From Deltaproteobacteria bacterium (GTDB taxonomy: Bacteria > Desulfobacterota > Desulfarculia > JACQYL01): a stretch of 64,000 bases of DNA. Position 1 is the first letter of the stretch. Each line of letters opens with the position of its first letter. Where the stretch lies: NCBI GenBank assembly GCA_016208165.1, contig JACQYL010000053.1, positions 21,447 through 85,446 on the forward strand, read 5' to 3'. The notes below the pieces were generated by a model. That model saw nothing but the letters and a program-made list of their open reading frames with translations. It made no database searches and was not told the origin of the DNA. The translations under genes were made by a program, and so were the position numbers. Of the stretch, positions 1 to 64,000 are shown piece after piece.

Positions 1-98
1 CAACGATGACAATATCGATCTGGTTGAGCGAATCAATGCAGGTAATCATCTTTTCGCCTCAATTTGAGCTGCTCCGGCGAAACACAGGCTGAAGCAAC

Positions 99-1274
99 TC
101 AGGCGTCCGAGTTTCGTTTCGCCGTCGCCGTGACTTCCGCATACACATCAATAACCGGAATGCCCAGTTGCCTCGCCAAGGCTGCACAGGACTCGTATTC
201 GGGATAATGTCGAACTTTTCCGTCCGGCATTTCCACCGTCTTGACGACAACCGAACCCAACTCGGTTTCCAGAACACCTGCTTTTCGGGGCAACGTCTCA
301 CGTTGAACCCGATAATACCGGACACCGATGGTGGTGGTTTCATTAAACAACACACGCACCAGTCGATCTCGTTTTTCCATCGGCGCCAAAACATGAACCA
401 TCAGACCCGGCCGGCATTTCTTCATTTGAACGGGCAGAAAACCCACGTCAAGAGCCCCCTCGTTCAAGAGGCGCTCCATGAGATAGCCCGCCCATTCCGG
501 GGTCAGGTCGTCAATGTTGGTTTCGATGGCTACGACCGCTTCAGGGCGAGTATTCCCGGTACCCAGAACAGCCCTGAGCACATTGGGTCGATCCGGCCAT
601 TCCCGCTTTCCGGCACCGTATCCGATGCGGGAAACCTTCATTTCCGGTAACGGGCCGAATTCCAGACAAACGACAGAAATGACGGCGGCGCCGGTGGGCG
701 TGACCGTTTCTCCCTCGAGTTCCACGCCGTAGACCGGCACGCCTTTCAGTATTTCCAGGGCGGCCGGTGCGGGAAGGGGGATAACCCCGTGCGCGCAGGA
801 GATACTTCCTCTTCCAAGGGGAAGGGGTGAACAGTAGGCCTTTTCGACCCCGAGAATATCCAGCGCCAGCATGATCCCGACGATATCCACAATGGAATCC
901 ACCGCGCCCACTTCGTGGAAGTGTACGGCTTCCACTGGTAAACCATGGATTCTGGATTCAGCCTCGGCGACCTTTCTGAACGCCTCGAGGGAGCGGCTCC
1001 GGACCCTCGAAGGAAGATCACTGCCTTCGATCATGCGGGTGATGTCCCCGAGACCGCGGTGGCTGTGACCGGCTTCGTGTAAAACTTCAAACCGCTGACC
1101 GCCGATTCCCATCCGGTCCGTGGTGGTCTGCTTCAAAGTATAGCGTCCGATTCCAAGGCCGGACAAAGCTGATTCAATCCGGCGCAAGTCCAGCCCAAGA
1201 TCCAGCAAGGAAGCCAGAATCATGTCCCCACTCAATCCGGCCGGGGCATCAAAATAAAGAATCGTGTTTCCCAT
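99..1274 (-). CDS. larC: LarC-like nickel insertion protein (DUF111/UPF0272 family; pyridinium-3,5-bisthiocarboxylate mononucleotide nickel chelatase-like)
   Basis: N-terminus MGNTILYFDAPAGLSGDMILASLLDLG matches the characteristic DUF111/LarC start (YFDCFSGISGDM...ALLDLG). Length 391 aa is typical. Confidence 0.75.
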   Translation of the reverse strand: MGNTILYFDAPAGLSGDMILASLLDLGLDLRRIESALSGLGIGRYTLKQTTTDRMGIGGQRFEVLHEAGHSHRGLGDITRMIEGSDLPSRVRSRSLEAFRKVAEAESRIHGLPVEAVHFHEVGAVDSIVDIVGIMLALDILGVEKAYCSPLPLGRGSISCAHGVIPLPAPAALEILKGVPVYGVELEGETVTPTGAAVISVVCLEFGPLPEMKVSRIGYGAGKREWPDRPNVLRAVLGTGNTRPEAVVAIETNIDDLTPEWAGYLMERLLNEGALDVGFLPVQMKKCRPGLMVHVLAPMEKRDRLVRVLFNETTTIGVRYYRVQRETLPRKAGVLETELGSVVVKTVEMPDGKVRHYPEYESCAALARQLGIPVIDVYAEVTATAKRNSDA

Positions 1275-1360
1275 AAGACCAAGACATTCTTGAGATTCGG
1301 CGAGCGTGATCGGCCCATCCTTTACACCGGGGCGATGCTCACCTCCCTGGCGGACGTTCG

Positions 1361-3766
1361 CTATTTCGGCGCCGGAGATGGGCTATCCAAGGCAACCTCG
1401 AGTATTTGATCCATGTGCGACACAGGAACAAATCGGACTTTTCTTCTGATATTCTCCGGAATCTCGATCAGATCTTTAACATTCTTTTCCGGAATGAGTA
1501 CCGTTTTTATACCGGCTCGATGCGCCGCCAACGCTTTCTCTTTGAGCCCGCCCACGGGTAAGACCTTTCCCCGAAGCGTAATCTCACCCGTCATCGCTAC
1601 CGAGCGTTTCACCGCCACCTTGGAAAGCGCTGAAATGACCGCCGTCGCCATGGTGACACCCGCGGACGGGCCATCTTTAGGAATCGCCCCTGCCGGCACA
1701 TGGATGTGAAAATCCATTTTCTCATGGAAATCGGGCACCGTGCGTAAAGTGTCGCTGCGGTTTCGCGCATAGCTTAACGCCGCCTGGGCCGATTCCTTCA
1801 TTACGTCGCCGAGTTGGCCTGTAAGGAGCAATTTCCCTTTGCCCTTCATGAGAGAGGCTTCCACGTACAGTACATCCCCGCCGCTTTCGGTCCAGGCCAG
1901 CCCTGTTGCTACTCCGACCTCGTCCACCTCCTGCTCCAATTCCGATAAGAACGTGGGAGGACCCAAATAGCGATGCAGGTTGCCGAGTGTGATGCGGAAA
2001 GGACCTTCTTGTCCTTCGGCTACTCGACGCGCCACCTTCCGGCATATCTTTCCAATTTCGCGCTCGAGGTTCCTCAGCCCCGCCTCGCGGGTGTAGCGGG
2101 AAATAACGCCTCGCAGAGCCTCTCGTCCGATGATGATCCGGCTTGTAGAAATCCCGTTGTCTTTGATTTGTCTGGGTAGTAAATAGTTGAAGGATATGGA
2201 GAGCTTCTCTTCTTCGGTATAACCGGAAAGGCGGATAATTTCCATCCGGTCCCTCAGCGGCGAAGGAATGGGATCCGACAGGTTCCCCGTGGTAATGAAC
2301 ATCACTTTGCTGAGGTCGAATGGAATGTTCAGATAATGGTCGCTGAATGTGCTGTTTTGTTCGGGGTCCAACACTTCGAGCAAAGCCGACGCCGGATCTC
2401 CCCGGAAATCCTGGCCGATTTTGTCCACCTCGTCTATAATAAACACGGGGTTATTCGAACCCGCCTGCTTGATCCCCTGTATGATTCGTCCGGGCAAAGA
2501 ACCGACATACGTACGCCTGTGCCCCCGGATTTCGGCTTCGTCACGCACTCCGCCGAGTGAAATGCGGCACATCTTTCGGCCCACTGCGCGTGCAATGGAC
2601 CTGCCCAGCGAAGTCTTTCCGGTACCCGGAGGTCCAATGAAACAGAGGATGGGGCCTTTCATGTTCGGGTTCAACTTGCGCACGCTCAGGTACTCGAGGA
2701 TTCGATCCTTGACCTTGCTCAGATTGTAATGATCTTCATCAAGGATCTCTTTGGCTCGTTTGAGATCCAGCAAATCCCGGGTGCTTTTTCTCCAAGGCAA
2801 TTCCACCATCCAGTCCAGGAAAGTACGGATGACCGAGGCCTCCGCGGTATCGGGATGCATCTGATCGAGCCTCTCGAGCTGTTTCAAAGCTTCCTTTTCC
2901 GCCGGTTTGGGCATGCGGGCGCGTTTGATTTTCTGCCGGTATTCCTTTGCCTCCTCGTTGCGATCGTCGAACTCTCCTAGCTCTTTTTGAATCGCCTTAA
3001 GTTGTTCGCGAAGGTAATAGTCCCGCTGCATCTTGCCGATCTCTTCCGTGGCTTCGGATTGGATCTTCGCCTGCATGGCGGACACTTCCAGTTCCTTGCC
3101 CAGATAACGCGTGACTTTCATCAGGCGTTTTACGGGATCGGTCATCTCCAGTATCCGTTGAGCGTCTTCTCCCTTAATGCGCAAATTGGACGCCACGAGA
3201 TCGGAGAGACGTCCGGGGTCCTCTATGCTGTTCAGAATGGATAAGACATCCGGATTCAGCATGCCTCTCAAAGACAGAATCTTTTCAGACTGTTCGCGAA
3301 CGGTCCGTACGAGGGCCTCGACTTCCGGCGTAAATTCGGCTAAAGGTATATCATGGATGGGTTCCACCGACACCTGATATAGGGGGTCATTCTGAACGTA
3401 GTCCAGTATGCGCGCCTTGGTGAGGCCCTGAACCAGCACCTTGAACCTGCCGTCCGGGATTCGAAGAACGCGCATGATCATGGCCACGGTGCCCACGGAA
3501 TAGATGTCACTGGGTTTAGGTTCTTCTATGGTGGGCTTCTTCTGTGCGGCCAGAAATACCAGACGATGTTTCCCGTAAGCCTCCTCCACTGCCCGGATGG
3601 ACCGCTCTCGGCCGACAAATAAGGGCAGAAGCATGTAGGAGAAAATGACCACGTCTCTGAGGGTCAGCAAAGGTAAGTGCTCCGGGAGATCTATGTTTTC
3701 CAGGGGCAAACCGTGTTCTGTTTGACTTCCTTGTCTCATTTCCGTCATAAAAAGATCGTATGCCAT
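1361..3766 (-). CDS. lon: ATP-dependent Lon protease (protease La)
   Basis: 801 aa. Lon N-domain ([26 protein letters not shown]), Walker [11 protein letters not shown]-terminal serine protease motif [17 protein letters not shown]. Confidence 0.95.
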
Positions 3767-3824
3767 TCAACAGTGTTTAGTTATGGGTGGTAGTAACGGG
3801 GGTCATCTTAACAGAAAAAGAGGT

Positions 3825-4251
3825 GGAGTCAAGACGAGCCCAGGGGGACTTTGCCGGCCGAGCGAATAGACGTATACGGCAAACATTCCCGATGTGACTC
3901 AAGACGACCTCCCACGCCCCCGTAGGAAAGGTCATTTCCGCCTGCAGACATTCCAATACAACGCCGGAACGATTCGTGTGTCGGATTACGGCTCCTTCAA
4001 CCACGGGACACGGCGGATCGAGACCTTTTCTTGTTGACCACCGGTATTCGAGAACCCAATGCTTAATGTGACTTTGAGTCGGGTCTTTTTCTAATGGGTT
4101 TGAAACGAAGCGCCGATCACGCCACATAGAACGCGGTTTTCGATCTCATAACCTCGGTGAACCGTGGCCCGTCGAGCTTCCCGGTGCACCACCACCCCCG
4201 GTAACCCTTACGTCTCGGCTCCCCCGCCCCCTTCAAGGAGTCGAGACGAGC
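3825..4251. repeat. Pair of 15-bp direct repeats (GGAGTCAAGACGAGC at 3825-3839; GGAGTCGAGACGAGC at 4237-4251; 14/15 identical) bracketing about 400 bp of non-coding DNA. A degenerate third copy (GACTCAAGACGA) lies near 3896-3907
   Basis: Read directly from the sequence. The second copy overlaps the RBS (AAGGAG) and ends 4 nt before the ATG of the downstream gene at 4256. Confidence 0.6.
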
Positions 4252-4255
4252 AAAG

Positions 4256-6154
4256 ATGCCAATGGACATTCGTAATTCACATATTCTTCTCGTTTTCCCC
4301 ACCCGTGCGGAGATCAACAGGCTCTCGAAGTGGCTTGATGAACTGGGTTTCAAATACGTCCACGCCGCGCAGAATTTCTCCGCGGCCTGGGAGATTTTGA
4401 CTACTTCGAAATGCGACCTCATTGTTTCCGAACGCGATTTGTCCGATGTGGACGGCATGGATTTCTTGAGGAAAATAAACGCGGATTCCACTCTCTTTCT
4501 CATCCCGTTCATACTGGTTACCTCCGAGAATCGGAAAAACAAAATCATGGAGGCCGTATATGAAGGTGCGAGCGGATATGTGCTAAGACCCTACTCCTTC
4601 AAGACGCTCCAAGGAAGAATGCTGGACCTGTTGAAGGCCAAAGGCGCTTTCCTGGGCAAGATGAAGCAGGTGGAAGAAGGCGATCAGCTCACGATCCAGG
4701 GCAAATACGATGAAGCTATTGAAGCCTACAAGCACGCCATTGCCGACGCCGAAGACGAGGAACAGTTCTACCAGAAAGGCTACCGCTTTATGGCGGAAGG
4801 GCGGTACGAGGATGCCATTTCCGCCTTCCGAAAGGCGATTGAAATAAATCACCTGTTCGCAGAAGCCTACCGCGGGCTCGGCGAAGTGTACATGAAAAAG
4901 GGCAATATCGATGAAGCGGAGGAATATCTCATCAAGGCCGGAAAATTGTTTATTGAAAAGAGCCAGTTCAACGAAGCCCGGCAATCCATCCTGTTGGCGC
5001 TAAAAGTCAACCCCAACAGCGCGAATCCATACAATACTCTGGGGATCGTTTACCGTAAATCCGGGGATTTCCACAAATCTATTCAAAGCTATCGGTTGGC
5101 CCTTCGGATCGATCCCTTCGATGCAGCGGTCCACTACAACCTGGCGCGTGCTTGCACGTCAGCCAAACGGTACCGCGAGGCCCTGGACGCCATCGAGAAA
5201 GCACTCGAGTTGAGGCCTGATTTCCAGGAAGCCATCGAGTTGAAAGATTTCCTGCTGCGGTCAACCTCGGCGGCCGAACCCGAACCACCAGAAGCGATCC
5301 TCAACAAATATCTTCCCATCAGCCAGGAAACGAGAGGGCCACGCACGAATATCGTTGCGTCGGACCGCGAGATGGGACGCAAAGTCGAAATCGTACGTTA
5401 TGCTCTTCCAAAAGCCGACGAACGGCTCATTGACAGACGCCTGCTCGATGAAACCTGGGACCGCGTGATCAAGACGGCGCGTTTGAGCCATCCATCAGCC
5501 ATACTGATTTTCGATGTCCATCGAGAAGAAAAGGAGTTTTACCTGGTTCAGGAATACCTGAATGGGGAAAGCCTGGTCGGTTTCTCCAAGCGTGGAAAAG
5601 AGGTGCCTTTCCGGTTGGGACTGGAAATCGGGCTTCGCGTGTCCAATGTATTGGGTTACATGCACAAGGAAGACATCTTGCATTTGGCGTTGGACCCCGG
5701 CAACATCCATATTACCCGGGAGCGCGATGTGAAAGTGTCCGGTTTCTCGCTCTATCAATTCGAAACCGTGTTGACCTCTCAAAGCGGGGAAACCTCTCAA
5801 AAGGGAAATCAGTATCTGGCGCCGGAACACTTTTCCGGAGAGCAGCCCCTCTCCCCGGCTACGGATGTATTCTGCTTGGGCGTCATATTGTATGAGTTGG
5901 TCACCCGATCTCATCCGTTCAAGGGCGCGTCTCCCTCTTCCACCATGTACAATATCTGTTTCAACGAGCCGGAACCCTTCAAGCACGTGATCGATCCCTT
6001 CGAACGGGTGATGCAGGCCGTCTTCAAGAAGGCCTTGGCCAAGGACCCGAGCCGGCGCTACGCCGACGGAAAGGAAATGGAAAGAGCGCTGGTCGACACC
6101 GTAAGCGTACTTGACAGGAATTGGAAAAGGGAGCCAAGCTATCTGAAGAAGTAA
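4256..6154 (+). CDS. Atypical receiver domain / TPR repeats / protein-kinase-like (predicted pseudokinase) signalling protein
   Basis: 632 aa. N-terminal CheY-like fold lacks the acidic DD pair and has Glu at the phospho-acceptor position (CDLIVSERDLSDVDGMDF). The middle has TPR repeats (YRGLGEVYMKKGNIDEAEEYL, NPYNTLGIVYRKSGDFHKSIQSYRLALRIDP). The C-terminal Ser/Thr-kinase fold retains the APE motif (YLAPEHF) and the DxWSLG-like motif (DVFCLGVILYELVT). It has HLALDPGN instead of HRDLKPEN, SGFS instead of DFG, and no GxGxxG loop. Confidence 0.7.
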   Translation: MPMDIRNSHILLVFPTRAEINRLSKWLDELGFKYVHAAQNFSAAWEILTTSKCDLIVSERDLSDVDGMDFLRKINADSTLFLIPFILVTSENRKNKIMEAVYEGASGYVLRPYSFKTLQGRMLDLLKAKGAFLGKMKQVEEGDQLTIQGKYDEAIEAYKHAIADAEDEEQFYQKGYRFMAEGRYEDAISAFRKAIEINHLFAEAYRGLGEVYMKKGNIDEAEEYLIKAGKLFIEKSQFNEARQSILLALKVNPNSANPYNTLGIVYRKSGDFHKSIQSYRLALRIDPFDAAVHYNLARACTSAKRYREALDAIEKALELRPDFQEAIELKDFLLRSTSAAEPEPPEAILNKYLPISQETRGPRTNIVASDREMGRKVEIVRYALPKADERLIDRRLLDETWDRVIKTARLSHPSAILIFDVHREEKEFYLVQEYLNGESLVGFSKRGKEVPFRLGLEIGLRVSNVLGYMHKEDILHLALDPGNIHITRERDVKVSGFSLYQFETVLTSQSGETSQKGNQYLAPEHFSGEQPLSPATDVFCLGVILYELVTRSHPFKGASPSSTMYNICFNEPEPFKHVIDPFERVMQAVFKKALAKDPSRRYADGKEMERALVDTVSVLDRNWKREPSYLKK

Positions 6155-6373
6155 TCGATCGGCAAAGCCCCCTGCATTCGTCCGGAACTTGGAAGGAACT
6201 GTCGGTTTTCAGGGCTTGCGTAAACGACGACACGCATGCTCGGGATCGAATCGAGAAAGACCGGGGCTTCCGGGTTCGGTCGAAGGAATCGACGGTTCGG
6301 GCCGCCGAAAGTTCGACTCGATCCTGCGGGCGAGTAGTCTGAACCAGGCCCTCAACATAGGAGTAAGCGAAAA

Positions 6374-7900
6374 GTGACTTCCGGAAAAGCCGGCATCGAC
6401 GGCAGTCAGGACTATGCAACCAGGCACGATACCTGTTCTTTCAACCATCTGGGGAAAACCGGACTGCGTGTCAGCGCGGTAGGTTTTGGCTGCTACCGGG
6501 TGGATCGAACCGTCGATGCCCACTATCAGGCCCTCAGTAAGGCGCTTTCAAAGGGCGTCAATCTGATCGACACCAGCACCAACTACGCTGACGGAGGCTC
6601 CGAGTTGCTCGTCGGAGCCGTGATTCGAGACCTAGCGGGTGCGGGCGGGATTTCCCGAGATTCAGTAGTGGTGGTCTCCAAAGCAGGCTACCTGCAAGGC
6701 AAGAATTATGACCTTAGTCAGGAGCGGAAAAGCCGGGGGAAACCGTTTCCGGACGTGGTGAGCGTTATGCCTAACCTCGAGCATTGTATTCATCCCGAGT
6801 TTCTCGAGGATCAGCTCACCCGCAGCTTGGAGCGTCTGGATTTGCAGACCCTGGACGTGTTTCTGTTACACAATCCGGAATATTTTCTCACCCGCGCCAT
6901 GGAAGCCGGAGAGTCCCTCTTGGACGCGCGGAATGAATACTACCGGCGAATAGAACTTGCCTTCAACCATCTCGAATCCGAAGTAGAACGCGGCCGCATC
7001 CAGTACTATGGTATCAGCTCGAATACGTTCCCTCATTCCGGCGACCATCCCGAATGCACTTGCCTCGAAACGGTATGGAATATCGCTCAAACCTTAGGCG
7101 AAGATAACCACTTCCAGGTCGTGGAAATGCCTCTGAATCTACTCGAGCCCAATGCGGTTCTCGGCAGGAACCAACCCAATGGCCAGAGCGTGCTCGAGTT
7201 CGCTCGGGACAAGCAACTGGGTGTATTGATCAATCGCCCTTTGAACGCCATTGTTGATCATAAGCTCCTTCGACTGGCGGATGTGGAGCCGACGGTATCC
7301 GCCGGCGAAGTCGTGGTGAACGCGCGAATCCGAGACCTGATCGCGTCGGAGGATCTGTTGAAACAGGAACTCTTTCCAAACCTGAATCTAAAATCTTCCC
7401 TTCAGAAGCAACTCGAGGATGCCGTCTCCGTGGGGTACAACCTGAAACGCCACTGGAAACAGTATGGAAGCTATCTGCGGTGGCTGGATGTACAGACTCA
7501 GTTCTTGATCCCCAAAGTGCAGGGCGTGGTTCAGTTCTTAGCGCAACAGGACCTGTCGGACGAGATGATCCGCAGGGTGGAAGCCCACGTCCGAAGTGTG
7601 CAGGAAAGCTTTTTCGCAGTGACAAGCGTCTACCAGGCCGAAGCATCCAAACAGGCCGGCTTCGCCAAGAAATGGGTCGCGGCGGCGGATAGAGACTGGG
7701 GATCCCCGAAAACACTGAGCCAAATGGCCATCAGGGCGATTCGATCCACTCCGGGTATTACAACGGTGCTGGTGGGCATGAGGCAGGATTCTTACGTCGA
7801 AGATGCGCTTGAAGAATGCCGACGCCCCGTGGATCAGGAATCGGACAGAGCGGGCTCCTGGAGGAAGCTCACCGAAACGATTCCGGACTTCTGGCGGTGA
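6374..7900 (+). CDS. Aldo/keto reductase family oxidoreductase with a long C-terminal extension
   Basis: LGKTGLRVSAVGFGCYRV...LIDTSTNYADGGSELLVG are typical AKR N-terminal motifs. 508 aa is longer than a canonical AKR. Confidence 0.75.
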   Translation: MTSGKAGIDGSQDYATRHDTCSFNHLGKTGLRVSAVGFGCYRVDRTVDAHYQALSKALSKGVNLIDTSTNYADGGSELLVGAVIRDLAGAGGISRDSVVVVSKAGYLQGKNYDLSQERKSRGKPFPDVVSVMPNLEHCIHPEFLEDQLTRSLERLDLQTLDVFLLHNPEYFLTRAMEAGESLLDARNEYYRRIELAFNHLESEVERGRIQYYGISSNTFPHSGDHPECTCLETVWNIAQTLGEDNHFQVVEMPLNLLEPNAVLGRNQPNGQSVLEFARDKQLGVLINRPLNAIVDHKLLRLADVEPTVSAGEVVVNARIRDLIASEDLLKQELFPNLNLKSSLQKQLEDAVSVGYNLKRHWKQYGSYLRWLDVQTQFLIPKVQGVVQFLAQQDLSDEMIRRVEAHVRSVQESFFAVTSVYQAEASKQAGFAKKWVAAADRDWGSPKTLSQMAIRAIRSTPGITTVLVGMRQDSYVEDALEECRRPVDQESDRAGSWRKLTETIPDFWR

Positions 7901-8164
7901 TTCGGAATATACCGTACTCCTCCGGGGCATCCGGTTTCTTAAAACGAAATCGGCCGGTCGAAACAGCCCGGTGAACGAATAGGTGTTCACCCATCTTCAT
8001 TCATGCGGCGATCCCAAGCACAGGGTCGCCGCATGCGTCCAAGCCTCCTGATGGAAGTGAAGTCGAATTCCGCAACGGGCGTGACTTTAGACTGACTCCC
8101 GTTCGGGAGAATTGGAGTTCGATGCACGTTCGGCGTCATACCATAACGGATATCATCATCTGCC

Positions 8165-9379
8165 ATGAACCCCTATGAGCCATATCTCGCCTGGATCGAT
8201 TCCCAACTCGACTCCATGCGCCGGCTCGTAATGGTTTGGGCGGGCACGAACTCGGCCGGCGGTAATCAGGCGGGCCTGCTTGAAATGTGTGGGCTGTTGA
8301 AGAAGGCTTTCCAGGTACTGAATGCAGATATCGAGGAAGTGGCGCTGCCGAGCTATGCGTCCATAGACGACAGAGGAAACGCCACGGAAAAGGCTCTTGG
8401 CAGAGCGCTGGTCATAAAAATGCGCTCGGAAGCTCATTTAAGGGTATTTCTTTCGATCCACATGGACACGGTGTTCGGACCGGAGGATTCCGTTGGAACC
8501 CCGACCCAGCTCGGTGAGAAGCGGCTTCAAGGGCCCGGAGTTGCGGATGCCAAAGGCGGACTCGCCGTTGTGCTCAAGGCGTTGGAAGCCTTCGAGCGCA
8601 GCCCCTTCGCCGACCGTGTCGGATGGGAGTTGTTGATCAATCCGGACGAAGAGATCGGCTCACCCGGATCCGCTTCGATTCTGGCCGAAGCCGCGGCCAG
8701 GCACCAATTCGGACTGGTGTTCGAGCCGGCGCTGCCCGACGGCGCCCTTGTGGCGGCCCGCAAAGGGTCCGGCAATTTCGTGGCCACGTTCCACGGCAAG
8801 GCGGCGCACGCCGGAAGGGAACCCCATAAGGGCCGAAGCGCCATTAACGCCATGGCCCGGTTCATCCTGGACTTGAACTCGATACAGGAAGAAAGTCCGG
8901 GCATCACCGTCAACGTGGGGCGGGTCTCCGGAGGCGGAGCCCTAAACGTGGTCCCGGACCTGGCTCAGTGCCGGTTCAATATTCGCATCCCGACACCCGA
9001 GGACCAGGCGGGTGTTTTGGGACGGCTCGAGCATCTTGTCGCACAGGTGAACAGGCGTGAAGGTCTCTCCGTGGAACTTCGAGGCGCCTTTACCCGACCG
9101 GCCAAACCCCTCGACTACAGAACGGAACACCTTCTTAATCTGATTTCGAAATGCGGGAACGAATTGGGTCTGTCCCTGGACTGGCGCTCCAGCGGAGGCG
9201 TCTGCGACGGGAACAACCTATCGGCGGCGGGATTGCCCACGGTGGATAGTATGGGAGTTCGAGGGGACCATCTCCACAGCCCGCATGAAGTCCTATATCT
9301 GGACAGCCTGACGGAAAGGGCTAAGCTCACCGCATTGCTGCTGATGAAACTGGGATCCGGAGAGATCGAAGCTCCCTGA
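8165..9379 (+). CDS. M20-family metallohydrolase (CPG2/ArgE/DapE-like), candidate N-succinyl-amino-acid desuccinylase of the AST pathway
   Basis: M20 motifs HMDTV and GVADAKGG, with a dimerisation-domain pattern. Located immediately upstream of astA-astD-astB. Confidence 0.75.
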   Translation: MNPYEPYLAWIDSQLDSMRRLVMVWAGTNSAGGNQAGLLEMCGLLKKAFQVLNADIEEVALPSYASIDDRGNATEKALGRALVIKMRSEAHLRVFLSIHMDTVFGPEDSVGTPTQLGEKRLQGPGVADAKGGLAVVLKALEAFERSPFADRVGWELLINPDEEIGSPGSASILAEAAARHQFGLVFEPALPDGALVAARKGSGNFVATFHGKAAHAGREPHKGRSAINAMARFILDLNSIQEESPGITVNVGRVSGGGALNVVPDLAQCRFNIRIPTPEDQAGVLGRLEHLVAQVNRREGLSVELRGAFTRPAKPLDYRTEHLLNLISKCGNELGLSLDWRSSGGVCDGNNLSAAGLPTVDSMGVRGDHLHSPHEVLYLDSLTERAKLTALLLMKLGSGEIEAP

Positions 9380-9442
9380 CCCCTTGAGTCCATCTTTTCC
9401 AAACAGCAACCACCCTGATCGGGATGCCCCGAGGAGCGCTGC

Positions 9443-10471
9443 ATGGTCTTCGTTCGGCCGGTTTCAATAAATGATCTGGATACACTGGTCCGCCTCGCGG
9501 GCAAAGCGGGCTACGGCCTGACATCACTGCCCGCCGACCGGGAACTCCTCAGAAAACGCATTGCCAAGTCGGAACTAAGCTTCGCGTCCCTGGCGGAAGA
9601 ACCCGGCGGAGAAACCTATACGTTAGTGATGGAGGACCGCAGTACCGGGGAAGTGATCGGCACCGGCAGCATCGTGTCCAAAGTAGGTGGGTTTGAGCCT
9701 TTCTATGCGTACAAGCTCACTGTGGATGTCCACGAGTCAAAGGCCTTGAACGTGCATCGCGAGATTCCGATGCTCGAACTTGTGACCCAGCACAGCGGCC
9801 CCTGCGAAATAGGCGGACTCTTCATGGATCCAGAGCGTCGGGGTCACGGTAACGGCAGGCTCATGTCACTTTGTCGTTTTTTGTTCATGGCTGAACACGG
9901 AAACATGTTCGAACCACTGGTCACGGCTGAAATGCGAGGCGTTGTGGACGCGTCGGGGCGGTCTCCTTTTTGGGAAGCACTCGGAAAACTGTTTTTCGGA
10001 ATCGAGTATCCCCGAGCCGACTACTTGAGCATGAAAGACAAGAAATTCATCGGTGAGCTTATGCCGAGACATCCGATTTATGTTCCTCTTCTTCCCGCCG
10101 AGGCTCAGAAAGTGATCGGCCAGGTGCACGAGAACACTCGTCCGGCCATGAAGCTGCTGCTCGATGAAGGATTTTCGGACAGCGGAATGGTGGATATTTT
10201 TGACGCCGGCCCCATCCTCACCTGCGCTTTGGATCAAGTCCGGACCATAAGACAAAGCGTTAGAACCCATGTGGAGTCTGTTGTGTCCGACCTCGATAAC
10301 GCTTCAACGTTCATGATATCAAATACGGCCTTTGATTTCCGGGCTTGCAACGGGCCAGCTGAACGAGCGCCCGGTGGAGGGGTGCGCATCACGGAGTCTT
10401 CGGCCTGCGTGCTTCGTGTAAAGTCCGGCGATCGGGTGCTGCTGGCGACCCCGAGATCGGATCAGCATTGA
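9443..10471 (+). CDS. astA: Arginine N-succinyltransferase
   Basis: Collinear similarity to E. coli AstA across the whole length (RPV...DL..L..LA...G.GLTSLPA, LCRFLFMAE, AEMRGV.D..G.SPFW, ELMP.HPIY, QVH..T.PA, DIFD.GP.L.C). Confidence 0.9.
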   Translation: MVFVRPVSINDLDTLVRLAGKAGYGLTSLPADRELLRKRIAKSELSFASLAEEPGGETYTLVMEDRSTGEVIGTGSIVSKVGGFEPFYAYKLTVDVHESKALNVHREIPMLELVTQHSGPCEIGGLFMDPERRGHGNGRLMSLCRFLFMAEHGNMFEPLVTAEMRGVVDASGRSPFWEALGKLFFGIEYPRADYLSMKDKKFIGELMPRHPIYVPLLPAEAQKVIGQVHENTRPAMKLLLDEGFSDSGMVDIFDAGPILTCALDQVRTIRQSVRTHVESVVSDLDNASTFMISNTAFDFRACNGPAERAPGGGVRITESSACVLRVKSGDRVLLATPRSDQH

Positions 10472-10485
10472 TAGGAACTCTCGCC

Positions 10486-11955
10486 ATGGCCTTCAAATCC
10501 CATTTTATCCGCAATCAATGGATCGAGGGTAAGGGAAACGATTTTGTGTCCACAGACCCCGCTACGGGCGAGACCGTTTGGCAAGGACGCATGGCAACAG
10601 AGGACGAAGTCCATCAGGCGGTCATGGCCGCCCGATCCGCTTACGAACACTGGGCGTCGGGCGATCTGTCGGCCCGAATCCGCGTTCTTGAAGCCTTTCG
10701 GGACAGGCTGGTCGAACATCGGCAAACCCTGGCTGAGACGATATCCATGGAGACCGGAAAACCGCTGTGGGAATCGCTGTTGGAAGTAGCCGCCATGGCG
10801 GCCAAGGTGGACATCTCCAGGGATGCCTACGAAGAGCGGCGGAGTCCCATTGTCCAGGAACGGGGGGGCGTCCAGACCGCAGTCCGTTTCAAACCCCACG
10901 GCGCATTCGGCGTCGTGGGTCCATTTAACATGCCGGGCCATCTGCCCAATGGTCATATTGTGCCCGCGCTTCTGGCCGGCAATACGGTGGTGTTCAAACC
11001 CAGCCGCAAGACGCCTGGGACGGCGCAAAAGACACTCGAACTTTGGGAAGCCTCCGGAATCCCGGCCGGCGTGATCAACCTCGTTCAGGGAGATCATTCC
11101 TCGGTTCATGCCATCGTCCGTCATCCCGACATACACGGCCTTGCGTTCACCGGCAGCTACGCAGCGGGAAAAGCGCTTCATCAGGCGTCCGCGGAACACC
11201 CGGAACGCATTCTCGCGCTCGAGATGGGCGGGAACAACCCCTTGGTGGTGCACGAAGTGTCCAATCCCATGGCGGCGGCGTACATGACTGTCCAATCCGC
11301 TTTTATCACTTCAGGCCAGCGCTGTAGTTGCGCCCGAAGACTGATAGTCACCTCGGGATCTCGCGGCGATGAGTTCGTAGACACTCTTCGAGGGATGATC
11401 CAACGGATCCGCGTTGGCCCGTGGACGGATCTACCGGAACCTTTCATGGGTCCCGTCATCTCCGCAGCCGCGGCAAAGGAGCTCTTGAAGGCGCAGGACG
11501 ACTTGGCCGAGCGGGGTGGGCGTCCTCTTGAAACCATGGGGCTCAAGAGCGATACCAGCGCTATGCTCACTCCCGGCCTGATGGACGTCACATCGGTCAA
11601 GGATCGCGCCGACACGGAAACCTTCGGACCATTTCTCCAACTGATCCGGGTTCCGGATTTCGATGCGGCCCTCGTGGAAGCGAATCGAACGGCCTACGGG
11701 CTTTCGGCGGGTATTCTGACGGATGAACCGGCGCTCTATAGACGCTTTTTCAACGAGGTCCGCGCCGGAGTGATTAACTGGAACCGGCCCATCACCGGCG
11801 CCAGTTCCTATCTGCCCTTCGGCGGAGTCGGCATCAGCGGCAACCACCGTCCGAGCGGCTATTACGCAGCGGACTATTGCGCCTATCCCGTCGCCTCTCT
11901 CGAGTCGTCTTCCCTTGCCCTTCCCGAGCAGCCGACGCCGGGGATTACCTTATGA
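10486..11955 (+). CDS. astD: N-succinylglutamate 5-semialdehyde dehydrogenase (aldehyde dehydrogenase family)
   Basis: Strong similarity to E. coli AstD ([79 protein letters not shown].ASLES). ATG at 10486 chosen ([15 protein letters not shown]). The ORF-finder TTG start at 10468 overlaps the astA stop. Confidence 0.9.
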   Translation: [489 protein letters not shown]

Positions 11956-13313
11956 CGCCCGGTGTGTTCGAAGTCAATTTCGACGGAATCGTGGGGCCAA
12001 CCCACAATTACGCCGGGTTATCGCACGGTAATCTGGCGTCGGAACGCCATAAATGGAACGTGTCCAATCCACGCGAGGCGTTTACCCAGGGGCTCCGTAA
12101 AATGAAGCTTCTGGCGGATATGGGATTGAAACAGGCCGTACTGCCCCCCCACGAAAGGCCGGACATAGAGACGCTGAGGCGACTGGGGTTTCACGGGACT
12201 GAGGCCGATATGATCGCCGAGGCGAAACGCAAGGACCCGGTTCTTTTGGCCTCCTGCTACAGCGCCTCGAGCATGTGGACCGCCAACGCGGCCACGGTTT
12301 CTCCTTCATCGGACACCTCCGATGGACGCGTACATTTCACTCCCGCCAATCTGGTAACCCAATTCCATCGCTCCCTGGAGACGGACGCCACCGCATTGGT
12401 GTTACGAAAGATTTTCTTCGACAATGCCGTGTTTGAGCACCATCCTCCCCTGCCGGCGACTCTACATTTCAGCGATGAAGGCGCCGCCAACCATACGCGC
12501 CTTTGCGATGCGCTTCATCATCCCGGCATCGAGATCTTTGTCTACGGGAAGGAAGCCTTCGATCCAACCTTGCAGGGGCCGGCGATTTACCCCGCCAGGC
12601 AGACATACGAGGCGTCCCTGGCCATATCTCGCCTTCATCTTCTGGACCCGAACGCTGTTTTTTTTCTTCGGCAAGGCCCTGCGCTCATTGACGCAGGCGT
12701 ATTCCATAACGACGTCATAGCCGTAGGGCATCGAGACACCCTTGTTTATCATGAGAGCGCCTTTTGCCGAGGCAGGAACACTCTCGAACAGATTCGATCC
12801 GTTTTTAACAAGCGATACGGACAAGACCTCCATTGCATCGAAGTGCCGTTGTCGGCGCTCTCCGTCGAAGAGGCCGTACAGACGTACCTGTTCAACAGCC
12901 AGTTGGTAACGCTGCCCAATGGTTTCCTGTGCCTGATCGCGCCTGTCGAGTGTCGGGAGAATCCCAAAACAGAGGCGATATTGAAAGAAGTGGTTCGTTC
13001 GGAGAATCCCATCGAGAGTATCCGATACGTCAACCTGCGCCAAAGCATGCGAAACGGAGGCGGTCCCGCCTGCCTCCGGCTCCGGGTTCCGCTAACCCTT
13101 GATGAAACTACCCGAGTCCATCAGGCCGTCTTCCTGACGGATGTGCTCTACAAAACACTGGAAGTCTGGGGCCAAACATATTATAGAGATACCCTGCACG
13201 CGGATGACCTGTCCGATCCAAAACTGGCGGAAGAAAGCCGCGCTGCATTGGACGCGTTGACGGAAATATTGAAACTGGGATCGATTTACCGCTTTCAGAG
13301 GGCGGGAGCCTGA
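11952..13313 (+). CDS. astB: N-succinylarginine dihydrolase
   Basis: MTPGVFEVNFDGIVGPTHNYAGLSHGNLAS...GVFHNDVIAV...MRNGGGPACLRLRV matches AstB along its entire length. The ATGA-type overlap with the astD stop suggests translational coupling. Confidence 0.9.
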   Translation: MTPGVFEVNFDGIVGPTHNYAGLSHGNLASERHKWNVSNPREAFTQGLRKMKLLADMGLKQAVLPPHERPDIETLRRLGFHGTEADMIAEAKRKDPVLLASCYSASSMWTANAATVSPSSDTSDGRVHFTPANLVTQFHRSLETDATALVLRKIFFDNAVFEHHPPLPATLHFSDEGAANHTRLCDALHHPGIEIFVYGKEAFDPTLQGPAIYPARQTYEASLAISRLHLLDPNAVFFLRQGPALIDAGVFHNDVIAVGHRDTLVYHESAFCRGRNTLEQIRSVFNKRYGQDLHCIEVPLSALSVEEAVQTYLFNSQLVTLPNGFLCLIAPVECRENPKTEAILKEVVRSENPIESIRYVNLRQSMRNGGGPACLRLRVPLTLDETTRVHQAVFLTDVLYKTLEVWGQTYYRDTLHADDLSDPKLAEESRAALDALTEILKLGSIYRFQRAGA

Positions 13314-13322
13314 AAGCAACCG

Positions 13323-13805
13323 ATGATAGTCCGTGTCCTGCGGCTACGAAAGCGAACGATACGGGGTAACGTCCTGGTGATGGATCGGAGGATGGGCTAC
13401 AACATGGATTCCAACGAAATCAACCGGTTGTTCAGTGAACAGAAACTCGCGGAACTCTTGCCGGCCAACATCGCGGACGACTTCTTCGAAGCGCTTTACG
13501 GAAGTTCCAATGACGGCGCCTATGACATCTCGCTTTCGTTTAGAGACGTTGACCCGGTGCGCAAGACGCTCGAGTTTGAGTTCGTTTTAAGGCAGCGTGC
13601 AGGAAAATGTCTGGGCTGCAGCCTGACCTTCGGCTTGCCGCAAGTGTTCTCGCGCCATCCGGTGATCAATGTCAAGGGGATCGTGGAAAGAATCGGCCGT
13701 TTGCTTGACGGCAAAGGAACATGCACCGATTGGACTCTAGGCAGGACGAAAATCGTTTCCGGCGATCTGCACATCATCCCATTAAGCATCAGCTATTCGG
13801 AGTAG
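13323..13805 (+). CDS. Hypothetical protein (no recognisable family; true start probably at an internal Met, e.g. 13392 or 13404)
   Basis: Only an open frame with coding-like composition downstream of astB. No motifs recognised. Confidence 0.3.
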   Translation: MIVRVLRLRKRTIRGNVLVMDRRMGYNMDSNEINRLFSEQKLAELLPANIADDFFEALYGSSNDGAYDISLSFRDVDPVRKTLEFEFVLRQRAGKCLGCSLTFGLPQVFSRHPVINVKGIVERIGRLLDGKGTCTDWTLGRTKIVSGDLHIIPLSISYSE

Positions 13806-14127
13806 AATTCCCTTCGACCATACAGGTTCCCGACCGTTCCATTTCGGATCACTCATCCTGTAGGGCTCTTGGGGCTGAAGCCGATGGGTGCGCGTCTCTT
13901 CTAATAGCCCTGTTCGTCCGCTCCTTCCACGCTCACCTGAAGCCTCAACCCGACCTGCTCCCGGCCGGATTCGGATGTCGCAAGGCTTGGGCAAGGTGTC
14001 TCACGATCACCGGATCTGCGGTACTCTGTTTTACTCCGGATTGACAACTGCGTCCCGGACATCTAGGTTAAAGACCGATGTTTGATGGGATATCGAATCG
14101 CCAAACCAACGATACGGAATCCAAGCC

Positions 14128-16095
14128 ATGAGTTCCACGCCGAGCAGCCCTCACCCATCCATGTCTTGTCACGCTCTTCTAACCGACATCAAATGGATTC
14201 GGGACCTAAACCTGGCTCTGGGTCGCGCTGTAACCCTTGAAGGGCTCCATGATGCGATCCTCACGGAAACGCTCGACCGGTTTAGGGCCCGTGTCGCCTT
14301 CCTGATCGAGTTTGACAATCGCAACGGCAAAACGCATCCCGTCCTGCGGAGCTTCGGAATCGAGACGAAAGGATTGGAACGCCTCAGAAGAATTCCCTGG
14401 GAAACCGCGTTGACGCGAAACGAACCCGTCATCGGACCGAGCGATCCCGAGTTTTCCAACCTTCATCACCTCCTGTCGGACATTGGAGGCGATCACCGAT
14501 GGATGGCGATTCCTCTTCTATCCAGCGAACGGAAGCTCGGATATCTCGTTCTAGGTACGAACCGTCATGCGCAACTCCTCGAGTCTGTCGATCGTGAAGT
14601 CGTCCGTCTCTTGAGTGTGGAGCTGGGGAGGTTTATTCAGCACTTTCGCGTGCACCGCGCACTGGACGATACGGAAAGGCGCTACCGAAGGATCTACGAA
14701 AACTCAAAAGATGTGTTTTACGAAACCACCAAAGAGGGTCGCTTTGTGGATGTAAATCAGTCGGGGGTCGATCTGTTCGGTTTCAGCAATAAGAGCGACG
14801 TACTAGCACTGGAATCCATCGCTTTTTTGTATCACGACGCAGCGGACCGTGTCCGATTTCAGGAAGCGATCGAACGCGACGGATACGTCAAGGATTATGA
14901 GGTGAAGTTCAAGACCAGAACCGGCCAGCCATTAGACGTGCTCATCACCTCGAACGTTCGAAGGGACCTGGAGGGGCGCATCCTTGGATATGAAGGCGTT
15001 ATTAAGAACATTACCGCGCGCAAGAGCCTCGAAACCAAGCTGGCTGAGTCGGAAGCCAAGTACCGTCTGATGGTCGAGAATTCGATTGACGGCATAGCCA
15101 TCTATGGGGAATGGCGTTTCCTTTATGTAAACCGGGCGTTCCTGTCCATGTTCGGGTACGAGGACGTGGAAGAAGTCAAGGGTATGGACATTCTCCAGAT
15201 CATTGCACCGGATTCCCAAGTCAGTTTCCTGGAACGGATCCATTGGGATCGGTCCATGAAAACAGGGCTTAAACTCTTTGAAGGTTATGGTTTGAAAAAG
15301 GATGGAATTGTTTTTGCCCTCGAGATGAGTGTTTTCCCCACCCAATTCGCGGGTCAGGACGTCCATCAGATTACCTTCCGCGATATCACCGAAAAGAAAG
15401 AGATGGAGGAGCAGCTCATACAGAGCGAGCGCCTTCGAGCCATGGGCAAGCTCGCCTTCGATATCGCCCACGAGATCAACAATCCACTGGGCGGCATCAT
15501 CACCTATTCGTATCTTGTGCTGGAATCTCAAACCCTGGACGATACCGACAGACGGAACATCGAAAAAGTGATCAAGTTGGCCAATCGCTGCAAAATCATC
15601 GTCAAAAGCCTTCTGGATTTTGCCCGGGACGACAATCAGGACCGGGAGCAGATGGATTTGAACGAAATCCTTCAGGAGACACTGATGTTGGTTGAAAACC
15701 ACCTGCTCCTGAGACACGTGGAGTTAAAGATCGATTTGGAATGGAATCTGCCGCTGGTTTCGGTGGCCCGCGGAAAAATGGAACAGGTTTTTCTGAATCT
15801 CATTATGAACGCAGCGGAGGCCATGGAAGGATCCGGAGTACTCGAGATTCGAACGAAGCTTTCCGAAAGCGGAGAATGGGTTCAGGTCATCTTTAAGGAC
15901 AACGGTCCGGGTGTGGAGGAGGAAAATCTTCGAAAGCTGTTTCAACCCTTCTTCACCACCAAGAAACGGGGTCGCGGGACCGGTCTGGGCCTTTCGGTCA
16001 GCCACGGCATCGTGAGCCAGCACGACGGACGAATTCTAGTGAGGACCAAGCCCGGCGAAGGCTGCGAGTTTACCATAGAATTACCGTGCTCTTAG
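14128..16095 (+). CDS. Sensor histidine kinase (GAF + PAS/PAC + HisKA + HATPase_c), soluble
   Basis: H-box FDIAHEINNPLGGI. N, G1 and G2 boxes (LIMNAAEAM, FKDNGPGV, GTGLGLS). The upstream half has GAF- and PAS-like repeats. Confidence 0.9.
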   Translation: MSSTPSSPHPSMSCHALLTDIKWIRDLNLALGRAVTLEGLHDAILTETLDRFRARVAFLIEFDNRNGKTHPVLRSFGIETKGLERLRRIPWETALTRNEPVIGPSDPEFSNLHHLLSDIGGDHRWMAIPLLSSERKLGYLVLGTNRHAQLLESVDREVVRLLSVELGRFIQHFRVHRALDDTERRYRRIYENSKDVFYETTKEGRFVDVNQSGVDLFGFSNKSDVLALESIAFLYHDAADRVRFQEAIERDGYVKDYEVKFKTRTGQPLDVLITSNVRRDLEGRILGYEGVIKNITARKSLETKLAESEAKYRLMVENSIDGIAIYGEWRFLYVNRAFLSMFGYEDVEEVKGMDILQIIAPDSQVSFLERIHWDRSMKTGLKLFEGYGLKKDGIVFALEMSVFPTQFAGQDVHQITFRDITEKKEMEEQLIQSERLRAMGKLAFDIAHEINNPLGGIITYSYLVLESQTLDDTDRRNIEKVIKLANRCKIIVKSLLDFARDDNQDREQMDLNEILQETLMLVENHLLLRHVELKIDLEWNLPLVSVARGKMEQVFLNLIMNAAEAMEGSGVLEIRTKLSESGEWVQVIFKDNGPGVEEENLRKLFQPFFTTKKRGRGTGLGLSVSHGIVSQHDGRILVRTKPGEGCEFTIELPCS

Positions 16096-16105
16096 CGTCG
16101 GATCT

Positions 16106-16140
16106 TGACATCCGCTCCGGCAACCTGTATTTGCTATCCA
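16106..16140 (+). promoter_or_regulatory. Candidate sigma70-type promoter (TTGACA-N17-TATTTG) upstream of the EF-G gene
   Basis: TTGACATCCGCTCCGGCAACCTGTATTTGCTAT read from the sequence. A GC-rich hairpin (GCGCCCCTTTCGGTGCGGCGC) follows in the leader. Confidence 0.3.
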
Positions 16141-16310
16141 GTTGCGCCCCTTTCGGTGCGGCGCCGGCTGTATTTGGGGTGCATGTGTTCAGATTCACTG
16201 CGTAATAAGGTGCACCTGCCTTGCCACATCCGTTGCTGCGAGCGACTATGAGCGCCGCAAGGGCGTTTCGGGCAACGGATCGGAAAACAAAAGCGTCAGC
16301 GACTTGGAAA

Positions 16311-18347
16311 ATGGCAAAACCAGGACTCTCAAGTATACGTAATATTGGAATAATGGCCCATATCGACGCCGGTAAGACGACTCTTACGGAACGGATACTC
16401 TATTATACCGGTCGTACTTACAAGATGGGCGAAGTGCACGACGGCACGGCCGTAATGGACTGGATGCCCCAGGAGCAGGAGCGGGGCATCACGATTACTT
16501 CGGCCGTGACGACCTGTCTGTGGAAATCCACCTCCATTAATATTATCGATACTCCGGGTCACGTGGATTTCACCATTGAGGTGGAACGCTCGTTGCGCGT
16601 TCTGGATGGGGCCATTGCCGTCTTTTGCGCCGTCGGAGGCGTCGAGCCTCAATCCGAGACCGTGTGGCATCAGGCGGACAAGTACAAAGTACCCAAGTTG
16701 GCTTTCATTAACAAGATGGATCGGGTTGGGGCCGATTTCTGGGACACCGTCCGGCAGATGCGTGAAAAGCTGGGCGCGAATGCGCTGTTACTCCAGATTC
16801 CCTGGGGATCCGAATCCAATTTCCGAGGAGTGATCGATCTGTTGGTCATGAAGGCCATCCGCTGGGAAGAATCCACCCTGGGCGCCGAATTCAATGACGT
16901 GGACATACCCGAGGATCTCGTGGACCAGGCTAAGGAATACCGGGAAAAGATCCTCGAATCCCTTGCCGAAGTAAACGACGAACTCATGGAACTTTACCTG
17001 GCCGAAGAGGAGATTCCCGAGAAAAGGCTCGTCGAGGCCATCCGTTCGGCGACGCTCGAGTTAAAACTCGTGCCCGTGTACTGCGGAACAGCCCTCAAGA
17101 ACAAGGGCGTACAGCCGCTTCTGGACGGAGTGGCTCATTTCCTGCCCAGTCCTCTGGACGCCAAACCTATTTCCGGAGAAAATCCCGAGACCGGCGAACG
17201 GGAAATACGCCGTCCCAACGAGCGGGATCCCCTTTGCGCCCTTTGCTTCAAGATCATGAATGAAGAGGGACGAAAGCTCTGTTACGTGCGTATCTATGCG
17301 GGACGATTGGAGACGGGAAGCGAGGTTTACAACGCCACCCGTGACAAGAAAGAGAAGATCGCGCGCATCCTTAGAATGCATTCCAACAAGCGGGAACGGA
17401 TTGACTCCGCCTCGACCGGGGACATCGTTGGCGTTATCGGACTGAAGAATACGTTCACGGGAGACACCCTGACACACCCCGACCACCCCATTCATCTGGA
17501 GCCTATAGGGTCCTACGAGCCGGTGATCAGTGTGGCTGTGGAACCCAGGAGCACGGCGGATCAGGAGCGCATCGACGCTTCCCTGGCCAAGCTTGCCGAA
17601 GAGGATCCGACCTTCCGGGTCAAAACGGACGAGGAGACGGGTCAGACGTTGATTTCCGGCATGGGAGAACTCCATTTGGAAATCCTCGTTCATCGCCTGA
17701 AACGTGAGTTCGGCGTGGAAGCCAACGTGGGCAAACCACAGGTCGTTTATCGCGAAACCATCACGAAAAGCGTCGAACACGAAGATACGTTCCAGCGTGA
17801 ATTGAGCGGCCAGCAGCATTATGCCGCCGTCCGGGTACTCGTAGAGCCTCTGGCGCGCGGTGAAGGCGTCCGGGTCGAGCATCGCCTGGATCCCGGGATC
17901 GTGCCCCAGGAGTGGATAAACGCGGCTCTTTCCGGCGCAAGAGAGGCTTTTGCCAGCGGTCCCATCATGGGATATCCTGTGTTGGACGTTGCGGCTACAA
18001 TACTGTCCGGTTCGTTTCGCGAAGGGCAGACTTCCCCCCTGGCGATCCAGGTGGCTTCCGGAATGGCCGTAAGAGAGGCCTGTGCGGCCGCCTCTCCGGT
18101 GCTGCTCGAACCGATCATGAAAGTGGAGGTGCTGGTGCCCGAGGAATTCATGGGTGACGTTATCGGCAATCTGAATTCCAGAAAAGGCAAGGTGCTCAAG
18201 ATTACCCCAAAACCCGGAACCAACGTCGTGGTGGCGGAGGCTCCTCTGTCACGCATGTTCGGATACTCGACCGACTTGCGTTCTTCCAGTCAGGGCCGCG
18301 CCACTTTCACCATGCATTTCCTGCGATACGACGTACGCGTCCAATAA
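16311..18347 (+). CDS. fusA: Elongation factor G paralog (stand-alone, EF-G2-like)
   Basis: G1 motif [22 protein letters not shown] and NKMD motifs. Full five-domain length. ATG at 16311 ([24 protein letters not shown]) preferred over the upstream ORF-finder start. Not located in an rpsL-rpsG-fusA-tuf context. Confidence 0.9.
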
Positions 18348-18552
18348 TAAGAGAAACCATTCCCTTCCACCGTCCCCTTCGACGTCCGTTTCGAGAACCA
18401 CTTCATAAGATCCGGAAACCGGGGGGAATCCCACCGCTGTTTGGATAGCGTCCGAACGGGATCTCCGGAAAAAGGAATAGAACGGCGGTGTTCGGAAAGG
18501 TACGCCTCGAAGGACGTGAGGATGTCCGCTCGACCGGCGAAAGGAATCTTCG

Positions 18553-19143
18553 TTGCCCGAGAATACGCAGCAAGAACTTGCCGGCCTGCTTCATGTGGAT
18601 CCGAACGTCCGCTTGGCTTCGATAAAGGCGCTTCGAAACTCGGAGGAAGTCCAAACTGTGGAACCGATCATGAAGATCGCCGTACAGGACCCCGTGGCTT
18701 ACATTCGAAGCGAGGCTGTTGAAACGCTCGTTTCTTTGAACGACGGTCAGGTCGTCGGCGCCTTGGCCGCCATTCTCGAGAACGATGAAAAGGCGTACGT
18801 CAGGTGGAAAGCCGCTGAAGCACTCGGCAGAATTCGCAGCACGGAAGCGTCCGAACCGCTGCTCCGGGCGTTGTCCGACCCCGATCCGAACATCGTATGG
18901 AAGGCTGCGGAAGCACTGGGATACCGCCGTGAGACCCTTGCCGTAGATTCATTAATAGGTTTACTCTCGCATGCGGACATGTACGTCCGGGAAAAGGCGG
19001 CGGAAGCGTTGGGCCATATCGGCGACCATCGGGCCGTGGAACCGCTTCGGAGCGTGGTCGACGATCAAGAGACGGTATATTCGTTGGACCACCAGCGTTT
19101 CCGTCGGGCGGCGGCAGCGGCGATCGAGAGGCTTGGTGCGTGA
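18553..19143 (+). CDS. HEAT/PBS-lyase-type repeat protein
   Basis: Repeated about 30-aa units ending in ...A..AL...G (e.g. VRWKAAEALGRIRS, VWKAAEALGYRR, VREKAAEALGHIG). Confidence 0.7.
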   Translation: MPENTQQELAGLLHVDPNVRLASIKALRNSEEVQTVEPIMKIAVQDPVAYIRSEAVETLVSLNDGQVVGALAAILENDEKAYVRWKAAEALGRIRSTEASEPLLRALSDPDPNIVWKAAEALGYRRETLAVDSLIGLLSHADMYVREKAAEALGHIGDHRAVEPLRSVVDDQETVYSLDHQRFRRAAAAAIERLGA

Positions 19144-19380
19144 AAACCGGCTGCAATCCGGCTTGGCATCCACAGGAATCGCATCGACATACCGTTTGAG
19201 GGTCATCAACTAGTCTGGTATATTTGGAACACGGCAGGAATGCCGACCACAGCCCCGGGGTTAGGTCCTCGATGTCGCGGACATCCCCTAGGATCGGACG
19301 ACCTCGGCTGAATCAGCGTTTCCAGCCTTTCCCTGACCTGCTCATACGTTTATCTTGGCCAATAAGCGCCGGAGATCCCT

Positions 19381-19950
19381 ATGATCTACAATCCTGACGG
19401 GCAATTCGATGCAGTGATCCGACTTACGATGATTGTGGCGATCCTGGTGGTTGGGTGCAGCAGCTACCAAGATCTCGTGTACGGCACCCGTGGCTATACC
19501 ACTAGGCTCCCTCGAGAAGCGCCTGTCTACGTGGCCGTTCCGAAGGACGCGCCGATTTCTTATTCTTCCGGTAAGACGGGAGACACCGGAGGTACGTTTC
19601 CGCAGTCCGGACAGTCCACGGCCGAAGTCATTGTGGGCGCCTTTGCGAAACGCGCATCCAGAGTCCAGTTGGCCCCGGAAACGCAGTCGCTGGCCGACGC
19701 ATTGAAACAAGCGAAGACGGATGGATTCAAGGTTCTGGTCTGGCCGACCCTGATCCATTGGACGGACCGGTCCGAGCACCGCCGGGATCAGATCGTCGTA
19801 AAATTGGTGTTGTACGACACCGGTACGAGAAAGGCTCTCGACTCGGTCACGATCAGAGCCAAGAGTGTAAAATCCGCGCTAGCCTCTCCGAAGGAACTCC
19901 TTTCCGACCCGGTGAGCGATTACGTTGATTCGCTCTATTTCGGCACATAG
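19381..19950 (+). CDS. Putative lipoprotein
   Basis: Hydrophobic N-terminus ending in the lipobox LVVGC (IVAILVVGCSS). Confidence 0.45.
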   Translation: MIYNPDGQFDAVIRLTMIVAILVVGCSSYQDLVYGTRGYTTRLPREAPVYVAVPKDAPISYSSGKTGDTGGTFPQSGQSTAEVIVGAFAKRASRVQLAPETQSLADALKQAKTDGFKVLVWPTLIHWTDRSEHRRDQIVVKLVLYDTGTRKALDSVTIRAKSVKSALASPKELLSDPVSDYVDSLYFGT

Positions 19951-20004
19951 ATCCCTTTCTGCCTCAGAAGCGCCGCAATCCTATTGACGAGGTCTTAGGC
20001 GAGA

Positions 20005-20043
20005 CAAAAAAACCGGGAGAACCCGATTCAACAGGTTTTCCCG
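20005..20043 (-). terminator. Rho-independent terminator at the 3' end of the minus-strand cytochrome operon
   Basis: Plus strand reads AAAAAAA-CCGGGAGAAC-(12 nt loop)-GTTTTCCCGG. On the minus strand this is a 10-bp GC-rich stem followed by a U7 run, 54 nt downstream of the stop of the 11-heme cytochrome gene. Confidence 0.45.
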
Positions 20044-20096
20044 GTTCCGGATAATGGCATCATAAGTGTGTGTTGTTAAAAACCCTCCCGCTCCGC

Positions 20097-22394
20097 TCAA
20101 CGAAAGCTGTGACAACTGCAGCAATCAAGCCTTTCAGTATGTCCCGCCGGTTGCGCAGTGATCGGACCCGGGCCGCACAGATCTACCTGCGACCCGTCGC
20201 CCCCGCTCAGGTCCGGAGCGAAGGGCACGAACTCGAAGTTGGCGCCCTGATCCGCCATGTGGATTTTTGGATCCACACCGTCGTGACAGGAAGAGCACGC
20301 GGAAGCGGTTGGAGTGATGTTAATATCGTCGTTGGGACTCGCCGCGTCGTTCCCTACTTCGATGGTCGTAGGCAACACGTTGTCGCCGATGGCCGGCAAT
20401 TCAAAGCTTCCATCGATATGACAGGCCTCGCAATCGTTTAACGGCCGGGGATAGCGAACTTCGCTGTAGTCGTTGGGGCTACCGCCAAATCCGTACACCA
20501 CGATGCCTTCGGTCCTGAAACCGTCGGCGGAGGAGGCGCCGGCATGGATGGCATGGATCAAGTATTTGAAATCAATGGTTTCCTGTGTCTTACCGTCGGC
20601 CGTTGTCGCTGAGCCACCCGGGCGCCGGCCGATATCCGTGGCATCCGGGTTATGGCAGATTACGCACAGCTGAGTTTCGTCGTTCCGGTTTGCTCCGTGC
20701 AAGCTCAACAAACCGTGGCACTGATCGCAGTTGGCGATGTCCACAACCTCCCGACGCGCCTGTGGCGTAGCGTCCGTGACGGCAAAAAAATTCACCACGC
20801 CTTTGACCGGCACCCGTACATCGAACACGCCGGGTTCGGATTCCACCGCAGGATGCCCCTCGATGGCCACAACCCCCGATCCGGTCACAGCCGCAGGAAT
20901 GGCCACTCCGGATGTCACTGTAAACGTGCCGTCGCCGTTGTCCACCGCGCTTGTAATCGGATTGATCGAGATGGGCTGAGCCGGGGTGCTGGTGCTGCCC
21001 GTGTTCGTATAATCTTCGGAATTCCAGCCGATGAGGATCGCCAATCGGCTGGCGCCTCCGGGAGCATTGAATTCCGGATCGACGAGAATATCGTAGGGCG
21101 CGTCACCGTTGGTGGGATCCGTAACCGAGAATGTGATCACCGGAAACTGTCCGGGCCCCGTGTTCTGGACGTCCAATATGTTGTATTCGAACCTGGCTGC
21201 GGCGGCCTGTTCCGGAATCACGTGAGTATCCGTGATGCCCGCCGCGCCTCCGGACGCCGGATGACAGTTGACGCAGCTGCGGTTGTCGGGTTGGGCGCCC
21301 CCGGCATGGTTTTCACCGGTCACCAAGTTGACGTCGTCGTGACACGACGTGCATGCGGCAATGGTGGGAACGTTCATCCAGTTGTCACCATCCGGCGTAT
21401 CGGAGTCCGAGCCGTCGTGACATTTGGTGCAGTTGCGCCGATCCTGAGGAAAGACCACGTTGGAGTAGTCGTTTACCGAATCCCCAAAACCATATATCAC
21501 ATATTCACCGCCGGCCTGCACACTGGGCAGGTCCTCACCCGAGTGGATCTTGTGGATCATTACCTTGAAATCAACGGTGTTGCCGCTGTTGGCGTCCGTA
21601 CTGCCCGGATTGTGGCAGGTTACGCAATACTTGACAGCGATCCTATCCCCGCCGTGAAATCCCAGCTTCCGGTGGCACTCGTCGCAGTTCGCGTTCCTCA
21701 CGATCGAGCGAGTGGTTATCGGCGTGCTGCCATCGGGCACGAATTCGAATATGGCGTTATCCGTGTTCTCCGTAGTCTGCATGGCCACGCGATGCGTCAG
21801 GGCGGGATTATACGCGACGGCTACGGGAGACGTTACGTTTTGGATATCGAACGAGAAGGTATAGCTGTAGCTGCCGTCCTGATTGTCCACAAACACGCCC
21901 CCCTGCGTACTCGTCCTTTCCGACGAAGCTTGAACCTGGTCCGTGGTCCCCGGCCCTACATCAGGGGTTTCAATCACATTGATGTAACTCTGCCAGAAAC
22001 TCGCATTGCCGTTTGCAGCGGGATTCAGCTGCGCCAGAGTGAAGCGGATGTTCGAAGGGGCCACAAACGCGAGCGGCTGGCCCGCGTTGAACAGCCTGAA
22101 ATTTATGGTCGTGGCGCCGCCAACGATCGTCACTGCGTCTATGACCCCGGTTATAGTCGTCTCCGGAGTGCTGTGCTGCGCGGCCACGTCTACGATCCGG
22201 CCCGGATCGTGGCACAGCATGCATTCTTCGTTGAATGTCTGCTCCACGAGAGGGGGCGCCTGATCTCCGGTACCGCCGCTCTCGCTGCCGCACCCTGCCA
22301 GAAGTAGAACGTAACCGATCGCAAGGCACAAGACCAAGCTGTTAAACAATCCTTTTCTCATGACACCATCTCCTTCCACTCTGAGGTCCGTCAC
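20097..22394 (-). CDS. Large multiheme c-type cytochrome lipoprotein (11 CxxCH motifs), candidate outer-surface terminal reductase
   Basis: CxxCH motifs: CMLCH, CDECH, CVTCH, CTKCH, CTSCH, CVNCH, CDQCH, CVICH, CEACH, CSSCH, CCSCH. Signal peptide with lipobox LLAGC (alternative start at M12 near 22361). Thr/Gly/Asn-rich, beta-rich composition between hemes. Confidence 0.9.
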   Translation of the reverse strand: MTDLRVEGDGVMRKGLFNSLVLCLAIGYVLLLAGCGSESGGTGDQAPPLVEQTFNEECMLCHDPGRIVDVAAQHSTPETTITGVIDAVTIVGGATTINFRLFNAGQPLAFVAPSNIRFTLAQLNPAANGNASFWQSYINVIETPDVGPGTTDQVQASSERTSTQGGVFVDNQDGSYSYTFSFDIQNVTSPVAVAYNPALTHRVAMQTTENTDNAIFEFVPDGSTPITTRSIVRNANCDECHRKLGFHGGDRIAVKYCVTCHNPGSTDANSGNTVDFKVMIHKIHSGEDLPSVQAGGEYVIYGFGDSVNDYSNVVFPQDRRNCTKCHDGSDSDTPDGDNWMNVPTIAACTSCHDDVNLVTGENHAGGAQPDNRSCVNCHPASGGAAGITDTHVIPEQAAAARFEYNILDVQNTGPGQFPVITFSVTDPTNGDAPYDILVDPEFNAPGGASRLAILIGWNSEDYTNTGSTSTPAQPISINPITSAVDNGDGTFTVTSGVAIPAAVTGSGVVAIEGHPAVESEPGVFDVRVPVKGVVNFFAVTDATPQARREVVDIANCDQCHGLLSLHGANRNDETQLCVICHNPDATDIGRRPGGSATTADGKTQETIDFKYLIHAIHAGASSADGFRTEGIVVYGFGGSPNDYSEVRYPRPLNDCEACHIDGSFELPAIGDNVLPTTIEVGNDAASPNDDINITPTASACSSCHDGVDPKIHMADQGANFEFVPFAPDLSGGDGSQVDLCGPGPITAQPAGHTERLDCCSCHSFR

Positions 22395-22403
22395 AAACTT
22401 ATG

Positions 22404-23000
22404 TTATCCCTTGTCGTGAAGGTAGAACTCCTCGTACAAGACGATCGCCTTCTTTACTGCGAATGTCGCCGCACGGGATGATATGGTCGCCCCGGCGATC
22501 CCGGTAATGTCTTTACCGACCGTTAGAACGGAACCGCTGGTCTTACCTTGGTACTGATCCATGAAACTACGTCTCGCGATGGGACGTCCCCTTTTTTCCT
22601 GATAGCTCATCACGAGCACTCTCTGGACGGCGCCCCTCAGATCCATTGCGATCATGAACTCGACAGGGCCCCATTTTCCGGGTTGGTCATCAATAACGGC
22701 CACCCCTATTTTTTTTCCGTCCTTTTCAGCAAAGTAGAAATCGATCTTCTTGCTTGCAACCACGGCTGCGGACTCTGAACCTTCCTGGAGAAATTCGAGG
22801 CTTCCTCCCAACCGTTCCGTCACGCGTTGCTCAACCTCGCCTTTCAACCTTTCCGTCTGTTTGATGATCTTGGTGCCCGCACCAAAAACCTCGAGCAGGG
22901 CCTCTTTGAGCGTCAACAAGGTGAACGCGTGGCCGAGAACAACAGAAGCGGCGAAAACGGCCACTGCGCTTACTACAACAAGAGCTTTCTGCTTTGTCAT
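22404..23000 (-). CDS. Membrane-anchored FMN-binding domain protein (FMN_bind; RnfG/NqrC/PplA-like flavinylation substrate)
   Basis: N-terminal TM helix. C-terminal region DITGIAGATISSRAATFAVKKA contains the conserved D..(S/T)GAT(I/L)(S/T) motif whose Thr is the FMN attachment site in NqrC/RnfG. Start taken at MTKQK (23000), which is preceded by an AGGAGA RBS. Confidence 0.8.
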   Translation of the reverse strand: MTKQKALVVVSAVAVFAASVVLGHAFTLLTLKEALLEVFGAGTKIIKQTERLKGEVEQRVTERLGGSLEFLQEGSESAAVVASKKIDFYFAEKDGKKIGVAVIDDQPGKWGPVEFMIAMDLRGAVQRVLVMSYQEKRGRPIARRSFMDQYQGKTSGSVLTVGKDITGIAGATISSRAATFAVKKAIVLYEEFYLHDKG

Positions 23001-23013
23001 GTGGTGTCTCCTG

Positions 23014-24036
23014 CTATTCGATAGTGGAAATCGCCTGGAGGCGATCTTTGAGACCGGAAGAGTACAAGACTTCACCGGATTCGGTGACCATGATCACCTC
23101 CATGCCGGGAATGCTCTCAACGATCTCGAGACCTTTCTCGGGCCCCAAAACGAACAACGCCGTATTCCAAGCGTCTGCGAGAGCCGGGTCCCCGTACAGG
23201 ATCGTAGTGCCCGTGAGTCCTGAAGCGGGATACCCTGTCTTCGGGTTAAAGATGTGGTGATAGCGCTTACCCTGGTCCATGAAGAATCGCTCGTAATCCC
23301 CCGATCCCATGATCGAGAGGTCCTCCGCCTCTATGAATCCGAGAAGGCCGTCGCCCCGTGGGTCTTTGATTCCCACCTTCCAGGACCGGAGTCCCTTTTT
23401 CCCCATGGCGTATACGTCTCCCCCGGCATCGATCAAGGCTGAGGTCACTCCTTCAGCCCGCAACACTTTTATCGCCTCACCCACCGCGTATCCTTTTGCA
23501 ATGCCGCCTAAGTCGATCCGAATATCGGGCCTAGTCTTTTCCACCTTCGAGTTCCGGACGACCAGATGTTTGTAGCCGATCTTTTCGATGCATCGTTCGA
23601 TGCTTTCGTGATCGGGGACGGAGGGATGGTCTCCATAAAACCCCCATAGCGATATGAGCGGACAGATCGTGATATCAAAGGCGCCGTCCGAATCGCGACT
23701 CACGCCTAAGGCTAATTTCACGAGATCCACGATCTCGCTGTCTGAAATGGGGGCGCCCTCATTGTTGAATGCATACAGGGGGCTTTTAGGGTTCAGGAAA
23801 TCAAACTTCTCATCGACTTCTTCCATCCGCTGCAAGGCCGCGTTCACGGCCTTGGATGTCAATTTCTCGGGGCCGACGGCATAGACGGTTACGTAGGTAT
23901 CCATCATCACGCGCGTCTGCTTTTCCAGATGGAATCGATAGGAGTTGTAGGTTCTCACGCTAAAAAAGACAGCGAACAGCACTCCGACAACTATGAATAT
24001 GACTTTCGCCGTCTTAGACAGGCTATTTTGCTTCAA
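23014..24036 (-). CDS. apbE: FAD:protein FMN transferase (ApbE family), membrane-anchored
   Basis: N-terminal TM helix, then the typical ApbE layout (MDTYVTVYA...GVSRDSDGAFDITI.PLI..WGF...IDLGGIAKGYAV...GD.Y..G). 340 aa. Confidence 0.85.
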   Translation of the reverse strand: MKQNSLSKTAKVIFIVVGVLFAVFFSVRTYNSYRFHLEKQTRVMMDTYVTVYAVGPEKLTSKAVNAALQRMEEVDEKFDFLNPKSPLYAFNNEGAPISDSEIVDLVKLALGVSRDSDGAFDITICPLISLWGFYGDHPSVPDHESIERCIEKIGYKHLVVRNSKVEKTRPDIRIDLGGIAKGYAVGEAIKVLRAEGVTSALIDAGGDVYAMGKKGLRSWKVGIKDPRGDGLLGFIEAEDLSIMGSGDYERFFMDQGKRYHHIFNPKTGYPASGLTGTTILYGDPALADAWNTALFVLGPEKGLEIVESIPGMEVIMVTESGEVLYSSGLKDRLQAISTIE

Positions 24037-24153
24037 TCCACCTCCTAGTTATGCTTCTTCCAGATCAGATCTCTCAGCCGGTCCGACCACGTGCGGCGGA
24101 CTACGCTTGTCCTCGTCAAACATAAGCCGGACATCATTTGGATCTTCCGGTTC

Positions 24154-25425
24154 TTAAAAGGTCGTCCTCCATCCCAACGTCCATCGGATGTACTTGAGCG
24201 TTTCCGAACCATCAGACCGATCGGCATCCACGAGTTCGATCTGTGGTATGATCGTCGAGTTACTGGTAATCCAGTAGTTCAAAGCCATGGACAATGTCTT
24301 ATAATTATCCGTAACGGCGCTCGTTGAAGGGAAGAAGAGATCTACATCGCTATACTTGGCCAACACCCGCCATTCGGGATTGAAAGTGTACATGGCCCGG
24401 ACGTAATATCCTTCGTTCACCGCATCCGCCGTTCCCCCGCCGATCAGCGGGGAATCTTCCTGTTCTCTTCGCAGGTATTCGCCGAGAAGGCTGATGCCCT
24501 TGTATCGCAAGTCCGCACCACCGAGCCATTGCCACGAGTTGTTATCATCGTCGTTATCCCACCTGCCCCATCCCAAGGAGCCCAGAATCCGTATGCTTAC
24601 GTCCATCAAGGAGAATTCGGGCGCTACATGCAGCAACAGATTCTTGGTGCCGTTGTTGTCCACGTAACGGCTCTCTTCATTGTCCCCGTTCAGATATGGA
24701 TAGAAATACACGGGCAATGAGAAATTCTCGAAATCGAAGTTGCGGTACAGCTCCACCCCCAGCGATCGCCAGGACTCCAAAAAGAGCAAGCCATTGTTCC
24801 CGTGATACTGCTCATGCCACCAAGTCTGTCTGGCGTATTCCTCGCTGAACATCGGGTAGAAGGCGCCCACCCGCGCTTCCAGTTCCCAGGGAAGCCTGAC
24901 CGTCATGTATGCCTCGTCAAGGTCCACATCCACGGAAGCCGAGCCCGCTCGGGTGATGTCTCCGCCGAGCCCGGGGGTGGCGGCGGCCAACACTTCGATC
25001 TTGGGAGCAACATCGAGACTCAGCCACTCGTTGAGCACTTTGCTGAAATAGAGATATACGTCACTGATGCCGGCGGAAAGATTGTTGTTCTGGCTCACAT
25101 CGTTGCGCTCACCGTCCGTCCGATCCAGCATGAAGAACTTGAAATGTCCCCCAATGTTGACCCCCTTCCGCACCTCCTCCATGATTTTTGAAGGCATCTG
25201 CGACAGTTCGTCAACACTGTCCTCGAGCTCGGGAATGGCTGCAATCTCTTCCTTCTGGGATTTCTGCTCCTCCTCGAGTTGTTCCACCCGCTCTTTCATC
25301 GTATCCATTGCCTTTTGCATCTGCTGGATCTGCTCTTTAAGATCGGCAATTTCGTCCGACATCGACCGAGCAGGCGCCAACAAAACACAAACAATGACAA
25401 CCACCAATGCAATTCGCAGCTTCAT
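24154..25425 (-). CDS. Putative outer-membrane beta-barrel (porin-like) protein with an N-terminal coiled-coil segment
   Basis: Cleavable signal peptide, about 60-aa heptad-rich Glu/Gln/Lys segment, then alternating aromatic/hydrophilic beta-strand pattern rich in Tyr/Trp/Asn/Gly. C-terminal ...LGWRTTF ends in Phe as in OMP beta-signals. Confidence 0.5.
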   Translation of the reverse strand: MKLRIALVVVIVCVLLAPARSMSDEIADLKEQIQQMQKAMDTMKERVEQLEEEQKSQKEEIAAIPELEDSVDELSQMPSKIMEEVRKGVNIGGHFKFFMLDRTDGERNDVSQNNNLSAGISDVYLYFSKVLNEWLSLDVAPKIEVLAAATPGLGGDITRAGSASVDVDLDEAYMTVRLPWELEARVGAFYPMFSEEYARQTWWHEQYHGNNGLLFLESWRSLGVELYRNFDFENFSLPVYFYPYLNGDNEESRYVDNNGTKNLLLHVAPEFSLMDVSIRILGSLGWGRWDNDDDNNSWQWLGGADLRYKGISLLGEYLRREQEDSPLIGGGTADAVNEGYYVRAMYTFNPEWRVLAKYSDVDLFFPSTSAVTDNYKTLSMALNYWITSNSTIIPQIELVDADRSDGSETLKYIRWTLGWRTTF

Positions 25426-25443
25426 ACCTCCCCCTCCTTATGT

Positions 25444-26292
25444 TTACCTAATAATGGTCCGGATCATTCTATTGACGGACAGGCCGAGTGACTTCCGGAA
25501 CCTCCGGGCGCCACCCACCCTCTCTACGTTTCCCTCCTTTTTATCCGTTCTCGTTTCACTCGGGGGTTCCATCCCTGGCCGGAGAAGCATAGCTACCAAG
25601 TGATTCTCGTGCTGTTGAGCAACCCTCCGATGAGTAGAAAGATCCCGCACAGTTTCCAGATCGGCGCTGCCTTCGAACATCGTCCGATCCATGGGGAAGT
25701 TCTGCCTGCGAAGATGAGCAACGGTGAAATGGATGATAAACACGTGCCCCATGGCCAGCATGCCCTCGATACGATGCACCCAAAGGGCTATGTTCAAGCC
25801 CCATCCCGGTATGATGCGCGTCGAAATCAGAGGGAAAGCCAGGATCAAGCCCGTTGTGCCCATGACCATCATGCCCCAGAATACCGCTCCCAGGTAATCC
25901 ACCTTTTCCCAATATCCCCAGCGGTCAAGACGTGGATGAGATCCTTTGCCGAGAAACCAGGCCACATGCTGGAAAAAATCCTTCACATCATGAGGTTGGG
26001 GAAACATGGAATCCGGGCCCATGAGGGATGACGGAAAAGTACGCCAGCGAATCCGGAAGGCCAGGTACACGAGATGGAGCAGAAAGGCCAGAATCATGAA
26101 AAGTCCCACGTACTTGTGAACCACGAGGGCCGACTCGTAGCCGCCGAACACGCGGGCAAGCCCTTTTCCCCAAGCCGTTTGGATATACATGCGCGCAAGT
26201 CCGGACGCGCCCTGCGTCAAGAACGTGATGATCAGCACCACATGTGAAATGCGTTCTACGGTGTTAAACCGTTTAAGTCTGATCTTCTCCAT
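25444..26292 (-). CDS. Membrane b-type cytochrome (Ni/Fe-hydrogenase b-type cytochrome subunit / cytochrome b561 family; candidate quinol oxidase)
   Basis: RFNTVERISHVVLIITF at the N-terminus is characteristic of the PF01292 family. Four hydrophobic helices with conserved His. Start taken at MEKIRLKRF. Overlaps the upstream gene stop by about 20 nt. Confidence 0.7.
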   Translation of the reverse strand: MEKIRLKRFNTVERISHVVLIITFLTQGASGLARMYIQTAWGKGLARVFGGYESALVVHKYVGLFMILAFLLHLVYLAFRIRWRTFPSSLMGPDSMFPQPHDVKDFFQHVAWFLGKGSHPRLDRWGYWEKVDYLGAVFWGMMVMGTTGLILAFPLISTRIIPGWGLNIALWVHRIEGMLAMGHVFIIHFTVAHLRRQNFPMDRTMFEGSADLETVRDLSTHRRVAQQHENHLVAMLLRPGMEPPSETRTDKKEGNVERVGGARRFRKSLGLSVNRMIRTIIR

Positions 26293-26995
26293 CCGTTTGA
26301 TGACCCTCGTCGCTAGGTTTTCTCTTGAGCAACAACTCCCTGAGACTCCAAAGGAACGTATGAGGCAGAAACACCACAAAGATGCTCACCGACATCCCTA
26401 TCATGATCCAGAACGCATAAAACAGGATCGGGAAATCTTTTCTTGTGCTGAGAGACGCCGGATTTGGCGAATGAACGACGTAGCTGGCAAACGAGGCGTT
26501 GGCTCCTTCGTGACACTTGGAGCAGACGTAGGCATGCCTTCGTATGGGATTCATGGGTGAATAATAGTATTCGCCGCCGGAGATCGGCTCTCCACCATGG
26601 CACTGGCGACACGTCAGATTGGCCCGAACGGTGTGCAGGTCTCGGGTTTCTCTTGGATGGCAATCTTCGCAGGTTTGATACTCGTAGAACCTCAGCCCCA
26701 CATGGGAATCTTCGAGGCGGCTCCGAATTCCTATCCTGGCCGCAGCCGGAGTGTACGGCAGCAGTCCTCGCCTCAAACCCGGAATCGCAATCAACGGGGA
26801 TTCGCTGAAGGGTCTAGCCTCATATTCCTCGTAGTACCCGGTACTCGCTTCATAGTTCTTGTAGCGACGGATGGACGACGCCACTTCCTCCTGAGCATGG
26901 CACAAAGCAGGCCCCAGGAGCAGCGCCGCCGCCAGGCCTAAAAGCAGGGCTATCGATACTCTCCCTGCGGCTCGGTTTCTCATAAGGAATCGCAT
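26273..26995 (-). CDS. Triheme c-type cytochrome with N-terminal signal/anchor and C-terminal transmembrane helix
   Basis: CEDCH, CRQCH and CSKCH motifs. Hydrophobic C-terminus FPILFYAFWIMIGMSVSIFVVFL followed by a charged tail. Confidence 0.8.
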   Translation of the reverse strand: MRFLMRNRAAGRVSIALLLGLAAALLLGPALCHAQEEVASSIRRYKNYEASTGYYEEYEARPFSESPLIAIPGLRRGLLPYTPAAARIGIRSRLEDSHVGLRFYEYQTCEDCHPRETRDLHTVRANLTCRQCHGGEPISGGEYYYSPMNPIRRHAYVCSKCHEGANASFASYVVHSPNPASLSTRKDFPILFYAFWIMIGMSVSIFVVFLPHTFLWSLRELLLKRKPSDEGHQTDGEDQT

Positions 26996-27193
26996 ATCCG
27001 TATCACCAATATTCCCGTATCAGCGCTCAGTGCATTTTCCCGGTCAGGATTCACCCATTGTTGGTGGAACGGGTGACCTGTTCGGCCCTGTCTGGATCTT
27101 CTTCCAAAGAAGAACTCACTTCTTCAATCGGTAGGTTTCCGCCGGATTCCTTCCAACTAAAGGAAGTATTCTGTCTTCCGGATTTCCGGCATG

Positions 27194-28525
27194 TTACTTG
27201 AGTTCAAACGTTTCCGCGCCTTCCTCCTTAAGCTGTATTTCCGGATCTTTTCCTTCCCCTTCCGGGGAGCCGGCCGATTCCGATTCGCCTCCGCCAAAGC
27301 CTCCAAAAGCATCTCGCTGCAACTTCTTCAAGTCGGCGCCCTTATGCTTGTGGCACGTCTCGCAGGAATTAGGAATGTTGGGATTCTTGATCGTGTCGAT
27401 GGGCAACAGGGTGACGAACACATGGCTGTGTAGATCCCCGGATTCCGCGTTTTTCGCGATCCTCGGCATATGACATCCTACGCAATTTGCAAAAGTGTGG
27501 ATGGCGTGCGCCTTAACCCTGTTGACCAACTGATGGCACTGGAAGCACTGCTGCGAACCGGCGGCGGACGTTTGGGACTTGGTTGGAGGCAGACCGATCT
27601 GGTGTACAAAGTGGCAGGAGGTACAGGTAACGCCTTCCACGTAATGAGCCGATTTCAGCCAATCGTTGTATTGCTGATGATGCCCCTTGGAGAACTCATT
27701 CATGTAGAAGTTTCCCGTGTCGCCCTCAGCATACGAAGTGGCGTTGTAATAGGCGGCAAGGGCTTCTCCCGGCTGGTAATCGACGGGCCAATGAACGCCT
27801 TCGGCTACCGTGGACATGCCGCGCTCGTGACACGAACCACAGATCTGAACCCTCGCTCCCGTGGACAATTTGGCCGGATTTACAATTGTTTTACGCTTTT
27901 CGAACACGGCTGTTTTCGGTAAGGCGACATGCCAGGAACCTTTCCCATGACACGCCTCGCACCCTATGCTCAACTCGCTGAACCTGTTGTTTTTCAGATC
28001 CACACCGGTGGCGTGGCAACCACCGCAATACTGGAGCCAGGGTTTTTGATCCCAGTCACCTTCGCGATAAGTCACCCATCGATGAGTGTCCATATTGTAT
28101 TGAATGGGAGCGATGTAAAGAGCGCCGTTTTTTTCAACGATGAAACGCTGCTGCCATTGCCCCCCAATGGCGTATTTGATCTCGTCAAGTTTGGGGATAT
28201 AGATCTGATCCGTCGATGGCTTGGCTGCATCTTCCGATTGGGTGAAGCTCTCCCGAATCTTGGCCTCACTATAAGGGACCATAATGGCGCTGGCGTCCTT
28301 TTGCACATCCAGGGTGCTGCGGCTGTGAGAGGTCATCTTCCAGGAATCGTAATGCTGCAGGTGGCACATCTTGCATCGATCCGATCCGGCGTACGTTTTT
28401 GGAGCTGCTGTGATTTCTTCAATATCTACAGGCGCTTCCGGACTACATGCGGCTAAAACAAGGAGTGTCAGACAGACTGCGATAAGCTTCGAACGGCTTC
28501 CCATGACCATGTTCCCCTCCTCCAT
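27194..28525 (-). CDS. Octaheme c-type cytochrome lipoprotein (periplasmic)
   Basis: Eight CxxCH motifs (CKMCH, CGGCH, CEACH, CGSCH, CTSCH, CFQCH, CVGCH, CETCH). Signal peptide with lipobox LAAC. Confidence 0.9.
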   Translation of the reverse strand: MEEGNMVMGSRSKLIAVCLTLLVLAACSPEAPVDIEEITAAPKTYAGSDRCKMCHLQHYDSWKMTSHSRSTLDVQKDASAIMVPYSEAKIRESFTQSEDAAKPSTDQIYIPKLDEIKYAIGGQWQQRFIVEKNGALYIAPIQYNMDTHRWVTYREGDWDQKPWLQYCGGCHATGVDLKNNRFSELSIGCEACHGKGSWHVALPKTAVFEKRKTIVNPAKLSTGARVQICGSCHERGMSTVAEGVHWPVDYQPGEALAAYYNATSYAEGDTGNFYMNEFSKGHHQQYNDWLKSAHYVEGVTCTSCHFVHQIGLPPTKSQTSAAGSQQCFQCHQLVNRVKAHAIHTFANCVGCHMPRIAKNAESGDLHSHVFVTLLPIDTIKNPNIPNSCETCHKHKGADLKKLQRDAFGGFGGGESESAGSPEGEGKDPEIQLKEEGAETFELK

Positions 28526-28607
28526 AAACGATAACCGTTTTCTCGATGACCCGGTTCGGCATTTCTGTCGGATCGGGTTCCGGCCGCCGGCATCGGCGCC
28601 TGGGTGA

Positions 28608-29879
28608 TCACATGAAAGGAGCTTTTTCTTTCACTGAAGATCCGAGGTTCTCATCGATCGTTTCGACACGCGCAAGGTCCCACAGACGGCTCGTACCGTC
28701 CGCCATGACATAGAGAGTCGCCACCCAATTACTGATCCACTCAACGAGATGACTAATTCTTTTCTTCTTTTCCAGCCTTGCTCCACGAATGCTGGTCCGC
28801 GCCGTTTCCCACAGGTACGGTATGGCTTCCCAGGAAAGCGTGAGTTTCGCCGCCACACTCTTTGACGAAATCCCGAAAAATCGCAGGAACGACAGTAAAC
28901 CGGTCAGTCCGTTGGCCAAGTCCGCCAGCGACGTGGTCATGGTTAACAGGAAACTCAGAAGCATCAGATAGAAAAGGCGAAATGCAAACTGAAACCCGTA
29001 GGTAACCCCTTCAATGGTCATCGTCAAATACGGTATCTCGAATATCGGACGGCCTTCCCCCTGAAGCAGAGCCGGGATCAGAAAAGATGTCAGAAGCAGC
29101 CATCGATACCTTCTTGATCTCCCCAGTAGCTGGGACACCGGAATTCTCGATAGCAACATCGAAGCCAGGAGAAGTCCGGAAAGGCTGAGCATTAACCAGA
29201 GGTTGGCGCTGATCAGAAGAATGAGCGACAAAATCCCACATCCGGCAATCTTTGCCTTGCTTGACAACTGATGGATACAAGAGTCCCGATGCACATAATG
29301 TCGAGATTCCGGCCTGGGCATCCCCTCCGATACCGTCAGAGCGGCTTCGGTCATCGTCCCGATGTGTTCCAACCGTATGCACACGGAGCGTGCAATCGCT
29401 CCGGTAACCCAGCCCATGAGCACGCCTCCGATGCAAAGCCAAGGCAGGAACACAAAAACACCTTCGTGTTTGATTAGTATGAGGTAGGCGAGGACCAGTT
29501 GGGTCAGATTATGGCAAAGGGCGCCCAAAATACTGATCCCGATCAAGCTGAAACGATAGTGACTGCTCGAACCGGAGACCCAGAAAAGGAAGCCCATGGC
29601 GCAGGTGCTGAGAAAGGCCCCGGAAATGCTCAGTACGAAAGGAGGGGACAGGAACGTGCCCATGAGGAAGGAACTGAGAATGGCCCGCAACAAAGCGACT
29701 TCCAGGGCTGCTTTAAAACCCAGGGTCACCAGGGCTACCAAAGTAATCATGTTGGCCAGCCCCAGCCTGAGACCGGGTATGGGGTGGGGCACAATCGATT
29801 CCGCTATTTGAAGCACACAAGAGAGGGAAACGAAAAGCGCTATTTTTTGCATTCGATCGGCTGACAAGGATGCTTCCAT
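28608..29879 (-). CDS. Fusion membrane protein: N-terminal Gx-transporter domain (formerly 'heptaprenyl diphosphate synthase component I', Hpt_synth_I) plus C-terminal ECF-transporter T-component (EcfT/CbiQ)-like domain
   Basis: Residues about 10-175 match the Gx transporter family (IAESIVPHPIPGLRLGLANMITLVALV...ISILGALCHNLTQL). Residues about 200-420 match EcfT/CbiQ (LTMTIEGVTYGFQFAFRLFYLMLLSFLLTMTTSLADLANGLTGLL..L.FFGIS...A.KLTLSW..IPYL.E.A). Confidence 0.65.
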   Translation of the reverse strand: MEASLSADRMQKIALFVSLSCVLQIAESIVPHPIPGLRLGLANMITLVALVTLGFKAALEVALLRAILSSFLMGTFLSPPFVLSISGAFLSTCAMGFLFWVSGSSSHYRFSLIGISILGALCHNLTQLVLAYLILIKHEGVFVFLPWLCIGGVLMGWVTGAIARSVCIRLEHIGTMTEAALTVSEGMPRPESRHYVHRDSCIHQLSSKAKIAGCGILSLILLISANLWLMLSLSGLLLASMLLSRIPVSQLLGRSRRYRWLLLTSFLIPALLQGEGRPIFEIPYLTMTIEGVTYGFQFAFRLFYLMLLSFLLTMTTSLADLANGLTGLLSFLRFFGISSKSVAAKLTLSWEAIPYLWETARTSIRGARLEKKKRISHLVEWISNWVATLYVMADGTSRLWDLARVETIDENLGSSVKEKAPFM

Positions 29880-29900
29880 AGGGCGGCTTCCACTTCCGGT

Positions 29901-30308
29901 TCAGCGAACCACGGCATCCACTAGCGGCGCTTTAGTGGATTGAACTTCGATCAGAATCCTGTTTGGGACACAAACGATAACCTCTCCCGGTACCTGTATC
30001 CAACCCGTACGAACGCAAATCTGTTTGCGGCAATTCGATCGCGCCACTCTGACTTTGCCCTCGTTTACTTCGATGTCCATCTCCTTGGAGGGAAGCGTGA
30101 ATACGTTGTTTTTCGACAGGTTCAACTCGGCCACCAGAAGGCCGTCCTTGAAAACGACGGCCGAGGTAGCTCGCCGGCTCTGACGGCCGGAGTCGTGTCC
30201 CATCCAGAGGATGCTTCCGGCGGAAAGGACGACAATCAGAAAGATCGAAAGCTTTTCGAGTCGAGTCATCCTGCGCGCATAGACTTGCCCCTGGCCTTCG
30301 TCCATCAT
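29901..30308 (-). CDS. NusG domain II-containing small membrane protein (NusG_II, DUF1312-like)
   Basis: About 120-135 aa. N-terminal TM helix then a beta-rich domain with spaced Cys (CRKQICVRTGWIQVPGEVIVCVPNRILIEV). The size, topology and pairing with a Gx-transporter gene 21 nt downstream are typical of this family. Alternative start at MTRLEK (30269). Confidence 0.6.
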   Translation of the reverse strand: MMDEGQGQVYARRMTRLEKLSIFLIVVLSAGSILWMGHDSGRQSRRATSAVVFKDGLLVAELNLSKNNVFTLPSKEMDIEVNEGKVRVARSNCRKQICVRTGWIQVPGEVIVCVPNRILIEVQSTKAPLVDAVVR

Positions 30309-30419
30309 TCATGGAGACTTTCTTGATGGAGAGCGCGTCCACAATTCACACGTATGGGAACCCTCAAGAGATATTTCAAGTCCCGAATCCCACTTTGCAG
30401 CACACAACGAGCGGCATTC

Positions 30420-30620
30420 ATTCCGATCGGGGTTGGACTAGAGACTCACGCGGCAGATAGGCGTTTTCTTCGTTGTGCGCCAAGCCACATATCGACTTTT
30501 TATTTTCTATACGAAATATAGTACAGGAGTCAACACCGATCTTAACTTTTTGTTTTACTATTGATTTCAACCGCCGGCGTCTTTAGCTGAAACTATATCG
30601 AAATCATCTACTTTGATCAC
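30420..30620. promoter_or_regulatory. AT-rich segment inside a 950-bp divergent intergenic region (likely promoter region of the minus-strand cytochrome/flavin operon)
   Basis: Marked local drop in GC (TTTTTATTTTCTATACGAAATATAGTAC...) in an otherwise high-GC sequence, directly upstream (minus-strand sense) of the first gene of the operon. Confidence 0.25.
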
Positions 30621-31262
30621 AAAACAGACGCCGGATGACAGTTGGAAATCCGTTTCCCGGTCAAATGATTCTCAGCAAATCGATCTCTCTGTCAAAGACG
30701 CAGCTGTAGAAGAGAAACCGCCCTTAAGAGCACATCATAACACTGGGAACTGCTTAAGATTGAACTTCCTGGGTTTTTTACACGAATCGGCGTTCATACT
30801 CATGTATGGCCGCATCGAGCTACGATCCCGACGCTGACTTCATGTGCAAGGGCTTCTTTCGATCACGGTCTTTTTAGAGGCGGGACTCGATCACGCACCA
30901 TGCGTTCGTGATTCGATCTGTTTTGCTCAGGCTGCGATACCTCTATAAAAAAGAGGGCTCTATGCCCTTACGAAGCAATTATACGATAACAGGAGAGCCG
31001 CAGGCCTGTCAAGAAATCGCCACGAAATTGCAGCGAACTCCGCACCGGGAATTGGCCTGTAATCGCGCACGGCCATCATGACTTCGGGATCACGCGGACG
31101 GTATAGCCCGAACAAGAACGATTTCTCAATTGCCTTTTCACGAAAAGGCGACTACTTTTTTGATGGTAATCCTGTTGAACAACATCGGCGAACTGTCACG
31201 ACCGAAATCATCCTGCCGCGGGAATACGATCCGTATACCCCCGAGTAATTAGGAGGACCACC

Positions 31263-32228
31263 ATGTTCAAGACTAGAGTCACCGAGATGTTGGGCATCAA
31301 ATATCCGATTATCGGTGGAACCATGATGTGGCTCAGCACTCCGGAATATGTTGCCGCCGTGTCCAGGGCCGGGGGGCTGGGCATTCTTGCTTCCGCCATG
31401 TACCAGAGCAAGAACGAACTGGCCGTCGCCATAGATCGGGTGCGCGAACTGACGGAAAAGCCTTTTGCCGTCAACCTTAATCTCTTTCCCGCCATGCGCG
31501 CGATAGACAACGGCGAGTACCTGGATGTGCTGCTCGAGAAAGATGTCAAGGTCGTGGAAACTTCAGGGCATTCCGCACCTGACGACTTGTGCGCGCGCTT
31601 CAAGAAGGCCGGAATGACCTGGATACATAAATGTGTCGGTGTCCGCTACGCCCTAAAGGTCCAGGACATGGGCGCGGACATTGTTACGGTGGTAGGCTAT
31701 GAAAACGGCGGCGCCACGGGCAAGCTCGATATTGGCGCCCTGGTTCTGGTGCCCAGCGTAGTCGACGCCTTGAGCATTCCCGTTATCGGTGGCGGCGGGG
31801 TTTCCGACGGCCGGGGTTTCCTGGCGGTGCTGGCTCTGGGAGCGGAAGGCGTCATCATAGGAACCCGGCTCCTGGCCACACGGGAAGCCCCCCTGCATGA
31901 TGCATTGAAGCAGTCCCTCGTCGGCGCGAGCGAGCTTGACACCATACTTGTCATGCGCTCGATCAACGCCACTCACAGAGTCTGGAACAATGCCGCGGCG
32001 CAAAAATGTCTAGAAATTGAAGCCCGGGGCGGAACGTTGAACGAAATCCTGGCAATCGCCACCGGGGCGAATGCAAAACGAATGTACGACAGCGGGGATC
32101 TTAACGCAGGCATCATGGCTTGCGGCCAGGGCGTGGGACTGGCGCATGATATCCCCACCATACGGGAGCTGTTGGACCGCATCGTGTCGGAAGCGGCCGG
32201 CTTGGCGAAAAAACTCGCTTCCAACTAG
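31263..32228 (+). CDS. Nitronate monooxygenase / FabK-like FMN-dependent oxidoreductase (NPD family)
   Basis: MFKTRVTEMLGIKYPIIGGTMMWLSTPEYVAAVSRAGGLGILA is the typical NMO/FabK N-terminus. Strong RBS AGGAGGA 7 nt upstream. Confidence 0.85.
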   Translation: MFKTRVTEMLGIKYPIIGGTMMWLSTPEYVAAVSRAGGLGILASAMYQSKNELAVAIDRVRELTEKPFAVNLNLFPAMRAIDNGEYLDVLLEKDVKVVETSGHSAPDDLCARFKKAGMTWIHKCVGVRYALKVQDMGADIVTVVGYENGGATGKLDIGALVLVPSVVDALSIPVIGGGGVSDGRGFLAVLALGAEGVIIGTRLLATREAPLHDALKQSLVGASELDTILVMRSINATHRVWNNAAAQKCLEIEARGGTLNEILAIATGANAKRMYDSGDLNAGIMACGQGVGLAHDIPTIRELLDRIVSEAAGLAKKLASN

Positions 32229-32408
32229 GAAAGCACCGCTGCATCACCTCCTTACCATTAGACGTTCAATTGAGATAGCAGGAGAATTCCGGGGGAACCT
32301 CTATTCTGAAGACTATGGCTCCGGGCTCGCTCCGTTTTCCCGGGCCGGCAAATGGTGACGCACCGGGTGGTGAGGGGATGTTCCTCGATGCCCGGGATTA
32401 GAAACCAT

Positions 32409-33425
32409 TTATCGCTTCGCGGCGGGCGCTATCGGTTCGTATTGCGGTCGCGTGAACCCTTGCCGGAACAGCGGGTGGCGGAGCACCTGTTCCGGCAGCT
32501 TTATTGGGGGCTCTCCAGTCAGGCCGTCATAGTGCAGCCGAATCTGCCTTACCAGGGCTGTCTCCACCGCCTCTTTCGCCGCCCATCCGATCAATTGGGC
32601 CGGCTTGCAGTGCCCCCCGGCGCAGGTCACTGAACGGCCCGAGCCGGAAACGATCATCACTTCATCCGTCCCGGTGCCCGTGGCCATGGCTTCCGGCGTA
32701 TAGGAACTTCGAATGCCCAGGTCCTGCAGCACAGCGGTCTTGGCTTCCGTAACCGTAATGATGGATCGGGCCATCTGTGCGTCTCCCAAAGAGGCGTTTG
32801 TCAGCACGATAACATTAATGGTCCCAAAGGGAATGCTTTCCTCGGATGAAGTTGATTCGGAGGCTCCTGTTTCCCTGGGTACGTGTTTATTCTCGAACCA
32901 GTCCCCGTAGTCCGTTCCCACGCGCATGGCGTTCGTTCCAGCACCCGCTGTCGCCAGGACGGTGACCGTGAGCCAGTCGTAGCGCTGGGTGGCCACGCCC
33001 AACGTATCCAAATCCGCCCCGGTGGAGAGCCGGACCAGATCAACGATGGAAAAACCGGCCATGTCGGCCAACCGCTCGAAGGCCACGCGCGTATAATCGG
33101 CGATCTGTCGGTCGTGCAGGACTCCCCACAGGGACGGGGGCACGTTGTGATTGGCGGCTACGGAGGAATGACGCAGCCCCTGAAGCGTGGAAAGGATCCA
33201 CCTGGGACTGTCCAGCTTGATCAGCAACGTTTTCAGGGTGTGCCGCCCTTCCATTTCAAGCGAATAACGATACACCTGGGCCTGAGCCCCCAGTTCCTCG
33301 GGCGTCGGGATGGCCCGGACCCCTATGTCCGCTTCGGAGGCCACACCGTGGGTTGCGACAACCAACCAGCACGCCACGATGACCCATTTCAGCAGGGATA
33401 AACCGTTCCTGGACCTGTAGTTCAC
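32409..33425 (-). CDS. Putative adenosylcobinamide amidohydrolase (CbiZ-like)
   Basis: Overall similarity pattern to the CbiZ family, including an ATGTGTDEV segment. The N-terminus looks like a signal peptide, which is unusual for CbiZ. Assignment tentative. Confidence 0.4.
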   Translation of the reverse strand: MNYRSRNGLSLLKWVIVACWLVVATHGVASEADIGVRAIPTPEELGAQAQVYRYSLEMEGRHTLKTLLIKLDSPRWILSTLQGLRHSSVAANHNVPPSLWGVLHDRQIADYTRVAFERLADMAGFSIVDLVRLSTGADLDTLGVATQRYDWLTVTVLATAGAGTNAMRVGTDYGDWFENKHVPRETGASESTSSEESIPFGTINVIVLTNASLGDAQMARSIITVTEAKTAVLQDLGIRSSYTPEAMATGTGTDEVMIVSGSGRSVTCAGGHCKPAQLIGWAAKEAVETALVRQIRLHYDGLTGEPPIKLPEQVLRHPLFRQGFTRPQYEPIAPAAKR

Positions 33426-33911
33426 TCTGTACCTCCTCGCCTTTCAATTCGGATATGAAAAACGTAGCGCGCTGCTCCGGCATCGGTCAAGCCGATTGTT
33501 CTTCGTGCGGTTGCCATCGCCAGGATCCCGGGTTTTTTCACGTTTCCGGAAAATGGCGTCTTTCGTTCAGCTTCGGGCTTTCGGCTGAGGACCGAGGAAT
33601 CGACGGTATTGACCGGAAACCACGTCTTGGCCTGAAAGGAGCAGCCCTAGGTCTCTGATCCGGCCGTTCCGGATAAGGTCCCGCCGCCCCGGCGCGCCAA
33701 TTTTCCATCGGACGGTCCGCTTTTTGGCGACCCTTTCTTTCGCTGCTTTTCTTCGGGTACTTGTAGGGCGACGGAGAAAAAAGTAAAATGACCGCTTGGA
33801 AGGAATCGCTTGCATTACACCTGTGGAAACAGCGTTTCCAGTTCGTTCCCCATATGATACGGTCTTCCACAGAAAGAACGGCCGCCGGATCGTCGTAACA
33901 TCCACAGCGAC

Positions 33912-35123
33912 GTGAGCATCCCGGCCATGATACCTCTTTACACTGACCCGTCGATAAGGCTAATGAATCTGACCGAATCCTTTCGAACATCACCCGACAC
34001 CGAGTCATCGTCTTTGGACACAGGCATTCGAATGGGCAATCCGGGTGCGGGTGTACGTTTCTTTAGAACCAAGGCCTTCGCGGTAATACTGATCGTGTGC
34101 CTTGGATTCTCTTTGCGCCTTCGTACCGGGTTGCTGTTTCCTTTAAGCTATGACGAATACCATTATCTGTCGGCGGCCAACAACTACGCTTACTGGATAT
34201 ATCAAGGGCGGATCGATCGTGTATTGACCGCCAAGCAGAACTATATGCATCCCCCCCTGGTCAAATATATCTTCGCCGCCGCGATACTCCTCACCAACAG
34301 CAAAGGCGACTTCGAGAACAACCGTCTGGTGGTTCGAATGCTCTCCGTTCTTGCGGGAACCGCATGCGTGGCGGTCCTGGCCTGGATGTGCCCCATGGCC
34401 GGTCTGGCATTGGCGGTCCATAACATAGGGGTTAAATTCAACGGCTTGGCCTACCTGGACTCCTTCCCCATGCTGTTCTCTTTCCTCGCCGTGTTGGCTT
34501 GTGAAAAGGCCGGCGCCCGGACCGGTAAATGGTTCTACGGTTCCGCCGTCCTGTTGGCCGCCACTGCGGCCTCGAAGTTGCCCTTTGTTATCGTGGGCGT
34601 TCCCATTGTGTATTTCACGTGGATCTCGCACCGCCCCAGGACCCGTTCACTGCTTAAATACGGTCTGACGTTTTTCCTCGCATTCGCACTTCTCAACCCG
34701 GTCTGGTGGTTTCGAACCGGAACCGAAGTAGTGGCAACGGTTCTGTTTCACTACGACTACAGTCGCAGTGAATATGTAAGCCACTTTGGGCTCCCGTGGT
34801 ATCAGCCATTGAAATACCTGTTCATGACCCGTACCGTGGCCACGGAACCGAGGCAGTTGCTTCAGCTCGACCCTTACGTCTTCTTGGCGAGTCTTTTAGG
34901 ATTGGGTCTGTTGTGGAAGCAAAGACCCATTTACCTTTGCTGGTATGCGACGGCGATGAGCTTTCTGTTCATCTGGCCCACGAAGTGGACTCACTACCCC
35001 ATGATTCTCCTGGTTCCGCTCTGTCTTTCATGCGGGCTTGCCGTTGAATGGACGGCCCGGAGATGGGGTTTCTTTACGAAATCGCTCGCTCAACGGTGGC
35101 CGATAAAGATGAAGGCGCCATAA
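33912..35123 (+). CDS. GT-C fold glycosyltransferase (PMT_2/ArnT-like, lipid-carrier-dependent)
   Basis: Multi-TM protein with conserved first periplasmic loop LSYDEYHYLSAANNYAYWIY...HPPLVKY typical of ArnT/PMT family 39/83 glycosyltransferases. Confidence 0.6.
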   Translation: MSIPAMIPLYTDPSIRLMNLTESFRTSPDTESSSLDTGIRMGNPGAGVRFFRTKAFAVILIVCLGFSLRLRTGLLFPLSYDEYHYLSAANNYAYWIYQGRIDRVLTAKQNYMHPPLVKYIFAAAILLTNSKGDFENNRLVVRMLSVLAGTACVAVLAWMCPMAGLALAVHNIGVKFNGLAYLDSFPMLFSFLAVLACEKAGARTGKWFYGSAVLLAATAASKLPFVIVGVPIVYFTWISHRPRTRSLLKYGLTFFLAFALLNPVWWFRTGTEVVATVLFHYDYSRSEYVSHFGLPWYQPLKYLFMTRTVATEPRQLLQLDPYVFLASLLGLGLLWKQRPIYLCWYATAMSFLFIWPTKWTHYPMILLVPLCLSCGLAVEWTARRWGFFTKSLAQRWPIKMKAP

Positions 35124-35288
35124 GTCCGGAGGAGATGAAATCCCTAAGACCTTTGTAGCACCCGAGATGTTCTTTGGCGCAACCGTTGGCAACAGGCCGC
35201 TCCCGGATTCGGACGGCGGCAACAGACACCTTCTACCCTCTTTTGCGGGACATGGCCCCCGGAAGATCGACCACCCTGAGAGATCGCG

Positions 35289-35753
35289 ATGATTGAATTC
35301 AAGCTAAATGGAAACATCGTCCGATTGGAGGTTTCTCCGGACATGCCTTTGTTATGGGTGCTCCGGGACATCCTTGGACTGACCGGAACCAAGTACGGTT
35401 GCGGAGAGGGCTTATGCGGGGCCTGCAACGTTCTTCTTAACGACAAGGCTGTTCATTCCTGCGTCACGCCGGTTTCCAGGGTTCAGGGCATGAATGTCAC
35501 CACCATCGAGGGTTTGGCGGCGGTCGAGAACCATCCGGTGTTATCGGCCTGGATCGAGGAGGAGGCGCCGGAGTGCGGGTATTGCCAGCCCGGACAGATT
35601 ATCTCGGCCACGGCCCTTTTGGCTGAAAACCACAGCCCCACGGATTCGGATATCGACGAAGCCATGTCTCAGAACCTCTGTCGATGCGGAACATATCGCC
35701 GAATCCGTCGCGCCATCCATCGTGCGCGGGCGCGCATGAATAAGGAGCGGTGA
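35289..35753 (+). CDS. (2Fe-2S)-binding small subunit of a molybdenum hydroxylase (CoxS/IorA-like)
   Basis: [11 protein letters not shown] and CGYCQPGQI...CRCGTY cluster motifs. Confidence 0.9.
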
Positions 35754-35760
35754 TCCGGCG

Positions 35761-38001
35761 ATGGGTACGCAGACCCGTATCTCTCGAAGAACCTTTCTAA
35801 AGGCCGCGGCGCTGTCCGGCGCCGGTCTGGCGATCGGGATTTCTCCGGACTCTTCAGGGAGAACCCCTCATGAGGGACAACATACCAGACTTGCCGGCTG
35901 GGTAAAAATCGGGTCGGACGATACGGTAACCGTACTCATCTCCAGGTCGGAGATGGGACAGGGCATTTCGACGGCTCTCGCCATGGTCGTGGCCGAAGAG
36001 CTGGAAGCGGACTGGACAAAAGTGCGCACGGAGTGGGCGCCTGTCACTCCCGAATACGCTCCACAAGCAACGGGCGCCAGCAAATCCATCCGAACGCTCT
36101 GGAAAAGACTTCTGATAGCGGGAGCCGCCGCCAGGGAAATGCTCATCGAGGCGGCCGCACGGACCTGGGAGGTCGGTAAAGAGACCTGCGTCGCTGAACG
36201 CGGATTTGTAGTTCATCGTTTTACCGGACGGCGTCTGGCTTATGGATCGTTGGCTGAAAAGGCCTCCGGTCTGGAAATACCCAAGTGGGTCGATCTGAAA
36301 AATCCGAAAGACTATCGACTCGTCGGTAAACCCCTACCCCGCCTCGACACACCGGAAAAGGTCAGGGGAGAGGCCATCTATTGTTGGGACCTAAAGGTTT
36401 CAGGCATGCTCGTCGCCACAGTAGCCCGGTGTCCCGTTCTGGGTGGTTGGGTCAAGGAGTTTGACGCTGAAGCAGTCGAAAAAATTGAGGGAGTGCGGTA
36501 TGTAGTACCGCTTTTTAATTCTTCCAGTGCATCCCGCCGGCAGGCATGGGCCTACCTCCGTTCCGCCGATTTTAGCGATAGCAGTCCAGCCGAACCGAAG
36601 CACTCTTCCCAGGACGATAATGGACCATCGGACGCCGCGCATTCCCCGCGCCCCCAGGGGACCGACATCGTGGCCATAGCGGTGGTTGCCGAGAATTTCT
36701 GGTCTGCAAAACGCGGTCGGGACGCCTTACAGGTTGAATGGGAAAACGGACCGAACGCCACGAGAGACAGTGGGGAGATTGCCGGCATCTTCGACAGCTG
36801 GTCCAGGGAAGGCCCGGGCAAGACCATAGTAAACAGAGGCGACGTGCGCAAAGCCGAGGCCGGGTGTGCGAGCAAACTATCCGCCGTGTATCAAGCGCCC
36901 TACCTCGCTCACGCCACCCCGGAGCCCATGTGCTGCGTTGCCGACGTCAGAAGGGAAAGCGCCGAAGTTTGGGCGCCGACGCAGGATCCGTGGGAATCGC
37001 TGACGGCGGCGAGCCAGTGGGCGGGTCTGCCTTCGGATGCCGTTCAATTGCACAAGATACGGCTGGGTGGAGGGTTCGGACGCCGATTGGTAACGGACTT
37101 CGTTGCTGAAGCCGTCCAGATATCAAAATCCATCGGTACGCCCGTAAAGGTCTTGTGGTCTCGAGAGGACGATATACGCCACGACTATTATCGACCCGCT
37201 ACAAGCCACAACATGAGCGCAGGAGTCGACGAATCCGGTCGGCCCACATTCTGGAGGCATCGAATCGCCGGACTGGGATCTCACGTGCAACTCCTGACGG
37301 GAGCGGATGAAATTCCCTACGCCATACCGGACAAAGTCGTCGAACTGGTTCAAGGGAAGATGCCGGAACCCGTAAAGACCGGTGCACATCGAGGTGTCGG
37401 ACATGTGCAAAACGCGTTTGCCATCGAATGCTTCATGGACGAAATTGCCGCGTCGGGAAAGAACGATCCGTTTGAACTGAGACGCAAATTACTGGCCGGC
37501 TCGCCTCGACACAAGGCCGTGCTCGAATTGGCCGCATCGAAGGCGGATTGGGGCGGGCCTTTGCCGGAAGGCATACATCGGGGAATTGCCATGCAGGCAC
37601 ATGAAGTAGGCAGCATTGCGGCGCAGGTGGCCGAGGTATCCATTGAAAAAGAGAACCGGGTGCGCGTGCATCGCGTGGTATGCGCCGTTGACTGCGGCAG
37701 AGTGGTCAACCCCAGTATTGTGACATCGCAAATAACGGGAGGGATCCTGTTCGGATTGTCCGGCGCCCTCAAAGAGGAAATCACACTGCATAAGGGACGA
37801 GTGGTCCAGAGTAATTTCCACGATTATCCTTTGCTCGGGATGGATGAAATCCCGGAAATCATCGTCCACACGGTACCCAGCCGGGAACATCCCGTAGGAG
37901 TCGGGGAACTGGGCGTTCTGCCCGTGGCTGCAGCCGTAGCCAATGCCGTTTTTGCGGCCACGGGCAAGCCCGTGCGTCGGCTCCCAATACGCCTCGCGTG
38001 A
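35761..38001 (+). CDS. Molybdopterin-dependent oxidoreductase large subunit (IorB/aldehyde oxidoreductase-like), Tat-exported
   Basis: Twin-arginine signal SRRTFLKAAALSGAGLAIG. 746 aa. Aldehyde oxidase/xanthine dehydrogenase-type domain order. Directly follows the 2Fe-2S subunit gene. Confidence 0.8.
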   Translation: MGTQTRISRRTFLKAAALSGAGLAIGISPDSSGRTPHEGQHTRLAGWVKIGSDDTVTVLISRSEMGQGISTALAMVVAEELEADWTKVRTEWAPVTPEYAPQATGASKSIRTLWKRLLIAGAAAREMLIEAAARTWEVGKETCVAERGFVVHRFTGRRLAYGSLAEKASGLEIPKWVDLKNPKDYRLVGKPLPRLDTPEKVRGEAIYCWDLKVSGMLVATVARCPVLGGWVKEFDAEAVEKIEGVRYVVPLFNSSSASRRQAWAYLRSADFSDSSPAEPKHSSQDDNGPSDAAHSPRPQGTDIVAIAVVAENFWSAKRGRDALQVEWENGPNATRDSGEIAGIFDSWSREGPGKTIVNRGDVRKAEAGCASKLSAVYQAPYLAHATPEPMCCVADVRRESAEVWAPTQDPWESLTAASQWAGLPSDAVQLHKIRLGGGFGRRLVTDFVAEAVQISKSIGTPVKVLWSREDDIRHDYYRPATSHNMSAGVDESGRPTFWRHRIAGLGSHVQLLTGADEIPYAIPDKVVELVQGKMPEPVKTGAHRGVGHVQNAFAIECFMDEIAASGKNDPFELRRKLLAGSPRHKAVLELAASKADWGGPLPEGIHRGIAMQAHEVGSIAAQVAEVSIEKENRVRVHRVVCAVDCGRVVNPSIVTSQITGGILFGLSGALKEEITLHKGRVVQSNFHDYPLLGMDEIPEIIVHTVPSREHPVGVGELGVLPVAAAVANAVFAATGKPVRRLPIRLA

Positions 38002-38170
38002 ATTCCTACGAGAAACGGTTGAACGGATATTCCCGATCCCTACCGGCTCGCTTCAAAGAAATCCGTTGAAGCCGCCAAAAAGCTGAGTTACGGTAGATAA
38101 CGAATGGTGACGGAGTTCGCTGCCTTAAACTTCCCGACATCGACCTTTGGACTATGCATAATGAGGGAGC

Positions 38171-39580
38171 ATGCAGCGGTTCTTTCTTAAATGGCTGGTG
38201 CTGAGGATTGTTTTATCCATCTGTAGTTTCAGCATATGCTGCATAGCGGCTGAAGAAGGAAACGTAGTTAATGACATTAGGATAGACGGCAAGCCTCATG
38301 ATTCCTACTTTTTCCGCTACGAACCACCACCGGCCATTTCTTCCTCATCCGATATTACGATCAAAAACGCGGAAATCGTCTTTAATTCCCGTAGATGCGC
38401 TTCTGAAAATCTTGTCCTGCATGGACGCATTATAGCTAAACAGACTTGTACAGTCGACTCCGAACTTACCGGATTTCGAAATACGGTCAACGCCGGTGGA
38501 TATCGGATCTATCCGGCGCTTATCAACGCCCACGATCACGGGTTTTCCAACTGGTCACCACCGATCAAAACACTCAAGTTCACCAATTATGTGGAATGGA
38601 TCGATCACGTACATAAACACTCGGATCCAAGCATCGCAGAAAACAGGATCACCTCTTTCGCCGACCGGCTCGATTTGATGTTTTATAAACAGGTTTTCAA
38701 CGGTGTGGGAACAGTGGAGCTTTTCACCGATAACACAAACAAATACTACGTGTACCAATATCCCATCCGCATTCTAGACATGTTCAGCCACAGCCATTCC
38801 ATCCTCGTCGGAGAACGCAGAACGGCGCTGGATTACGCCAGGACCAAAGGCGTTCAGCCTTTCCTGATTCATTTGGGCGAAGGGAAAGATGAAGCCATGC
38901 GCAAGGAGCTCGGTTGTCTCGACCGACTGGGCGCGCTATCCTCGAATACGGTGCTGATCCATGGAATTGCCTTCAAAGAAGGTGACTGGAAAAGAATCGC
39001 CCGTACCGGTGCGGCTCTCGTATGGTGCCCTTCCTCCAACATGCATCTGTACGGAACCACGGCCGACATTCCCGGAGCATTGAAGGCCGGGGTCAGGGTC
39101 TGCATCGGCACGGACGGCGCGATTACGGGAGGCAAGGGTCTGCTGGAGGAACTGCGTGTGGCGCAGCGTATCTATCCCAACATATCTTCTCAAAAGCTGT
39201 TTGAAATGGTTACCGAAACCGCGGCCTCGATTCTCGCAATCGATGACCAGGTAGGCACGTTGGATCCCGGAAAGCGGGCGGACCTTCTAATCGTTCGTAA
39301 GAAATCGGACGATCCGTTCCGAGACCTGATCGAGCTACAGCCCGAGGATATTGGACTCTTGATGGTGGACGGTGTTCCGGTATTCGGAGACGTCTTCTTT
39401 CTGAACGAGTTTCGCCTGCCCGTGGAGCGCGTTAAACATATTCAGGTGGCCGGGAAGAAAAAATTCCTGGTTGGAGATCTGGAGGGGCTTCTGGCCTCCA
39501 TCGCGCGTACCATCGGATATGCCAAGGGCTTCGATTTTCTTCCAACCATCGAATGGAGCCGCGACACGGCCGCTGAATAA
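38171..39580 (+). CDS. Amidohydrolase-superfamily metal-dependent hydrolase
   Basis: LINAHDHG metal-binding HxH motif, later His/Asp ligands (LIHLGEG...HGIAF...GTDG). N-terminal hydrophobic segment. Confidence 0.7.
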   Translation: MQRFFLKWLVLRIVLSICSFSICCIAAEEGNVVNDIRIDGKPHDSYFFRYEPPPAISSSSDITIKNAEIVFNSRRCASENLVLHGRIIAKQTCTVDSELTGFRNTVNAGGYRIYPALINAHDHGFSNWSPPIKTLKFTNYVEWIDHVHKHSDPSIAENRITSFADRLDLMFYKQVFNGVGTVELFTDNTNKYYVYQYPIRILDMFSHSHSILVGERRTALDYARTKGVQPFLIHLGEGKDEAMRKELGCLDRLGALSSNTVLIHGIAFKEGDWKRIARTGAALVWCPSSNMHLYGTTADIPGALKAGVRVCIGTDGAITGGKGLLEELRVAQRIYPNISSQKLFEMVTETAASILAIDDQVGTLDPGKRADLLIVRKKSDDPFRDLIELQPEDIGLLMVDGVPVFGDVFFLNEFRLPVERVKHIQVAGKKKFLVGDLEGLLASIARTIGYAKGFDFLPTIEWSRDTAAE

Positions 39581-39764
39581 ACTTCCCATACTTCCATCCG
39601 GTGATACTCGAAGCGAAGCTCCGAACAGGACAGGTTCCACGCCGGACTCGCTGGAAGATATGAGGATATAGAACGGGTTTGCCGCCGTTAACGTACCTGA
39701 AGCGCGGTCGTCGACTTCCCTCTTCCGCTTCTTCCAAACCCGGTGCCCTGTTCATGCCGAACGG

Positions 39765-40496
39765 TCACATCTTCTTTAACACCATGGTGTATCCGTTTTT
39801 CACTGCCTTCTTTATGCCCAGTTTTAGTAGAAAGAATTTCCATGCCTGCATGGGGAAGTCTACGAACATCCGATCGGATCCCCAACCCTCGGTCAAATCA
39901 GGCATCGAATATCGGTACACAATCTCCGCCAAGGCATATCTGTCCGAGATCACTTGCCTGGATCGAGGGGCGACGCTCTTGCAGAGATAGTGGCTGAACA
40001 CGTCCGGATTGTACGGCTTGACGTGGGATAGATCGTCATAAAATCGGGTCCAGAGCAAAGGAGTGCTGATGACGAGAGAACCGCCGGGGGACAAGACTCT
40101 GTCGATTTCCTTGACAAACGTGTAAAGTTCCAAGGGATCCAGGTGTTCCATCATATGACTGCAGTGTATGTAGTCCACGGCTTCGTCCTCGAACGGAAGC
40201 CTTTCGGGCGCCGTGTACGCCACCACGTTAGCATAGAGGCTGCTCAAATGCTTCACCGCTTCAGGATTGGAATCCAGAAGGAATACACGTTCGTATCTAT
40301 CATCGAGCTTCAGATGACGAACAAAAAGCCCGTCGCCGGATCCGATATCAACAATCGTCGCAGTTCCATGGGACGGCAGAAATCTCCCAGCCACCTCGTA
40401 GAAAGGAACGCGTTCCATGGTGGAATACTGTTTTCTGCAGCGGTAAGATTCCATCCACCGGCGATAGCTCGCTTTGATGTTATCCGTGCGACCCAT
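39765..40496 (-). CDS. Class I SAM-dependent methyltransferase
   Basis: Motif I VDIGSGDGLF and downstream acidic-residue pattern. Confidence 0.6.
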   Translation of the reverse strand: MGRTDNIKASYRRWMESYRCRKQYSTMERVPFYEVAGRFLPSHGTATIVDIGSGDGLFVRHLKLDDRYERVFLLDSNPEAVKHLSSLYANVVAYTAPERLPFEDEAVDYIHCSHMMEHLDPLELYTFVKEIDRVLSPGGSLVISTPLLWTRFYDDLSHVKPYNPDVFSHYLCKSVAPRSRQVISDRYALAEIVYRYSMPDLTEGWGSDRMFVDFPMQAWKFFLLKLGIKKAVKNGYTMVLKKM

Positions 40497-40756
40497 TGGA
40501 TTGAACCTCTTGAAATGTCATTTCGGACCAGCTTGAGCCTGCCGAAGGGCCCGTGCCGCCTTGCCGGCAAGAAAATCAAGCTTCATGAATTTTCCGGGTT
40601 ACCTGACCCCGCCCGCCACCGATCTTCGCTGCACAATTCGTTTGAACGGTTCCAGGATTCTTCCGAAGACCCTGTCAAGAACACTCGATCGCTTCGCAAG
40701 ACCGCTTTATTTCCGCAACACGCGAGCGTTTTTCCTAAAGATGATCGGGCCGTCGG

Positions 40757-42760
40757 TTAGTAAACAAAAATCGACGCCCAGTCCGCGAATCGGGTCTGAA
40801 AAACGTCGCCTCGATTCACCACCGCCAACTCGAGCTTCTGAACGCCTCGCACATTCACCAGGATTTTGAGGGGCGGTTCTCCTGCCTTGATCCACGTTGT
40901 CTGGGCGAGTTGGCGCCTGTCTCCGAACACCGAAAAAACGACGATCTTGGTTTCCGACTCCGCAGCGTCGTCCAGCCCCACCACGGCCTCGAGGCCCTTG
41001 TAGCGACCGTCGAGCCGATACACCACGGAACTGCTGGAACGCATTCGAATGCCGTTGGCATATTGGACTCCTCTCAGGTTCAAATACCCGCCGCAAATCT
41101 CGGGAGCAAAGAAGTGCTCTATGATGCCTCTTACGGGTACAACGGGATGAAGGGCGGTAAGGTACCGCGGAGAACCGACACCCACCACACTGTTCGCCCA
41201 CCGGATCGTAGAGGAGCCGGTCTCCTCATACGTGGGAGCACGAATGGACGAAGGGTTCCCGCAATAAAGGACCGCCGCGCAGGCGAGACCTTTTCGATAC
41301 ATCCGTACCATGTAGGCTCGCGACCATCCAGAGTCGGCGCCGGGATCGAAGGGCCTCCCCGGCTCCACGGCGTCCGTTACGACCACATACCCGGCGCCTG
41401 TCGGACCCCCAACTCCCGGCGAGAGGAGATAGAGGTTTTTCGTTGAACGATTTCCGAATAGGGACAGGTACGAGAAAGCGCCCGCGTCCGCCCATACGGG
41501 AATGTTCGGATTTTCGGAGATCAAAGAGGCCACTTCAGGAATGAATCGCGTTCGGGCGGTGTAGCGCTCTTGGTTTTCGGAAAGGGCCGGCCAGTCGTTC
41601 ATAAACAGCAACACGCAACACACCAGGAAAACGGTTTTGAATGGGTATCTGACTTGGCCGATGGGTTTGTTCAACACATCGAAGGCTCCGGCAGCCGTCA
41701 AAGCGAGCGGCGCGGACAGGGCAGCCAAGTCCGCCGGATTACGCAAAAACGAGAACGCCCCCTGCCCCAAGGCTCCCATGGATAAGGACAGTCCCACGGG
41801 AAGCAGGAGCCAGTACATCACAAAACGATTTTTGGGCCTGCCCCAAGCCGCCAACATCAGACCTAAAACGATCGCCGCACACAGCGTCTTCGGCAAGCCA
41901 TCGTAGGAATAGGCGTCGGGTATCGCATCCCATGCAGGTCCCGACCATTCCGCGCCAAATAAAGCCGCGGAGATCACGTAGACGACGAGTGAGGCCGCAA
42001 ACCAGCTCGAGTAGAAATAGGCGGCTTCCTTCCAAGGCCGTTGACGGTTGGGACTCTCGTAGTACAGCAGCACGCATGAGAACGGAAACAACATCCATCC
42101 CCATGGCCCGCACCAGCAGGCCGCGCCGAAAAGGAGTCCCGAAAAAATCAGGCTTCCCTTTTTCTTGTTCCGATGTGTACGCTGTTTCAGCAGGATCCAC
42201 GTAGCCAGGGAAACAAGCGTTCCTGCTGCAAGGGCTCCGCTCACCCGCGTGGCCGAAAAGATATCCGGAGCCCATATCGCGCAAAAGAACGCGGAAAGAA
42301 CCCCTGCAAAACGATTCTCAAACAATCGACTACCCAGTAGGTACAGGAGTGCTATCTGGCCCAGGGATATCAGAACGGGCCATCTCCAGATTACGGATGA
42401 CGATGGTCCTAAAACGGCAAGAAACGCTCGAACGGGTAACAGGACCGACCAGGGAGCGGTCAAGGAAGGTTCGATTTGATGTTGGAAAAACGTTTGATAC
42501 AACAAGCGGGCGTCTTGTTCGCCGATGCCGGTAAAGAAGACGGCTCGGAGCAGCATGCCGAGGGCAAGAACCCCAAAAAATAAGGGGCAAGCGCGCCGCT
42601 CCGCCCACACGACCGCGCTCGGGAGGATGTTTCCCTGCTCCGGGGGCTCCTGGGATCTTAACTTTCCACCGGTATCCAATGTTTCCGCGGTAGACGTCTC
42701 AAGAAAAAAAAGGCGGCGCCCGAAAACAGTTCGGAGCACGCCGCCTGGATGACGAGTCAC
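40757..42760 (-). CDS. Multi-pass membrane GT-C-like glycosyltransferase with C-terminal NPCBM (NEW2) carbohydrate-binding-like domain
   Basis: At least 10 predicted TM helices in the N-terminal 400 aa. C-terminal 150 aa show the NPCBM pattern (VYRLDGRYKGLEAVVGLDD...VVFSVFGDRRQL...ILVNVRGVQKLELAVVNRGD...FADWASI). Confidence 0.5.
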   Translation of the reverse strand: MTRHPGGVLRTVFGRRLFFLETSTAETLDTGGKLRSQEPPEQGNILPSAVVWAERRACPLFFGVLALGMLLRAVFFTGIGEQDARLLYQTFFQHQIEPSLTAPWSVLLPVRAFLAVLGPSSSVIWRWPVLISLGQIALLYLLGSRLFENRFAGVLSAFFCAIWAPDIFSATRVSGALAAGTLVSLATWILLKQRTHRNKKKGSLIFSGLLFGAACWCGPWGWMLFPFSCVLLYYESPNRQRPWKEAAYFYSSWFAASLVVYVISAALFGAEWSGPAWDAIPDAYSYDGLPKTLCAAIVLGLMLAAWGRPKNRFVMYWLLLPVGLSLSMGALGQGAFSFLRNPADLAALSAPLALTAAGAFDVLNKPIGQVRYPFKTVFLVCCVLLFMNDWPALSENQERYTARTRFIPEVASLISENPNIPVWADAGAFSYLSLFGNRSTKNLYLLSPGVGGPTGAGYVVVTDAVEPGRPFDPGADSGWSRAYMVRMYRKGLACAAVLYCGNPSSIRAPTYEETGSSTIRWANSVVGVGSPRYLTALHPVVPVRGIIEHFFAPEICGGYLNLRGVQYANGIRMRSSSSVVYRLDGRYKGLEAVVGLDDAAESETKIVVFSVFGDRRQLAQTTWIKAGEPPLKILVNVRGVQKLELAVVNRGDVFQTRFADWASIFVY

Positions 42761-42763
42761 CGG

Positions 42764-44164
42764 TTAAAAACCACCATACCCCATATTCACGGTTGCGGAA
42801 CCCGAGGTTACGGTTACATAGTTGACCCGTGTCTTGGTATTGGAACCGGCCGTGTTGGAGACCTGAAGCTTTACCGTATATATTCCCACCGCGGTGTAAT
42901 TATGAACGGGATTCTGCAGTAGGCTCTGGACGAGATTCGGATCTCCGGCGTCTCCGAAATTCCACTGCCAGGAAGTGGGACTGCCCGTGGATTGGTCTTG
43001 AAAAGTCACGAATAAGGGCGAAGGTCCGGTCGTGACCGTCGTGGCAATAAAGTCGGCCGTCGGCATCACATCGGCGGCGCTGACGCTGATGTAGTTCACT
43101 CTGGTGGTCCCGTTGCTGCCAAACGCGTTGCTTGCTATGAGCGTTACCGTGTACACGCCCGGATTCGTAAAGTTATGGGATGGATTCTGGAGCGCACTCT
43201 GAACCACGCTCGGATCTCCCGCGTCTCCAAAGTTCCACATCCAGCTTGTGGGGCTGCCCAAGGACGTATCAATAAAACCGACGGCCAAAGGCGCCGGTCC
43301 GCTGGTGGGCATCCCTGAGAACTGAGCTAATGGGGGCGTACCCGTAGCTGCGACCGAGACATAGCCGTTCTGGGTCAGCAGGGTCGATCCGCTGATGTTG
43401 GACACAGACAGAGACACGTCATAGGTTCCGGGATTATTGTAGGTATGTTGCGGATTTTGAAGCGTACTGGCAGCCCCATCCCCAAAACTCCATCCGAAGG
43501 CATCTTTGAAGTTGTTGGCGAGGGGCGACAGCACCGTCGGCGCCATGGACGGCGTCACGCCGACGTTACCCGAGGATGCGTTGGAAAACACCGTCGTCAT
43601 CTGCTCGGTACCGTCTCCCAAGTCCGTGGCGGTAAAGGTATTTCCTGACATAGTTGTCAAGAAGGCTTTGAAATCGACAGCGTCGAACGTATACACAATC
43701 ACCGTGGAACCGACCGTATAATCCTGGACATACATGCTCAACACATTGCTGCCGTCTTTCCAGATGCCGGAACGATCCGTCAATTGCGCTTGAAACGTTT
43801 TCGTAATGTCGATGACGGTGTCCGTATTCGGCGTGACGGTCCTGTTCGTAATCGTTGCGGTACCGGCCGTGGGTGCTGCAAATGAGAGGTGTAGCCCGCG
43901 GTCTTGACTGGGATCCAGGGAAAGAGCCTCAAACGTATTTCCCGACATGGAGCCGAGAAATGCATAGAAGTTAATTGCATCCCGGGTATAGATGACCACC
44001 GTGGAATTACCCTGCAGATAGTGCTGGATATAGAAGTTATGAATCGGATTGCCGCTCGTATCCTTCCACAGCCCCTGATAGCCGGTAGGCTGTCCGAAAG
44101 ACACACCTGGGACGAGCATCATCGCCACAAGACACGAAGAGACCAGCCACTGTTTAATTTTCAT
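42764..44164 (-). CDS. Secreted PKD-domain repeat protein
   Basis: Signal peptide. Three tandem PKD-like repeats (W.FGDG......NP.H.Y...G.Y.V.L..SN..GS) and two N-terminal repeats of another about 90-aa unit. Stop is 3 nt from the next gene's start. Confidence 0.75.
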   Translation of the reverse strand: MKIKQWLVSSCLVAMMLVPGVSFGQPTGYQGLWKDTSGNPIHNFYIQHYLQGNSTVVIYTRDAINFYAFLGSMSGNTFEALSLDPSQDRGLHLSFAAPTAGTATITNRTVTPNTDTVIDITKTFQAQLTDRSGIWKDGSNVLSMYVQDYTVGSTVIVYTFDAVDFKAFLTTMSGNTFTATDLGDGTEQMTTVFSNASSGNVGVTPSMAPTVLSPLANNFKDAFGWSFGDGAASTLQNPQHTYNNPGTYDVSLSVSNISGSTLLTQNGYVSVAATGTPPLAQFSGMPTSGPAPLAVGFIDTSLGSPTSWMWNFGDAGDPSVVQSALQNPSHNFTNPGVYTVTLIASNAFGSNGTTRVNYISVSAADVMPTADFIATTVTTGPSPLFVTFQDQSTGSPTSWQWNFGDAGDPNLVQSLLQNPVHNYTAVGIYTVKLQVSNTAGSNTKTRVNYVTVTSGSATVNMGYGGF

Positions 44165-44530
44165 GCTTTCTTCCCTTCTTCTTGAAAGAACTCACGTCGT
44201 GTAACATTAGTTACAATTCTATTTAATTCTGCTTTGTGGAGTCAAGAGAATAGATGTCGAACTCTTCTTTCGACACGCTCAGAAAGTTCGCGGGCAGGGC
44301 ATACAGACAAGACGATTACTAACTATATGTAAATGTTTTCAAAATTAGAAGAAGGCCTTAGAACCACCGTTCGTCCCGGCGCCGGTGACCATTACGGGAA
44401 GTCAAAGAGAAGCTTGCAATTTTGTCGCTTTTCCTGCAATGGTCACTTGGAATTGCCCGTTTATGTTTCACTGTACCTCTAACCGGTAGCCCGGTTCCTT
44501 TTTGAAATCATCATCTCACACGCAGCATAC

Positions 44531-45886
44531 ATGAAACGTATCCTGTTGATTTCTTATTGTGGGCCGCCCAACGCGGCGGTGCCCACAAAGAGAATTTCCT
44601 TTTTTGCCCGTCATCTCGATGCCCTTGGATGGACGCCCACCATTATTTCTGCCCATCCGCGCTACGCGGAAGTCCGCGACGATTTTTTTGTCCGCATACT
44701 TCCACCCGGATGCCGCATTTACCACACGCCGTCCTTCGAACCCTTTCGAAGCCGTTTCGTGCATTCCCATTCGCCGATTCCCCCCTCGGGACAGGAAGCG
44801 CCAACCCATAACCACACCCTTCAGCGGCGTCTGGATTGGGTTCTACTCACCCTACGCAGGCTATTGTCCTACGGATATCCCGTCCAGGAGCCCCAGTGGG
44901 GATGGAACCATTTCGTATTGCCCCGTGCTCGCGAACTGATTCGCACAGGCCGATTTTCCGTGGTTCTGGTTTCGCTTCCGCCGTTCTCGTCCATGCTCGC
45001 CGGGTATGCGCTCAAGAAGGAGTTCGGGATAAAGCTTGTGCTGGACTACCGGGATCCATTTCACCAGGTGCAAAATGGAGCCGTTGCTCCGTTCATGCGA
45101 TCGAGAAAGTATTCTCTCCGGGCCCGCCGACACATCCTGCTCGAGAATCGAGTACTTTCGGCCGCAGACGGCATCCTGGCGGCCACTTCCAGGAGCACGC
45201 AGCAGTTCAGGGACCGCCTCGGGCCCGAATTCAACGCCAGAACAAAAACGATTACCAACGCCTTTGATGAAGATATTCTCGACACCATACCGGCCAAACA
45301 CTTCGATCGCTTCACCATTATCCATGGTGGTTCCCTGCACGGTCCGCGCATCGAGGGACTGAAGCTGCTCGATGCCTTGGGCCGGCTGCTGAGGAGCGAG
45401 GCCGTGGCGCCGGATGCTTTCCAGGTGCTGCTCTTTCCCGGGACATTACCCGATTTTCATAAGGAACGAAGGCTTCGAACTCTATTGGATCGCTTCCCGG
45501 AACTGAACGCTGTGACGCGTTTCATGCCCTATTTGGGATACTACGACTACATAAGCTACGTAAAGGGCGCGGATCTGCTTTTCCTCGCATCCGGTCCCAT
45601 GAAAGAGATGATTCTTGCCAAATTCTACGATTACCTGGGAACGGGCCGTCCCATACTTGCTCTGGCCGATCCGGACAGCGCAATGGCCGACATTATAAAC
45701 CGGACCCGTTCGGGTGTCGTGATTCCCTACAACGAACTCTCCCTGCTGAAAATCACCATCCGGGACTTAATCAATCGGATCCGGCCTTCCGTCCGGACGA
45801 ACTCTCGATACGCTTCCGGATTCACGGCATCGAGCACTGCAAGCGATCTTGCCGCATTCCTGGATCGCATCGTTGGTCTCAGCTGA
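44531..45886 (+). CDS. GT-B fold glycosyltransferase (GT4-like)
   Basis: N-terminal ILLISYCGPPNAAVPTKRISFFARHLDALGW and C-terminal nucleotide-sugar-binding-like region. Assignment by general pattern only. Confidence 0.45.
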   Translation: MKRILLISYCGPPNAAVPTKRISFFARHLDALGWTPTIISAHPRYAEVRDDFFVRILPPGCRIYHTPSFEPFRSRFVHSHSPIPPSGQEAPTHNHTLQRRLDWVLLTLRRLLSYGYPVQEPQWGWNHFVLPRARELIRTGRFSVVLVSLPPFSSMLAGYALKKEFGIKLVLDYRDPFHQVQNGAVAPFMRSRKYSLRARRHILLENRVLSAADGILAATSRSTQQFRDRLGPEFNARTKTITNAFDEDILDTIPAKHFDRFTIIHGGSLHGPRIEGLKLLDALGRLLRSEAVAPDAFQVLLFPGTLPDFHKERRLRTLLDRFPELNAVTRFMPYLGYYDYISYVKGADLLFLASGPMKEMILAKFYDYLGTGRPILALADPDSAMADIINRTRSGVVIPYNELSLLKITIRDLINRIRPSVRTNSRYASGFTASSTASDLAAFLDRIVGLS

Positions 45887-47297
45887 TGTCGCCTCCAAAC
45901 GTTCAAGAGGGTAATTTTTCCGTCCGAGTCTTGGCCTATTTCGATAAGCTTTTCCCCCCCGGTTCGCTCCGTGGACCCACAATTAAAGGCGGCGTCTGGA
46001 CCCTTGTCTCCCTATCCCTTACCGGCCTGTTGGGCGTGGGATCGGGAGTCGTTCTCGCCCGCCTGCTGACCCCGGAGATTTTCGGTCTGGTGGGTGTCGC
46101 CCTCGCTACGGTGGCCATATGGGACGGTCTGACAAACCCGGGCGTGTGGCAGGCCTTGATTCAGAGATCCGACAACGTCGAGCCTTATCTCGATACCGCC
46201 TGGACCCTGCAGGTCGGAAGGGGCGTTCTGCTCTGTTGTTTGACTTTTTTCGGCGCGCCCTGGTTGGCGGCTTTTTACAACAATAACGAGCTGATTCCTC
46301 TTCTCAGAGTCCTATCTGTAACCTTTCTGATGCGTGGGGCTTCGAACCTATCCATGGTCGAATTGAATCGCGACATGCGGTTTCGAAGACTGGCGCTGTA
46401 TAATCAGATAACAGGGTTTGTCTCCATCTGTATTCAGGTCATTCTGGTCGTCCTGTTGAGAAACGCATGGGCTCTTGCGCTGGGGGCCGTTTCTTCAAGT
46501 TTGATACGATGTGTAGGATCATACGTTGTGATCCCAAGACTGAACCGTTTTGGGTGGGAATGGGCCAAGGCGCTCCCGCTGCTCCATTTCGGCAAGTACA
46601 TCTGGGGTTCGAGCCTTGTGTTTTTCCTGCTCTCGTGGGGCGACCGTGTATTCATAGGCCGAATGGTGGGCGAAAAGGAGTTGGGATTCTACGTCTTCGC
46701 TCTTTCCCTGGCCTACATATTTTCTGGGCCTCGATGGCGATTCTACCCTATGCGGGACTGATGGCCGTTCTGGCGCCTGATGTGGTCGCGTACATATATG
46801 GGACCAAATGGATCCAAGCCGTGCCCATCCTCAGAATCATGCTCGTCATGGGAGTGGCTTCAGCCTTTTCCGCCATAACCTACCCCCTTTTCAGAGCTGT
46901 CTCCCATCCGCGTCTGGATTTCCGGATGAATGTCGTATTTCTGGTGGTGGCGGCCGTCCTGATAGTGCCTTTCACCATGAAATACGGAATAACGGGAGTG
47001 GCTTTGGTGATGAGCATAGGGGCCTTGATCCGAGCCTTGGTAGGCTTTTTTTATACGCGTTCCTTGATTGGGATCTCGTTTGCCGCCCTGTTCGGCCCAC
47101 TGTCGGGTCTTCTCGCCGGGTCCATTCTCGCCGCGGCAGCGGCATGGCTGATCCGGTGGCGCCTGTTCGGAGATTCGGCGTGGTGGGCGCCGGCCGCCGC
47201 ATTGGCCCTGGCCCTGGTGCTTTACTTGGCCGTGGCGTTCTGGTGGTTTCTCCACGTGAGATCGGCGGAAAAACATCGGGAGGCTGGAACGGTTTGA
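45886..47297 (+). pseudogene. wzx: Wzx-type oligosaccharide flippase (MOP/polysaccharide biosynthesis protein) interrupted by a frameshift near 46720
   Basis: Two overlapping ORFs (45886-46761 and 46467-47297) are both multi-TM. They join into one about 470-aa Wzx-like protein if one frame change occurs around ...AYIF|WASMAILPY (46715-46725). Either a real pseudogene or a sequencing indel. Confidence 0.6.
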
Positions 47298-48391
47298 ACA
47301 TCACCGTCGGTCTGATAACCCGCAATCGGGCGCGCCCGCTCTAGAACTGCCTCGAAAGTCTATCGAGACAGCAGCTACTCCCGGAAGAAGTGATTGTCGT
47401 GGACAATGGGTCCGGCGACTCAACCGCCGATGTGGCGCGTTCCTTCGCCCGGAAGCTTCCGCTGCGTCTCTTCTCCGAAGCACGGCCCGGTATTCCCCGG
47501 TGTCGTAATCGTTGTCTGCGGGAAGCCCGAAACCGGGTATTGGCCTTCACGGACGATGATTGCAAGGTTCCTCCGGACTGGATCCAGAGGATCGCAACCT
47601 ATCACGAGGCCTATCCGGGCGCTGCGGCCATCGGAGGCCCGGTAGTGAACGGCGCCCCGGGCCTTCTGGGTGAGACCAATCAACGGATGTGGGAAAGCTG
47701 GTTATGCGCCTATCGGGAGGCGCCAAAATCCGGAACGTCGGATATCCGTTTTCGGACACCGGCCAGGATTCCACATGTCTTGAAAAGGCCCGCTCAAGTG
47801 CGGAGTCTGTTCACAGCCAACTGCTCGTATAAAGTGGTTTCGATCAGGCGCATCGGCGGTTTCAATGAATCACTGCTGACCATGTCGGACGAAGAATTGA
47901 ACTGGCGCCTCTGCAACTCCGGAGAACGGTTACTGTACATACCGGACATGCCCGTAGTTCATGCCCACCGTGGCGCTATTGCGTCCTTTATCGAGCAGCA
48001 TTTCCGGTACGGCATCGGGTTTTACCAGACGCGCACGCTGCATCCCGGTATGCCGGGTATTCTGCCTCGATCCACACTCGTTTCGGTATGGATGTTTCCA
48101 ATCCTCGCTCTGACACAAGCCTTGTTCAACGCAGGCGTCGCAAGGCTTTCGTGCAAAACGCTTCCCCTGGCGGTTTTGATGTGGATCGCAGAAACGGCGT
48201 TCCGTACCGGAGCCCTCTATGCCGGTACGGGGCATCGGAGGGCGGTCTTTTTACCGGCGCCCCAACCCGCTCCATCGAGGACGAGTGCGCCGTCCGCCCA
48301 CTCCCACTCGATGGCGGCCTCTCCCAAAGGCGACACAGAGAAGACACTGTCCTGTATCGCGCCGGGTCCCACTTCGAGAGGCAAGCTGTAA
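47294..48391 (+). pseudogene. GT2-family glycosyltransferase with an in-frame TAG (47342-47344) in the conserved N-terminal strand
   Basis: Same reading frame gives LNITVGLITRNRARPL-[TAG]-NCLESLSRQQLLPEEVIVVDNGSGDST, i.e. the canonical GT2 start (I.V.IPTYNRA..L..CLESL..Q.....E.IVVDNGS.D.T) with an amber codon replacing one residue. The ORF finder only reports the part after the stop (GTG at 47390). Confidence 0.6.
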
Positions 48392-50214
48392 AGCAGCCGG
48401 CACGGACCGAGGGCCGTCGCGCCCGGGACCGCCTTAGACCATCCCGGCCCGGGTTTATCGAAACGGATCCGAACGCCGCGCCCCGAACTTCCCCACACAA
48501 TTTCATGGTCTCGATATTCCCAGTCCGGGAACAACCGCAGAATGACCGGGCGCCATGTCACGGGAATTCCCGAGCTGTTTGTCAGACGATCCCAGAACAC
48601 AACGGTAAAGGGACTTGCCGAGACGATCATGGTCCGTTTCAGTATGGGTAGGGCAGGCCCCGAGATCCGCGCCGCACGGTAAAGAAAGGGACCTGATCCG
48701 AGCATTCGAACGAACTCTTCGACATGAGCTTTTCTGAAGCGCGGTCTCCTTAGATAACGGATAACGGTCCGTTGAAAGCGCCTCCAAGGGTTTTTGGTCT
48801 GGAATTCAGCCTCCCCCTGAAGGATCAAAGCACGATCATCCAATGCCCGGATTCGAATCCGCCTCCAGGTGTATGGATGATACTCCCGGCCCTCCGCGTT
48901 CAGGCTGGGAACGAAACCGGGACTCGCCAGGTTTTCGTCGTCCATTGGCTGGACCGGAGGTGGGGGGATGAGTTCTCGGCCGCGCGCCCGTAGAGAGATC
49001 AGATTCATTCCTGAAAAGCGGGGATCGAGTTCGAAATCGGGAAGGCTCTTTTGTCCCTGCAGGGACACGACGGCGCGACCGGCTCCGGAGTCTGAAAGCA
49101 ATAGCCCGGCTCCTAAAGCGACGAAAGTTCGAGGGGGTGTCCCGGAAACGGATGGGGGTTCCGATCGAATGGATCCCGGCGCTCGAACCGACGGATCCAA
49201 CAGCAACGCAGCGGCGAACGCATTGTATACCGTGTGATGCATGTAAAAGTCCCAGGAACTCTTGTCGCCACCGGTTGAACCCGGATTCAGAAGAACGCTC
49301 CCATCCGTAAGTTGAAGCTTCTTCAATTGATCCCCAACACGAAGCCCGGACCGCACCCATTCGCCGGTCCGTCCGGCAGCGCTCGGTTCACCGGATTCTT
49401 TCAGCTCTCGGGCCGCTCTCAGGAGTGTGTTCGCGGCAGTAGCAAGGCCAAACAGGCTGTGGTTGCTCCTTCCGTACGCAGCAATCTTTCCGTCTTCATC
49501 CACCAGGAACGCCAGGAGGTCAACGCCGCGCATCAAGGCTTGCCTGACCATAGGATCGTTCATGAACGGAAGGGCTTCCAGCAGAAAAAAGCAGCTAGCC
49601 GCATGATAGGTGAGGGGCGTCAGACGCTCCTGAAAACGGCGGCCGGGATTGCGGGGAAAATCGGCGAACAAGCCATCTGCATCCTGCCAACGCAATGTGT
49701 ACCGTTGGATCAGTCGCCGTCCCCGGTGAGTGTATCTCTGGGATCCTCTGATGCGCCCCAGAAGAAGGTGGTCCACCGCTTTAAGGGTAACCCAGTTATT
49801 TCCGTGAACAGTGTAGCGTCCTGAATCAAATCGCGGCTGAATCAGCCGATTCAGACGCCTTTTGAACGAAGCGTCCGTTTCAGGTGATACTTCCGCTCCC
49901 CCGGGCCACTCCATCCATGACTTGAGAAATGCATATTGAACGAACTCCCGATGGCCTTTGCCGGCCTCGGGCAGCCGGACCAGATGATCCAGGACGCCGA
50001 GCAGGGAATGCAGTATTCGATCTGTACCGTTCAGTCGGAAGAACCGGACAAGCGCAAGGGCGAAAAAGGCGTTTGCGCAATTCCCATCCGGAGTTGGAGC
50101 ACCGTCCCACTCGTCATACAGAGTTCCGGACGGTAGCCGGCGCCGAAGGAGATACCGAGTAATGTCTTCACCAATGGGAAATAATGGGCTGGTCGCGGCG
50201 GAAGAGTACATCAC
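48217..50214 (-). CDS. Hypothetical protein, possibly heparinase II/III-like polysaccharide-modifying enzyme
   Basis: Long ORF with coding-like composition inside a glycan locus. Family assignment is a weak impression only. The last about 60 codons overlap the convergent GT2 gene and look non-native. Confidence 0.3.
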   Translation of the reverse strand: MMYSSAATSPLFPIGEDITRYLLRRRLPSGTLYDEWDGAPTPDGNCANAFFALALVRFFRLNGTDRILHSLLGVLDHLVRLPEAGKGHREFVQYAFLKSWMEWPGGAEVSPETDASFKRRLNRLIQPRFDSGRYTVHGNNWVTLKAVDHLLLGRIRGSQRYTHRGRRLIQRYTLRWQDADGLFADFPRNPGRRFQERLTPLTYHAASCFFLLEALPFMNDPMVRQALMRGVDLLAFLVDEDGKIAAYGRSNHSLFGLATAANTLLRAARELKESGEPSAAGRTGEWVRSGLRVGDQLKKLQLTDGSVLLNPGSTGGDKSSWDFYMHHTVYNAFAAALLLDPSVRAPGSIRSEPPSVSGTPPRTFVALGAGLLLSDSGAGRAVVSLQGQKSLPDFELDPRFSGMNLISLRARGRELIPPPPVQPMDDENLASPGFVPSLNAEGREYHPYTWRRIRIRALDDRALILQGEAEFQTKNPWRRFQRTVIRYLRRPRFRKAHVEEFVRMLGSGPFLYRAARISGPALPILKRTMIVSASPFTVVFWDRLTNSSGIPVTWRPVILRLFPDWEYRDHEIVWGSSGRGVRIRFDKPGPGWSKAVPGATALGPCRLLYSLPLEVGPGAIQDSVFSVSPLGEAAIEWEWADGALVLDGAGWGAGKKTALRCPVPA

Positions 50215-50217
50215 ATC

Positions 50218-51318
50218 CTACCACACCCCGAGATTCCGGTTCAAAACAGGGATTCGGCAGATTCTTCTTCTCAACAAGGGCATGTGGTATCGGGTGAGGA
50301 CCCTTGGAAGGTCAAGCCATGACCGCGCTGCCATCCATTGCCAATCCACGTTCGGACTCGAACGCCATGTGGTGGAACACTCCGAACATGGCGAAGGCAG
50401 TCCCTCCGGTCCGGCCATCAGCCGACCACGCAATTCCCTCATGGCGGATCCATTCCACACGTCCATCAGGCCGTGTCGGGTCACGTCTCCACCCGGATAT
50501 TCGTTTCGATAATCCTGAAAACACGCCATGGCGCTGCCATCCCAGGTGATGGAAATGCCCGTGTAGGGTCTCAGACATGGAACGTACCGTTTCCCTCTTC
50601 GCGGGTCCGCCGCCGCTGAAGCTAGGCTTGGCAGTTTTTTCAGGCTCTCGGAATAGGACCCGGTCGAATGGATCGGGGCCGTGTAAATCCGGTCCACGGG
50701 CAGCCCCCTGAACAATTCAAGAAATCCCGGATCCGGATCTCGCCGGCTCGCGCGCGACTCGAACACCCGCACAATTTTGATGGAAACCATGGGTCCGGCC
50801 GAACCCCGTTTCTTCTTCATCCGAAGCAACCGAAGTATATTGGACAGCGTCTTTTCGTATTTGGCGCCACGGTGTATCCGCTCGTATTCGTCGGGAAATT
50901 CGCTGTCAAAACTGATCATCACGCTGTCCAGTCCGCTCTCCAGCAAGCCCCGAGATTTCCTTTCAGTCAACAACGTGGCGTTGGTATGCAAAAGCACCTG
51001 AGGAATCCCCGCCTCTTTGGCTTCCGTTATCATCCGGAACAGCTCCGGATGCAGCAAGGCTTCTCCCACGCCGTTTACCGTCAGGTGATGCACCTTTCCC
51101 CGGGCCTGACGGATCAAATGCGTGAATAACCGGCGCTCCATGTTTCCCGGCGGTCGACCCAATCCATAGTGGTGTGCGCATTTGATGCATCGGAGGTTGC
51201 ACCGGTTGGTGGTCTCCAGCCACATGGCGATCGGCGGGGTCGAGAGCTTTGTCCTGCCTGAACAGTACTGACGATACGCCGTGTTGTTCCTGTGTATGTA
51301 TCCAATCGTGTTTTTCAA
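50218..51318 (-). CDS. Radical SAM / SPASM-domain protein
   Basis: CNLRCIKC (CxxxCxxC) near the N-terminus. C-terminal Cys-rich auxiliary-cluster region (CLRPYTGISITWDGSAMAC...CSEC). Confidence 0.8.
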   Translation of the reverse strand: MKNTIGYIHRNNTAYRQYCSGRTKLSTPPIAMWLETTNRCNLRCIKCAHHYGLGRPPGNMERRLFTHLIRQARGKVHHLTVNGVGEALLHPELFRMITEAKEAGIPQVLLHTNATLLTERKSRGLLESGLDSVMISFDSEFPDEYERIHRGAKYEKTLSNILRLLRMKKKRGSAGPMVSIKIVRVFESRASRRDPDPGFLELFRGLPVDRIYTAPIHSTGSYSESLKKLPSLASAAADPRRGKRYVPCLRPYTGISITWDGSAMACFQDYRNEYPGGDVTRHGLMDVWNGSAMRELRGRLMAGPEGLPSPCSECSTTWRSSPNVDWQWMAARSWLDLPRVLTRYHMPLLRRRICRIPVLNRNLGVW

Positions 51319-51432
51319 GGATATCTTTTCGCTTTTTCGCCTTGCAGCCCGGACGCTTATGCCGGCATTCAGAGTCCCTACACATCCGCGGAAGCAGGAG
51401 GAAACCCCTAACCCAGTCGGGTGCGTGTCGCT

Positions 51433-52518
51433 CTAATCCGCGAGAACACCCTCCCGGCCTTTCCGAATGTCGGACTTGACCGTTTGATTCGAGCCACCGA
51501 CCTCGACACGCCCATCTTCCTGCATCCAGTTCAACAGCCGGTCAATACCCAGTTCCGGGGTCATGTGGGGACTAAATCCCAGTTCCGACCTTGCCCGATG
51601 AATATCATACCAGCGATCCCTGGTCAAAAGCCGTACTTGCTGAAAGGTCGGCAGGTATCCTTCGCCCGGAATGGAACGGCACCAAGACCGGCTCATACGG
51701 AAGCGGGCTTCCCCCAGACACGCCAGTGTCAGCAACAAGTTCTTCGGAACGGGGACGCATCCGGAAGCCATGCCCAGGTTCTTTCGAACGTGATCCAGCA
51801 ATTCCTGGAGAGTACAGGGCCTCGGGCCGGCCAGAGTATAAATCCGCCCCGAGGTTTTTCCGAGCAGACAGGCCTTCAGTAATCCATCCGCCAGGTCGCT
51901 CACCTCTATCAGATGCAGTCGATTCTTCCCATTGCCCGCGCAAAAGCAGACCGGCCTCGAGGCCATGCGGATAAGTTTGGGAATCAAACCATTCCTCTCC
52001 CGGGGGCCATACGTGAGCGCCGGACGGACAATGGTCACCGGCAGTCCTTGACGGGACGCCTCCAGGGCGCACCGTTCCGCAAGCAGTTTGGACACATGGT
52101 AATATCCTCCGGGAGCCGGTGGAACGGTCTCGCTTATTGGGCTTATTTTCGGCCATCCTTGCACGCCCACACTGCTCACCAGTATGAATTTCCGGGCGCG
52201 GAAACGCGCGGCCAGCTTAAGTAGTTCCCGGGTCAAACGCACATTGGCGTCCAGATACGTCTTAAAAGGCAACGGCCGTTCGCCCCTGAGAGCGCCCAAG
52301 TGCACCCAGACACCATCCGAGGGAAAACATCGATTCGGCCGTTCAACCCATTGGCCGCTTTCCGAGTCCCGTGTCCAAAAAAAAGCCGTTCCGGAATGGA
52401 ACCTGGCTTTAACGGGCGCCACTCCGTAACCGTTTTGCACCAACAGATCCAGGAAGTGACGAGCCACGAACCCTGACGATCCCGTCACTATCACTCGATC
52501 TCCGTCACTTGGTTTCAT
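51433..52518 (-). CDS. NAD-dependent epimerase/dehydratase (extended SDR)
   Basis: N-terminal Rossmann motif VIVTGSSGFVARHFLDLL. Y..K catalytic pair pattern (YHVSKLL). Confidence 0.85.
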   Translation of the reverse strand: MKPSDGDRVIVTGSSGFVARHFLDLLVQNGYGVAPVKARFHSGTAFFWTRDSESGQWVERPNRCFPSDGVWVHLGALRGERPLPFKTYLDANVRLTRELLKLAARFRARKFILVSSVGVQGWPKISPISETVPPAPGGYYHVSKLLAERCALEASRQGLPVTIVRPALTYGPRERNGLIPKLIRMASRPVCFCAGNGKNRLHLIEVSDLADGLLKACLLGKTSGRIYTLAGPRPCTLQELLDHVRKNLGMASGCVPVPKNLLLTLACLGEARFRMSRSWCRSIPGEGYLPTFQQVRLLTRDRWYDIHRARSELGFSPHMTPELGIDRLLNWMQEDGRVEVGGSNQTVKSDIRKGREGVLAD

Positions 52519-53296
52519 ACATCAGGTACCGGTGATGGGCCCACAGCGATTTCAGCCGGAGGGGCAAGTTTGAATTTTCTACGAATCCGAGGCGCTCGAC
52601 CCACTTCTTCTGCGCGGGGTCTTTACCCAGCAGATAGTCGAGGCTGCTCCACCGCCATCGTCTCATTGCATTGGCATCCGACCTCGGGAACAGCCGGCTG
52701 ACGGCCAGCCCTGTGTCGGGCCAGGGAGGACAATCCATCACCCCTTCCCGCACCAGCCGGACGCCGCTTCGGTAAAGGTTCTTCCTCACCAGATCCGCGC
52801 TCCCCCACAAGGCCTGATGCCTCTTAAAAAAGGAACGGTTCCACCCGAATCGCGCCCAAAGGTACCCCGCCTGAGTCAAATTGGGCAACACCAACAGCAC
52901 CACTTTGCGCGAAACGCGTACAAGTTCCTTCAGCAGCCGGCCAGGATCGGGCCAATGCCACAGCCCGTTGAAATTAAACGCGAGATCGAAGCTTTTCGAG
53001 CGAAACGGCAGCGATTCCCCGGTTCGCACCAGAACCGGACGTCTACCGAGTGCGATCCAGGAACGGCGGGCCGCATCGAGGACTCCCCATTCCATGTCCG
53101 CCAGTACTACGGCTACGTCCTTTTGGGCGAGAGGAACCGTGTTGATTCCGGCAATTCCGGACATACCGCGCACCGGGGCCTCCAGTACCCTGGAAAGGCC
53201 GTAGCTCGCATGGATGGAATCCAACAGATCCCACAGACGATGGCGCTCATAAACAGTTCCAAGACCCTCGTCCTGATTCGCGTGAGTCGAATCCAT
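52505..53296 (-). CDS. Putative SAM-dependent methyltransferase-like protein
   Basis: Weak class-I MTase-like pattern (FDLAFNFNGLWHWPD). Low certainty. Confidence 0.35.
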   Translation of the reverse strand: MDSTHANQDEGLGTVYERHRLWDLLDSIHASYGLSRVLEAPVRGMSGIAGINTVPLAQKDVAVVLADMEWGVLDAARRSWIALGRRPVLVRTGESLPFRSKSFDLAFNFNGLWHWPDPGRLLKELVRVSRKVVLLVLPNLTQAGYLWARFGWNRSFFKRHQALWGSADLVRKNLYRSGVRLVREGVMDCPPWPDTGLAVSRLFPRSDANAMRRWRWSSLDYLLGKDPAQKKWVERLGFVENSNLPLRLKSLWAHHRYLMYETK

Positions 53297-53300
53297 TCAC

Positions 53301-54374
53301 TCAAACCATCCCTAACCAGGCTTTGGACAATTTAAAAAAACCCGATGGGTGCATCAGGATATTCGTGAAGGCGGAGTTTGCCAGAGGGCAGGAACACGCA
53401 CGGTCGGCAATGCGCTTGCGAACCGATTGAGCCTCGGAGCGGTTCCACATGGCTCTAAAATCAAAGTCCCAATCCTGTAGTCTCCCCATGACCGACCCCT
53501 CCACGCAACAAGCCCAAACGGTTCCGTCCGCGTCCACATGGGCGGAGGCTCGCCCGGAATAACAGGGCAGGAGGCGGTTGTTGGGCTCGGGCTCAACAGC
53601 CAGCATATCGTAATAGCGCGCTCGCAAGGAAGCGGAAATACGGGAAAATCCGTCTCCCGCATGTTGAATCAGGTCCGCCTTTAACAGAGGAAGCGCCCCG
53701 CGGAGCTTTTCCGTATCGGGCTTTACATCCAATGGGGCATTCTGAAGCTCCCACCTTTCCTCTGCGATTTCCGTTAGGTAGTGATCCGGCTTCAAGGCCC
53801 GCAGAGACGGTGCAATTCGATCGATTCGATCCGAGTTGAGCGTCGAAATGACCGTGTGGATGCCGACCTTCAGGTTTTTGGGGCGGGCTTTCTGGATCCT
53901 TTGAAGGGTCTGAACCGCCCGCTCGAACGTTCCCGGGACTCCACGGATGCGGTCGTGAAGGTTGCCGATATCATCCAAGGATATGTTTGCCACGACTATG
54001 GTCTCCGGGCATGAGGCGGCAATGCGGACTGCGCGCTCCGCGGTCTCGGGAATGGTGGCGTTCGTGGGCAGATTGATCACCCTGGGACGGCACTTCCAAT
54101 AGAAAAGTTCGACGATGGTCTCCAGATCTTTCCTGAGGAAAGGTTCTCCTCCGCTGAACGTAATCCAGCGGGGCCATTTCCCAAGAGAAGAGGCCAGCCG
54201 GGAAATCTGTTCCAGCGACATCTCCGTACTGCAGCGGGTGGAGACCGAACACATCCGGCAGTGCAGGTTGCAGCGGTGCGTCAAGGATACCGTCAAGCTG
54301 AACGGAGGGGGAACGCGAAGCCCCATTCTATGGGCCATTCGGTGAAGCGCGATATAAGACAGGAGTCGGATCAT
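53301..54374 (-). CDS. Radical SAM / SPASM-domain protein (paralog of 50218-51318)
   Basis: CNLHCRMC motif. C-terminal Cys-rich region (CYSGRASAHVDADGTVWACCVEG...CSCP). Start ambiguous (54374, abutting the upstream stop, or 54398). Confidence 0.8.
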   Translation of the reverse strand: MIRLLSYIALHRMAHRMGLRVPPPFSLTVSLTHRCNLHCRMCSVSTRCSTEMSLEQISRLASSLGKWPRWITFSGGEPFLRKDLETIVELFYWKCRPRVINLPTNATIPETAERAVRIAASCPETIVVANISLDDIGNLHDRIRGVPGTFERAVQTLQRIQKARPKNLKVGIHTVISTLNSDRIDRIAPSLRALKPDHYLTEIAEERWELQNAPLDVKPDTEKLRGALPLLKADLIQHAGDGFSRISASLRARYYDMLAVEPEPNNRLLPCYSGRASAHVDADGTVWACCVEGSVMGRLQDWDFDFRAMWNRSEAQSVRKRIADRACSCPLANSAFTNILMHPSGFFKLSKAWLGMV

Positions 54375-55273
54375 GTTCTGGAAAGCTCGTCCAGACATTC
54401 TTTTGTGGTGGCTGAACGTTTCCATACCACATGAGAAGAGGGGAACCCCGTCATGTCCAAACGGCCCAGTGCTCTGCCCCACGCCTCGAGAAGCACGGCG
54501 AGAACCAGAAAAAGCCGGGAGCTCGCGGGAAAGGCACTGAACTCCTGAAGGAAGGCATGGAAGATGGTCCGGACATCAAACGTGGCCACACGATACCCCG
54601 TCTTCCGGTAAAAGTCCAAGTGTCCGCTATGGATGCGTCTTCTTTGCCTGAGAAAGTCCCTGATGGAAGTGGGGCCGTGATTCCAGATAATGGCTTCGGG
54701 CGCGTACACAAGGGTATATCCGTTCGACAGGAAGTGGTATTCGAGGGCCACTTCGTCCACCCAGGTCGTCTCCGGAATGGACGAGACTTTGGATACAAAT
54801 GCAACCACCTCGCCGAGCTTGGGCCGGATGGAAGCCATTCTATGGTGAAGCCGCCATTGCAAATGCACGGCATGGTTGACGGCCCCCTGTAAGGCGTTCA
54901 AAGGAACGGGGCGCCCTCCCGTCATGCCGACGCGCGGATCTTGAAAAGGCAAGATCAGTTTCTCGAATGCATCCGCGGCCGGCAGCACATCCGCACTCAC
55001 AAGAACTTGGATATCGCCCGTGGCTCGTTTCAGAAACTCGTTGACGGCGGACGCTTTCCCTGCACGACGTGGTTGGACGACAAGCTCGATCCGATGGTCT
55101 TCGCGGCTCAGAGCTTCCACGATTTCCACGGTACGATCCGTGCATCCGCTGGCCACAACCAGGATCTCGCTGATATAACCGGACTCGAGGCGCTGGTTAA
55201 GAACGGCCCGCAGCAGTCCGCCGATATTCTTGTCTTCGTTGTGAGCCATAACACCAACGCTTAATGTTGGCAT
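54371..55273 (-). CDS. GT2-family glycosyltransferase
   Basis: MPTLSVGVMAHNEDKNI...DxD-like region ILVVASGCTDRT. Confidence 0.8.
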   Translation of the reverse strand: MPTLSVGVMAHNEDKNIGGLLRAVLNQRLESGYISEILVVASGCTDRTVEIVEALSREDHRIELVVQPRRAGKASAVNEFLKRATGDIQVLVSADVLPAADAFEKLILPFQDPRVGMTGGRPVPLNALQGAVNHAVHLQWRLHHRMASIRPKLGEVVAFVSKVSSIPETTWVDEVALEYHFLSNGYTLVYAPEAIIWNHGPTSIRDFLRQRRRIHSGHLDFYRKTGYRVATFDVRTIFHAFLQEFSAFPASSRLFLVLAVLLEAWGRALGRLDMTGFPSSHVVWKRSATTKECLDELSRT

Positions 55274-56000
55274 GGTGAAACCTCCCCAAGCCTTTGAAGC
55301 GAAGCCTCAGAATGAGGAATATGGCTTCGAGAATCACTCCGACATGGAGTTTTGAACTGCCGCGAACCCGATCCGCAAAACGAATCGGAATCTCGGTCAC
55401 ACGGTATCCCTTCCTGCGCACCTGATGATTCACTTCTACCTGAAACACATATCCCAGTGATTCCAAGCCCTTCAGGTCCAGGCTCTCGAGCACTTGTCTT
55501 CGGAAACCTTTGAATCCCGAGGTGGCGTCCGTGCAGTAATCTCCGGTGATCAACCGGACGAACCAGGTAGCCATCCGGCTCAACACCAGCCGATGGAGGG
55601 CCCAGTTCTCCGTCTCGCCCCCTTTCAAGTACCGGGAACCCACCACCAAATCACTGTGTGAAAGCGCCTGTAGAAATGCCGGAATAGCTTCCGGCGCATG
55701 GGAGAAATCAGCGTCCATTTGAAGAATCTGCTCATAACCCCGATCCAATGCAAATCCGAATCCGGTGGCATAGGCGCGGCCCAATCCGTATTTCCATGGG
55801 CGGTGCAGCACCGCTACCTCGGCGTGGCGCGCGGCGAGTTCGTCCGCCACCCGCCCGGTTCCATCCGGCGAGTTGTCGTCCACGATCAGGATGTCAAGGC
55901 AGAGATTCAACCCAACGATGCGCTCAACGAGGGGAACAATGTTGCTTCGTTCGTTGAAGGTAGGGATGACTACAATGGTTTTGTGTGGCTGCAAATGCAA
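55197..56000 (-). CDS. Polyprenol-phosphate sugar synthase-like GT2 (dolichol-phosphate mannose synthase family)
   Basis: TIVVIPTFNERSNI...ILIVDDNSPDGT...DLVVGSRY typical of DPM1/GtrB-like enzymes. Confidence 0.8.
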   Translation of the reverse strand: MHLQPHKTIVVIPTFNERSNIVPLVERIVGLNLCLDILIVDDNSPDGTGRVADELAARHAEVAVLHRPWKYGLGRAYATGFGFALDRGYEQILQMDADFSHAPEAIPAFLQALSHSDLVVGSRYLKGGETENWALHRLVLSRMATWFVRLITGDYCTDATSGFKGFRRQVLESLDLKGLESLGYVFQVEVNHQVRRKGYRVTEIPIRFADRVRGSSKLHVGVILEAIFLILRLRFKGLGRFHHANIKRWCYGSQRRQEYRRTAAGRS

Positions 56001-56163
56001 TCCCCGGCGGTAACGCAGACTCCGGATTCAACGACAATAGACTGACCTTAACACGATACCGGAAAAGAGCGAAATCCGAAAGCCTATACTGGGTAGGTTC
56101 CGACAATCAGGCGTCCACGCCAAGATAGAAGAATCCTGGGTTACATCGAGATGCCGTGAGTGT

Positions 56164-56683
56164 TCACGCGTCTTTGACACAGGCGCCGGCCGGAAAATAC
56201 AGATCCACAATTCGATCCACTCTGTTCAGCCAGTCGCGGCGCGCCTCGATCGAGCTGGTCACCACCACGGTGTACATCTCCCGATAAAAGGTACGAACGC
56301 CGCAGAGGTCGAAAATGCAGTTCTTCCAAAGCAGTTGCAGCGGATCGCCGAAGGTCTCCCGTTCCCTTGCCGTGGGCGTGTTGGCCGTATTGAATACCAG
56401 AGCCGTCTGCGCCTTCAAGAGGCCCACCGGTACGCCTTCGCCGCCGTCGCCGTCGATGAACCGGTAGGCCACCCCGGGTCTGATGACACGATCGACCCAC
56501 CCTTTCAAAATGGCCGGCGGCTGGCCCCACCAGTTTGGGTGGACGATGACGATCCCGTCCGCCATAGAGGTCATGAACCATCGCACAATGACCGTTGCTC
56601 TCGATACGCGCGACCACGGTTTGTGCGATGGCGTGGTTGAAACTGCCTTTGGCCGGATGCGCCAATATGACCGAAATATTCAC
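56164..56683 (-). pseudogene. Flavodoxin-like-fold NAD(P)H-dependent oxidoreductase (Flavodoxin_2/NQO-like) with an internal out-of-frame deletion
   Basis: N-terminal part MNISVILAHPAKGSFNHAIAQTVVARIESNGHCAMVHDLY is in one frame. The central WW motif part ADGIVIVHPNWWGQPPAILKGWVDRV is in another frame, starting essentially at the same nucleotides. The about 30 residues normally between these motifs are missing. Confidence 0.55.
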
Positions 56684-56815
56684 TTGCCAATTCCACTTGG
56701 GAGACTGCGCCGCAATTCAAGAAACGTCCTTCCGGACGAACACATCGAGATCCGGACTTTAAAAAATGTGAAGCATGGTCACAAGTTTCAAGAAGCCTGG
56801 GTTCGTACGTCCGCA

Positions 56816-58459
56816 TCAGAATTCGGGTTTTACCCGATCCAAGCGTACGGGAGTGGTCTGGATCTCCATACCCTGCGCTCCCTTCCGCAACACGATGTTC
56901 TTCAGCCAATTTCGATTGTCTTCCTCCGGGTAATCCACACGGAAATGCGATCCACGGCTTTCCGTTCGTTCGAGGGCGGCCCGGCAGACCATCTCGGCCA
57001 CAAGTCTCATGTTTTGAAATTCCATGAGCCTGATCAGATCGGCGGGGCTTGCAACGGCGATTCGGGACTCGAGATTCCCGAATCGTCTCAGGGCTTCTCT
57101 GAGATCGTCTTCCCGGCGAATGACGCCCGCCTTGTACCACATCAGTTCTTTTAATTCACGGGCCAGCCGTTTAGGACTCGATCCCTGTTCAGAACGTGCG
57201 TCTTCCAGCCGGGACTTTTCTTCTTTCACCGCCTGTCGAGGGACGGGTGACATCCCTATCTCCCTTGCCCGCTGGGCGGCTTTGCCTCCCACACGGGAGC
57301 CCATGGCAAATACCTCGGCCAAAGCGTTGCCGCCGAGGCGATTGGCGCCGTGCATTCCCGCCGCCGCTTCTCCGGCGACGAAAAGTCCGTTCAAACATGT
57401 TTCCCCGTGTTCATCCGTCGCCACACCCCCCATACAGAAATGAGCCGTCGGCGCCACCTTGAACGTTTTCCGCCCCTTCCACCACTGGGAGGGCAGAATT
57501 TGAGCGAGCTGACCGGCGATCTCCTCGGGAAGCGCTTCGAGATCCATGAAGACCCCGTTCCTCTCCCTTCCATCATCACCGATCTCTTTCATCACCAGCT
57601 GCGCCAGTTGATCCCTCGTCACCCGCAGAGGGTCCAACCCATTTCGCCTGAGGATATCCTCACCGGCCTCGTTCCGTAGAACCACGCCTGTCTGGGGCAA
57701 AATCTTCTCATACAGCACGAGCTGGTTCCCTCGTTCGCCCATGGCCGTTGGATAGAATTGGACGAATTCCATTTCCTTCAATGGAACCCCCAAATCGTAG
57801 GCCAAAGCGTGGCCGTCTCCCGCGATGCCGGGAGCGTTATTGGTGTTGAGGAAGATCTGTGCGTAACCGCCGGTGGCCAATACTATGGTCTTTGCCTGCA
57901 TGGTAAGGAACCTGCCGTCCGCAGTGACACCGGTCGCGCCACTCACTCGTCCGCCGGATGCCAGAAACCGGGAGACAAACACATGTTCCGCAACGCGGAC
58001 GCCCACCTTCCTTGCCCGGCGTTCGAGCGGCAAAACGAGGTCCCTGCCGATCCAGTTCTCTCCGTACACATGGCGGGGATAGCTATGCCCCGGGATTTGA
58101 AACACACGGGGTTTTTCTCCTTCCATTCCGAAACGCACGCCGCATTCTTTCAAAAAAGCAATCTCGGCGCCCACTTGCTCCACCATCCGGGCCACCATGG
58201 CCTGATCGTTCAGAAAGCGTCCGCCTATTACCGTATCGGTCATGTGAACGTCTCTTGTGTCGTCCGGTGTCCCCCATCCCGTGGCAGCTATAACGGACTT
58301 GGAAATGAAGGTATTCGCGGCGCGTCCCAATCCGGACTTGGAAACCAGAAGCACGTCGGCGTTCTCTGCTTTGGCGGCGATAGCGGACCTGAGGCCTGCA
58401 CCCCCGCCTCCGATGACCAGTACGTCGCACGAAAGCGTCTCTTGTCTCTCCAGGAGCAT
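56816..58459 (-). CDS. FAD-binding oxidoreductase of the succinate dehydrogenase/fumarate reductase flavoprotein family (SdhA/FrdA/NadB-like), stand-alone
   Basis: Dinucleotide-binding motif DVLVIGGGGAGLRSAIAA. Family C-terminal signature HFRVDYPEEDNRNW. No adjacent Fe-S or membrane-anchor subunit genes. Start taken at MLLERQ (58459). Confidence 0.75.
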   Translation of the reverse strand: MLLERQETLSCDVLVIGGGGAGLRSAIAAKAENADVLLVSKSGLGRAANTFISKSVIAATGWGTPDDTRDVHMTDTVIGGRFLNDQAMVARMVEQVGAEIAFLKECGVRFGMEGEKPRVFQIPGHSYPRHVYGENWIGRDLVLPLERRARKVGVRVAEHVFVSRFLASGGRVSGATGVTADGRFLTMQAKTIVLATGGYAQIFLNTNNAPGIAGDGHALAYDLGVPLKEMEFVQFYPTAMGERGNQLVLYEKILPQTGVVLRNEAGEDILRRNGLDPLRVTRDQLAQLVMKEIGDDGRERNGVFMDLEALPEEIAGQLAQILPSQWWKGRKTFKVAPTAHFCMGGVATDEHGETCLNGLFVAGEAAAGMHGANRLGGNALAEVFAMGSRVGGKAAQRAREIGMSPVPRQAVKEEKSRLEDARSEQGSSPKRLARELKELMWYKAGVIRREDDLREALRRFGNLESRIAVASPADLIRLMEFQNMRLVAEMVCRAALERTESRGSHFRVDYPEEDNRNWLKNIVLRKGAQGMEIQTTPVRLDRVKPEF

Positions 58460-58719
58460 GTCGGGATTCCTCTTCTTTTCGATCCTTCTGAAACCGGTTG
58501 GGTGAACAGCAAAGCGGCTTTCTATTTTCACAATTTAAGTTAGAGACTACAAGCGGATTTCTTCCGTCATTCCAAAAGAAGGCGTGCACCCCGGGGCCGG
58601 AGCGGCTTACGGGCGCCTGACGCCGAAAGAGGCTTTGACACGGTCAAGAAAAGCAAAGGCGAGTCATCAATGGAACAGGTCCGGAGGGGCCATACGGGCG
58701 ACGCCCATATTCATTTCGG

Positions 58720-58941
58720 CTAAGGCATGGCGATCGAGATCTCGCGCAGAAGTCTCAACGATTCTTGCGCTTCCTGTTCATCTACTTTGTGGATGGCGAA
58801 ACCCGCGTGTACGATGACGTAGTCCCCCACACACAATTGATCCATGAGCAGGGTGGAAATCTTCAACCGGTTCCCACCCATATCGACCTGCGCAAAATCC
58901 TGTTCAATTGAAATAATTCTGGCGGGTATTGCAAGGCACAC
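58720..58941 (-). CDS. hypC: Hydrogenase maturation factor HypC/HupF
   Basis: GTG start gives MCLAIPARIISIEQ..., the hallmark MCLAIP N-terminus. About 74 aa. Confidence 0.8.
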   Translation of the reverse strand: MCLAIPARIISIEQDFAQVDMGGNRLKISTLLMDQLCVGDYVIVHAGFAIHKVDEQEAQESLRLLREISIAMP

Positions 58942-58970
58942 TCTGCGACCTCCCCCTGCGGGCATGCGAA

Positions 58971-59522
58971 TCAGCACGCTTCCTCGTCCCCAAAGGGAAA
59001 GCAAATCCGACCTTCCCCGCGGTTTTCTTCCGTTTTCGTTTCTGGAAATATGCCCCAGCGTCCCAGTTGATCCAGGGCCAGTCGTTCCAACCGTTCAATA
59101 CTCTCTCGGACGGGCGGCGTCAAGCCGATGCCCCAGGGTTCGATATCCAGTGGTTCCACTCCCACAACCACGGTTTCAGGCCGCTCTCCGACGAGACCCG
59201 CCAAAGTGAGTGTTTCCATCAAATCCGTCTGATGAAGCGAGTTTTTGGCGCGTATGTGAAAAGGGAGGTCTTCGTACTCGAGCAAGTACGTATCCCCGGG
59301 CGTTCCCCGGTTTTTGACGGCATCGAACACCAGGAGGCGTTCGGTCTGCGTAACCACGGACAAGAGACTTAAACCCAGTGTACCGCCGTCCACGATTTCC
59401 ACATAATCCGGAAAGACATATTTCCTTTCGAAGCGCTGGGCCATGAATACACCGACGCCCTCGTCCTTTAACAGGACGTTTCCGACTCCCAAGATGGTGA
59501 TTTTGCGATGCAATGCGTTCAT
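58971..59522 (-). CDS. Hydrogenase maturation endopeptidase (HyaD/HybD/HupD family)
   Basis: ITILGVGNVLLKDEGVGVF...VDGGTLGLSLL conserved motifs. Start taken at MNALHRK. Confidence 0.85.
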   Translation of the reverse strand: MNALHRKITILGVGNVLLKDEGVGVFMAQRFERKYVFPDYVEIVDGGTLGLSLLSVVTQTERLLVFDAVKNRGTPGDTYLLEYEDLPFHIRAKNSLHQTDLMETLTLAGLVGERPETVVVGVEPLDIEPWGIGLTPPVRESIERLERLALDQLGRWGIFPETKTEENRGEGRICFPFGDEEAC

Positions 59523-59640
59523 CGTGCTTTCAGCCGTGTAAGAAGAGGATCTCACAAACAGCCGCCCCCGGCCTCCCCATTGGGTGGGAAAACATCATAA
59601 CCGGGGGCGACAAGATGAAATAATTTCACCAACGATCGAA

Positions 59641-61278
59641 CTATAGCACCTTGACTTTGTACACCTCATTGGTATGGGGATCGATCACATGAACCGCACA
59701 AGCGATGCATGGGTCGAAAGAATGCACGGTGCGCAGAATTTCCAGCGGTTTTTTCGGGTCCGCAATGGGCGTTCCGATCAACGCCTCTTCCACCGGTCCT
59801 AAAATGTCCTTGGCGCAACGGGGGCCCAGATTCCAGGTGGAAGGCACGACCATCTGGTAGTTTTTAATTTTCTTGTCCTTGATATCCACCCAATGTCCCA
59901 ATGCGCCTCGAGGCACATCGTTCAGACCCATTCCCATGCCGTCCTTCCACGCATAGGACTGATATGTTTTCGTATCGCCTTTTTTGATCAGGTCGATCAG
60001 CTCGTTGGTCCAGTCCACCATGGCGTCGGCAATGAGTTTCGTATTGATGGCCCGCGCGGCGGTACGGCCCAGGGTGGAGAACAATGCGGTGGCCGGGATG
60101 TCCAACGTCTGGAGTACGCTGTCCACCGTGGCTTTGGCTTGAGGATGTCCGCTCCCGTAGGCCACCAGGAGGCGTGCCAGGGGACCGACTTCGCAGGCTT
60201 TGCCGTCGTAACGGGGGGCCTTCAGCCAGCTATACCGGTCATCGACATCCATTTTCGTGTATTTGGGCTTTGTTTCGCCTTTGGACGGATGCAGGGTGCC
60301 GTTCCCTTCGTACCAGGAGTGGCGAACGTGTTCCATGATCTTACCGGGGTCGACCGCCCCTACGGAGGCGATATCCCGATTGAAGATGACGCCGCGCGGC
60401 AGGAAGAGACTGTCGGGCTCCACGTCCGTTTGAGGGAATTCGCCATACGCCAGGAAGTTGGTCGTGCCTCCGATGGCGCCCCAGTCTTTGTAGAAGCCGG
60501 CTACGGCCAATATATCAGGGATGTATACATTGTCGATAAAGCTCTTTATCTCTTTGAGCAGGAACATGAAGTGGGCCACCCGGTCCGCGTTCAGATCGGC
60601 TCCGCAGGTTACGCCACCCACGGTCAGGCTCTGAATGTGGGGGTTCTTGGCGCCGAATATGGCGTGCAATTGCGCCGCCTTCACTTGCATCTTGAGCAGA
60701 TCCAAATAGTGCTTTGCGGCCATCAAGTTCGCTTCCGGTGGAAGTTTGTAGGCCGGGTGTCCCCAATACGCATTGGCGAAAGGCCCAAGTTGCCCGCTGG
60801 CTACGAAGGCCTTCAGCCTGTCTTTGACCGCCTCGAATTCCTTCACACCGGAGCCGGGGGCCGTGCTGACAGCGGCGGCCAGGTCCGCTGTTTTCTTGGG
60901 ATCGGCTTCCAGCGCATTGACCACATCCACCCAATCAAGGGCGCTCAGGGCATAAAAGTGTACCGGGTGATCGTGCAGATACTGGGCTCCCATCATGATG
61001 TTGCGCAGCAATCGGGCCATATTGGGGATCTTGATATCCAAAGCATCGTCCACGCATCGGACGCTCGCCAGACCGTGCACATAGGTACAAACACCGCAGG
61101 CGCGCTGCGTAAAGAGCCAGGCGTCGCGGGGGTCCCGGCCCTGAAGAATCATTTCTATTCCTCTGAATAACGTACCGGAACTCCAGGCATTCTTGACCTT
61201 TCCGTTCTCTACTTCAACCTCGATTCTGAGGTGTCCTTCTATTCTGGTAATCGGATCAACGACGATTCTGTTCGCCAT
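59641..61278 (-). CDS. [NiFe] hydrogenase large subunit
   Basis: N-terminal RIEGHLRIE...RACGVCTYVH with the first CxxC Ni-ligand pair. C-terminal DPCIACAVH Ni-ligand pair with protease cleavage His. Confidence 0.95.
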   Translation of the reverse strand: MANRIVVDPITRIEGHLRIEVEVENGKVKNAWSSGTLFRGIEMILQGRDPRDAWLFTQRACGVCTYVHGLASVRCVDDALDIKIPNMARLLRNIMMGAQYLHDHPVHFYALSALDWVDVVNALEADPKKTADLAAAVSTAPGSGVKEFEAVKDRLKAFVASGQLGPFANAYWGHPAYKLPPEANLMAAKHYLDLLKMQVKAAQLHAIFGAKNPHIQSLTVGGVTCGADLNADRVAHFMFLLKEIKSFIDNVYIPDILAVAGFYKDWGAIGGTTNFLAYGEFPQTDVEPDSLFLPRGVIFNRDIASVGAVDPGKIMEHVRHSWYEGNGTLHPSKGETKPKYTKMDVDDRYSWLKAPRYDGKACEVGPLARLLVAYGSGHPQAKATVDSVLQTLDIPATALFSTLGRTAARAINTKLIADAMVDWTNELIDLIKKGDTKTYQSYAWKDGMGMGLNDVPRGALGHWVDIKDKKIKNYQMVVPSTWNLGPRCAKDILGPVEEALIGTPIADPKKPLEILRTVHSFDPCIACAVHVIDPHTNEVYKVKVL

Positions 61279-61315
61279 GGGGTATCCTCCTCCTTTTCGG
61301 CATGATCGGCCTCGG

Positions 61316-62245
61316 CTACTTGGCTACATAAAAGGGAGTCATCTTATCCCAGAACTCGGGCTCGCTGCATCCGATGCAAGGATGCCCGGCTTCAATGGGC
61401 CAACTGATTCCCTGATTGAATTTGACCGTAGGACAGTTGTTATAGGTTTCCGGACCCTTGCAGCCGAGTTCGTACAGGCAGTAGCCGTTCAAGTGACCTG
61501 CGTCACCGAATTCCTTGGCGAAGTAACCTCCTTCGTAGCTGGCCCTTCGTTGGCAACGATCATGGATGGTTTGTCCATAGGCGAAAAGAGGACGACTCAA
61601 ATTGTCCAGTGCCGGAAGACTTCCGAGAACTATGGCATGGACAATGGTGGCCACCATGTTGATGGTGTTGGGTGGGCAACCCGGAATGTTGATGGTCTTG
61701 ATTCCCAGAGCATCCTGTATGGATTTTGCTCCGCTTGGATTGGGTTTGGCGGCCGGAAGTCCGCCGAAAGAGGCGCACGCGCCGACGCAGATCGTTGCAG
61801 CGGCCTTGCTGGTGATATCCTTCGCAATATCGATCATCGGCCTGCCCGCGATCATGCCGTAACCCTCTTTGGTGGGAAGGGCTCCGTCGATGATACAGAA
61901 AAACTTACCTTTGTTCTTCTCGGCGGTATCCATGAGCACCTCTTCAGCCTGGTGTCCGGCGGCCGCCATGATCGTCTCGCTGTAATCCAGGGAAATTACG
62001 TCCAAAATAAGATCCCCGATGCTCGGGTAAGTAGTGCGGATGAACGATTCCGCGCAGCCGGTGCATTCGGAAAACGCCAGCCAAATCACCGACGGTCTTG
62101 CGGCAGTCATTGCGTCAGCAACCTTTTCCGCCATGGTTACGGGAAGGCCGAGAGTTGCGGTAATCAATCCGCAATATTTCACAAAATCTCGCCGGCTAAT
62201 GCCCCGCTTTTCTGCATTCTGGCCCAGGATTTCATCCCTTGACAT
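61316..62245 (-). CDS. [NiFe] hydrogenase small subunit, Tat-exported (periplasmic)
   Basis: Twin-arginine motif GISRRDFVKYCG. Proximal/medial/distal FeS Cys pattern. Start taken at MSRDEILGQ (62245), preceded by an AGGAGGTG RBS. The longer ORF-finder N-terminus is probably not translated. Confidence 0.9.
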   Translation of the reverse strand: MSRDEILGQNAEKRGISRRDFVKYCGLITATLGLPVTMAEKVADAMTAARPSVIWLAFSECTGCAESFIRTTYPSIGDLILDVISLDYSETIMAAAGHQAEEVLMDTAEKNKGKFFCIIDGALPTKEGYGMIAGRPMIDIAKDITSKAAATICVGACASFGGLPAAKPNPSGAKSIQDALGIKTINIPGCPPNTINMVATIVHAIVLGSLPALDNLSRPLFAYGQTIHDRCQRRASYEGGYFAKEFGDAGHLNGYCLYELGCKGPETYNNCPTVKFNQGISWPIEAGHPCIGCSEPEFWDKMTPFYVAK

Positions 62246-62660
62246 TGCCCACCTCCTTGGTGAAGTTAGCTTTAGGAACAGATGCAACCGCAGTTTCGGT
62301 GCCGCAAGAAACCGCATCGCGATGTGACTTCGTGTTATCCGTCGGTTTTCCATCACCACCTTTACTGAATAGAATACGAAGCTGCGCAATATTGTATACA
62401 GGAAAGATCCGTTTATGGTCAATTAATTTGTGTTTAGACGAAAGGAGGGAAAATTGCAGGGGTGAGGTGGCCTATCAAGCCGGCTTTCTCTGAACCCGCT
62501 TCAAACTCCTTAGACGGGATAGTAACGGCAAATATTCAGGAATCGGCACTTCGGAATCATTCGTCCGCGGGAAGTCTCACGACCATGGATTCCGCGTGTC
62601 TGCGTTCGGCCGCACGGACACCGGCCCGATTACACTTTTTAGTATTTCAAAGGAGAGCCC

Positions 62661-63242
62661 ATGCCCAACGAGGCACAAACGCACACTGACTACAGGAACG
62701 ATCCTTCGATGGGTGCGAGTTTCTTCGCAGGAAACACTTGCGACGTGGCTCGATCGCTGATCGGCGCCATACTGAGGGTGGGTTCCTGCGCCGGCGCGAT
62801 TGTGGAAGTGGAAGCGTATAGAGCGGACGCCGCCTCCCACGCCGTCACCCGCCCACGCCAAGGGGCCATGCTGAAGGACACGTATGGGCGGATCTACGTT
62901 TACCTGATCTATGGCATGCATCATTGTTTGAACATCACCACCGAGCGAGAAGGCGTTGGCGCCGTTCTGATCCGGGCTGTCGAGCCTCTCGAAGGCCTGA
63001 CTCAGATGCGTCTGCGGCGCGGATGCGACAAGCTCTTGAACCTCACCAACGGTCCCGGAAAGCTCTGCCAGGCTTTCGGCATCGACCGCTCTTATCACGG
63101 AGAAATGGTGGGACAACGGCTCAGCATCCATCCCCCGCAACGGCCCTTTCCCGTAAGTCAGGGACCCCGGATCGGGATACGAAAAGCGACCGAGCTTCCT
63201 TGGAGATATTTCGTACCCGGCAATCGTTTTGTCAGCCGTTAG
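62661..63242 (+). CDS. DNA-3-methyladenine glycosylase (MPG/AAG family)
   Basis: FF.....VAR.LIGA.L......G.IVEVEAY...D.ASHA......M....G..YVY.IYGMHHC.N..TE..G.G.AVLIRA.EP pattern typical of bacterial Mpg. Confidence 0.85.
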   Translation: MPNEAQTHTDYRNDPSMGASFFAGNTCDVARSLIGAILRVGSCAGAIVEVEAYRADAASHAVTRPRQGAMLKDTYGRIYVYLIYGMHHCLNITTEREGVGAVLIRAVEPLEGLTQMRLRRGCDKLLNLTNGPGKLCQAFGIDRSYHGEMVGQRLSIHPPQRPFPVSQGPRIGIRKATELPWRYFVPGNRFVSR

Positions 63243-63385
63243 AAAGCAATCTTCTTTACAAGGGATGAGCCGGAAGACTATAGTTCATGCGATTTTTTTG
63301 ACCAGACGGGGCCGGGGCGACACGGATCCGGGAGCATGGATCGATCCCTGGACAGGGCCTCCAATCTATGAAATAGACGGATCTT

Positions 63386-64000
63386 ATGTCCGAACACTCA
63401 AATCCAACGGATTCCGCCTCAGAGCCGGTGCTTGCCGGCGACGTGGGAGGCACGAAGGTGAATCTGGGGCTGTTCTCTCGGGTGAACGGCCGGCCGGTTC
63501 CGATTCGGAAAGGCACTTTCTCGAGCCGCGAATACGATGGTCTGGAGGGGATCCTCGAGCAGTTTTTGAAAACCACCGACGTTTCCTGCCGCAAATGCTG
63601 CATCGGGGTGGCCGGCCCGGTGGTCAACGGCAGGTGCTTCACGACCAACATGCCCTGGGTGGTCAGTGAACAGGAGATCAGGTCCCGGTTCGGATTTGAT
63701 TCGGTGGAACTCGTCAACGATCTGGTAGCCACAGCCGAAGCCGTGCCGATACTGGAGAAGAAGGACCTGCACGATCTAAACGCGGGTCTGGAACACAAGA
63801 AACAGAATATCGGATTGATTGCCGCGGGTACGGGGCTCGGGGAAGCGTTCCTTCTGTGGAGCGGCGACCGGCACGTGGCCCAGGCATCCGAAGGGGGACA
63901 CGCGGATTTTGCTCCGACCAATCCATTGCAGGTCGAGCTTTGGCACGAGCTTCGGAAGAAATTCACCCATGTGAGTATCGAACGTGTGCTTTCGGGGCCG
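63386..64000 (+). CDS. glk: Glucokinase (Glk family), 5' partial; runs off the window end
   Basis: Manual translation from ATG 63386 gives LAGDVGGTKVNLGLF...CIGVAGPV...TNMPW...NDLVA...GTGLGEAFL...EGGHADFAP...ERVLSGP, all hallmark Glk motifs. Not in the ORF track because no stop is reached. Confidence 0.85.
   Translation, partial: MSEHSNPTDSASEPVLAGDVGGTKVNLGLFSRVNGRPVPIRKGTFSSREYDGLEGILEQFLKTTDVSCRKCCIGVAGPVVNGRCFTTNMPWVVSEQEIRSRFGFDSVELVNDLVATAEAVPILEKKDLHDLNAGLEHKKQNIGLIAAGTGLGEAFLLWSGDRHVAQASEGGHADFAPTNPLQVELWHELRKKFTHVSIERVLSGP

What the first reader, a model, noticed from the sequence alone, without database searches (positions are those of the whole stretch)
4256..6154. REC-TPR-kinase protein in which both phosphotransfer domains look catalytically dead (pseudo-receiver plus pseudokinase scaffold)
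Receiver fold: no N-terminal acidic pair, and Glu replaces the phospho-acceptor Asp (DLIVSE).

Kinase fold: HRD is replaced by HLA and DFG by (S)GF(S). The glycine loop is absent and VAIK has Lys replaced by Arg. Substrate-binding elements (APE, subdomain IX, DPSRR) are conserved.

This pattern is typical of regulatory pseudoenzymes that act as scaffolds or allosteric partners. The Glu may mimic a permanently 'on' receiver.
Basis: seen in the sequence. Interest (0 to 1): 0.6.

Follow-up and report, generated by a model that had tools for sequence, protein, structure and literature searches.

The report
Doubly dead receiver–TPR–pseudokinase signalling protein
This gene encodes a rare, well-conserved bacterial protein in which a two-component receiver domain and a Ser/Thr kinase domain have both lost their catalytic residues but are kept by selection, so it most likely works as a non-enzymatic adaptor; its gene usually sits beside a protease gene.

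Summary
ORF 4256-6154 (+) encodes a 632-aa protein with three domains: receiver, five TPRs, and a complete PknB-like kinase fold.

- **Receiver:** it lacks four of the five active-site residues. The acidic pair is F14-P15, the phospho-acceptor Asp is E59, and the Lys is R111. Only T89 remains.
- **Kinase:** it lacks all three catalytic residues. The β3 Lys is V380, HRD is H-L-A, and DFG is G-F-S. The GxGxxG motif is gone. APE, subdomain IX Asp and subdomain XI Arg are kept.
- **One correction:** the VAIK Lys aligns with Val, not Arg. R381 is one position later and is not conserved.

The losses are shared by about 12 orthologues (42-89% identity), all from uncultured Thermodesulfobacteriota. 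All three domains are under purifying selection (dN/dS 0.06-0.19).

The family is tiny. It occurs in 4 of 185,579 GTDB species and has 4 representatives among 1.84 billion cluster representatives. It matches none of the architectures reported in the two surveys of bacterial pseudokinases I checked.

Glu at the acceptor site is derived. The sister clade and related REC-TPR proteins keep Asp.

No kinase, phosphatase or cognate partner is nearby. Every Glu-clade gene lies divergently next to lon, and four of six Asp-clade genes follow pepF.

Best reading: a non-catalytic adaptor or scaffold. A link to proteolysis is speculative. I rate it a new variant of known kinds, of moderate interest.

The parts
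4256..6154 (+). Complete ORF (632 aa plus stop) for the REC-TPR-pseudokinase protein. The conserved start is probably the second ATG at 4262.
   Evidence: It is 100% identical to P0001, which a source names 'MAG: tetratricopeptide repeat protein [Deltaproteobacteria bacterium]'. In the 88%-identical orthologue L041 the first ATG is ACG, and orthologues P0002 and P0004 start at the position of M3.
4280..4630 (+). Pseudo-receiver domain, CheY-like (aa 9-125). Its α5 helix continues as one long helix (aa 115-147) into the TPR array.
   Evidence: Pfam PF00072, E 2.4e-13. CheY structures match at E 1e-15. AF2 secondary structure. dN/dS 0.12-0.18.
4295..4300 (+). F14-P15 in place of the Mg2+-binding acidic pair (DD).
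   Evidence: F14 is present in all 10 members covering this column. P15 is present in 8 of those 10.
4430..4432 (+). E59 in place of the phospho-acceptor Asp (DLIVSE).
   Evidence: It is Glu in the lon-linked clade (5 sequences) and Asp in the sister clade (6 sequences) and in the REC-TPR outgroup proteins.
4520..4522 (+). T89, the retained 'T' residue of the receiver active site. Y108 (4577-4579), the Tyr106 equivalent, is also retained.
4586..4588 (+). R111 in place of the conserved receiver Lys.
   Evidence: It is Arg in 8 members and Lys in 3.
4697..5266 (+). TPR array: five repeats plus a capping helix (aa 148-337). This is the most conserved part of the protein.
   Evidence: Pfam TPR_1, five stretches, E 4e-33. 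Mean pairwise identity is 60%, against 50% for REC and 34-47% for the pseudokinase. Most invariant columns lie at aa 191-297. dN/dS 0.06-0.13.
5267..5305 (+). Variable, disordered inter-domain linker (aa 338-350).
   Evidence: pLDDT is below 50 for residues 338-347. Mean identity 13%. dN/dS 0.82.
5306..6070 (+). Pseudokinase domain with a complete PknB-like bilobal fold (aa 351-605).
   Evidence: Pfam PF00069, E 1.6e-24. PknB phmmer E 1.6e-21. Local canonical-kinase HMM E 1e-47. Foldseek best hits are PknB, PknA and Stk1, with TM about 0.8 normalised to the target over 265-289 columns.
5384..5398 (+). V377-E-I-V380-R381, the β3 'VAIK' equivalent. The Lys column holds V380.
5681..5704 (+). H476-L-A-L-D-P-G-N483, the degenerate catalytic loop (HRDxKxxN). 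The catalytic Asp is A478 and the Lys is D480.
   Evidence: The Asp column is Ala, Ser or Gly in all 12 members.
5741..5749 (+). G496-F-S498 in place of DFG.
   Evidence: The Asp column is Gly in 11 of 12 members.
5819..5827 (+). A522-P-E524, the retained APE motif. Its structural partners D537 (5864-5866) and R601 (within DPSRR, 6044-6058) are also retained.
   Evidence: P, E, D537 and R601 are invariant.
6071..6151 (+). Conserved C-terminal helix and basic tail (LDRNW[KR]..P.[FY]LK[KR]).
   Evidence: Helix at aa 605-625. dN/dS 0.06-0.08.
1361..3766 (-). Context: the lon gene (801 aa), transcribed divergently. It is the conserved neighbour of every Glu-clade member.
   Evidence: Pfam LON_substr_bdg, AAA, Lon_lid and Lon_C. 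Adjacency is seen in the window and in L001, L005/L010, L034, L040 and L041-L044.

Best explanation
The gene encodes a cytoplasmic, non-catalytic signalling adaptor made of three protein-interaction modules.

**Receiver.** The N-terminal CheY-like domain is a pseudo-receiver. Without the metal-binding pair, the acceptor Asp and the Lys, it cannot carry out Asp phosphotransfer. It keeps the Thr/Tyr switch residues and the α4-β5-α5 face. Its α5 helix runs straight into the TPR array. It therefore probably acts through a fixed or ligand/partner-controlled conformation, or through dimerisation.

**TPR array.** This is the most conserved part, and I infer it is the main docking site for a conserved partner.

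**Pseudokinase.** The C-terminal domain keeps the PknB-like fold and the C-lobe docking surfaces: P+1/APE, the αF-αG block and the APE-Arg salt bridge. It has lost every residue needed to bind and transfer ATP's γ-phosphate. It most likely binds a substrate-like or kinase-like partner without modifying it.

**Shown:** the domain anatomy, the residue losses, their age, purifying selection, the rarity of the family and the gene neighbourhoods.

**Inferred:** the absence of activity, the adaptor role and the identity of the partners.
For: - **Domains and residue mapping:**
- **Losses shared across the family:** all about 12 orthologues at 42-89% identity share them. The nearest non-family relatives are at most 34% identical, and most carry canonical VAIK, HRD and DFG motifs in a simple pattern check.
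- **Selection:** dN/dS is 0.06-0.19 in REC, TPR, both kinase lobes and the tail, but 0.82 in the linker.
- **Fold:** AF2 gives mean pLDDT 82 with a full N-lobe β-sheet and an αC helix. Foldseek gives TM about 0.8 to PknB, PknA and Stk1.
- **What is invariant in the pseudokinase:** the invariant residues are structural or docking residues (H476, P523-E524, D537, R601, and the block S561..C568-F569..P572..H577). None lines the ATP pocket.
- **Gene layout:** the gene stands alone, with an upstream gap of 250-720 bp and no conserved operon partner.
- **Literature:** Asp-to-Glu and Lys-to-Arg are the commonest replacements in pseudo-receivers (PMC12632262; PMC4395418). Bacterial pseudokinases such as EssB/YukC act as scaffolds (PMC12599244).
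Against: - No partner was identified. No Hanks kinase, PP2C, FHA or receiver gene lies within the 64-kb window.
- Loss of canonical residues does not prove loss of all chemistry. SelO, SidJ and WNK-type exceptions exist (PMC12599244).
- The inter-domain arrangement in the model is uncertain (pTM 0.47), so no docking surface could be mapped in 3D.
- The Asp-clade receivers keep D, T and K/R and an invariant Glu at DD+4 (E19). Residual phosphorylation there is not excluded.
Confidence: 0.6

Rival explanations
1. Proteolysis adaptor or regulator, a specific sub-case of the adaptor model. Like RssB (receiver plus dead PP2C, which delivers σS to ClpXP), the protein would bind clients through its TPR and pseudokinase surfaces. 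It would present them to Lon or shield them from it. In the sister clade it would act in a pathway involving the oligopeptidase PepF.
For: - Every Glu-clade locus examined lies head-to-head with lon, even where the downstream side differs. These are the window and L034, L040, L041/42, L005/L010/L043/L044 and L001, which make 6 clusters at 90% identity.
- Four of six Asp-clade loci have pepF (Peptidase_M3) immediately upstream on the same strand, again with varying downstream genes.
- The RssB precedent of a receiver fused to a pseudo-enzyme: PMC10755785, PMC6546054.
- Few Lon adaptors are known; SmiA was the first (PMC9204741).
Against: - Adjacency within each clade may simply be inherited synteny next to a housekeeping gene. 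That leaves effectively only two independent associations, both noticed after the fact.
- The genes are divergent or separated by 280-720 bp, so they are not co-transcribed.
- Two Asp-clade loci (L002, L009) have neither neighbour.
- There is no interaction evidence.
Confidence: 0.2
2. Allosteric partner or decoy of an active Hanks kinase encoded elsewhere in the genome. It would act by pseudokinase-kinase dimerisation, as in KSR/RAF, HER3 or STRAD, or by competing for that kinase's substrates.
For: - The domain is PknB-like throughout, including the N-lobe.
- The [RK]351-Y352 start and D/E421 are conserved. From my memory of the PknB N-lobe back-to-back dimer interface, these correspond to PknB R10 and D76. 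That correspondence is a lead only and was not tested.
- The substrate-docking C-lobe is retained.
Against: - No Hanks kinase, PP2C phosphatase or FHA protein lies within 64 kb or in any orthologous neighbourhood.
- Whether these genomes encode any active Hanks kinase could not be checked.
Confidence: 0.12
3. The receiver is still a switch. Either E59 acts as a phosphomimetic that locks the window's clade 'on', or the Asp-clade proteins are still phosphorylated and the Glu clade is a constitutive derivative.
For: - T89, Y108 and R/K111 are retained, and an invariant Glu sits at DD+4.
- Glu is the commonest replacement at the acceptor position and can partly activate some regulators (PMC12632262).
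- The Asp-to-Glu change coincides with the change of genomic context from pepF to lon.
Against: - Both clades lack the metal-binding pair, which is needed for phosphotransfer (PMC12632262).
- Asp-to-Glu alone does not activate CheY, the closest solved relative, nor PhoB or Spo0A (PMC4395418).
- No histidine kinase is a conserved neighbour.
Confidence: 0.15
4. Cryptic enzyme. The kinase-like domain would retain nucleotide binding or a non-canonical activity (AMPylation, glutamylation, atypical phosphotransfer) using relocated residues.
For: There are precedents: SelO, SidJ, and WNK-type relocation of the Lys (PMC12599244; bioRxiv 10.1101/2025.01.12.632604).
Against: - No invariant Lys, Asp or Glu lies in β1-β3, αC or the catalytic loop.
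- The β3 column is hydrophobic in all members. The αC Glu varies (E/K/S/A/G/N). The Mg-binding Asn is kept in only 4 of 12 members.
Confidence: 0.06
5. Decaying relic or annotation artefact with no function.
For: One homologue (P0008) is truncated at the start of the kinase domain.
Against: - That truncation is a frameshift in an error-prone long-read contig. The neighbouring lon, larC and cinA genes are also split, and the reading frame continues after the break.
- All other members are intact and under purifying selection.
Confidence: 0.02

Closest known systems
RssB (E. coli ClpXP adaptor: receiver + inactive PP2C-like domain)
   Same: A receiver domain is joined through a helical linker to a catalytically dead signalling-enzyme fold. 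The protein acts as a protein-protein adaptor (PMC10755785, PMC6546054). The gene here is linked to an AAA+ protease gene.
   Different: - RssB's receiver is a true, phosphorylatable receiver.
- Its dead domain is a phosphatase fold, not a kinase fold.
- It has no TPR array.
- Its partner is ClpXP, not Lon.
- There is no sequence relationship beyond the receiver domain.
Pseudo-receivers / aspartate-less receivers (plant PRRs, fungal Rim15p, ChxR, FrzS, RitR)
   Same: The receiver fold lacks active-site residues. Asp-to-Glu and Lys-to-Arg are the commonest replacements (PMC12632262, PMC4395418). Rim15p also combines a protein-kinase domain with a Glu-type pseudo-receiver.
   Different: - Here four of the five residues are gone.
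- The domain is N-terminal and fused to TPRs and a dead kinase.
- Rim15p's kinase is described as an active regulatory kinase (PMC12632262).
Catalogued bacterial Hanks-type pseudokinase families (ActPs1-3, GLW, CP1, DYD, DLHK) and EssB/YukC and MviN
   Same: A Hanks fold with the VAIK Lys, HRD Asp and DFG Asp all degraded, conserved as a family (PMC12599244). The CP1 catalytic loops 'HkslcPgn' and 'DFS' look superficially like HQSLTP.. and GFS here.
   Different: - CP1 members are all fused to a COG3899 ATPase.
- In the 42-family atlas, TPRs occur only C-terminal to the kinase, and no receiver fusion is described (bioRxiv 10.1101/2025.01.12.632604).
- Here the order is REC-TPR-pseudokinase, and the protein is soluble.
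PknB/PknA/Stk1-type active Ser/Thr kinases, and PknG (kinase + TPR)
   Same: These are the best sequence and fold matches: 22-26% identity, TM about 0.8 normalised to the target. PknG also pairs a kinase domain with TPRs.
   Different: They are active enzymes with intact K/D/D residues and a Gly loop. Their domain order is opposite. PknB and Stk1 are membrane receptors with PASTA domains.
REC-TPR proteins without a kinase domain (P0014, P0015)
   Same: They are 32% identical over the REC-TPR half. They have the same TPR signature (NPFN.LG...RK.GD) and also lack the acidic pair.
   Different: They have no pseudokinase domain and keep Asp at the acceptor position. They are themselves uncharacterised.

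Membership tests
Protein kinase superfamily, Hanks-type fold (Pfam PF00069) | Bilobal kinase fold recognisable by profile and by structure | tested here: met
   Pfam E 1.6e-24, score 87 against a cut-off of 31.7. Local canonical-kinase HMM E 1e-47, covering β2 to αI. Foldseek TM about 0.8 to PknB, PknA and Stk1.
Active Hanks-type Ser/Thr kinase | β3 Lys (VAIK) that positions the ATP phosphates | tested here: not met
   V380 here. The column is Val, Ile or Leu in all 12 family members.
Active Hanks-type Ser/Thr kinase | Catalytic Asp of HRD, and the Lys and Asn of the catalytic loop | tested here: not met
   The loop reads H-L-A-L-D-P-G-N. The Asp column is Ala, Ser or Gly in all members. The Lys column is D/T/K/R/S. 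The Asn is kept in only 4 of 12.
Active Hanks-type Ser/Thr kinase | Metal-binding Asp of DFG | tested here: not met
   G496-F-S here. Gly in 11 of 12 members.
Active Hanks-type Ser/Thr kinase | Gly-rich loop GxGxxG | tested here: not met
   The sequence is T-R-G-P-R-T, with a single Gly that is not conserved.
Active Hanks-type Ser/Thr kinase | Phosphotransfer activity | not testable with these tools
   Needs autophosphorylation, substrate-phosphorylation and nucleotide-binding assays.
Pseudokinase (sequence definition: lacks at least one of VAIK-Lys, HRD-Asp, DFG-Asp) | [quoted passage not shown] | tested here: met
   All three are absent. The definition is taken from PMC12599244 and PMC13519141.
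Receiver domain (Pfam PF00072) | (βα)5 CheY-like fold recognisable by profile | tested here: met
   Pfam E 2.4e-13, score 50.6 against a cut-off of 30.2. CheY structures match at E 1e-15. The AF2 model shows five strands alternating with five helices.
Functional (phosphorylatable) receiver | Active-site quintet: DD pair, D, T, K | tested here: not met
   DD is F14-P15, D is E59 and K is R111. Only T89 is present.
Pseudo-receiver / aspartate-less receiver (PMC12632262 definition) | Receiver fold lacking any of the five residues (PsR); lacking the D residue (ALR) | tested here: met
   It lacks four residues, including D. The Asp-clade relatives qualify as PsR but not as ALR.
TPR repeat proteins | Tandem 34-residue helix-turn-helix repeats | tested here: met
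   Five TPR_1 stretches, E 4e-33. Paired helices between aa 151 and 337 in the model.
CP1 bacterial pseudokinase family | Kinase domain physically linked to a COG3899 ATPase domain, often with PAS, GAF or FhlA (PMC12599244) | tested here: not met
   The Pfam and NCBIfam scans show only REC, TPR and Pkinase.
ActPs1-3, GLW, DYD, DLHK pseudokinase families | Family-specific constraint patterns and architectures from the bSTK atlas | not testable with these tools
   The profiles are not available here. The published architectures (Actinobacterial MviN fusions, C-terminal multi-domain DLHK, and so on) do not include REC-TPR N-terminal to the kinase.
RssB-type protease adaptor | Receiver plus pseudo-enzyme that binds a client and an AAA+ protease | not testable with these tools
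   Only gene adjacency to lon or pepF is available. The dead domain is a kinase fold, not PP2C, so any resemblance is functional analogy rather than family membership.

The most novel reading that the evidence does not exclude
The protein founds a previously undescribed class of phosphorylation-independent adaptors. A pseudo-receiver, a TPR array and a pseudokinase would together recruit clients to the Lon protease or protect them from it. It would be an RssB-like logic built from a dead kinase instead of a dead phosphatase. The Asp-to-Glu change at the receiver site would mark the switch from a pepF-linked to a lon-linked pathway.
Probability: 0.15. Interest if true: 0.75.

Novelty: new variant of a known kind. 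Interest (0 to 1): 0.5.

Why it matters
Two 2025 reviews describe bacterial Hanks-type pseudokinases and bacterial pseudo-receivers as common but mechanistically almost unexplored (PMC12599244, PMC12632262). This family puts one of each in a single soluble polypeptide, bridged by a highly conserved TPR array. It also offers a built-in natural experiment: Asp versus Glu at the acceptor site, correlated with different protease-gene neighbours.

The protein is a compact, expressible test case for how dead signalling domains are reused as interaction modules. If the lon linkage is functional, it would add to the very short list of Lon adaptors.

Its weaknesses are that the family is tiny, is confined to uncultured Thermodesulfobacteriota, and has no identified partner.

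Tried and rejected
- **Homologue search with the kinase domain alone.** It returned only relatives at most 34% identical, most with canonical motifs. It did not return the family itself, which is a limit of the word index. The exhaustive profile search and the metagenome scan then showed a sharp gap between the family and everything else. The other top hits checked were tandem-kinase proteins whose scores add up over several domains.
- **Homologue search with the receiver domain alone.** No hits. The origin of the receiver beyond 'CheY-like' is unresolved.
- **Foldseek against AFDB50.** The library was unavailable.
- **Rfam scan of the 5' region and the gene.** Nothing found. No convincing promoter or terminator for the gene was found either.
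- **CP1 pseudokinase membership.** I considered it because of similar catalytic-loop remnants and rejected it on architecture.
- **Partner search within the window.** My own kinase HMM and phmmer for REC and TPR against all six-frame ORFs, plus Pfam on 47 ORFs, found no Hanks kinase, PP2C, FHA or receiver. The only signalling gene is an orphan GAF-PAS histidine kinase 8 kb downstream. None of the orthologous neighbourhoods that extend that far has a counterpart; in L034, which shares the window's downstream gene order, the fetched flank ends before that position.
- **Chemotaxis link.** The receiver is CheY-like, and cheW and mcp genes lie near two closely related Asp-clade loci. I judged this too sporadic.
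- **Truncated homologue P0008 as evidence that the pseudokinase is dispensable.** Rejected: it is an assembly frameshift.
- **The 116-aa ORF at 3777-4127 (-) in the intergenic region.** It has no Pfam hit and is not called in the orthologous loci. The region aligns with large indels between close relatives. I treated it as spurious.
Full report
**1. What is there**

ORF 4256..6154 on the + strand encodes 632 aa. It is identical to a database protein that a source names only 'MAG: tetratricopeptide repeat protein [Deltaproteobacteria bacterium]' (P0001).

Pfam finds three domains:
- a receiver domain, aa 20-119, E 2.4e-13;
- five TPRs, about aa 148-337, E 4e-33;
- a protein-kinase domain, aa 407-602, E 1.6e-24, matching profile positions 52-252 only. 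The canonical N-lobe motifs are too divergent for the Pfam model.

NCBIfam gives only sub-threshold matches to the PknB/Stk1 and CheY families, far below the curated cut-offs.

In the 88%-identical orthologue L041 the first ATG is ACG, and other orthologues begin at the position of Met3. The real start is therefore probably 4262. I keep the numbering of the 632-aa ORF.

**2. Residue-level check of the receiver**

phmmer against PDB aligns aa 24-126 with CheY at E 1e-15.

| CheY residue | This protein |
|---|---|
| Asp57 | E59 (DLIVSE) |
| Thr87 | T89 |
| Tyr106 | Y108 |
| Lys109 | R111 |
| acidic pair (D12, D13) | F14-P15 |

The acidic pair maps to F14-P15 by gapless extension of the CheY alignment and by the AlphaFold secondary structure: strand 9-13, loop 14-16, helix from 17. 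Shifting by one residue would give P15-T16, which is also non-acidic.

Four of the five active-site residues are therefore missing. Under the definitions of PMC12632262 this is a pseudo-receiver and also an aspartate-less receiver. That paper and PMC4395418 report Glu at 'D' and Arg at 'K' as the commonest replacements in such domains.

**3. Residue-level check of the kinase**

Three alignments agree: phmmer to PknB, a profile I built from 41 canonical kinases that are the nearest non-family relatives, and Foldseek on the model.

| Canonical element | This protein |
|---|---|
| VAIK | V377-E-I-V380 (Lys is Val) |
| HRDxKxxN | H476-L-A-L-D-P-G-N483 |
| DFG | G496-F-S498 |
| GxGxxG | T-R-G-P-R-T |
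| APE | A522-P-E524, retained |
| subdomain IX Asp | D537, retained |
| subdomain XI Arg | R601 in DPSRR, retained |

R381 follows the Lys column and varies across the family (R/Q/L/A). All codon positions were verified by translation.

**4. Fold**

AlphaFold2 on the family alignment gives mean pLDDT 82.4. It predicts:
- a complete N-lobe β-sheet (352-383, 418-433);
- an αC helix (394-408) and a normal C-lobe;
- a receiver whose α5 continues as one 33-residue helix into the TPR array;
- a disordered linker (338-347).

pTM is 0.47, so the relative positions of the domains are not reliable.

Foldseek against the PDB returns PknB, PknA and Stk1 first, with E about 1e-15 and TM about 0.8 normalised to the target over 265-289 columns. 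The kinase fold is intact. Only the chemistry is gone.

**5. The family**

About 12 clusters at 90% identity share the full architecture, at 42-89% identity. The table of key positions shows the following.

Receiver:
- F14 and E19 (position DD+4) are invariant; P15 is present in 8 of 10 members.
- The acceptor is Glu in five sequences and Asp in six.
- T or S occupies position 89; Y108 is invariant.
- The Lys position holds Arg in 8 and Lys in 3.

Kinase:
- The β3 Lys column is Val, Ile or Leu in 12 of 12.
- The HRD Asp column is Ala, Ser or Gly in 12 of 12.
- The DFG Asp column is Gly in 11 of 12.
- The catalytic-loop Asn is kept in only 4 of 12.
- The αC Glu is not conserved.
- P523-E524, D537 and R601 are invariant.

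The degeneration therefore predates the family's radiation.

Two REC-TPR proteins without a kinase domain (P0014, P0015; 32% identity) also lack the acidic pair but keep Asp. By parsimony, Glu is derived in the window's clade.

dN/dS (Nei-Gojobori method):

| Region | Window vs P0002 | P0009 vs P0010 |
|---|---|---|
| REC | 0.18 | 0.12 |
| TPR | 0.13 | 0.06 |
| linker | 0.82 | not computable |
| N-lobe | 0.19 | 0.09 |
| C-lobe | 0.10 | 0.06 |
| tail | 0.08 | 0.06 |

All three domains are functional in the evolutionary sense. The TPR array is the most conserved module: 60% mean pairwise identity, against 50% for REC, 34% for the N-lobe and 47% for the C-lobe.

**6. Distribution**

- Among one genome for each of 185,579 GTDB species, only four MAGs carry the gene, at five loci. 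All are labelled Thermodesulfobacteriota or 'delta proteobacterium'.
- An exhaustive profile search of 1.84 billion cluster representatives with the pseudokinase domain finds four family representatives. The other top hits I checked are multi-kinase proteins whose scores add up over several domains.
- A scan of 241 million metagenome records finds four family loci. Identity then drops sharply to 32% or less.
- The nearest non-family kinases are mostly canonical by a simple motif check. I found no REC-TPR-kinase with an active kinase domain.

**7. Context**

The 64-kb window looks like an anaerobic Desulfobacterota chromosome. It carries multi-haem and MtrC-like cytochromes, a NiFe hydrogenase and AST-pathway genes. 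No other Hanks kinase, PP2C, FHA or receiver gene is present. The only signalling gene is an orphan GAF-PAS-PAS histidine kinase at 14128-16095. None of the orthologous neighbourhoods that extend that far has a counterpart; the fetched flank of L034, which shares the window's downstream gene order, ends before that position.

The gene itself is always free-standing, with an upstream gap of 250-720 bp.

Two neighbour patterns stand out.
- Every Glu-clade locus is head-to-head with lon, followed by larC-cinA-ligT, even where the downstream side differs. These loci are the window, L034, L040, L041/42, L005/L010/L043/L044 and L001.
- Four of six Asp-clade loci have pepF (Peptidase_M3) immediately upstream on the same strand, again with differing downstream genes. 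Two have neither neighbour.

This is suggestive. It amounts to only two independent associations, both noticed after the fact.

**8. Mechanism**

Shown:
- neither phosphotransfer active site is present;
- both folds and the TPRs are maintained by selection;
- the invariant residues of the pseudokinase are structural or surface residues of the C-lobe (P+1/APE, the APE-R601 salt bridge, and the block S561..C568-F569..P572..H577 around αG), not ATP-pocket residues.

Inferred: the protein is a non-catalytic adaptor.
- The TPR array and the pseudokinase C-lobe dock partners.
- The pseudo-receiver is rigidly connected through its α5 helix. It contributes a fixed or partner-controlled conformation, or dimerisation.

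I put 0.6 on this general model. Within it:
- a proteolysis-linked (RssB-like) role gets about 0.15-0.2 (precedents: PMC10755785, PMC6546054; few Lon adaptors are known, PMC9204741);
- a role as allosteric partner or decoy of a distant Hanks kinase gets about 0.12.

A residual receiver switch or a phosphomimetic Glu cannot be excluded (0.15). Both clades lack the metal site, and Asp-to-Glu alone does not activate CheY, PhoB or Spo0A (PMC4395418). A cryptic enzymatic activity is unlikely (0.06), because no conserved polar residue remains in the pocket. A decaying relic is excluded by selection. The one truncated homologue is an assembly frameshift.

**9. Comparison with what is known**

Pseudo-receivers and bacterial pseudokinases are both established kinds. 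The 42-family atlas of bacterial Ser/Thr kinases names seven pseudokinase families. It finds TPRs only C-terminal to kinase domains and describes no receiver fusion (bioRxiv 10.1101/2025.01.12.632604; PMC12599244).

CP1 has similar-looking catalytic-loop remnants, but all its members are linked to a COG3899 ATPase, which is absent here.

Functionally the closest analogue is RssB, a receiver plus a dead phosphatase. The closest analogue in composition is fungal Rim15p, a kinase plus a Glu-type pseudo-receiver (PMC12632262). Neither is a relative.

I therefore rate this a new variant of known kinds: a previously undescribed, narrowly distributed REC-TPR-pseudokinase family in which both signalling domains are dead.

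**10. Verdict**

- Function and partners remain untested.
- Interest is moderate (0.5). The protein is a tidy model for two under-studied classes of dead signalling domains, with an intriguing protease-gene linkage. It is rare, comes from uncultured organisms, and has no demonstrated mechanism.

Noticed in passing
window 3805-3832 (- strand): A σ70-like promoter with an extended -10 element (TTGACT-N16-TAAGAT, preceded by TG) lies about 40 nt upstream of the lon start codon. Its core is invariant in the four aligned lon-linked loci (window, L034, L005, L001). It is probably the lon promoter, not the promoter of the pseudokinase gene.
   Followed up: partly
window 3777-4127 (- strand): A 116-aa ORF fills much of the lon/pseudokinase intergenic region. 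It has no Pfam hit and is not called in orthologous loci. The region shows large indels between close relatives. It is probably not a gene.
   Followed up: partly
window 4256-4264: There are two in-frame ATGs (4256 and 4262). Orthologues support the second as the conserved start: the first is ACG in L041. The AAGGAG Shine-Dalgarno-like motif at 4235-4240 lies unusually far upstream of either ATG (15-21 nt).
   Followed up: partly
window 14128-16095 (+): An orphan GAF-PAS-PAS-HisKA-HATPase histidine kinase with no receiver gene nearby. It is the only other signalling gene in the window.
   Followed up: no
window 8165-13313 (+): A cluster of an M20 peptidase gene plus astA, an aldehyde dehydrogenase gene and astB (arginine succinyltransferase pathway) in what looks like an anaerobic Desulfobacterota genome. 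The mechanical ORFs 10468-11955 and 11877-13313 overlap by 79 nt, so one start is probably mis-assigned. The same gene order is found in L034.
   Followed up: no
window 20097-28525 (- strand): An MtrC/OmcA-like multi-haem cytochrome (765 aa), followed by an FMN-binding protein, ApbE, a porin-like protein, cytochrome b561 and a further multi-haem cytochrome. This could be an extracellular electron-transfer cluster.
   Followed up: no
window 48217-50214 (- strand): A 665-aa ORF with no Pfam match at E 1e-5 or better. It sits inside a cluster of radical-SAM/SPASM, epimerase, methyltransferase and glycosyltransferase genes (44531-56000).
   Followed up: no
L040 (ena:ERZ21869602:ctg77007l), whole locus: This long-read metagenome contig carries many frameshifts. 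lon is split into three ORFs, larC into two and cinA into two, and the REC-TPR-pseudokinase gene is split at the start of the kinase domain. The 363-aa database protein P0008 is therefore an assembly artefact.
   Followed up: yes
L002 and L003 (MAG CAWGVV01, one 3.35-Mb contig): One genome carries two Asp-clade paralogues, P0007 and P0012. P0012 is the only family member that keeps an Asp in the DFG position (I-D-F-R).
   Followed up: partly
L007 2759-5465 and L035 2517-5241: In two closely related Asp-clade loci, an mcp-cheW pair lies on the opposite strand just upstream of pepF. This is the only hint of a chemotaxis connection for the CheY-like pseudo-receiver.
   Followed up: no

Follow-up and report, generated by a model that had tools for sequence, protein, structure and literature searches.

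A nine-gene cluster of Desulfobacterota combining predicted flavin export and flavinylation genes, a solute-type porin and multiheme cytochromes

Nine genes (g1 to g9) on the minus strand of the window (the whole 64-kb stretch of DNA that was analyzed) form an operon in an uncultured bacterium of the sulfate-reducer type, and this operon appears to be a route, not described before, by which a two-membrane cell moves electrons outward or inward. We give roughly an even chance to the reading that it encodes a modular, quinone-linked, extracytoplasmic electron-transfer system in which a covalently flavinylated RnfG-like periplasmic protein is the relay and a porin lets a small redox solute through, and to which the Desulfobacterota form adds OcwA-like and MtrC-like cytochromes. 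With the same middling confidence, we regard the nine genes as one co-inherited module built from swappable parts, which would carry out electron transfer on the inner membrane's extracytoplasmic face. The component modules were assigned by homology and synteny. An earlier note on this DNA knew of no characterization of the combined architecture, and likewise no description of it was found in the searchable literature.

Operon layout and the flavin genes

The nine ORFs all run in one direction and span positions 20097-30308 (ORF coordinates in the window). The intergenic gaps from g1 to g9, computed from the ORF coordinates, were 21, 82, 198, -20, 18, 117, 13, and 9 nt and agreed with the sizes given in the earlier note, as did the heme counts of 8, 3, and 11 and the lipoboxes, which were borne out by counting CXXCH motifs and by the signal sequences. 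The intrinsic terminator noted after the last gene was also recovered as a terminator-like hairpin with a T run. Two weak sigma-70-like promoter candidates were obtained by the consensus scan, while neither an Rfam match nor a sigma-54 site turned up in the 950-nt intergenic region upstream of g1. In the Pfam search, every domain assignment of the earlier note exceeded its curated cut-off.

Table 1. Features of the nine-gene operon and its flanks (window coordinates)
Feature	Position	Strand	Basis
g1, single-pass membrane protein, extracytoplasmic NusG_II domain, EetA-like	29901..30308	-	PF07009, E 2e-24
g2, EetB-like ECF-S (16-164) fused to ECF-T/CbiQ (200-362)	28608..29879	-	PF07456, PF02361
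g3, octaheme c-type cytochrome lipoprotein, OcwA-like	27194..28525	-	8 CXXCH, lipobox LAAC|S
g4, triheme c-type cytochrome, signal peptide, C-terminal membrane helix	26273..26995	-	3 CXXCH
g5, membrane di-heme-type cytochrome b, FdnI/HydC family	25444..26292	-	PF01292, E 1e-11
g6, outer-membrane 16-strand porin, N-terminal periplasmic coiled coil	24154..25425	-	Porin_O_P, Porin_4; AlphaFold2
g7, ApbE FAD:protein FMN transferase, N-terminal membrane anchor	23014..24036	-	PF02424, E 2.7e-81
g8 (FMNb), RnfG/NqrC-fold FMN-binding protein, 198 aa	22404..23000	-	PF04205, E 5e-10
g9, OmcA/MtrC-family multiheme lipoprotein	20097..22394	-	11 CXXCH, lipobox LAGC|G, TIGR03507
Intrinsic-terminator-like hairpin GAATCGGGTTCTCCCGGTTT, then TTTTGT	20010..20029	-	~70 nt past last stop codon
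Sigma-70-like promoter candidate TTGACA-16-GAGAAT	30668..30695	-	~360 nt 5' of g1; consensus scan only, weak
Second sigma-70-like promoter candidate	31012-30983	-	consensus scan only, weak

The NusG_II domain of g1 scored 86 bits (cut-off 29.6), and the family alignment revealed three conserved cysteines in the pattern C..Q.C...GWI....CVP. The gene adjoins the EetB-like gene in every related locus and presumably encodes the counterpart of EetA, in line with the published co-localization of eetA and eetB. In g2, Hpre_diP_synt_I (136 bits, cut-off 30, E 1.5e-39) is followed by CbiQ (53 bits, cut-off 25, E 4e-14), with an additional weak match to PF12822, and this fusion is kept in all relatives of the cluster. 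EetB, a PF07456 protein, is an FAD-exporting ECF-S subunit that works with FmnA, an ECF-T subunit, and EetB::ECF-T fusions have already been reported (PMC9973259). We therefore predict from its domains that g2 is an FAD exporter; neither an ECF ATPase gene (EcfA/A') nor any ABC ATPase was found in the 64-kb window.

The ApbE domain of g7 scored 273 bits (cut-off 25.6), and ApbE biochemistry has been published (PMC12052999). In all loci of the family, apbE lies directly upstream of the gene for the FMN-binding protein, and ApbE-FMN_bind fusion proteins were found in both domain orders (P0472 and P0477). The FMN-binding protein g8, hereafter FMNb, starts with MTKQK, matching the deposited protein P0001, and its FMN_bind domain scored 40 bits (cut-off 22). 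RnfG and NqrC were the sole structural matches of its AlphaFold2 model (pLDDT 86.6), and a profile search against the PDB retrieved RnfG at 4e-8. FMNb forms a small family of its own with about 70 clusters at 50% identity (E <= 1e-30). Judging from the signal peptide, which is probably cleavable (..GHA|FTLLT), the protein is probably soluble in the periplasm. The earlier note had ascribed a Thr flavinylation motif to it. In the motif of the window protein, KDITGIAGATISS (family consensus DIxGISGATISS), GAT is indeed invariant in the family, but the motif is only partly canonical, with Ala in place of Ser at -3 (AGAT vs SGAT) and Asp at -8, not -6. Among the cluster proteins, the conserved [SA]GAT motif occurs only in FMNb, which is predicted to be the ApbE substrate, with FMN attached at Thr172.

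Cytochromes and the outer-membrane porin

The nearest solved structure to g3 was 6i5b_A (E 1.2e-20, residues 31-296), with NrfA matching more weakly; 6I5B is OcwA (PMC6703420), the surface terminal reductase of Thermincola. Unlike OcwA, g3 has eight hemes instead of nine, aligns only over its N-terminal ~265 residues, and is lipid-anchored in a two-membraned host. Its heme motifs are all CXXCH (8/8), with no CXXCK. In g4, the C-terminal helix (...FLPHT..RE) is conserved in the family alignment, and a 497-aa paralogue in two loci (L002 and L016) is a fusion of the triheme protein with cytochrome b. The cytochrome b itself, g5, matched Ni_hydr_CYTB with 45 bits (cut-off 30) and has histidines conserved in the family alignment, from which it is predicted to be the quinol-oxidizing subunit. 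This FdnI/HydC-family b-type cytochrome and the c-type heme domain, fused in some paralogues, presumably resemble a CbcL-type quinol oxidase.

The window copy of g5 (start MEKIRL; the longest ORF extends to 26379) carries a frameshifting deletion relative to every homologue, measured as 128 nt against the closest one. The break lies at 25646-25651 between short TGTGCGG repeats, and because of it the ORF is out of frame over its final ~60 residues. The conserved C-terminus (...LLIGGLLNSTRITW*) is present in another frame as 19 codons at 25593-25652, with the stop at 25593-25595, and the 18-nt gap to the porin gene results from the shifted frame. Thus, this copy may be impaired or mis-assembled.

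The deposited start of g9 gives a protein of 754 aa, which scored 193 bits with MtrC/MtrF domains II/IV in Pfam (cut-off 30) and 552.6 bits with the NCBIfam OmcA/MtrC family TIGR03507 (cut-off 209.3), and matched MtrF (4e-44), OmcA (8e-40), and also MtrC in the PDB. An extra heme motif at residue 58 lies between the lipobox and domain I. The locations of g3 and g9 are putative, as they were deduced only from signal sequences.

The barrel protein g6 matched Porin_O_P (26 bits, cut-off 20.9) and Porin_4, and the same Pfam search gave no match to PF11854. Its AlphaFold2 model (mean pLDDT 79, >85 across most of the barrel) shows 16 strands plus a helical internal loop, with the conserved aromatic inner-loop sequence FSEEYA..WWHEQYHGNNGL. 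The top Foldseek matches were PorB, chitoporin, DcaP, OprP/OprO, and OmpF, with no MtrB among them; these are porins for solutes, among them OprP/OprO, which select for anions, and DcaP, which bears a coiled coil. We thus rejected g6 as an MtrB-type cytochrome sheath and consider it an OmpF/PorB/OprP/DcaP-like diffusion porin, which is probably trimeric. Orthologues that keep the inner-loop motif are present in flavin loci of Omnitrophota and Elusimicrobia. Because these loci lack cytochromes, g6 is best assigned to the flavin module. It is our guess from the fold, the conserved aromatic residues, and the gene linkage that flavin permeates through g6.

Relatives of the cluster and known systems

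About 20 Desulfobacterota MAGs at the species level harbour these nine families as well. All nine genes are present in the 13 Desulfobacterota loci with full flanks, and every Desulfobacterota relative with enough flanking sequence carries the whole set. Two gene arrangements exist, one in the window, L005, and L010 and the other in the majority. That the content is kept despite two gene orders argues for selection on content. The linkage of the flavin kit to the cytochromes proposed in the earlier note is supported accordingly, and the co-occurrence of the nine families, including the ApbE/FMN_bind pair, indicates that their adjacency is not due to chance. The membrane module is exchanged while the other parts are retained: L006 has an NrfD and 4Fe-4S pair in place of cytochrome b/triheme, and the Omnitrophota and Elusimicrobia loci, which retain the NusG_II protein, EetB::EcfT, porin, ApbE, and FMN protein without cytochromes, have a 4-TM protein there, with Nqr/Nuo/ETF-QO, UbiA, and polyprenyl synthase.

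The Listeria monocytogenes locus for extracellular electron transfer (EET) by means of flavins comprises Ndh2, DmkA/B, EetA, EetB, FmnA, FmnB/ApbE, and PplA. It shares with the cluster an EetB-type ECF-S and an ECF-T for FAD export, an ApbE transferase, an extracytoplasmic FMN_bind substrate, and an adjacent NusG_II (EetA-like) gene, and the cytochrome-free relatives are laid out analogously to it, with quinone-biosynthesis genes (UbiA, polyprenyl synthase) and an NADH dehydrogenase complex. Unlike in Listeria, the cluster host has two membranes, and EetB and ECF-T are fused. The Desulfobacterota form has no Dmk genes and, as correctly noted earlier, no Ndh2, the quinone link being cytochrome b plus the membrane-anchored triheme cytochrome c. 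PplA has a lipoprotein-type architecture in Listeria, whereas FMNb consists of one RnfG-like domain behind a signal peptide. The cluster further has an outer-membrane porin of its own and a pair of large multiheme lipoproteins.

As in Shewanella MtrCAB/OmcA, the terminal protein belongs to the OmcA/MtrC family, and here its gene is linked to those for flavin export; MtrC of Shewanella interacts with flavins, and these aid extracellular respiration (PMC4699859). In contrast to Shewanella, which uses Bfe, the cluster has an ECF-type exporter, and ApbE is predicted to bind the flavin covalently to a dedicated protein. FMNb resembles RnfG/NqrC, which are flavinylated by ApbE, in its fold, its GAT flavinylation threonine, and its adjacent ApbE gene. 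However, RnfD/NqrB, RnfE/A, and RnfC/B genes are lacking in the cluster, and FMNb is therefore an orphan.

Proposed electron path and alternatives

In the modular system that we propose, the EetB::ECF-T fusion and the EetA-like protein would bring FAD to the periplasmic side, and ApbE would transfer FMN onto FMNb. Cytochrome b and the triheme cytochrome would form a quinol-interacting module, and by way of this pair the menaquinone pool would exchange electrons with the periplasmic FMNb, the periplasmic octaheme protein, or both. No cytochrome would be housed in the porin, through which a small redox-active solute would cross the outer membrane; the best candidate may be flavin released from the exported FAD pool, or alternatively a soluble acceptor may enter through the porin. 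This solute would join the periplasmic carriers to the outside and, in Desulfobacterota, to the MtrC-like cytochrome. Electrons could flow in either direction: outward, with Fe(III), humics, or a partner as acceptor, or inward, with a partner or a cathode as donor.

The earlier note had instead described a porin-multiheme-cytochrome conduit. Were this a true conduit like MtrCAB or Geobacter Pcc, the barrel would enclose a multiheme protein or else the MtrC-like protein's N-terminal heme arm, with the flavinylated protein serving as a stationary redox relay along a wire that spans the envelope. The gene content (octaheme protein, barrel, multiheme lipoprotein) bears a superficial likeness to Pcc clusters, most MtrC-like members have the extra CXXCH arm right after the lipid anchor, and several invariant barrel loops could serve as docking sites. 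In principle, a barrel of 16 strands has room for a small heme domain, as in Cyc2-type fused porin-cytochromes, and the monoheme arm could therefore enter. Nevertheless, we consider such a conduit unlikely. The barrel is a classical solute porin, not MtrB, and is retained where cytochromes are absent, while flavinylation genes lie outside the described Pcc clusters. The arm is missing in a subgroup of the MtrC-like proteins (L001, L008, L009, L011, L012, and L018). Furthermore, the closest outgroup MtrC homologues (~50% identity) are flanked by MtrA, an MtrB_PioB barrel of 660-876 aa, and a CymA-like gene, without flavin genes, whereas domain search and locus comparison found no MtrA or MtrB in the window cluster or related loci.

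Somewhat less probable still is a periplasmic respiratory reductase, in which the octaheme protein, perhaps together with an MtrC-like lipoprotein facing the periplasm, would reduce a soluble compound entering via the porin so that electrons stay in the cell. The relationship of g3 to OcwA and, more distantly, NrfA, families in which some enzymes act on soluble substrates, is consistent with this explanation, as are the substrate-type channel and the putative nature of the lipoproteins' surface exposure. The lack of CXXCK in g3, the record of the MtrC/OmcA family as cell-surface metal or electrode reductases, and the Listeria-like arrangement of the cytochrome-free relatives argue against it. 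Finally, it is very improbable that a cytochrome set and a flavinylation kit whose flavoprotein is encoded elsewhere in the genome are functionally unconnected neighbours: although the kit occurs without cytochromes in other phyla, and eetB/apbE kits serve several kinds of system, including Rnf, EET, MsrQ-like, and NapH-like ones (PMC9973259), the two gene sets are interleaved in both gene orders and kept complete in every adequately flanked Desulfobacterota locus, adjacent genes overlap or are closely spaced and share one terminator, and apbE and the MtrC-like gene flank the gene for the only cluster protein that carries the conserved flavinylation motif.

Gene content and layout of the cluster

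The cluster consists of nine co-directional minus-strand ORFs encoding a NusG_II protein (g1), an EetB::EcfT fusion (g2), an octaheme lipoprotein (g3), a membrane-bound triheme cytochrome c (g4, also written c3 below), a cytochrome b (g5), a porin (g6), ApbE (g7), an FMN-binding protein (g8, hereafter FMNb), and an MtrC-like 11-heme lipoprotein (g9). The ORF coordinates gave intergenic distances of 21, 82, 198, -20, 18, 117, 13, and 9 nt, identical to the gaps quoted in the earlier note, and a hairpin and subsequent T run were found approximately 70 nt past the final stop codon, where that note had placed a terminator. The numbers of CXXCH motifs (eight in g3, three in g4, and 11 in g9) and the lipoboxes (LAAC-S in g3 and LAGC-G in g9) also agreed with its heme and lipoprotein assignments. 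The downstream flank encodes EF-G, a HEAT-repeat protein, and a DUF4823 protein, and the upstream flank a divergent NMO gene and CbiZ. Because these neighbors, as well as a flanking histidine kinase, had no apparent functional tie to the cluster, we regard it as a self-contained unit. There were no further multiheme genes elsewhere in the 64-kb window.

Coordinates of features in the window and in the loci of relatives (L numbers)
Sequence	Feature	Position	Strand
Window	Nine-gene cluster	20097-30308	minus
Window	Hairpin and T run	20029-20010	
Window	Non-coding leader	30309-31262	
Window	Cytochrome b ORF (g5)	25444-26292	minus
Window	Site of the absent nucleotides in g5	25646-25651	
Window	Out-of-frame coding for the cytochrome b C-terminal helix	25593-25652	minus
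L001	MtrC-like gene called as two ORFs	10632-13022	
L002	Fused triheme::cytochrome b	310-1803	
L003	Second MtrC-like paralogue	13016-15214	
L006	NrfD and 4Fe-4S (NrfC-like) pair	1222-3446	
L023	Dehydrogenase and quinone synthesis neighbors	16-5991	
L023	4-TM protein	10604-11071	
L026	Dehydrogenase and quinone synthesis neighbors	309-6003, 11530-14685	

A profile search of the nine proteins placed every Pfam family proposed in the earlier note above its curated cut-off, including the NusG_II and Gx-transporter assignments, which had been named beforehand as a point where the proposal could fail. The families found were NusG_II, Hpre_diP_synt_I and CbiQ, Ni_hydr_CYTB, Porin_O_P, ApbE (PF02424 in g7, E 2.7e-81), FMN_bind, and MtrC/MtrF domains. 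The NusG_II protein (PF07009), a putative counterpart of EetA, adjoins an EetB-like gene in every locus. It shares with its homologues three invariant cysteines (C-x2-Q-x-C ... C-V-P) in an extracytoplasmic domain, which hints at a disulfide or a metal/redox site. In g2, a 423-aa protein, PF07456 (EetB) at residues 16-164 (E 1.5e-39) is fused to PF02361 (CbiQ) at residues 200-362 (E 4e-14; model positions 3-158 of 216). PF07456 represents EetB, an ECF-S-like FAD exporter subunit partnered by the ECF-T protein FmnA; EetB::ECF-T fusions are already on record, and 3,328 genomes show co-localization of eetB with eetA and 2,169 with apbE (PMC9973259). We searched for an EcfA/EcfA' ATPase pair, and no ORF in the 64-kb window joins the Walker A and LSGGQ motifs; the genes for these subunits may lie at another site, as they do in Listeria (PMC9973259). 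The best solved relative of the octaheme protein was 6i5b (E 1.2e-20), which is OcwA, a surface reductase of Thermincola (PMC6703420). The 11-heme protein matched the OmcA/MtrC model TIGR03507 with 552.6 bits (cut-off, 209.3), and its structure matches in the PDB were MtrF, OmcA, and MtrC.

FMNb has a single RnfG-like FMN_bind domain and a signal peptide but lacks a lipobox. RnfG was matched by profile, and an AlphaFold2 model (pLDDT 86.6) retrieved RnfG and NqrC chains only. Judging from an A-x-A-like site ahead of an invariant FTLLT and from clear signal peptides in relatives, FMNb is probably a free periplasmic protein. The motif in the window copy is D-I-T-G-I-A-G-A-T, and the reference motif is D-x-x-[S/T]-G-A-[S/T]. 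Within the FMNb family G-A-T is invariant and the consensus is SGAT; most members carry Ser at -3, the window copy carries Ala there, and its Asp lies at -8, not at -6. In mutagenesis of the ApbE target motif, Asp replacement had only minor effects (PMC12052999). FMNb alone carries a conserved target motif in the cluster. A search for extra ApbE targets in the remaining eight proteins gave nothing but non-conserved GGAT/GGAS/AGAS strings in the MtrC-like protein, and these were rejected. Proteins in which ApbE and FMN_bind are fused exist in both orders. The family gave 599 matches in a 90%-identity database and is compact, since only approximately 70 clusters at 50% identity reached E <= 1e-30, compared with 4,322 for the superfamily. 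Remoter FMN_bind matches (L045-L076) lie within Rnf/Nqr operons, whereas RnfD/NqrB and other membrane subunits are absent from the window cluster. Two family members, P0367 and P0374, have an added C-terminal domain of approximately 200 aa with no obvious identity and a W-rich end, which may be a pointer to a partner domain.

Conservation in Desulfobacterota and in loci without cytochromes

We compared the nine window proteins with 72 loci from species-representative genomes and several metagenome contigs. Every Desulfobacterota locus with enough flank carries the full gene set, with all nine genes in 13 loci, and the remaining Desulfobacterota loci are cut by contig ends and consistent as far as they reach. 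The cluster family is spread over approximately 20 Desulfobacterota species. Two gene orders were found: the window, L005, and L010 begin with NusG_II and EetB::EcfT, whereas in the majority these two lie between the cytochrome b and porin genes. A search begun from the MtrC-like protein led to a 56%-identical homologue that was again within a complete cluster (L081). The cluster is also carried by the 4.73-Mb contig CAXXLZ010000002.1, from a near-complete genome. Because the content is kept despite rearranged order, functional linkage is strongly supported and chance adjacency is refuted; the ApbE/FMN_bind pair is retained, as the earlier note had expected of a non-chance association. We are confident that the nine genes form one functional unit, and it probably serves extracytoplasmic or extracellular electron transfer. 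The possibility that the flavin and cytochrome systems are independent and merely neighboring is highly improbable, being contradicted by the interleaved gene orders.

Several loci differ in their cytochromes. L002 and L016 have an added 497-aa triheme::cytochrome b fusion upstream, and since these paralogues join both in one protein, c3 and cytochrome b act together. In L006, from a Desulfobacteraceae MAG, an NrfD and 4Fe-4S (NrfC-like) pair occupies the usual cytochrome b/triheme place, so the quinone-interacting module is interchangeable; the octaheme homologue of this locus has a plain signal peptide without a lipobox. Some loci contain a second MtrC-like paralogue, as in L003 (732 aa, downstream). 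In L001, gene calling split the MtrC-like gene into one ORF for a free OmcA-like N-terminal domain (164 aa) and another of 622 aa. The Olavius symbiont Delta 1 (L021 and L030) and MAG S23.Bin075 (L007 and L051) each have two copies of the ApbE-FMNb-MtrC-like segment on separate contigs. The unchanging core is the flavin kit (NusG_II, EetB::EcfT, ApbE, and FMNb) plus the porin.

Six loci of Omnitrophota and Elusimicrobia keep the arrangement NusG_II-EetB::EcfT-porin-ApbE-FMNb at 40-60% identity. The four cytochromes were not detected in them by tblastn, and a Pfam scan of L023 and L026 found no cytochrome genes in these two loci. Their neighbors encode NqrB-F or Nuo, ETF/ETF-QO, UbiA, and polyprenyl synthase, the last two being found only in Omnitrophota/Elusimicrobia relatives. 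With dehydrogenase, quinone synthesis, flavin export, flavinylation, and flavoprotein all represented, the sister loci follow in essence the plan of the Listeria locus, transferred to a two-membrane cell and supplemented by a porin. In L023, a 155-aa protein with four TM segments and no Pfam match is encoded directly after FMNb. It also occurs in L013, L014, L022, L024, L026, L034-L037, L039, L043, and L044. In loci of Omnitrophota, Elusimicrobia, and related bacteria, its gene always adjoins that of the FMN-binding protein, and it never occurs in Desulfobacterota loci. We consider this protein a candidate quinol:flavoprotein link that is replaced by the cytochrome b/triheme pair. Its identification as a free OmcA N-terminal domain was rejected because it shows no similarity and is a membrane protein.

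The window cluster itself contains equivalents of EetB, FmnA (ECF-T), and FmnB (ApbE) of the Listeria flavin-based EET (FLEET) system; with PplA, a surface FMN-binding lipoprotein, FMNb shares the FMN_bind domain but not a lipobox. Domains of Ndh2 and DmkA/DmkB were absent from the nine genes and ten flanking ORFs in a Pfam scan, which bears out the earlier statement that Ndh2 is missing.

The porin and a proposed route across the outer membrane

Current accounts of outer-membrane electron transfer rely on cytochrome-in-barrel complexes (Mtr, Pcc, and Cyc2), and flavin-based EET is regarded as a trait of single-membrane bacteria. The earlier note had combined the two in a porin-multiheme-cytochrome conduit, and in the MtrAB/Pcc sense this part of its proposal was not supported. 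In Pfam, g6 matched only Porin_O_P and Porin_4, not PF11854 (MtrB/PioB). In its model, for which the mean pLDDT was 79 with high values in the barrel, an N-terminal coiled coil precedes a 16-stranded barrel with an internal helical loop. Its Foldseek neighbors were PorB, chitoporin, DcaP (likewise with a coiled coil), OprP/OprO, and OmpF, with MtrB absent. The inner-loop motif FSEEYA..WWHEQYH.N.GL is kept from Desulfobacterota to Elusimicrobia. Compared with MtrCAB, the cluster has an MtrC/OmcA-family lipoprotein (g9) but neither a large PF11854-type MtrB/PioB barrel nor an NrfB-like periplasmic decaheme MtrA, the octaheme protein being OcwA-like instead. With regard to components of the Geobacter Pcc complex (OmaB/OmbB/OmcB or Ext), NCBIfam gave sub-threshold matches only, to the GSU2203, DmsE, and ExtN/O models. 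Outgroup homologues of the MtrC family (approximately 50% identity and 730 aa) are encoded in canonical MtrC-MtrA-MtrB_PioB clusters, which also contain a CymA-like gene but lack flavin genes. Because the fold is that of a solute porin, the porin is kept without cytochromes, and the outgroups use MtrAB, the barrel does not appear to be the sheath of a cytochrome wire. It is quite possibly a solute or flavin channel.

In the mechanism that we propose, FAD would be exported by the EetB::EcfT fusion, FMN would be fixed by ApbE on Thr172 of FMNb, and FMNb would act as the carrier from the cytochrome b/triheme quinol oxidase to the outer components. The outer-membrane step would most likely be passage of a small redox molecule through the porin, either flavin out or a soluble acceptor in, which we favor in view of the solute-porin fold of the barrel and its linkage to the flavin kit. 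In Desulfobacterota, the chain would be lengthened by the OcwA-like and MtrC-like lipoproteins. In these hosts, which are related to sulfate reducers, electrons could be taken up just as plausibly as exported. A more specific version is speculative and somewhat unlikely: flavinylated periplasmic FMNb would reduce free flavin, which would cross a flavin-selective 16-strand porin containing no cytochrome and be re-oxidized at the surface by the MtrC-type cytochrome or, in the sister loci, directly by the acceptor. If true, this flavin-through-porin route would be the two-membrane counterpart of Listeria flavin EET and a functional replacement of MtrAB.

That the conduit of the earlier note is a cytochrome inside the porin is unlikely. 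An extra heme arm by the lipid anchor is present in most MtrC-like members and a heme domain can fit small barrels, but one MtrC-like subgroup lacks the arm and the porin is also found where cytochromes are absent. A purely periplasmic reductase acting on a soluble substrate would be consistent with the OcwA/NrfA kinship of the octaheme protein; this reading agrees less well with the MtrC family and with the Listeria-like sister loci, and we consider it quite unlikely.

Each module is known already, and the combination appears to be new in the literature searched. Two flavinylation surveys, the ECF-exporter paper (PMC9973259), and a 2025 Desulfobacterota Mtr study, together with targeted full-text searches, contained no description of it, in line with the earlier view that the architecture is uncharacterized; the supplement of the 2021 survey may list it. 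What appears new, within these sources, is that an ECF-type FAD exporter and ApbE are joined with an orphan RnfG-like flavoprotein and a dedicated 16-strand porin in the absence of MtrAB, with or without the cytochrome b/c3, OcwA-like, and MtrC-like proteins. The cluster family joins flavin-based EET and MtrC-type cytochromes by genetically linking FAD exporter, flavin transferase, and flavoprotein while dispensing with MtrAB. It provides a defined gene set for asking how flavins and MtrC-type cytochromes cooperate, and bears on whether porins can serve as flavin channels and on electron exchange with minerals or partners in uncultured sulfate-reducer relatives and Omnitrophota.

The leader and the cytochrome b gene

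The leader that separates the operon from the divergent NMO gene is unusually long (approximately 950 nt). An FMN or other riboswitch was ruled out there, with no Rfam match at E <= 1. We also sought sigma-54 sites because sigma-54 activators lie upstream of relatives' loci; none was found in the leader, and matches across the window were at chance level. Upstream of related loci, sigma-54 activators and histidine kinases are often found instead.

All cytochrome b homologues have a length of approximately 275 aa and the C-terminus ...LLIGGLVNSPYITW. The window copy encodes homologue residues 2-214 in one frame and the final 19 in another, with approximately 40 residues missing between them, and comparison with the L005 DNA showed that 128 nt are absent between short TGTGCGG repeats. 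Because this deletion shifts the frame, the conserved C-terminal helix is lost from the ORF, outside which it is still encoded out of frame. The break may reflect either a truncated subunit in the population or MAG mis-assembly; the locus is present in the raw reads of SRR12113402. In the alignment, the histidine-bearing four-helix core of the cytochrome b is intact.

Follow-up and report, generated by a model that had tools for sequence, protein, structure and literature searches.

The locus described here raises the question of how an OmcA/MtrC-family cytochrome with eleven heme motifs might work beside a set of genes that includes neither MtrA nor MtrB. In the textbook view, bacterial extracellular electron transfer ends with MtrC and OmcA, for which, to our knowledge, a mechanism is understood only as part of MtrCAB. 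The window, meaning the whole stretch of DNA analysed, covers 64,000 nucleotides of a contig assigned to a Deltaproteobacteria bacterium (GCA_016208165.1, JACQYL010000053.1:21447-85446). On balance, we lean towards the reading that the protein is a family lipoprotein with rewired ends, acting as the distal part of a flavin-linked nine-gene module that replaces MtrAB.

The maximal ORF of the cytochrome opens with GTG and would encode 765 aa, the size given in a first-pass annotation of this DNA. The ORF is real, but the product is likely 754 aa, starting at the ATG of codon 12 (window position 22361); we prefer this start because it is preceded by AAGGAG and because the 754-aa form is 100% identical to NCBI MBI4774805.1, a record already annotated as OmcA/MtrC family. 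Residue numbers below follow the 765-codon ORF. The lipobox reported earlier (LLAGC) is indeed present, and its cysteine (LLAG↓C) is invariant among 97 aligned homologs. The 551-codon antisense ORF said to overlap the gene also exists, but was rejected as a gene: its GC content by codon position (0.71/0.48/0.58) mirrors that of the sense gene (0.58/0.48/0.70), GC3 is the highest position in all confident genes of the window, and an NCBIfam search with this ORF returned zero matches.

The earlier count of 11 CxxCH motifs proved exact (aa 58, 237, 257, 322, 348, 374, 556, 577, 655, 700, and 758), whereas same-composition shuffles contained 0.03 motifs on average and 1 at most. The very short heme-to-heme spacings were measured as 20, 26, 26, and 21 aa. 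Alongside the motifs are 11 conserved non-motif histidines, which is consistent with 11 bis-His hemes. The regions between the hemes had been described as a low-complexity T/G/N-rich scaffold. The enrichment is there (G 10.1%, T 8.2%, D 8.1%, and N 6.3%), but low complexity was ruled out, as these regions form two folded Greek-key beta-barrel domains modelled at pLDDT >90.

The cytochrome is almost certainly a member of the OmcA/MtrC family. It matched TIGR03507 at 552.6 bits (cutoff 209.3) over aa 90-763, as well as the Pfam families MtrC-MtrF_II-IV (4e-57) and OmcA-like_N. Sequence matches to solved structures were to MtrF, OmcA, MtrC, and UndA, at 18-25% identity, UndA being the weakest (E 1.3e-11). 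The same four proteins were the only significant Foldseek matches (E 2e-36 to 2e-23, TM 0.53-0.69) of an AF2 model with a pLDDT of 88 and a pTM of 0.82. Pfam, AF2, and Foldseek agree on the four-domain plan of the family (barrel I, pentaheme II, barrel III, and heme domain IV). Profile comparison and structure prediction, both suggested by the first-pass annotation, thus go beyond the MtrC-like role that it proposed and reveal a true homolog of the surface cytochromes MtrC and OmcA, while no trace of kinship with Geobacter OmcB appeared among the family-profile matches and this relationship was rejected.

Table 1. Features of the cytochrome gene and of the surrounding cluster, in window coordinates (arrow: predicted cleavage site).
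Feature	Position	Strand	Remarks
Terminator-like hairpin, then T-run	20010..20029	-	Downstream of cytochrome stop codon
Maximal ORF, OmcA/MtrC-family cytochrome	20097..22394	-	765 codons plus stop
Probable CDS, same cytochrome	20097..22361	-	754 aa, ATG at codon 12
New C-terminal heme module	20100..20180	-	aa 739-765, LCGPGPITAQPAGHTERLDCCSCHSFR; 52.6 bits to module profile; pLDDT <50
Domain IV, four motifs	20220..20753	-	aa 556, 577, 655, 700 = hemes 6-9; no canonical heme-10 segment
551-codon shadow ORF, not a gene	20652..22307	+	Antisense overlap with cytochrome gene
Domain III, beta-barrel	20775..21197	-	~aa 400-540; from model; cysteine-free
Domain II, pentaheme	21222..21710	-	aa 229-391; motifs 237, 257, 322, 348, 374
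Domain I, beta-barrel	21729..22157	-	~aa 80-222; Pfam OmcA-like_N and model
N-terminal heme segment	22173..22241	-	aa 52-74, EQTFNEECMLCHDPGRIVDVAAQH; homologous to canonical heme-10 segment; pLDDT 71-83
Signal peptide and lipobox	22290..22361	-	MRKGLFNSLVLCLAIGYVLLLAG↓C; predicted lipidated residue Cys35
FMN_bind protein (RnfG/NqrC-type)	22404..23000	-	198 aa; cleavable signal peptide predicted (..GHA↓FTLLT); motif IAGATISS
ApbE-family FAD:protein FMN transferase	23014..24036	-	273 bits; N-terminal membrane anchor
Porin-like outer-membrane protein	24154..25425	-	423 aa; signal peptide, N-terminal coiled coil, 16-strand barrel
Membrane b-type cytochrome (Ni_hydr_CYTB / FdnI-like)	25444..26379	-	
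Triheme c-type cytochrome	26273..26995	-	Signal peptide and C-terminal transmembrane helix
Octaheme c-type lipoprotein	27194..28525	-	Lipobox LAA↓C; best solved relative OcwA (6i5b)
Gx transporter (Hpre_diP_synt_I, ECF-S-like) fused to CbiQ (ECF-T-like)	28608..29879	-	Polytopic membrane protein
NusG_II-domain protein	29901..30308	-	One membrane helix; first gene of cluster
Two promoter-like sites (31012-30983, 30695-30668)	30668..31012	-	Upstream of first gene; consensus matches only

What sets this protein apart is the order of its hemes. Its motifs are arranged 1 + 5 + 4 + 1, compared with the 5 + 5 of the family with heme 10 at the C-terminus, and this order is a rearrangement of the family parts in which none of the canonical segments is absent. 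Canonical relatives terminate in ETCxxCHGPGRxADVxxVH, within the segment that binds heme 10 and contributes a distal histidine; members of the clade studied here carry this signature N-terminally, with no copy after heme 9. When searched with a profile of the canonical heme-10 segment, the N-terminal segment was the best match in 76/76 clade members. With per-heme profiles, which are short (25 aa) and of limited power, the clade N-terminal segments reached a median of 33 bits with the heme-10 profile, as against 13 with that of heme 5 and ~8 or less with any other, and the cytochrome's own segment scored 30.7 bits for heme 10, 21.0 for heme 5, and at most 10.5 for the others. The C-terminal motif of the clade scored a median of -6.8 against the heme-10 profile. 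This C-terminal module places its CxxCH 7 aa from the end, with a conserved histidine and two extra cysteines (clade consensus LCGPGP..GH..DCCSCH). At the level of sequence, relocation of the heme-10 segment to the N-terminus, along with a new C-terminal module, is very likely.

The cytochrome also contains an internal repeat whose two copies align throughout (hhalign probability 99.9%, E 4.5e-37, 290 columns), and in this alignment the N-terminal segment falls on the heme-5 segment. An origin as a duplicate of heme 5 was nevertheless rejected, as heme 10 was the top profile for the N-terminal segment in 75/76 members. Because the two halves represent an internal duplication, the N-terminal segment, which sits ~23 residues past the lipidated cysteine and ~7 short of the opening strand of domain I, would be expected to fill the structural site of canonical heme 10. 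It follows that hemes 10 and 11 would lie together at the membrane-tethered end. We rejected the idea that permutation and C-terminal module arose as a single event, since each occurs alone: P0068/P0079 and loci L007, L010, and L068 have the module after a C-terminal heme 10 of the canonical kind, while P0246, P0265, and P0280 are permuted without the module. Plain permuted decahemes lacking the module occur in other gene contexts, so the permutation is not specific to the cluster described below.

With Shewanella MtrC, OmcA, and MtrF (4LM8, 6QYC, 4LMH, and 3PMQ; MtrCAB 6R2Q), the cytochrome shares full-length homology, the four-domain plan, and a lipoprotein signal, and each of the ten canonical heme segments can be recognised in its sequence; heme 10 is C-terminal there and N-terminal here, and the extra C-terminal module is present only here. 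In Shewanella MtrC and OmcA, a conserved CX8C disulfide of domain III gates flavin binding. It is missing here, where no cysteine is found between aa 377 and 556. Eleven hemes are also found in UndA (PDB 3UCP), which belongs to the OmcA/MtrC family and matches the cytochrome significantly in sequence and structure. The extra heme of UndA has, however, been inserted into the second pentaheme domain, whereas here domain IV has four motifs and the extras are terminal. Another difference concerns the fifth motif of domain II (aa 374), the counterpart of MtrC heme 5, which in MtrCAB makes contact with MtrA heme 10 at a distance of 8 Å (PMC12203936). Heme 5 is often lost in this clade, its motif being missing in 26/76 members, which is consistent with a changed electron-entry partner.

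Upstream of the cytochrome gene are eight co-directional genes separated by gaps of -107 to 198 nt; the cluster order is NusG_II, Gx/CbiQ transporter, octaheme, triheme, cytochrome b, porin, ApbE, FMN-binding protein, and cytochrome. With the hairpin past its stop codon and a convergent gene beyond, the cytochrome is, as the first-pass annotation had it, the terminal gene of the operon. The heme rearrangement and the ApbE and FMN-binding genes immediately upstream had been overlooked in that annotation. The true start of the b-type cytochrome is probably internal to its ORF, because its relatives are 273-283 aa long. The nine genes are shared with relatives at 56-70% identity, forms bearing the C-terminal module invariably occur in this cluster, and in public data the clade comprises dozens of 90%-identity clusters. 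By their source names, the carriers are Deltaproteobacteria, Desulfobacterales, Desulfosalsimonadaceae, Desulfosarcina, and Olavius symbiont Delta 1. A distant locus (L006) with 30% identity was among the matches listed in the genome-contig scan.

ApbE-dependent extracytosolic flavinylation pairs ApbE with an exported FMN_bind substrate carrying a [S/T]GA[S/T]-like motif (PMC8238504). The cluster encodes both, each with an N-terminal signal or anchor, so that the pairing is a property of the cluster rather than of the cytochrome. The FMN_bind domain was matched at 40 bits, and its motif reads ISGATISS in relatives (conserved [SA]GATISS). Both ApbE and the FMN-binding protein are predicted to face the periplasm. 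The porin is OprP/DcaP-like, with 16 strands and an internal helical loop, and contains no heme motif. A barrel is encoded in the cluster; the first-pass annotation had considered an extracellular role unlikely should no partner barrel be present. It is, however, too small for an MtrB/PioB-type sheath, a PF11854 protein of ~650-710 aa able to enclose a decaheme. The octaheme protein aligned with OcwA of Thermincola potens (6I5B; E 1.2e-20, ~265 residues), which is the best solved relative of this neighbour and not of the cytochrome; OcwA has nine hemes and resides at a Gram-positive cell surface, whereas the cluster protein has eight and a lipoprotein signal. Weak NCBIfam matches in the cluster were to Ext-type and GSU2203-type cytochromes.

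These components suggest a mechanism. The cytochrome would read as two tandem copies of a heme segment, a beta-barrel, and a tetraheme unit, to which a C-terminal module of 25-30 residues on a Gly-rich linker would add the eleventh heme. Cytochrome b and the membrane-anchored triheme protein would trade electrons with the quinone pool, and the OcwA-like octaheme lipoprotein, together with a covalently flavinylated FMN-binding protein, would ferry them through the periplasm. The adjacent ApbE would flavinylate the FMN protein, with FAD probably supplied through the Gx/CbiQ transporter, the 16-strand porin would be the outer-membrane partner, and the MtrC-type cytochrome would trade electrons with extracellular or poorly soluble partners. 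That the locus encodes a functional non-Mtr, flavin-linked electron-transfer module seems probable. Homology suggests an extracellular location and a terminal reductase role for the cytochrome; a surface-exposed terminal reductase is an evenly balanced proposition, weakened because the porin, with its 16 strands and a helical loop inside, offers electrons no obvious crossing. Moreover, a direct pairing of the FMN-binding protein and ApbE with a surface cytochrome would be topologically awkward, given their predicted periplasmic orientation.

Could the protein simply be the MtrC of a standard MtrCAB conduit whose MtrA and MtrB are encoded elsewhere, its N-terminal CxxCH being incidental? Its strong family membership would fit, and the paralogues OmcA and UndA function without an adjacent MtrAB of their own. 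Yet no MtrA/MtrB-like ORF was found within the 64-kb window, and linkage to MtrA/MtrB was seen in 0/11 clade loci, which are not phylogenetically independent (L002 = L003, L004 = L005), compared with 69 canonical loci; one canonical relative, for instance, has an mtrC-mtrA-mtrB cluster with a Cytochrom_NNT gene. The C-terminal module was absent from 69/69 proteins in the MtrAB context and present in 10/10 complete proteins in the ApbE context, and the N-terminal heme-10 segment and MtrAB never co-occurred in the loci cross-tabulated. As the canonical heme-10 segment has left the C-terminus for the N-terminus, the clade can dispense with the motif of heme 5, the contact to MtrA, and the eight upstream genes are strictly conserved, we consider an ordinary MtrC hardly tenable. 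It is also very improbable that the terminal CxxCH motifs are non-functional remnants and the protein effectively a nonaheme or decaheme. The low confidence at which the C-terminal module was modelled and the atypical CX5CH found at this position in some relatives point that way, but both motifs, their partner histidines, and their flanks have been retained in 69-76 diverged sequences that share 50-60% identity, and without the N-terminal segment domain IV would miss its fifth heme and one distal histidine.

The porin raises a different objection. If electrons have no obvious path across the outer membrane through such a barrel, they may not cross it at all: the membrane-anchored cytochrome, flavoprotein, and octaheme could form a periplasmic reductase for small anionic acceptors entering through the OprP/DcaP-like porin, such as chelated Fe(III), sulfonated quinones/humic analogues, or an oxyanion. 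We regard this as rather unlikely, as the characterised family members are all at the cell surface (their PDB titles read "outer membrane" or "extracellular" cytochromes), a wire of ~730 residues and 11 hemes exceeds the need of a soluble periplasmic substrate, and Gly/Ser rather than Asp after the lipobox argues against inner-membrane retention under the E. coli rule, presumed to apply here. In addition, type II secretion is the export route of Shewanella MtrC/OmcA, and a type II secretion operon adjoins the nine-gene module of one relative (L004); no such genes were found among the scanned ORFs of the window. Electron flow could also be inward, the module drawing electrons from reduced minerals or shuttles, from a cathode, or from a syntrophic partner and passing them from octaheme to triheme, cytochrome b, and the menaquinone pool, in support of Desulfobacterota sulfate respiration. 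The related conduits MtoAB/PioAB work inward, and multiheme chains, like quinone-linked cytochrome b/c modules, can in principle run either way. Electron uptake by porin-cytochrome complexes has been described (PMC12203936), and the cluster is carried by MAGs of the Desulfobacterales type, among them Olavius symbiont Delta 1 and relatives of Desulfosarcina. However, no sequence feature sets the direction, and no genes for sulfate reduction or syntrophy accompanied the cluster at the loci examined; inward flow is a possibility that we consider unlikely, and outward flow, with a terminal reductase at the cell surface, is favoured.

For a surface-exposed reductase, one way across the outer membrane would be for the small, flexible heme-11 module, stapled by a disulfide and lying beside heme 10 at the membrane-proximal tip, to enter the 16-strand porin and plug its lumen, thereby bridging the periplasmic octaheme or flavoprotein to the surface cytochrome. 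This arrangement is speculative and, in our estimation, improbable; if true, a general-porin fold would do the job of MtrAB with just one heme inside the membrane. Cyc2, with a small (~16-strand) barrel and a single heme, is a minimal outer-membrane redox device, and we know of no other precedent for a barrel of about this size in electron transfer. The heme of Cyc2 is fused, whereas the porin here has no heme motif and the heme would need to come from a separate protein; no homology is claimed.

Two other systems offer partial parallels. The Geobacter OmaB/OmbB/OmcB and Ext clusters have a similar parts list, in which a periplasmic octaheme, a barrel, and an outer lipoprotein multiheme cytochrome are encoded together; their outer cytochrome is of the OmcB type, whereas here it is of the MtrC family and is accompanied by a 16-strand general-porin barrel and flavinylation genes. 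These replace the MtrA/MtrB partners of Shewanella MtrC, together with the OcwA-like octaheme and cytochrome b. Like the flavin-based extracellular electron transfer (EET) of Listeria and other Gram-positive bacteria (FmnB/ApbE, PplA, and ECF-type FAD export), the cluster encodes ApbE, a secreted FMN_bind substrate, an ECF-like S/T protein, and a membrane electron-transfer module, but it belongs to a diderm and includes a porin and three multiheme cytochromes, without Ndh2 or EetAB. Surveys of ApbE-associated clusters (PMC8238504, PMC11334425) mention neither MtrC-family cytochromes nor porins there, and our literature search, which covered papers available without subscription, found no published description of the rearranged architecture or of the nine-gene cluster.

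For annotation, these results mean that "decaheme" is the wrong label for this clade and that, in metagenomic surveys, an MtrC-family gene should not be taken as proof of an Mtr conduit. A widespread Desulfobacterota branch of the OmcA/MtrC family carries, in place of MtrAB, a set of genes with a porin and a link to flavinylation. It has also moved the heme proposed for electron egress to the end that bears the lipid anchor, and gained a new terminal heme. The branch shows cleanly how a multiheme protein can evolve in nature by something akin to circular permutation, which is useful for heme-wire engineering. Should the module operate at the cell surface, it would represent an undescribed wiring of sulfate-reducer-type bacteria to minerals, electrodes, or syntrophic partners, and would link covalent flavoproteins to multiheme conduits in diderms.

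By score and modelled fold, the cytochrome encoded at 20097..22394(-) belongs to the OmcA/MtrC family. The relationship to MtrC and OmcA, for which the first-pass annotation had proposed a profile comparison, was borne out by a TIGR03507 score of 552.6 bits (cutoff 209.3), by Pfam matches to MtrC-MtrF_II-IV and OmcA-like_N, and by sequence matches to the crystal structures of MtrF, OmcA, MtrC, and UndA. Using 97 homologs, AlphaFold2 gave a confident model (pLDDT 88, pTM 0.82), whose sole significant Foldseek matches in the PDB were OmcA, MtrC, UndA, and MtrF (E 2e-36 to 2e-23). In light of the model and these matches, what had been described as a low-complexity T/G/N-rich scaffold is instead predicted to be the Greek-key barrel domains I and III, each modelled at pLDDT >90; true low complexity is limited to two short Gly-rich linkers. 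However, the protein departs from the family both in its heme arrangement, which is not the 5+5 pattern with a C-terminal heme 10, and in lacking the MtrAB linkage of MtrC. Its domain III is without cysteines, and its extra heme lies at a different place from that of UndA.

The ORF spans 765 codons when begun at GTG, so the earlier length of 765 aa holds as a maximal ORF but not as the product: an ATG at codon 12 (window 22361), preceded by AAGGAG, is a better start and gives 754 aa. This product is identical to NCBI protein MBI4774805.1 from a Deltaproteobacteria MAG, annotated as 'OmcA/MtrC family decaheme c-type cytochrome'; the gene is already annotated in public databases. Several features noted at first pass were recovered. 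Exactly eleven CxxCH motifs are present, compared with a mean of 0.03 in same-composition shuffles, and the Cys of the lipobox (LLAG/C) is invariant in 97 aligned homologs. As the proposed terminal gene of an operon, the cytochrome gene is the ninth and last co-directional one, followed by a terminator-like hairpin (20029-20010) and a convergent gene. The overlapping 551-codon antisense ORF (20652..22307) also exists, but it is a shadow ORF. The distribution of its GC over the three codon positions is a mirror image of that in the sense gene and differs from every confident window gene, and a family search gave no match. A DUF4823 lipoprotein gene (window 19381-19950 (+)) is convergent to the cytochrome gene, as in the closest complete-genome relative (L001:12421-13014); more distant loci lack this arrangement.

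Judged on sequence, the protein has not simply gained an eleventh heme. Of its motifs, ten occupy the usual family places, except that domain IV holds four rather than five. In canonical relatives from the same search, the N-terminal motif is absent and ETCxxCHGPGRxADVxxVH ends the protein, 33-37 residues past heme 9. In the clade of the window protein, this signature is gone from the C-terminus and is present just past the lipobox. The N-terminal segment was the best match to a canonical heme-10 profile in 76/76 full-length clade members (8-40 bits), while every other heme site scored <=10.5 bits. In a second test, separate profiles for each canonical heme were scored on the N-terminal segments of the clade; the medians were 33 bits for heme 10, 13 for heme 5, and ~8 or less for the others, and heme 10 ranked top in 75/76 members (30.7 bits vs 21.0 for heme 5 in the window protein). 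Eleven conserved non-motif histidines agree in number with eleven bis-His hemes. Canonical, MtrAB-linked relatives (P0082-P0120) carry collagen-like (GPP/GPA)n (GPPGP) linkers between lipobox and domain I, a position occupied by the heme-10 segment in the window protein's clade.

The clade alignment was also compared with itself, with the N-terminal segment, domain I, and hemes 1-4 set against the heme-5 segment, domain III, and hemes 6-9. The profile-profile alignment of these halves (99.9% probability, E 4.5e-37, 290 columns) begins exactly with the N-terminal segment against the heme-5 segment, so the window protein can be described as two tandem [heme segment - barrel - tetraheme] copies plus a C-terminal module. 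Domain III follows directly on the heme-5 segment in canonical members. By this internal symmetry, it is structurally plausible that a heme-10 segment ahead of domain I could fill the canonical heme-10 site. Domain I opens in the AlphaFold2 model with a strand that begins 7 residues past the segment's distal His; pLDDT is 71-83 for the N-terminal segment and <50 for the C-terminal module.

The last motif of the clade is unlike heme 10 (median -6.8 on the heme-10 profile) and is part of a new conserved module, LCgPGpxsxQPaGHtxrxDCCsCH, seven residues short of the end. Since two homologs (P0068/P0079) and three loci (L007, L010, L068) carry a canonical C-terminal heme 10 followed by the module, the two are separate sites. 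Four other homologs (P0078, P0094, P0096, P0251) end in a variant, QPPGH...C-x5-CH, in place of CCSCH (for example CTAATACH or CLPPNACH), an atypical spacing for a putative c-type heme site.

Features of the cytochrome and of its cluster (aa numbering from the 765-codon ORF)
Feature	Position	Remarks
NusG_II-domain membrane protein		upstream gene
Gx-transporter/CbiQ fusion		upstream gene; ECF S/T-like membrane protein
Octaheme lipoprotein		upstream gene; best solved relative OcwA (6I5B), a cell-surface cytochrome, E 1.2e-20
Triheme cytochrome	26273-26995 (-)	upstream gene; C-terminal membrane helix
FdnI-like cytochrome b	25444-26379 (-)	upstream gene
Outer-membrane protein		upstream gene; 423 aa (16-strand porin)
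ApbE		upstream gene
FMN_bind protein	22404-23075 (-)	upstream gene; signal peptide, flavinylation motif IAGATISS
N-terminal heme-10 segment	aa 55-74	NEECMLCHDPGRIVDVAAQH
CxxCH motifs	aa 58, 237, 257, 322, 348, 374, 556, 577, 655, 700, 758

The 64-kb window contains only three multiheme ORFs, none of them MtrA- or MtrB-like. As listed, the cytochrome b ORF shares 107 nt with the 3' end of the triheme gene; because relatives are 273-283 aa, its true start is probably an internal Met (MEKIRLKRF...), leaving a short overlap. The likely Met of the FMN_bind protein lies 25 codons into the listed ORF, and the protein's motif, which reads ISGATISS in five relatives, retains the target Thr with the preceding Ser changed to Ala. 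Two large secreted-looking proteins, one with three PKD domains (466 aa) and one with an NPCBM/NEW2 domain (667 aa), are encoded ~20 kb from the cluster (40757-44164 (-)), followed by radical-SAM/SPASM and sugar-epimerase genes (50218-54482); these appear unrelated to the cytochrome finding. In one relative (L004:12372-22325), a T2SS-C-like gene lies directly past the cytochrome cluster, and the opposite strand carries an entire type II secretion operon, from GspF to a GspM-like gene and including pseudopilins; a scan of window ORFs showed no type II secretion genes in those covered.

The nine-gene set was found around relatives at 70%, 57%, and 56% identity, around a clade member without the heme-5 motif, and around the un-permuted, module-carrying form. 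By contrast, one canonical relative belongs to an mtrC-mtrA-mtrB cluster that also includes a Cytochrom_NNT gene. Context was cross-tabulated for 80 further metagenomic loci and the earlier ones, with a profile per partner. The module was absent from 69/69 family members in MtrAB context (64 with a canonical C-terminal heme 10, 5 under threshold) and present in 10/10 complete proteins in ApbE/FMN_bind/porin context, where the heme-10 segment was N-terminal in seven and C-terminal in three; an eleventh is truncated by a contig end, and two locus pairs are duplicates, so that independent loci are fewer than these counts. The fifth motif of domain II is missing from 26/76 clade members. As 8 A separates heme 5 of MtrC from heme 10 of MtrA in MtrCAB (PMC12203936), the MtrA-facing entry point seems dispensable in this clade.

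With an E-value limit of 1e-30, an exhaustive family search gave 857 representatives. Architecture was scored in the best 150, of which 105 were canonical, ~21 had the N-terminal segment (19 of them moduleless, plain permuted decahemes), and 6 had the module. Of three permuted decahemes checked for context, none is beside MtrAB: ApbE/FMN_bind clusters surround two, and the third adjoins NrfD and 4Fe-4S genes. The permutation is thus broader than the nine-gene cluster. The protein beside NrfD, P0246 (L092:6946-15259), with the N-terminal segment and no module, lies between small c-type cytochromes and a 4Fe-4S/NrfD pair, a third kind of context for the family, again without MtrAB. At two loci (L090:12546-14534, L091:5466-7769), the permuted cytochrome is directly followed by another MtrC-family paralogue, of 662 and 767 aa respectively; such tandem paralogues are the expected raw material for circular permutation through duplication and fusion. 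Two or three extra tandem paralogues also precede canonical mtrCAB at L036, L039, and L041, recalling the omcA/undA arrangement of Shewanella.

We propose that the nine-gene cluster encodes a self-contained electron-transfer module linking the quinone pool to the outside of the cell. In it, cytochrome b and the triheme protein would form a quinone-linked membrane unit, and there would be two periplasmic carriers, the octaheme lipoprotein and a protein bearing covalently bound flavin. ApbE would put on the FMN, with FAD probably supplied by the ECF-like fusion, by analogy with published flavinylation systems (PMC8238504, PMC11334425). The MtrC-type lipoprotein would be the outermost redox protein. 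The same machinery might run inward, a minor but real possibility that is compatible with the architecture described here. It is rather unlikely that the cytochrome works in the periplasm, on an anionic acceptor brought in by the porin.

A search of the literature available without subscription gave no account of the rearranged termini, of the C-terminal module, or of the ApbE/FMN_bind/porin link; the main Mtr phylogeny covered mtrCAB clusters only (PMC8805035). Electrons are proposed to leave the Shewanella proteins at heme 10, and mutating a ligand of that heme in OmcA abolishes electrode reduction (PMC12203936, PMC9861303). In the window protein, heme 10 is ~23 residues from the lipid anchor, and the new C-terminal heme, on a flexible linker, would lie at the same end; that its module plugs into the 16-strand porin seems quite improbable. 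With heme 10 and the new heme both placed at the lipid-anchor end, we infer that the cytochrome may have changed its polarity or docking along with its partners.
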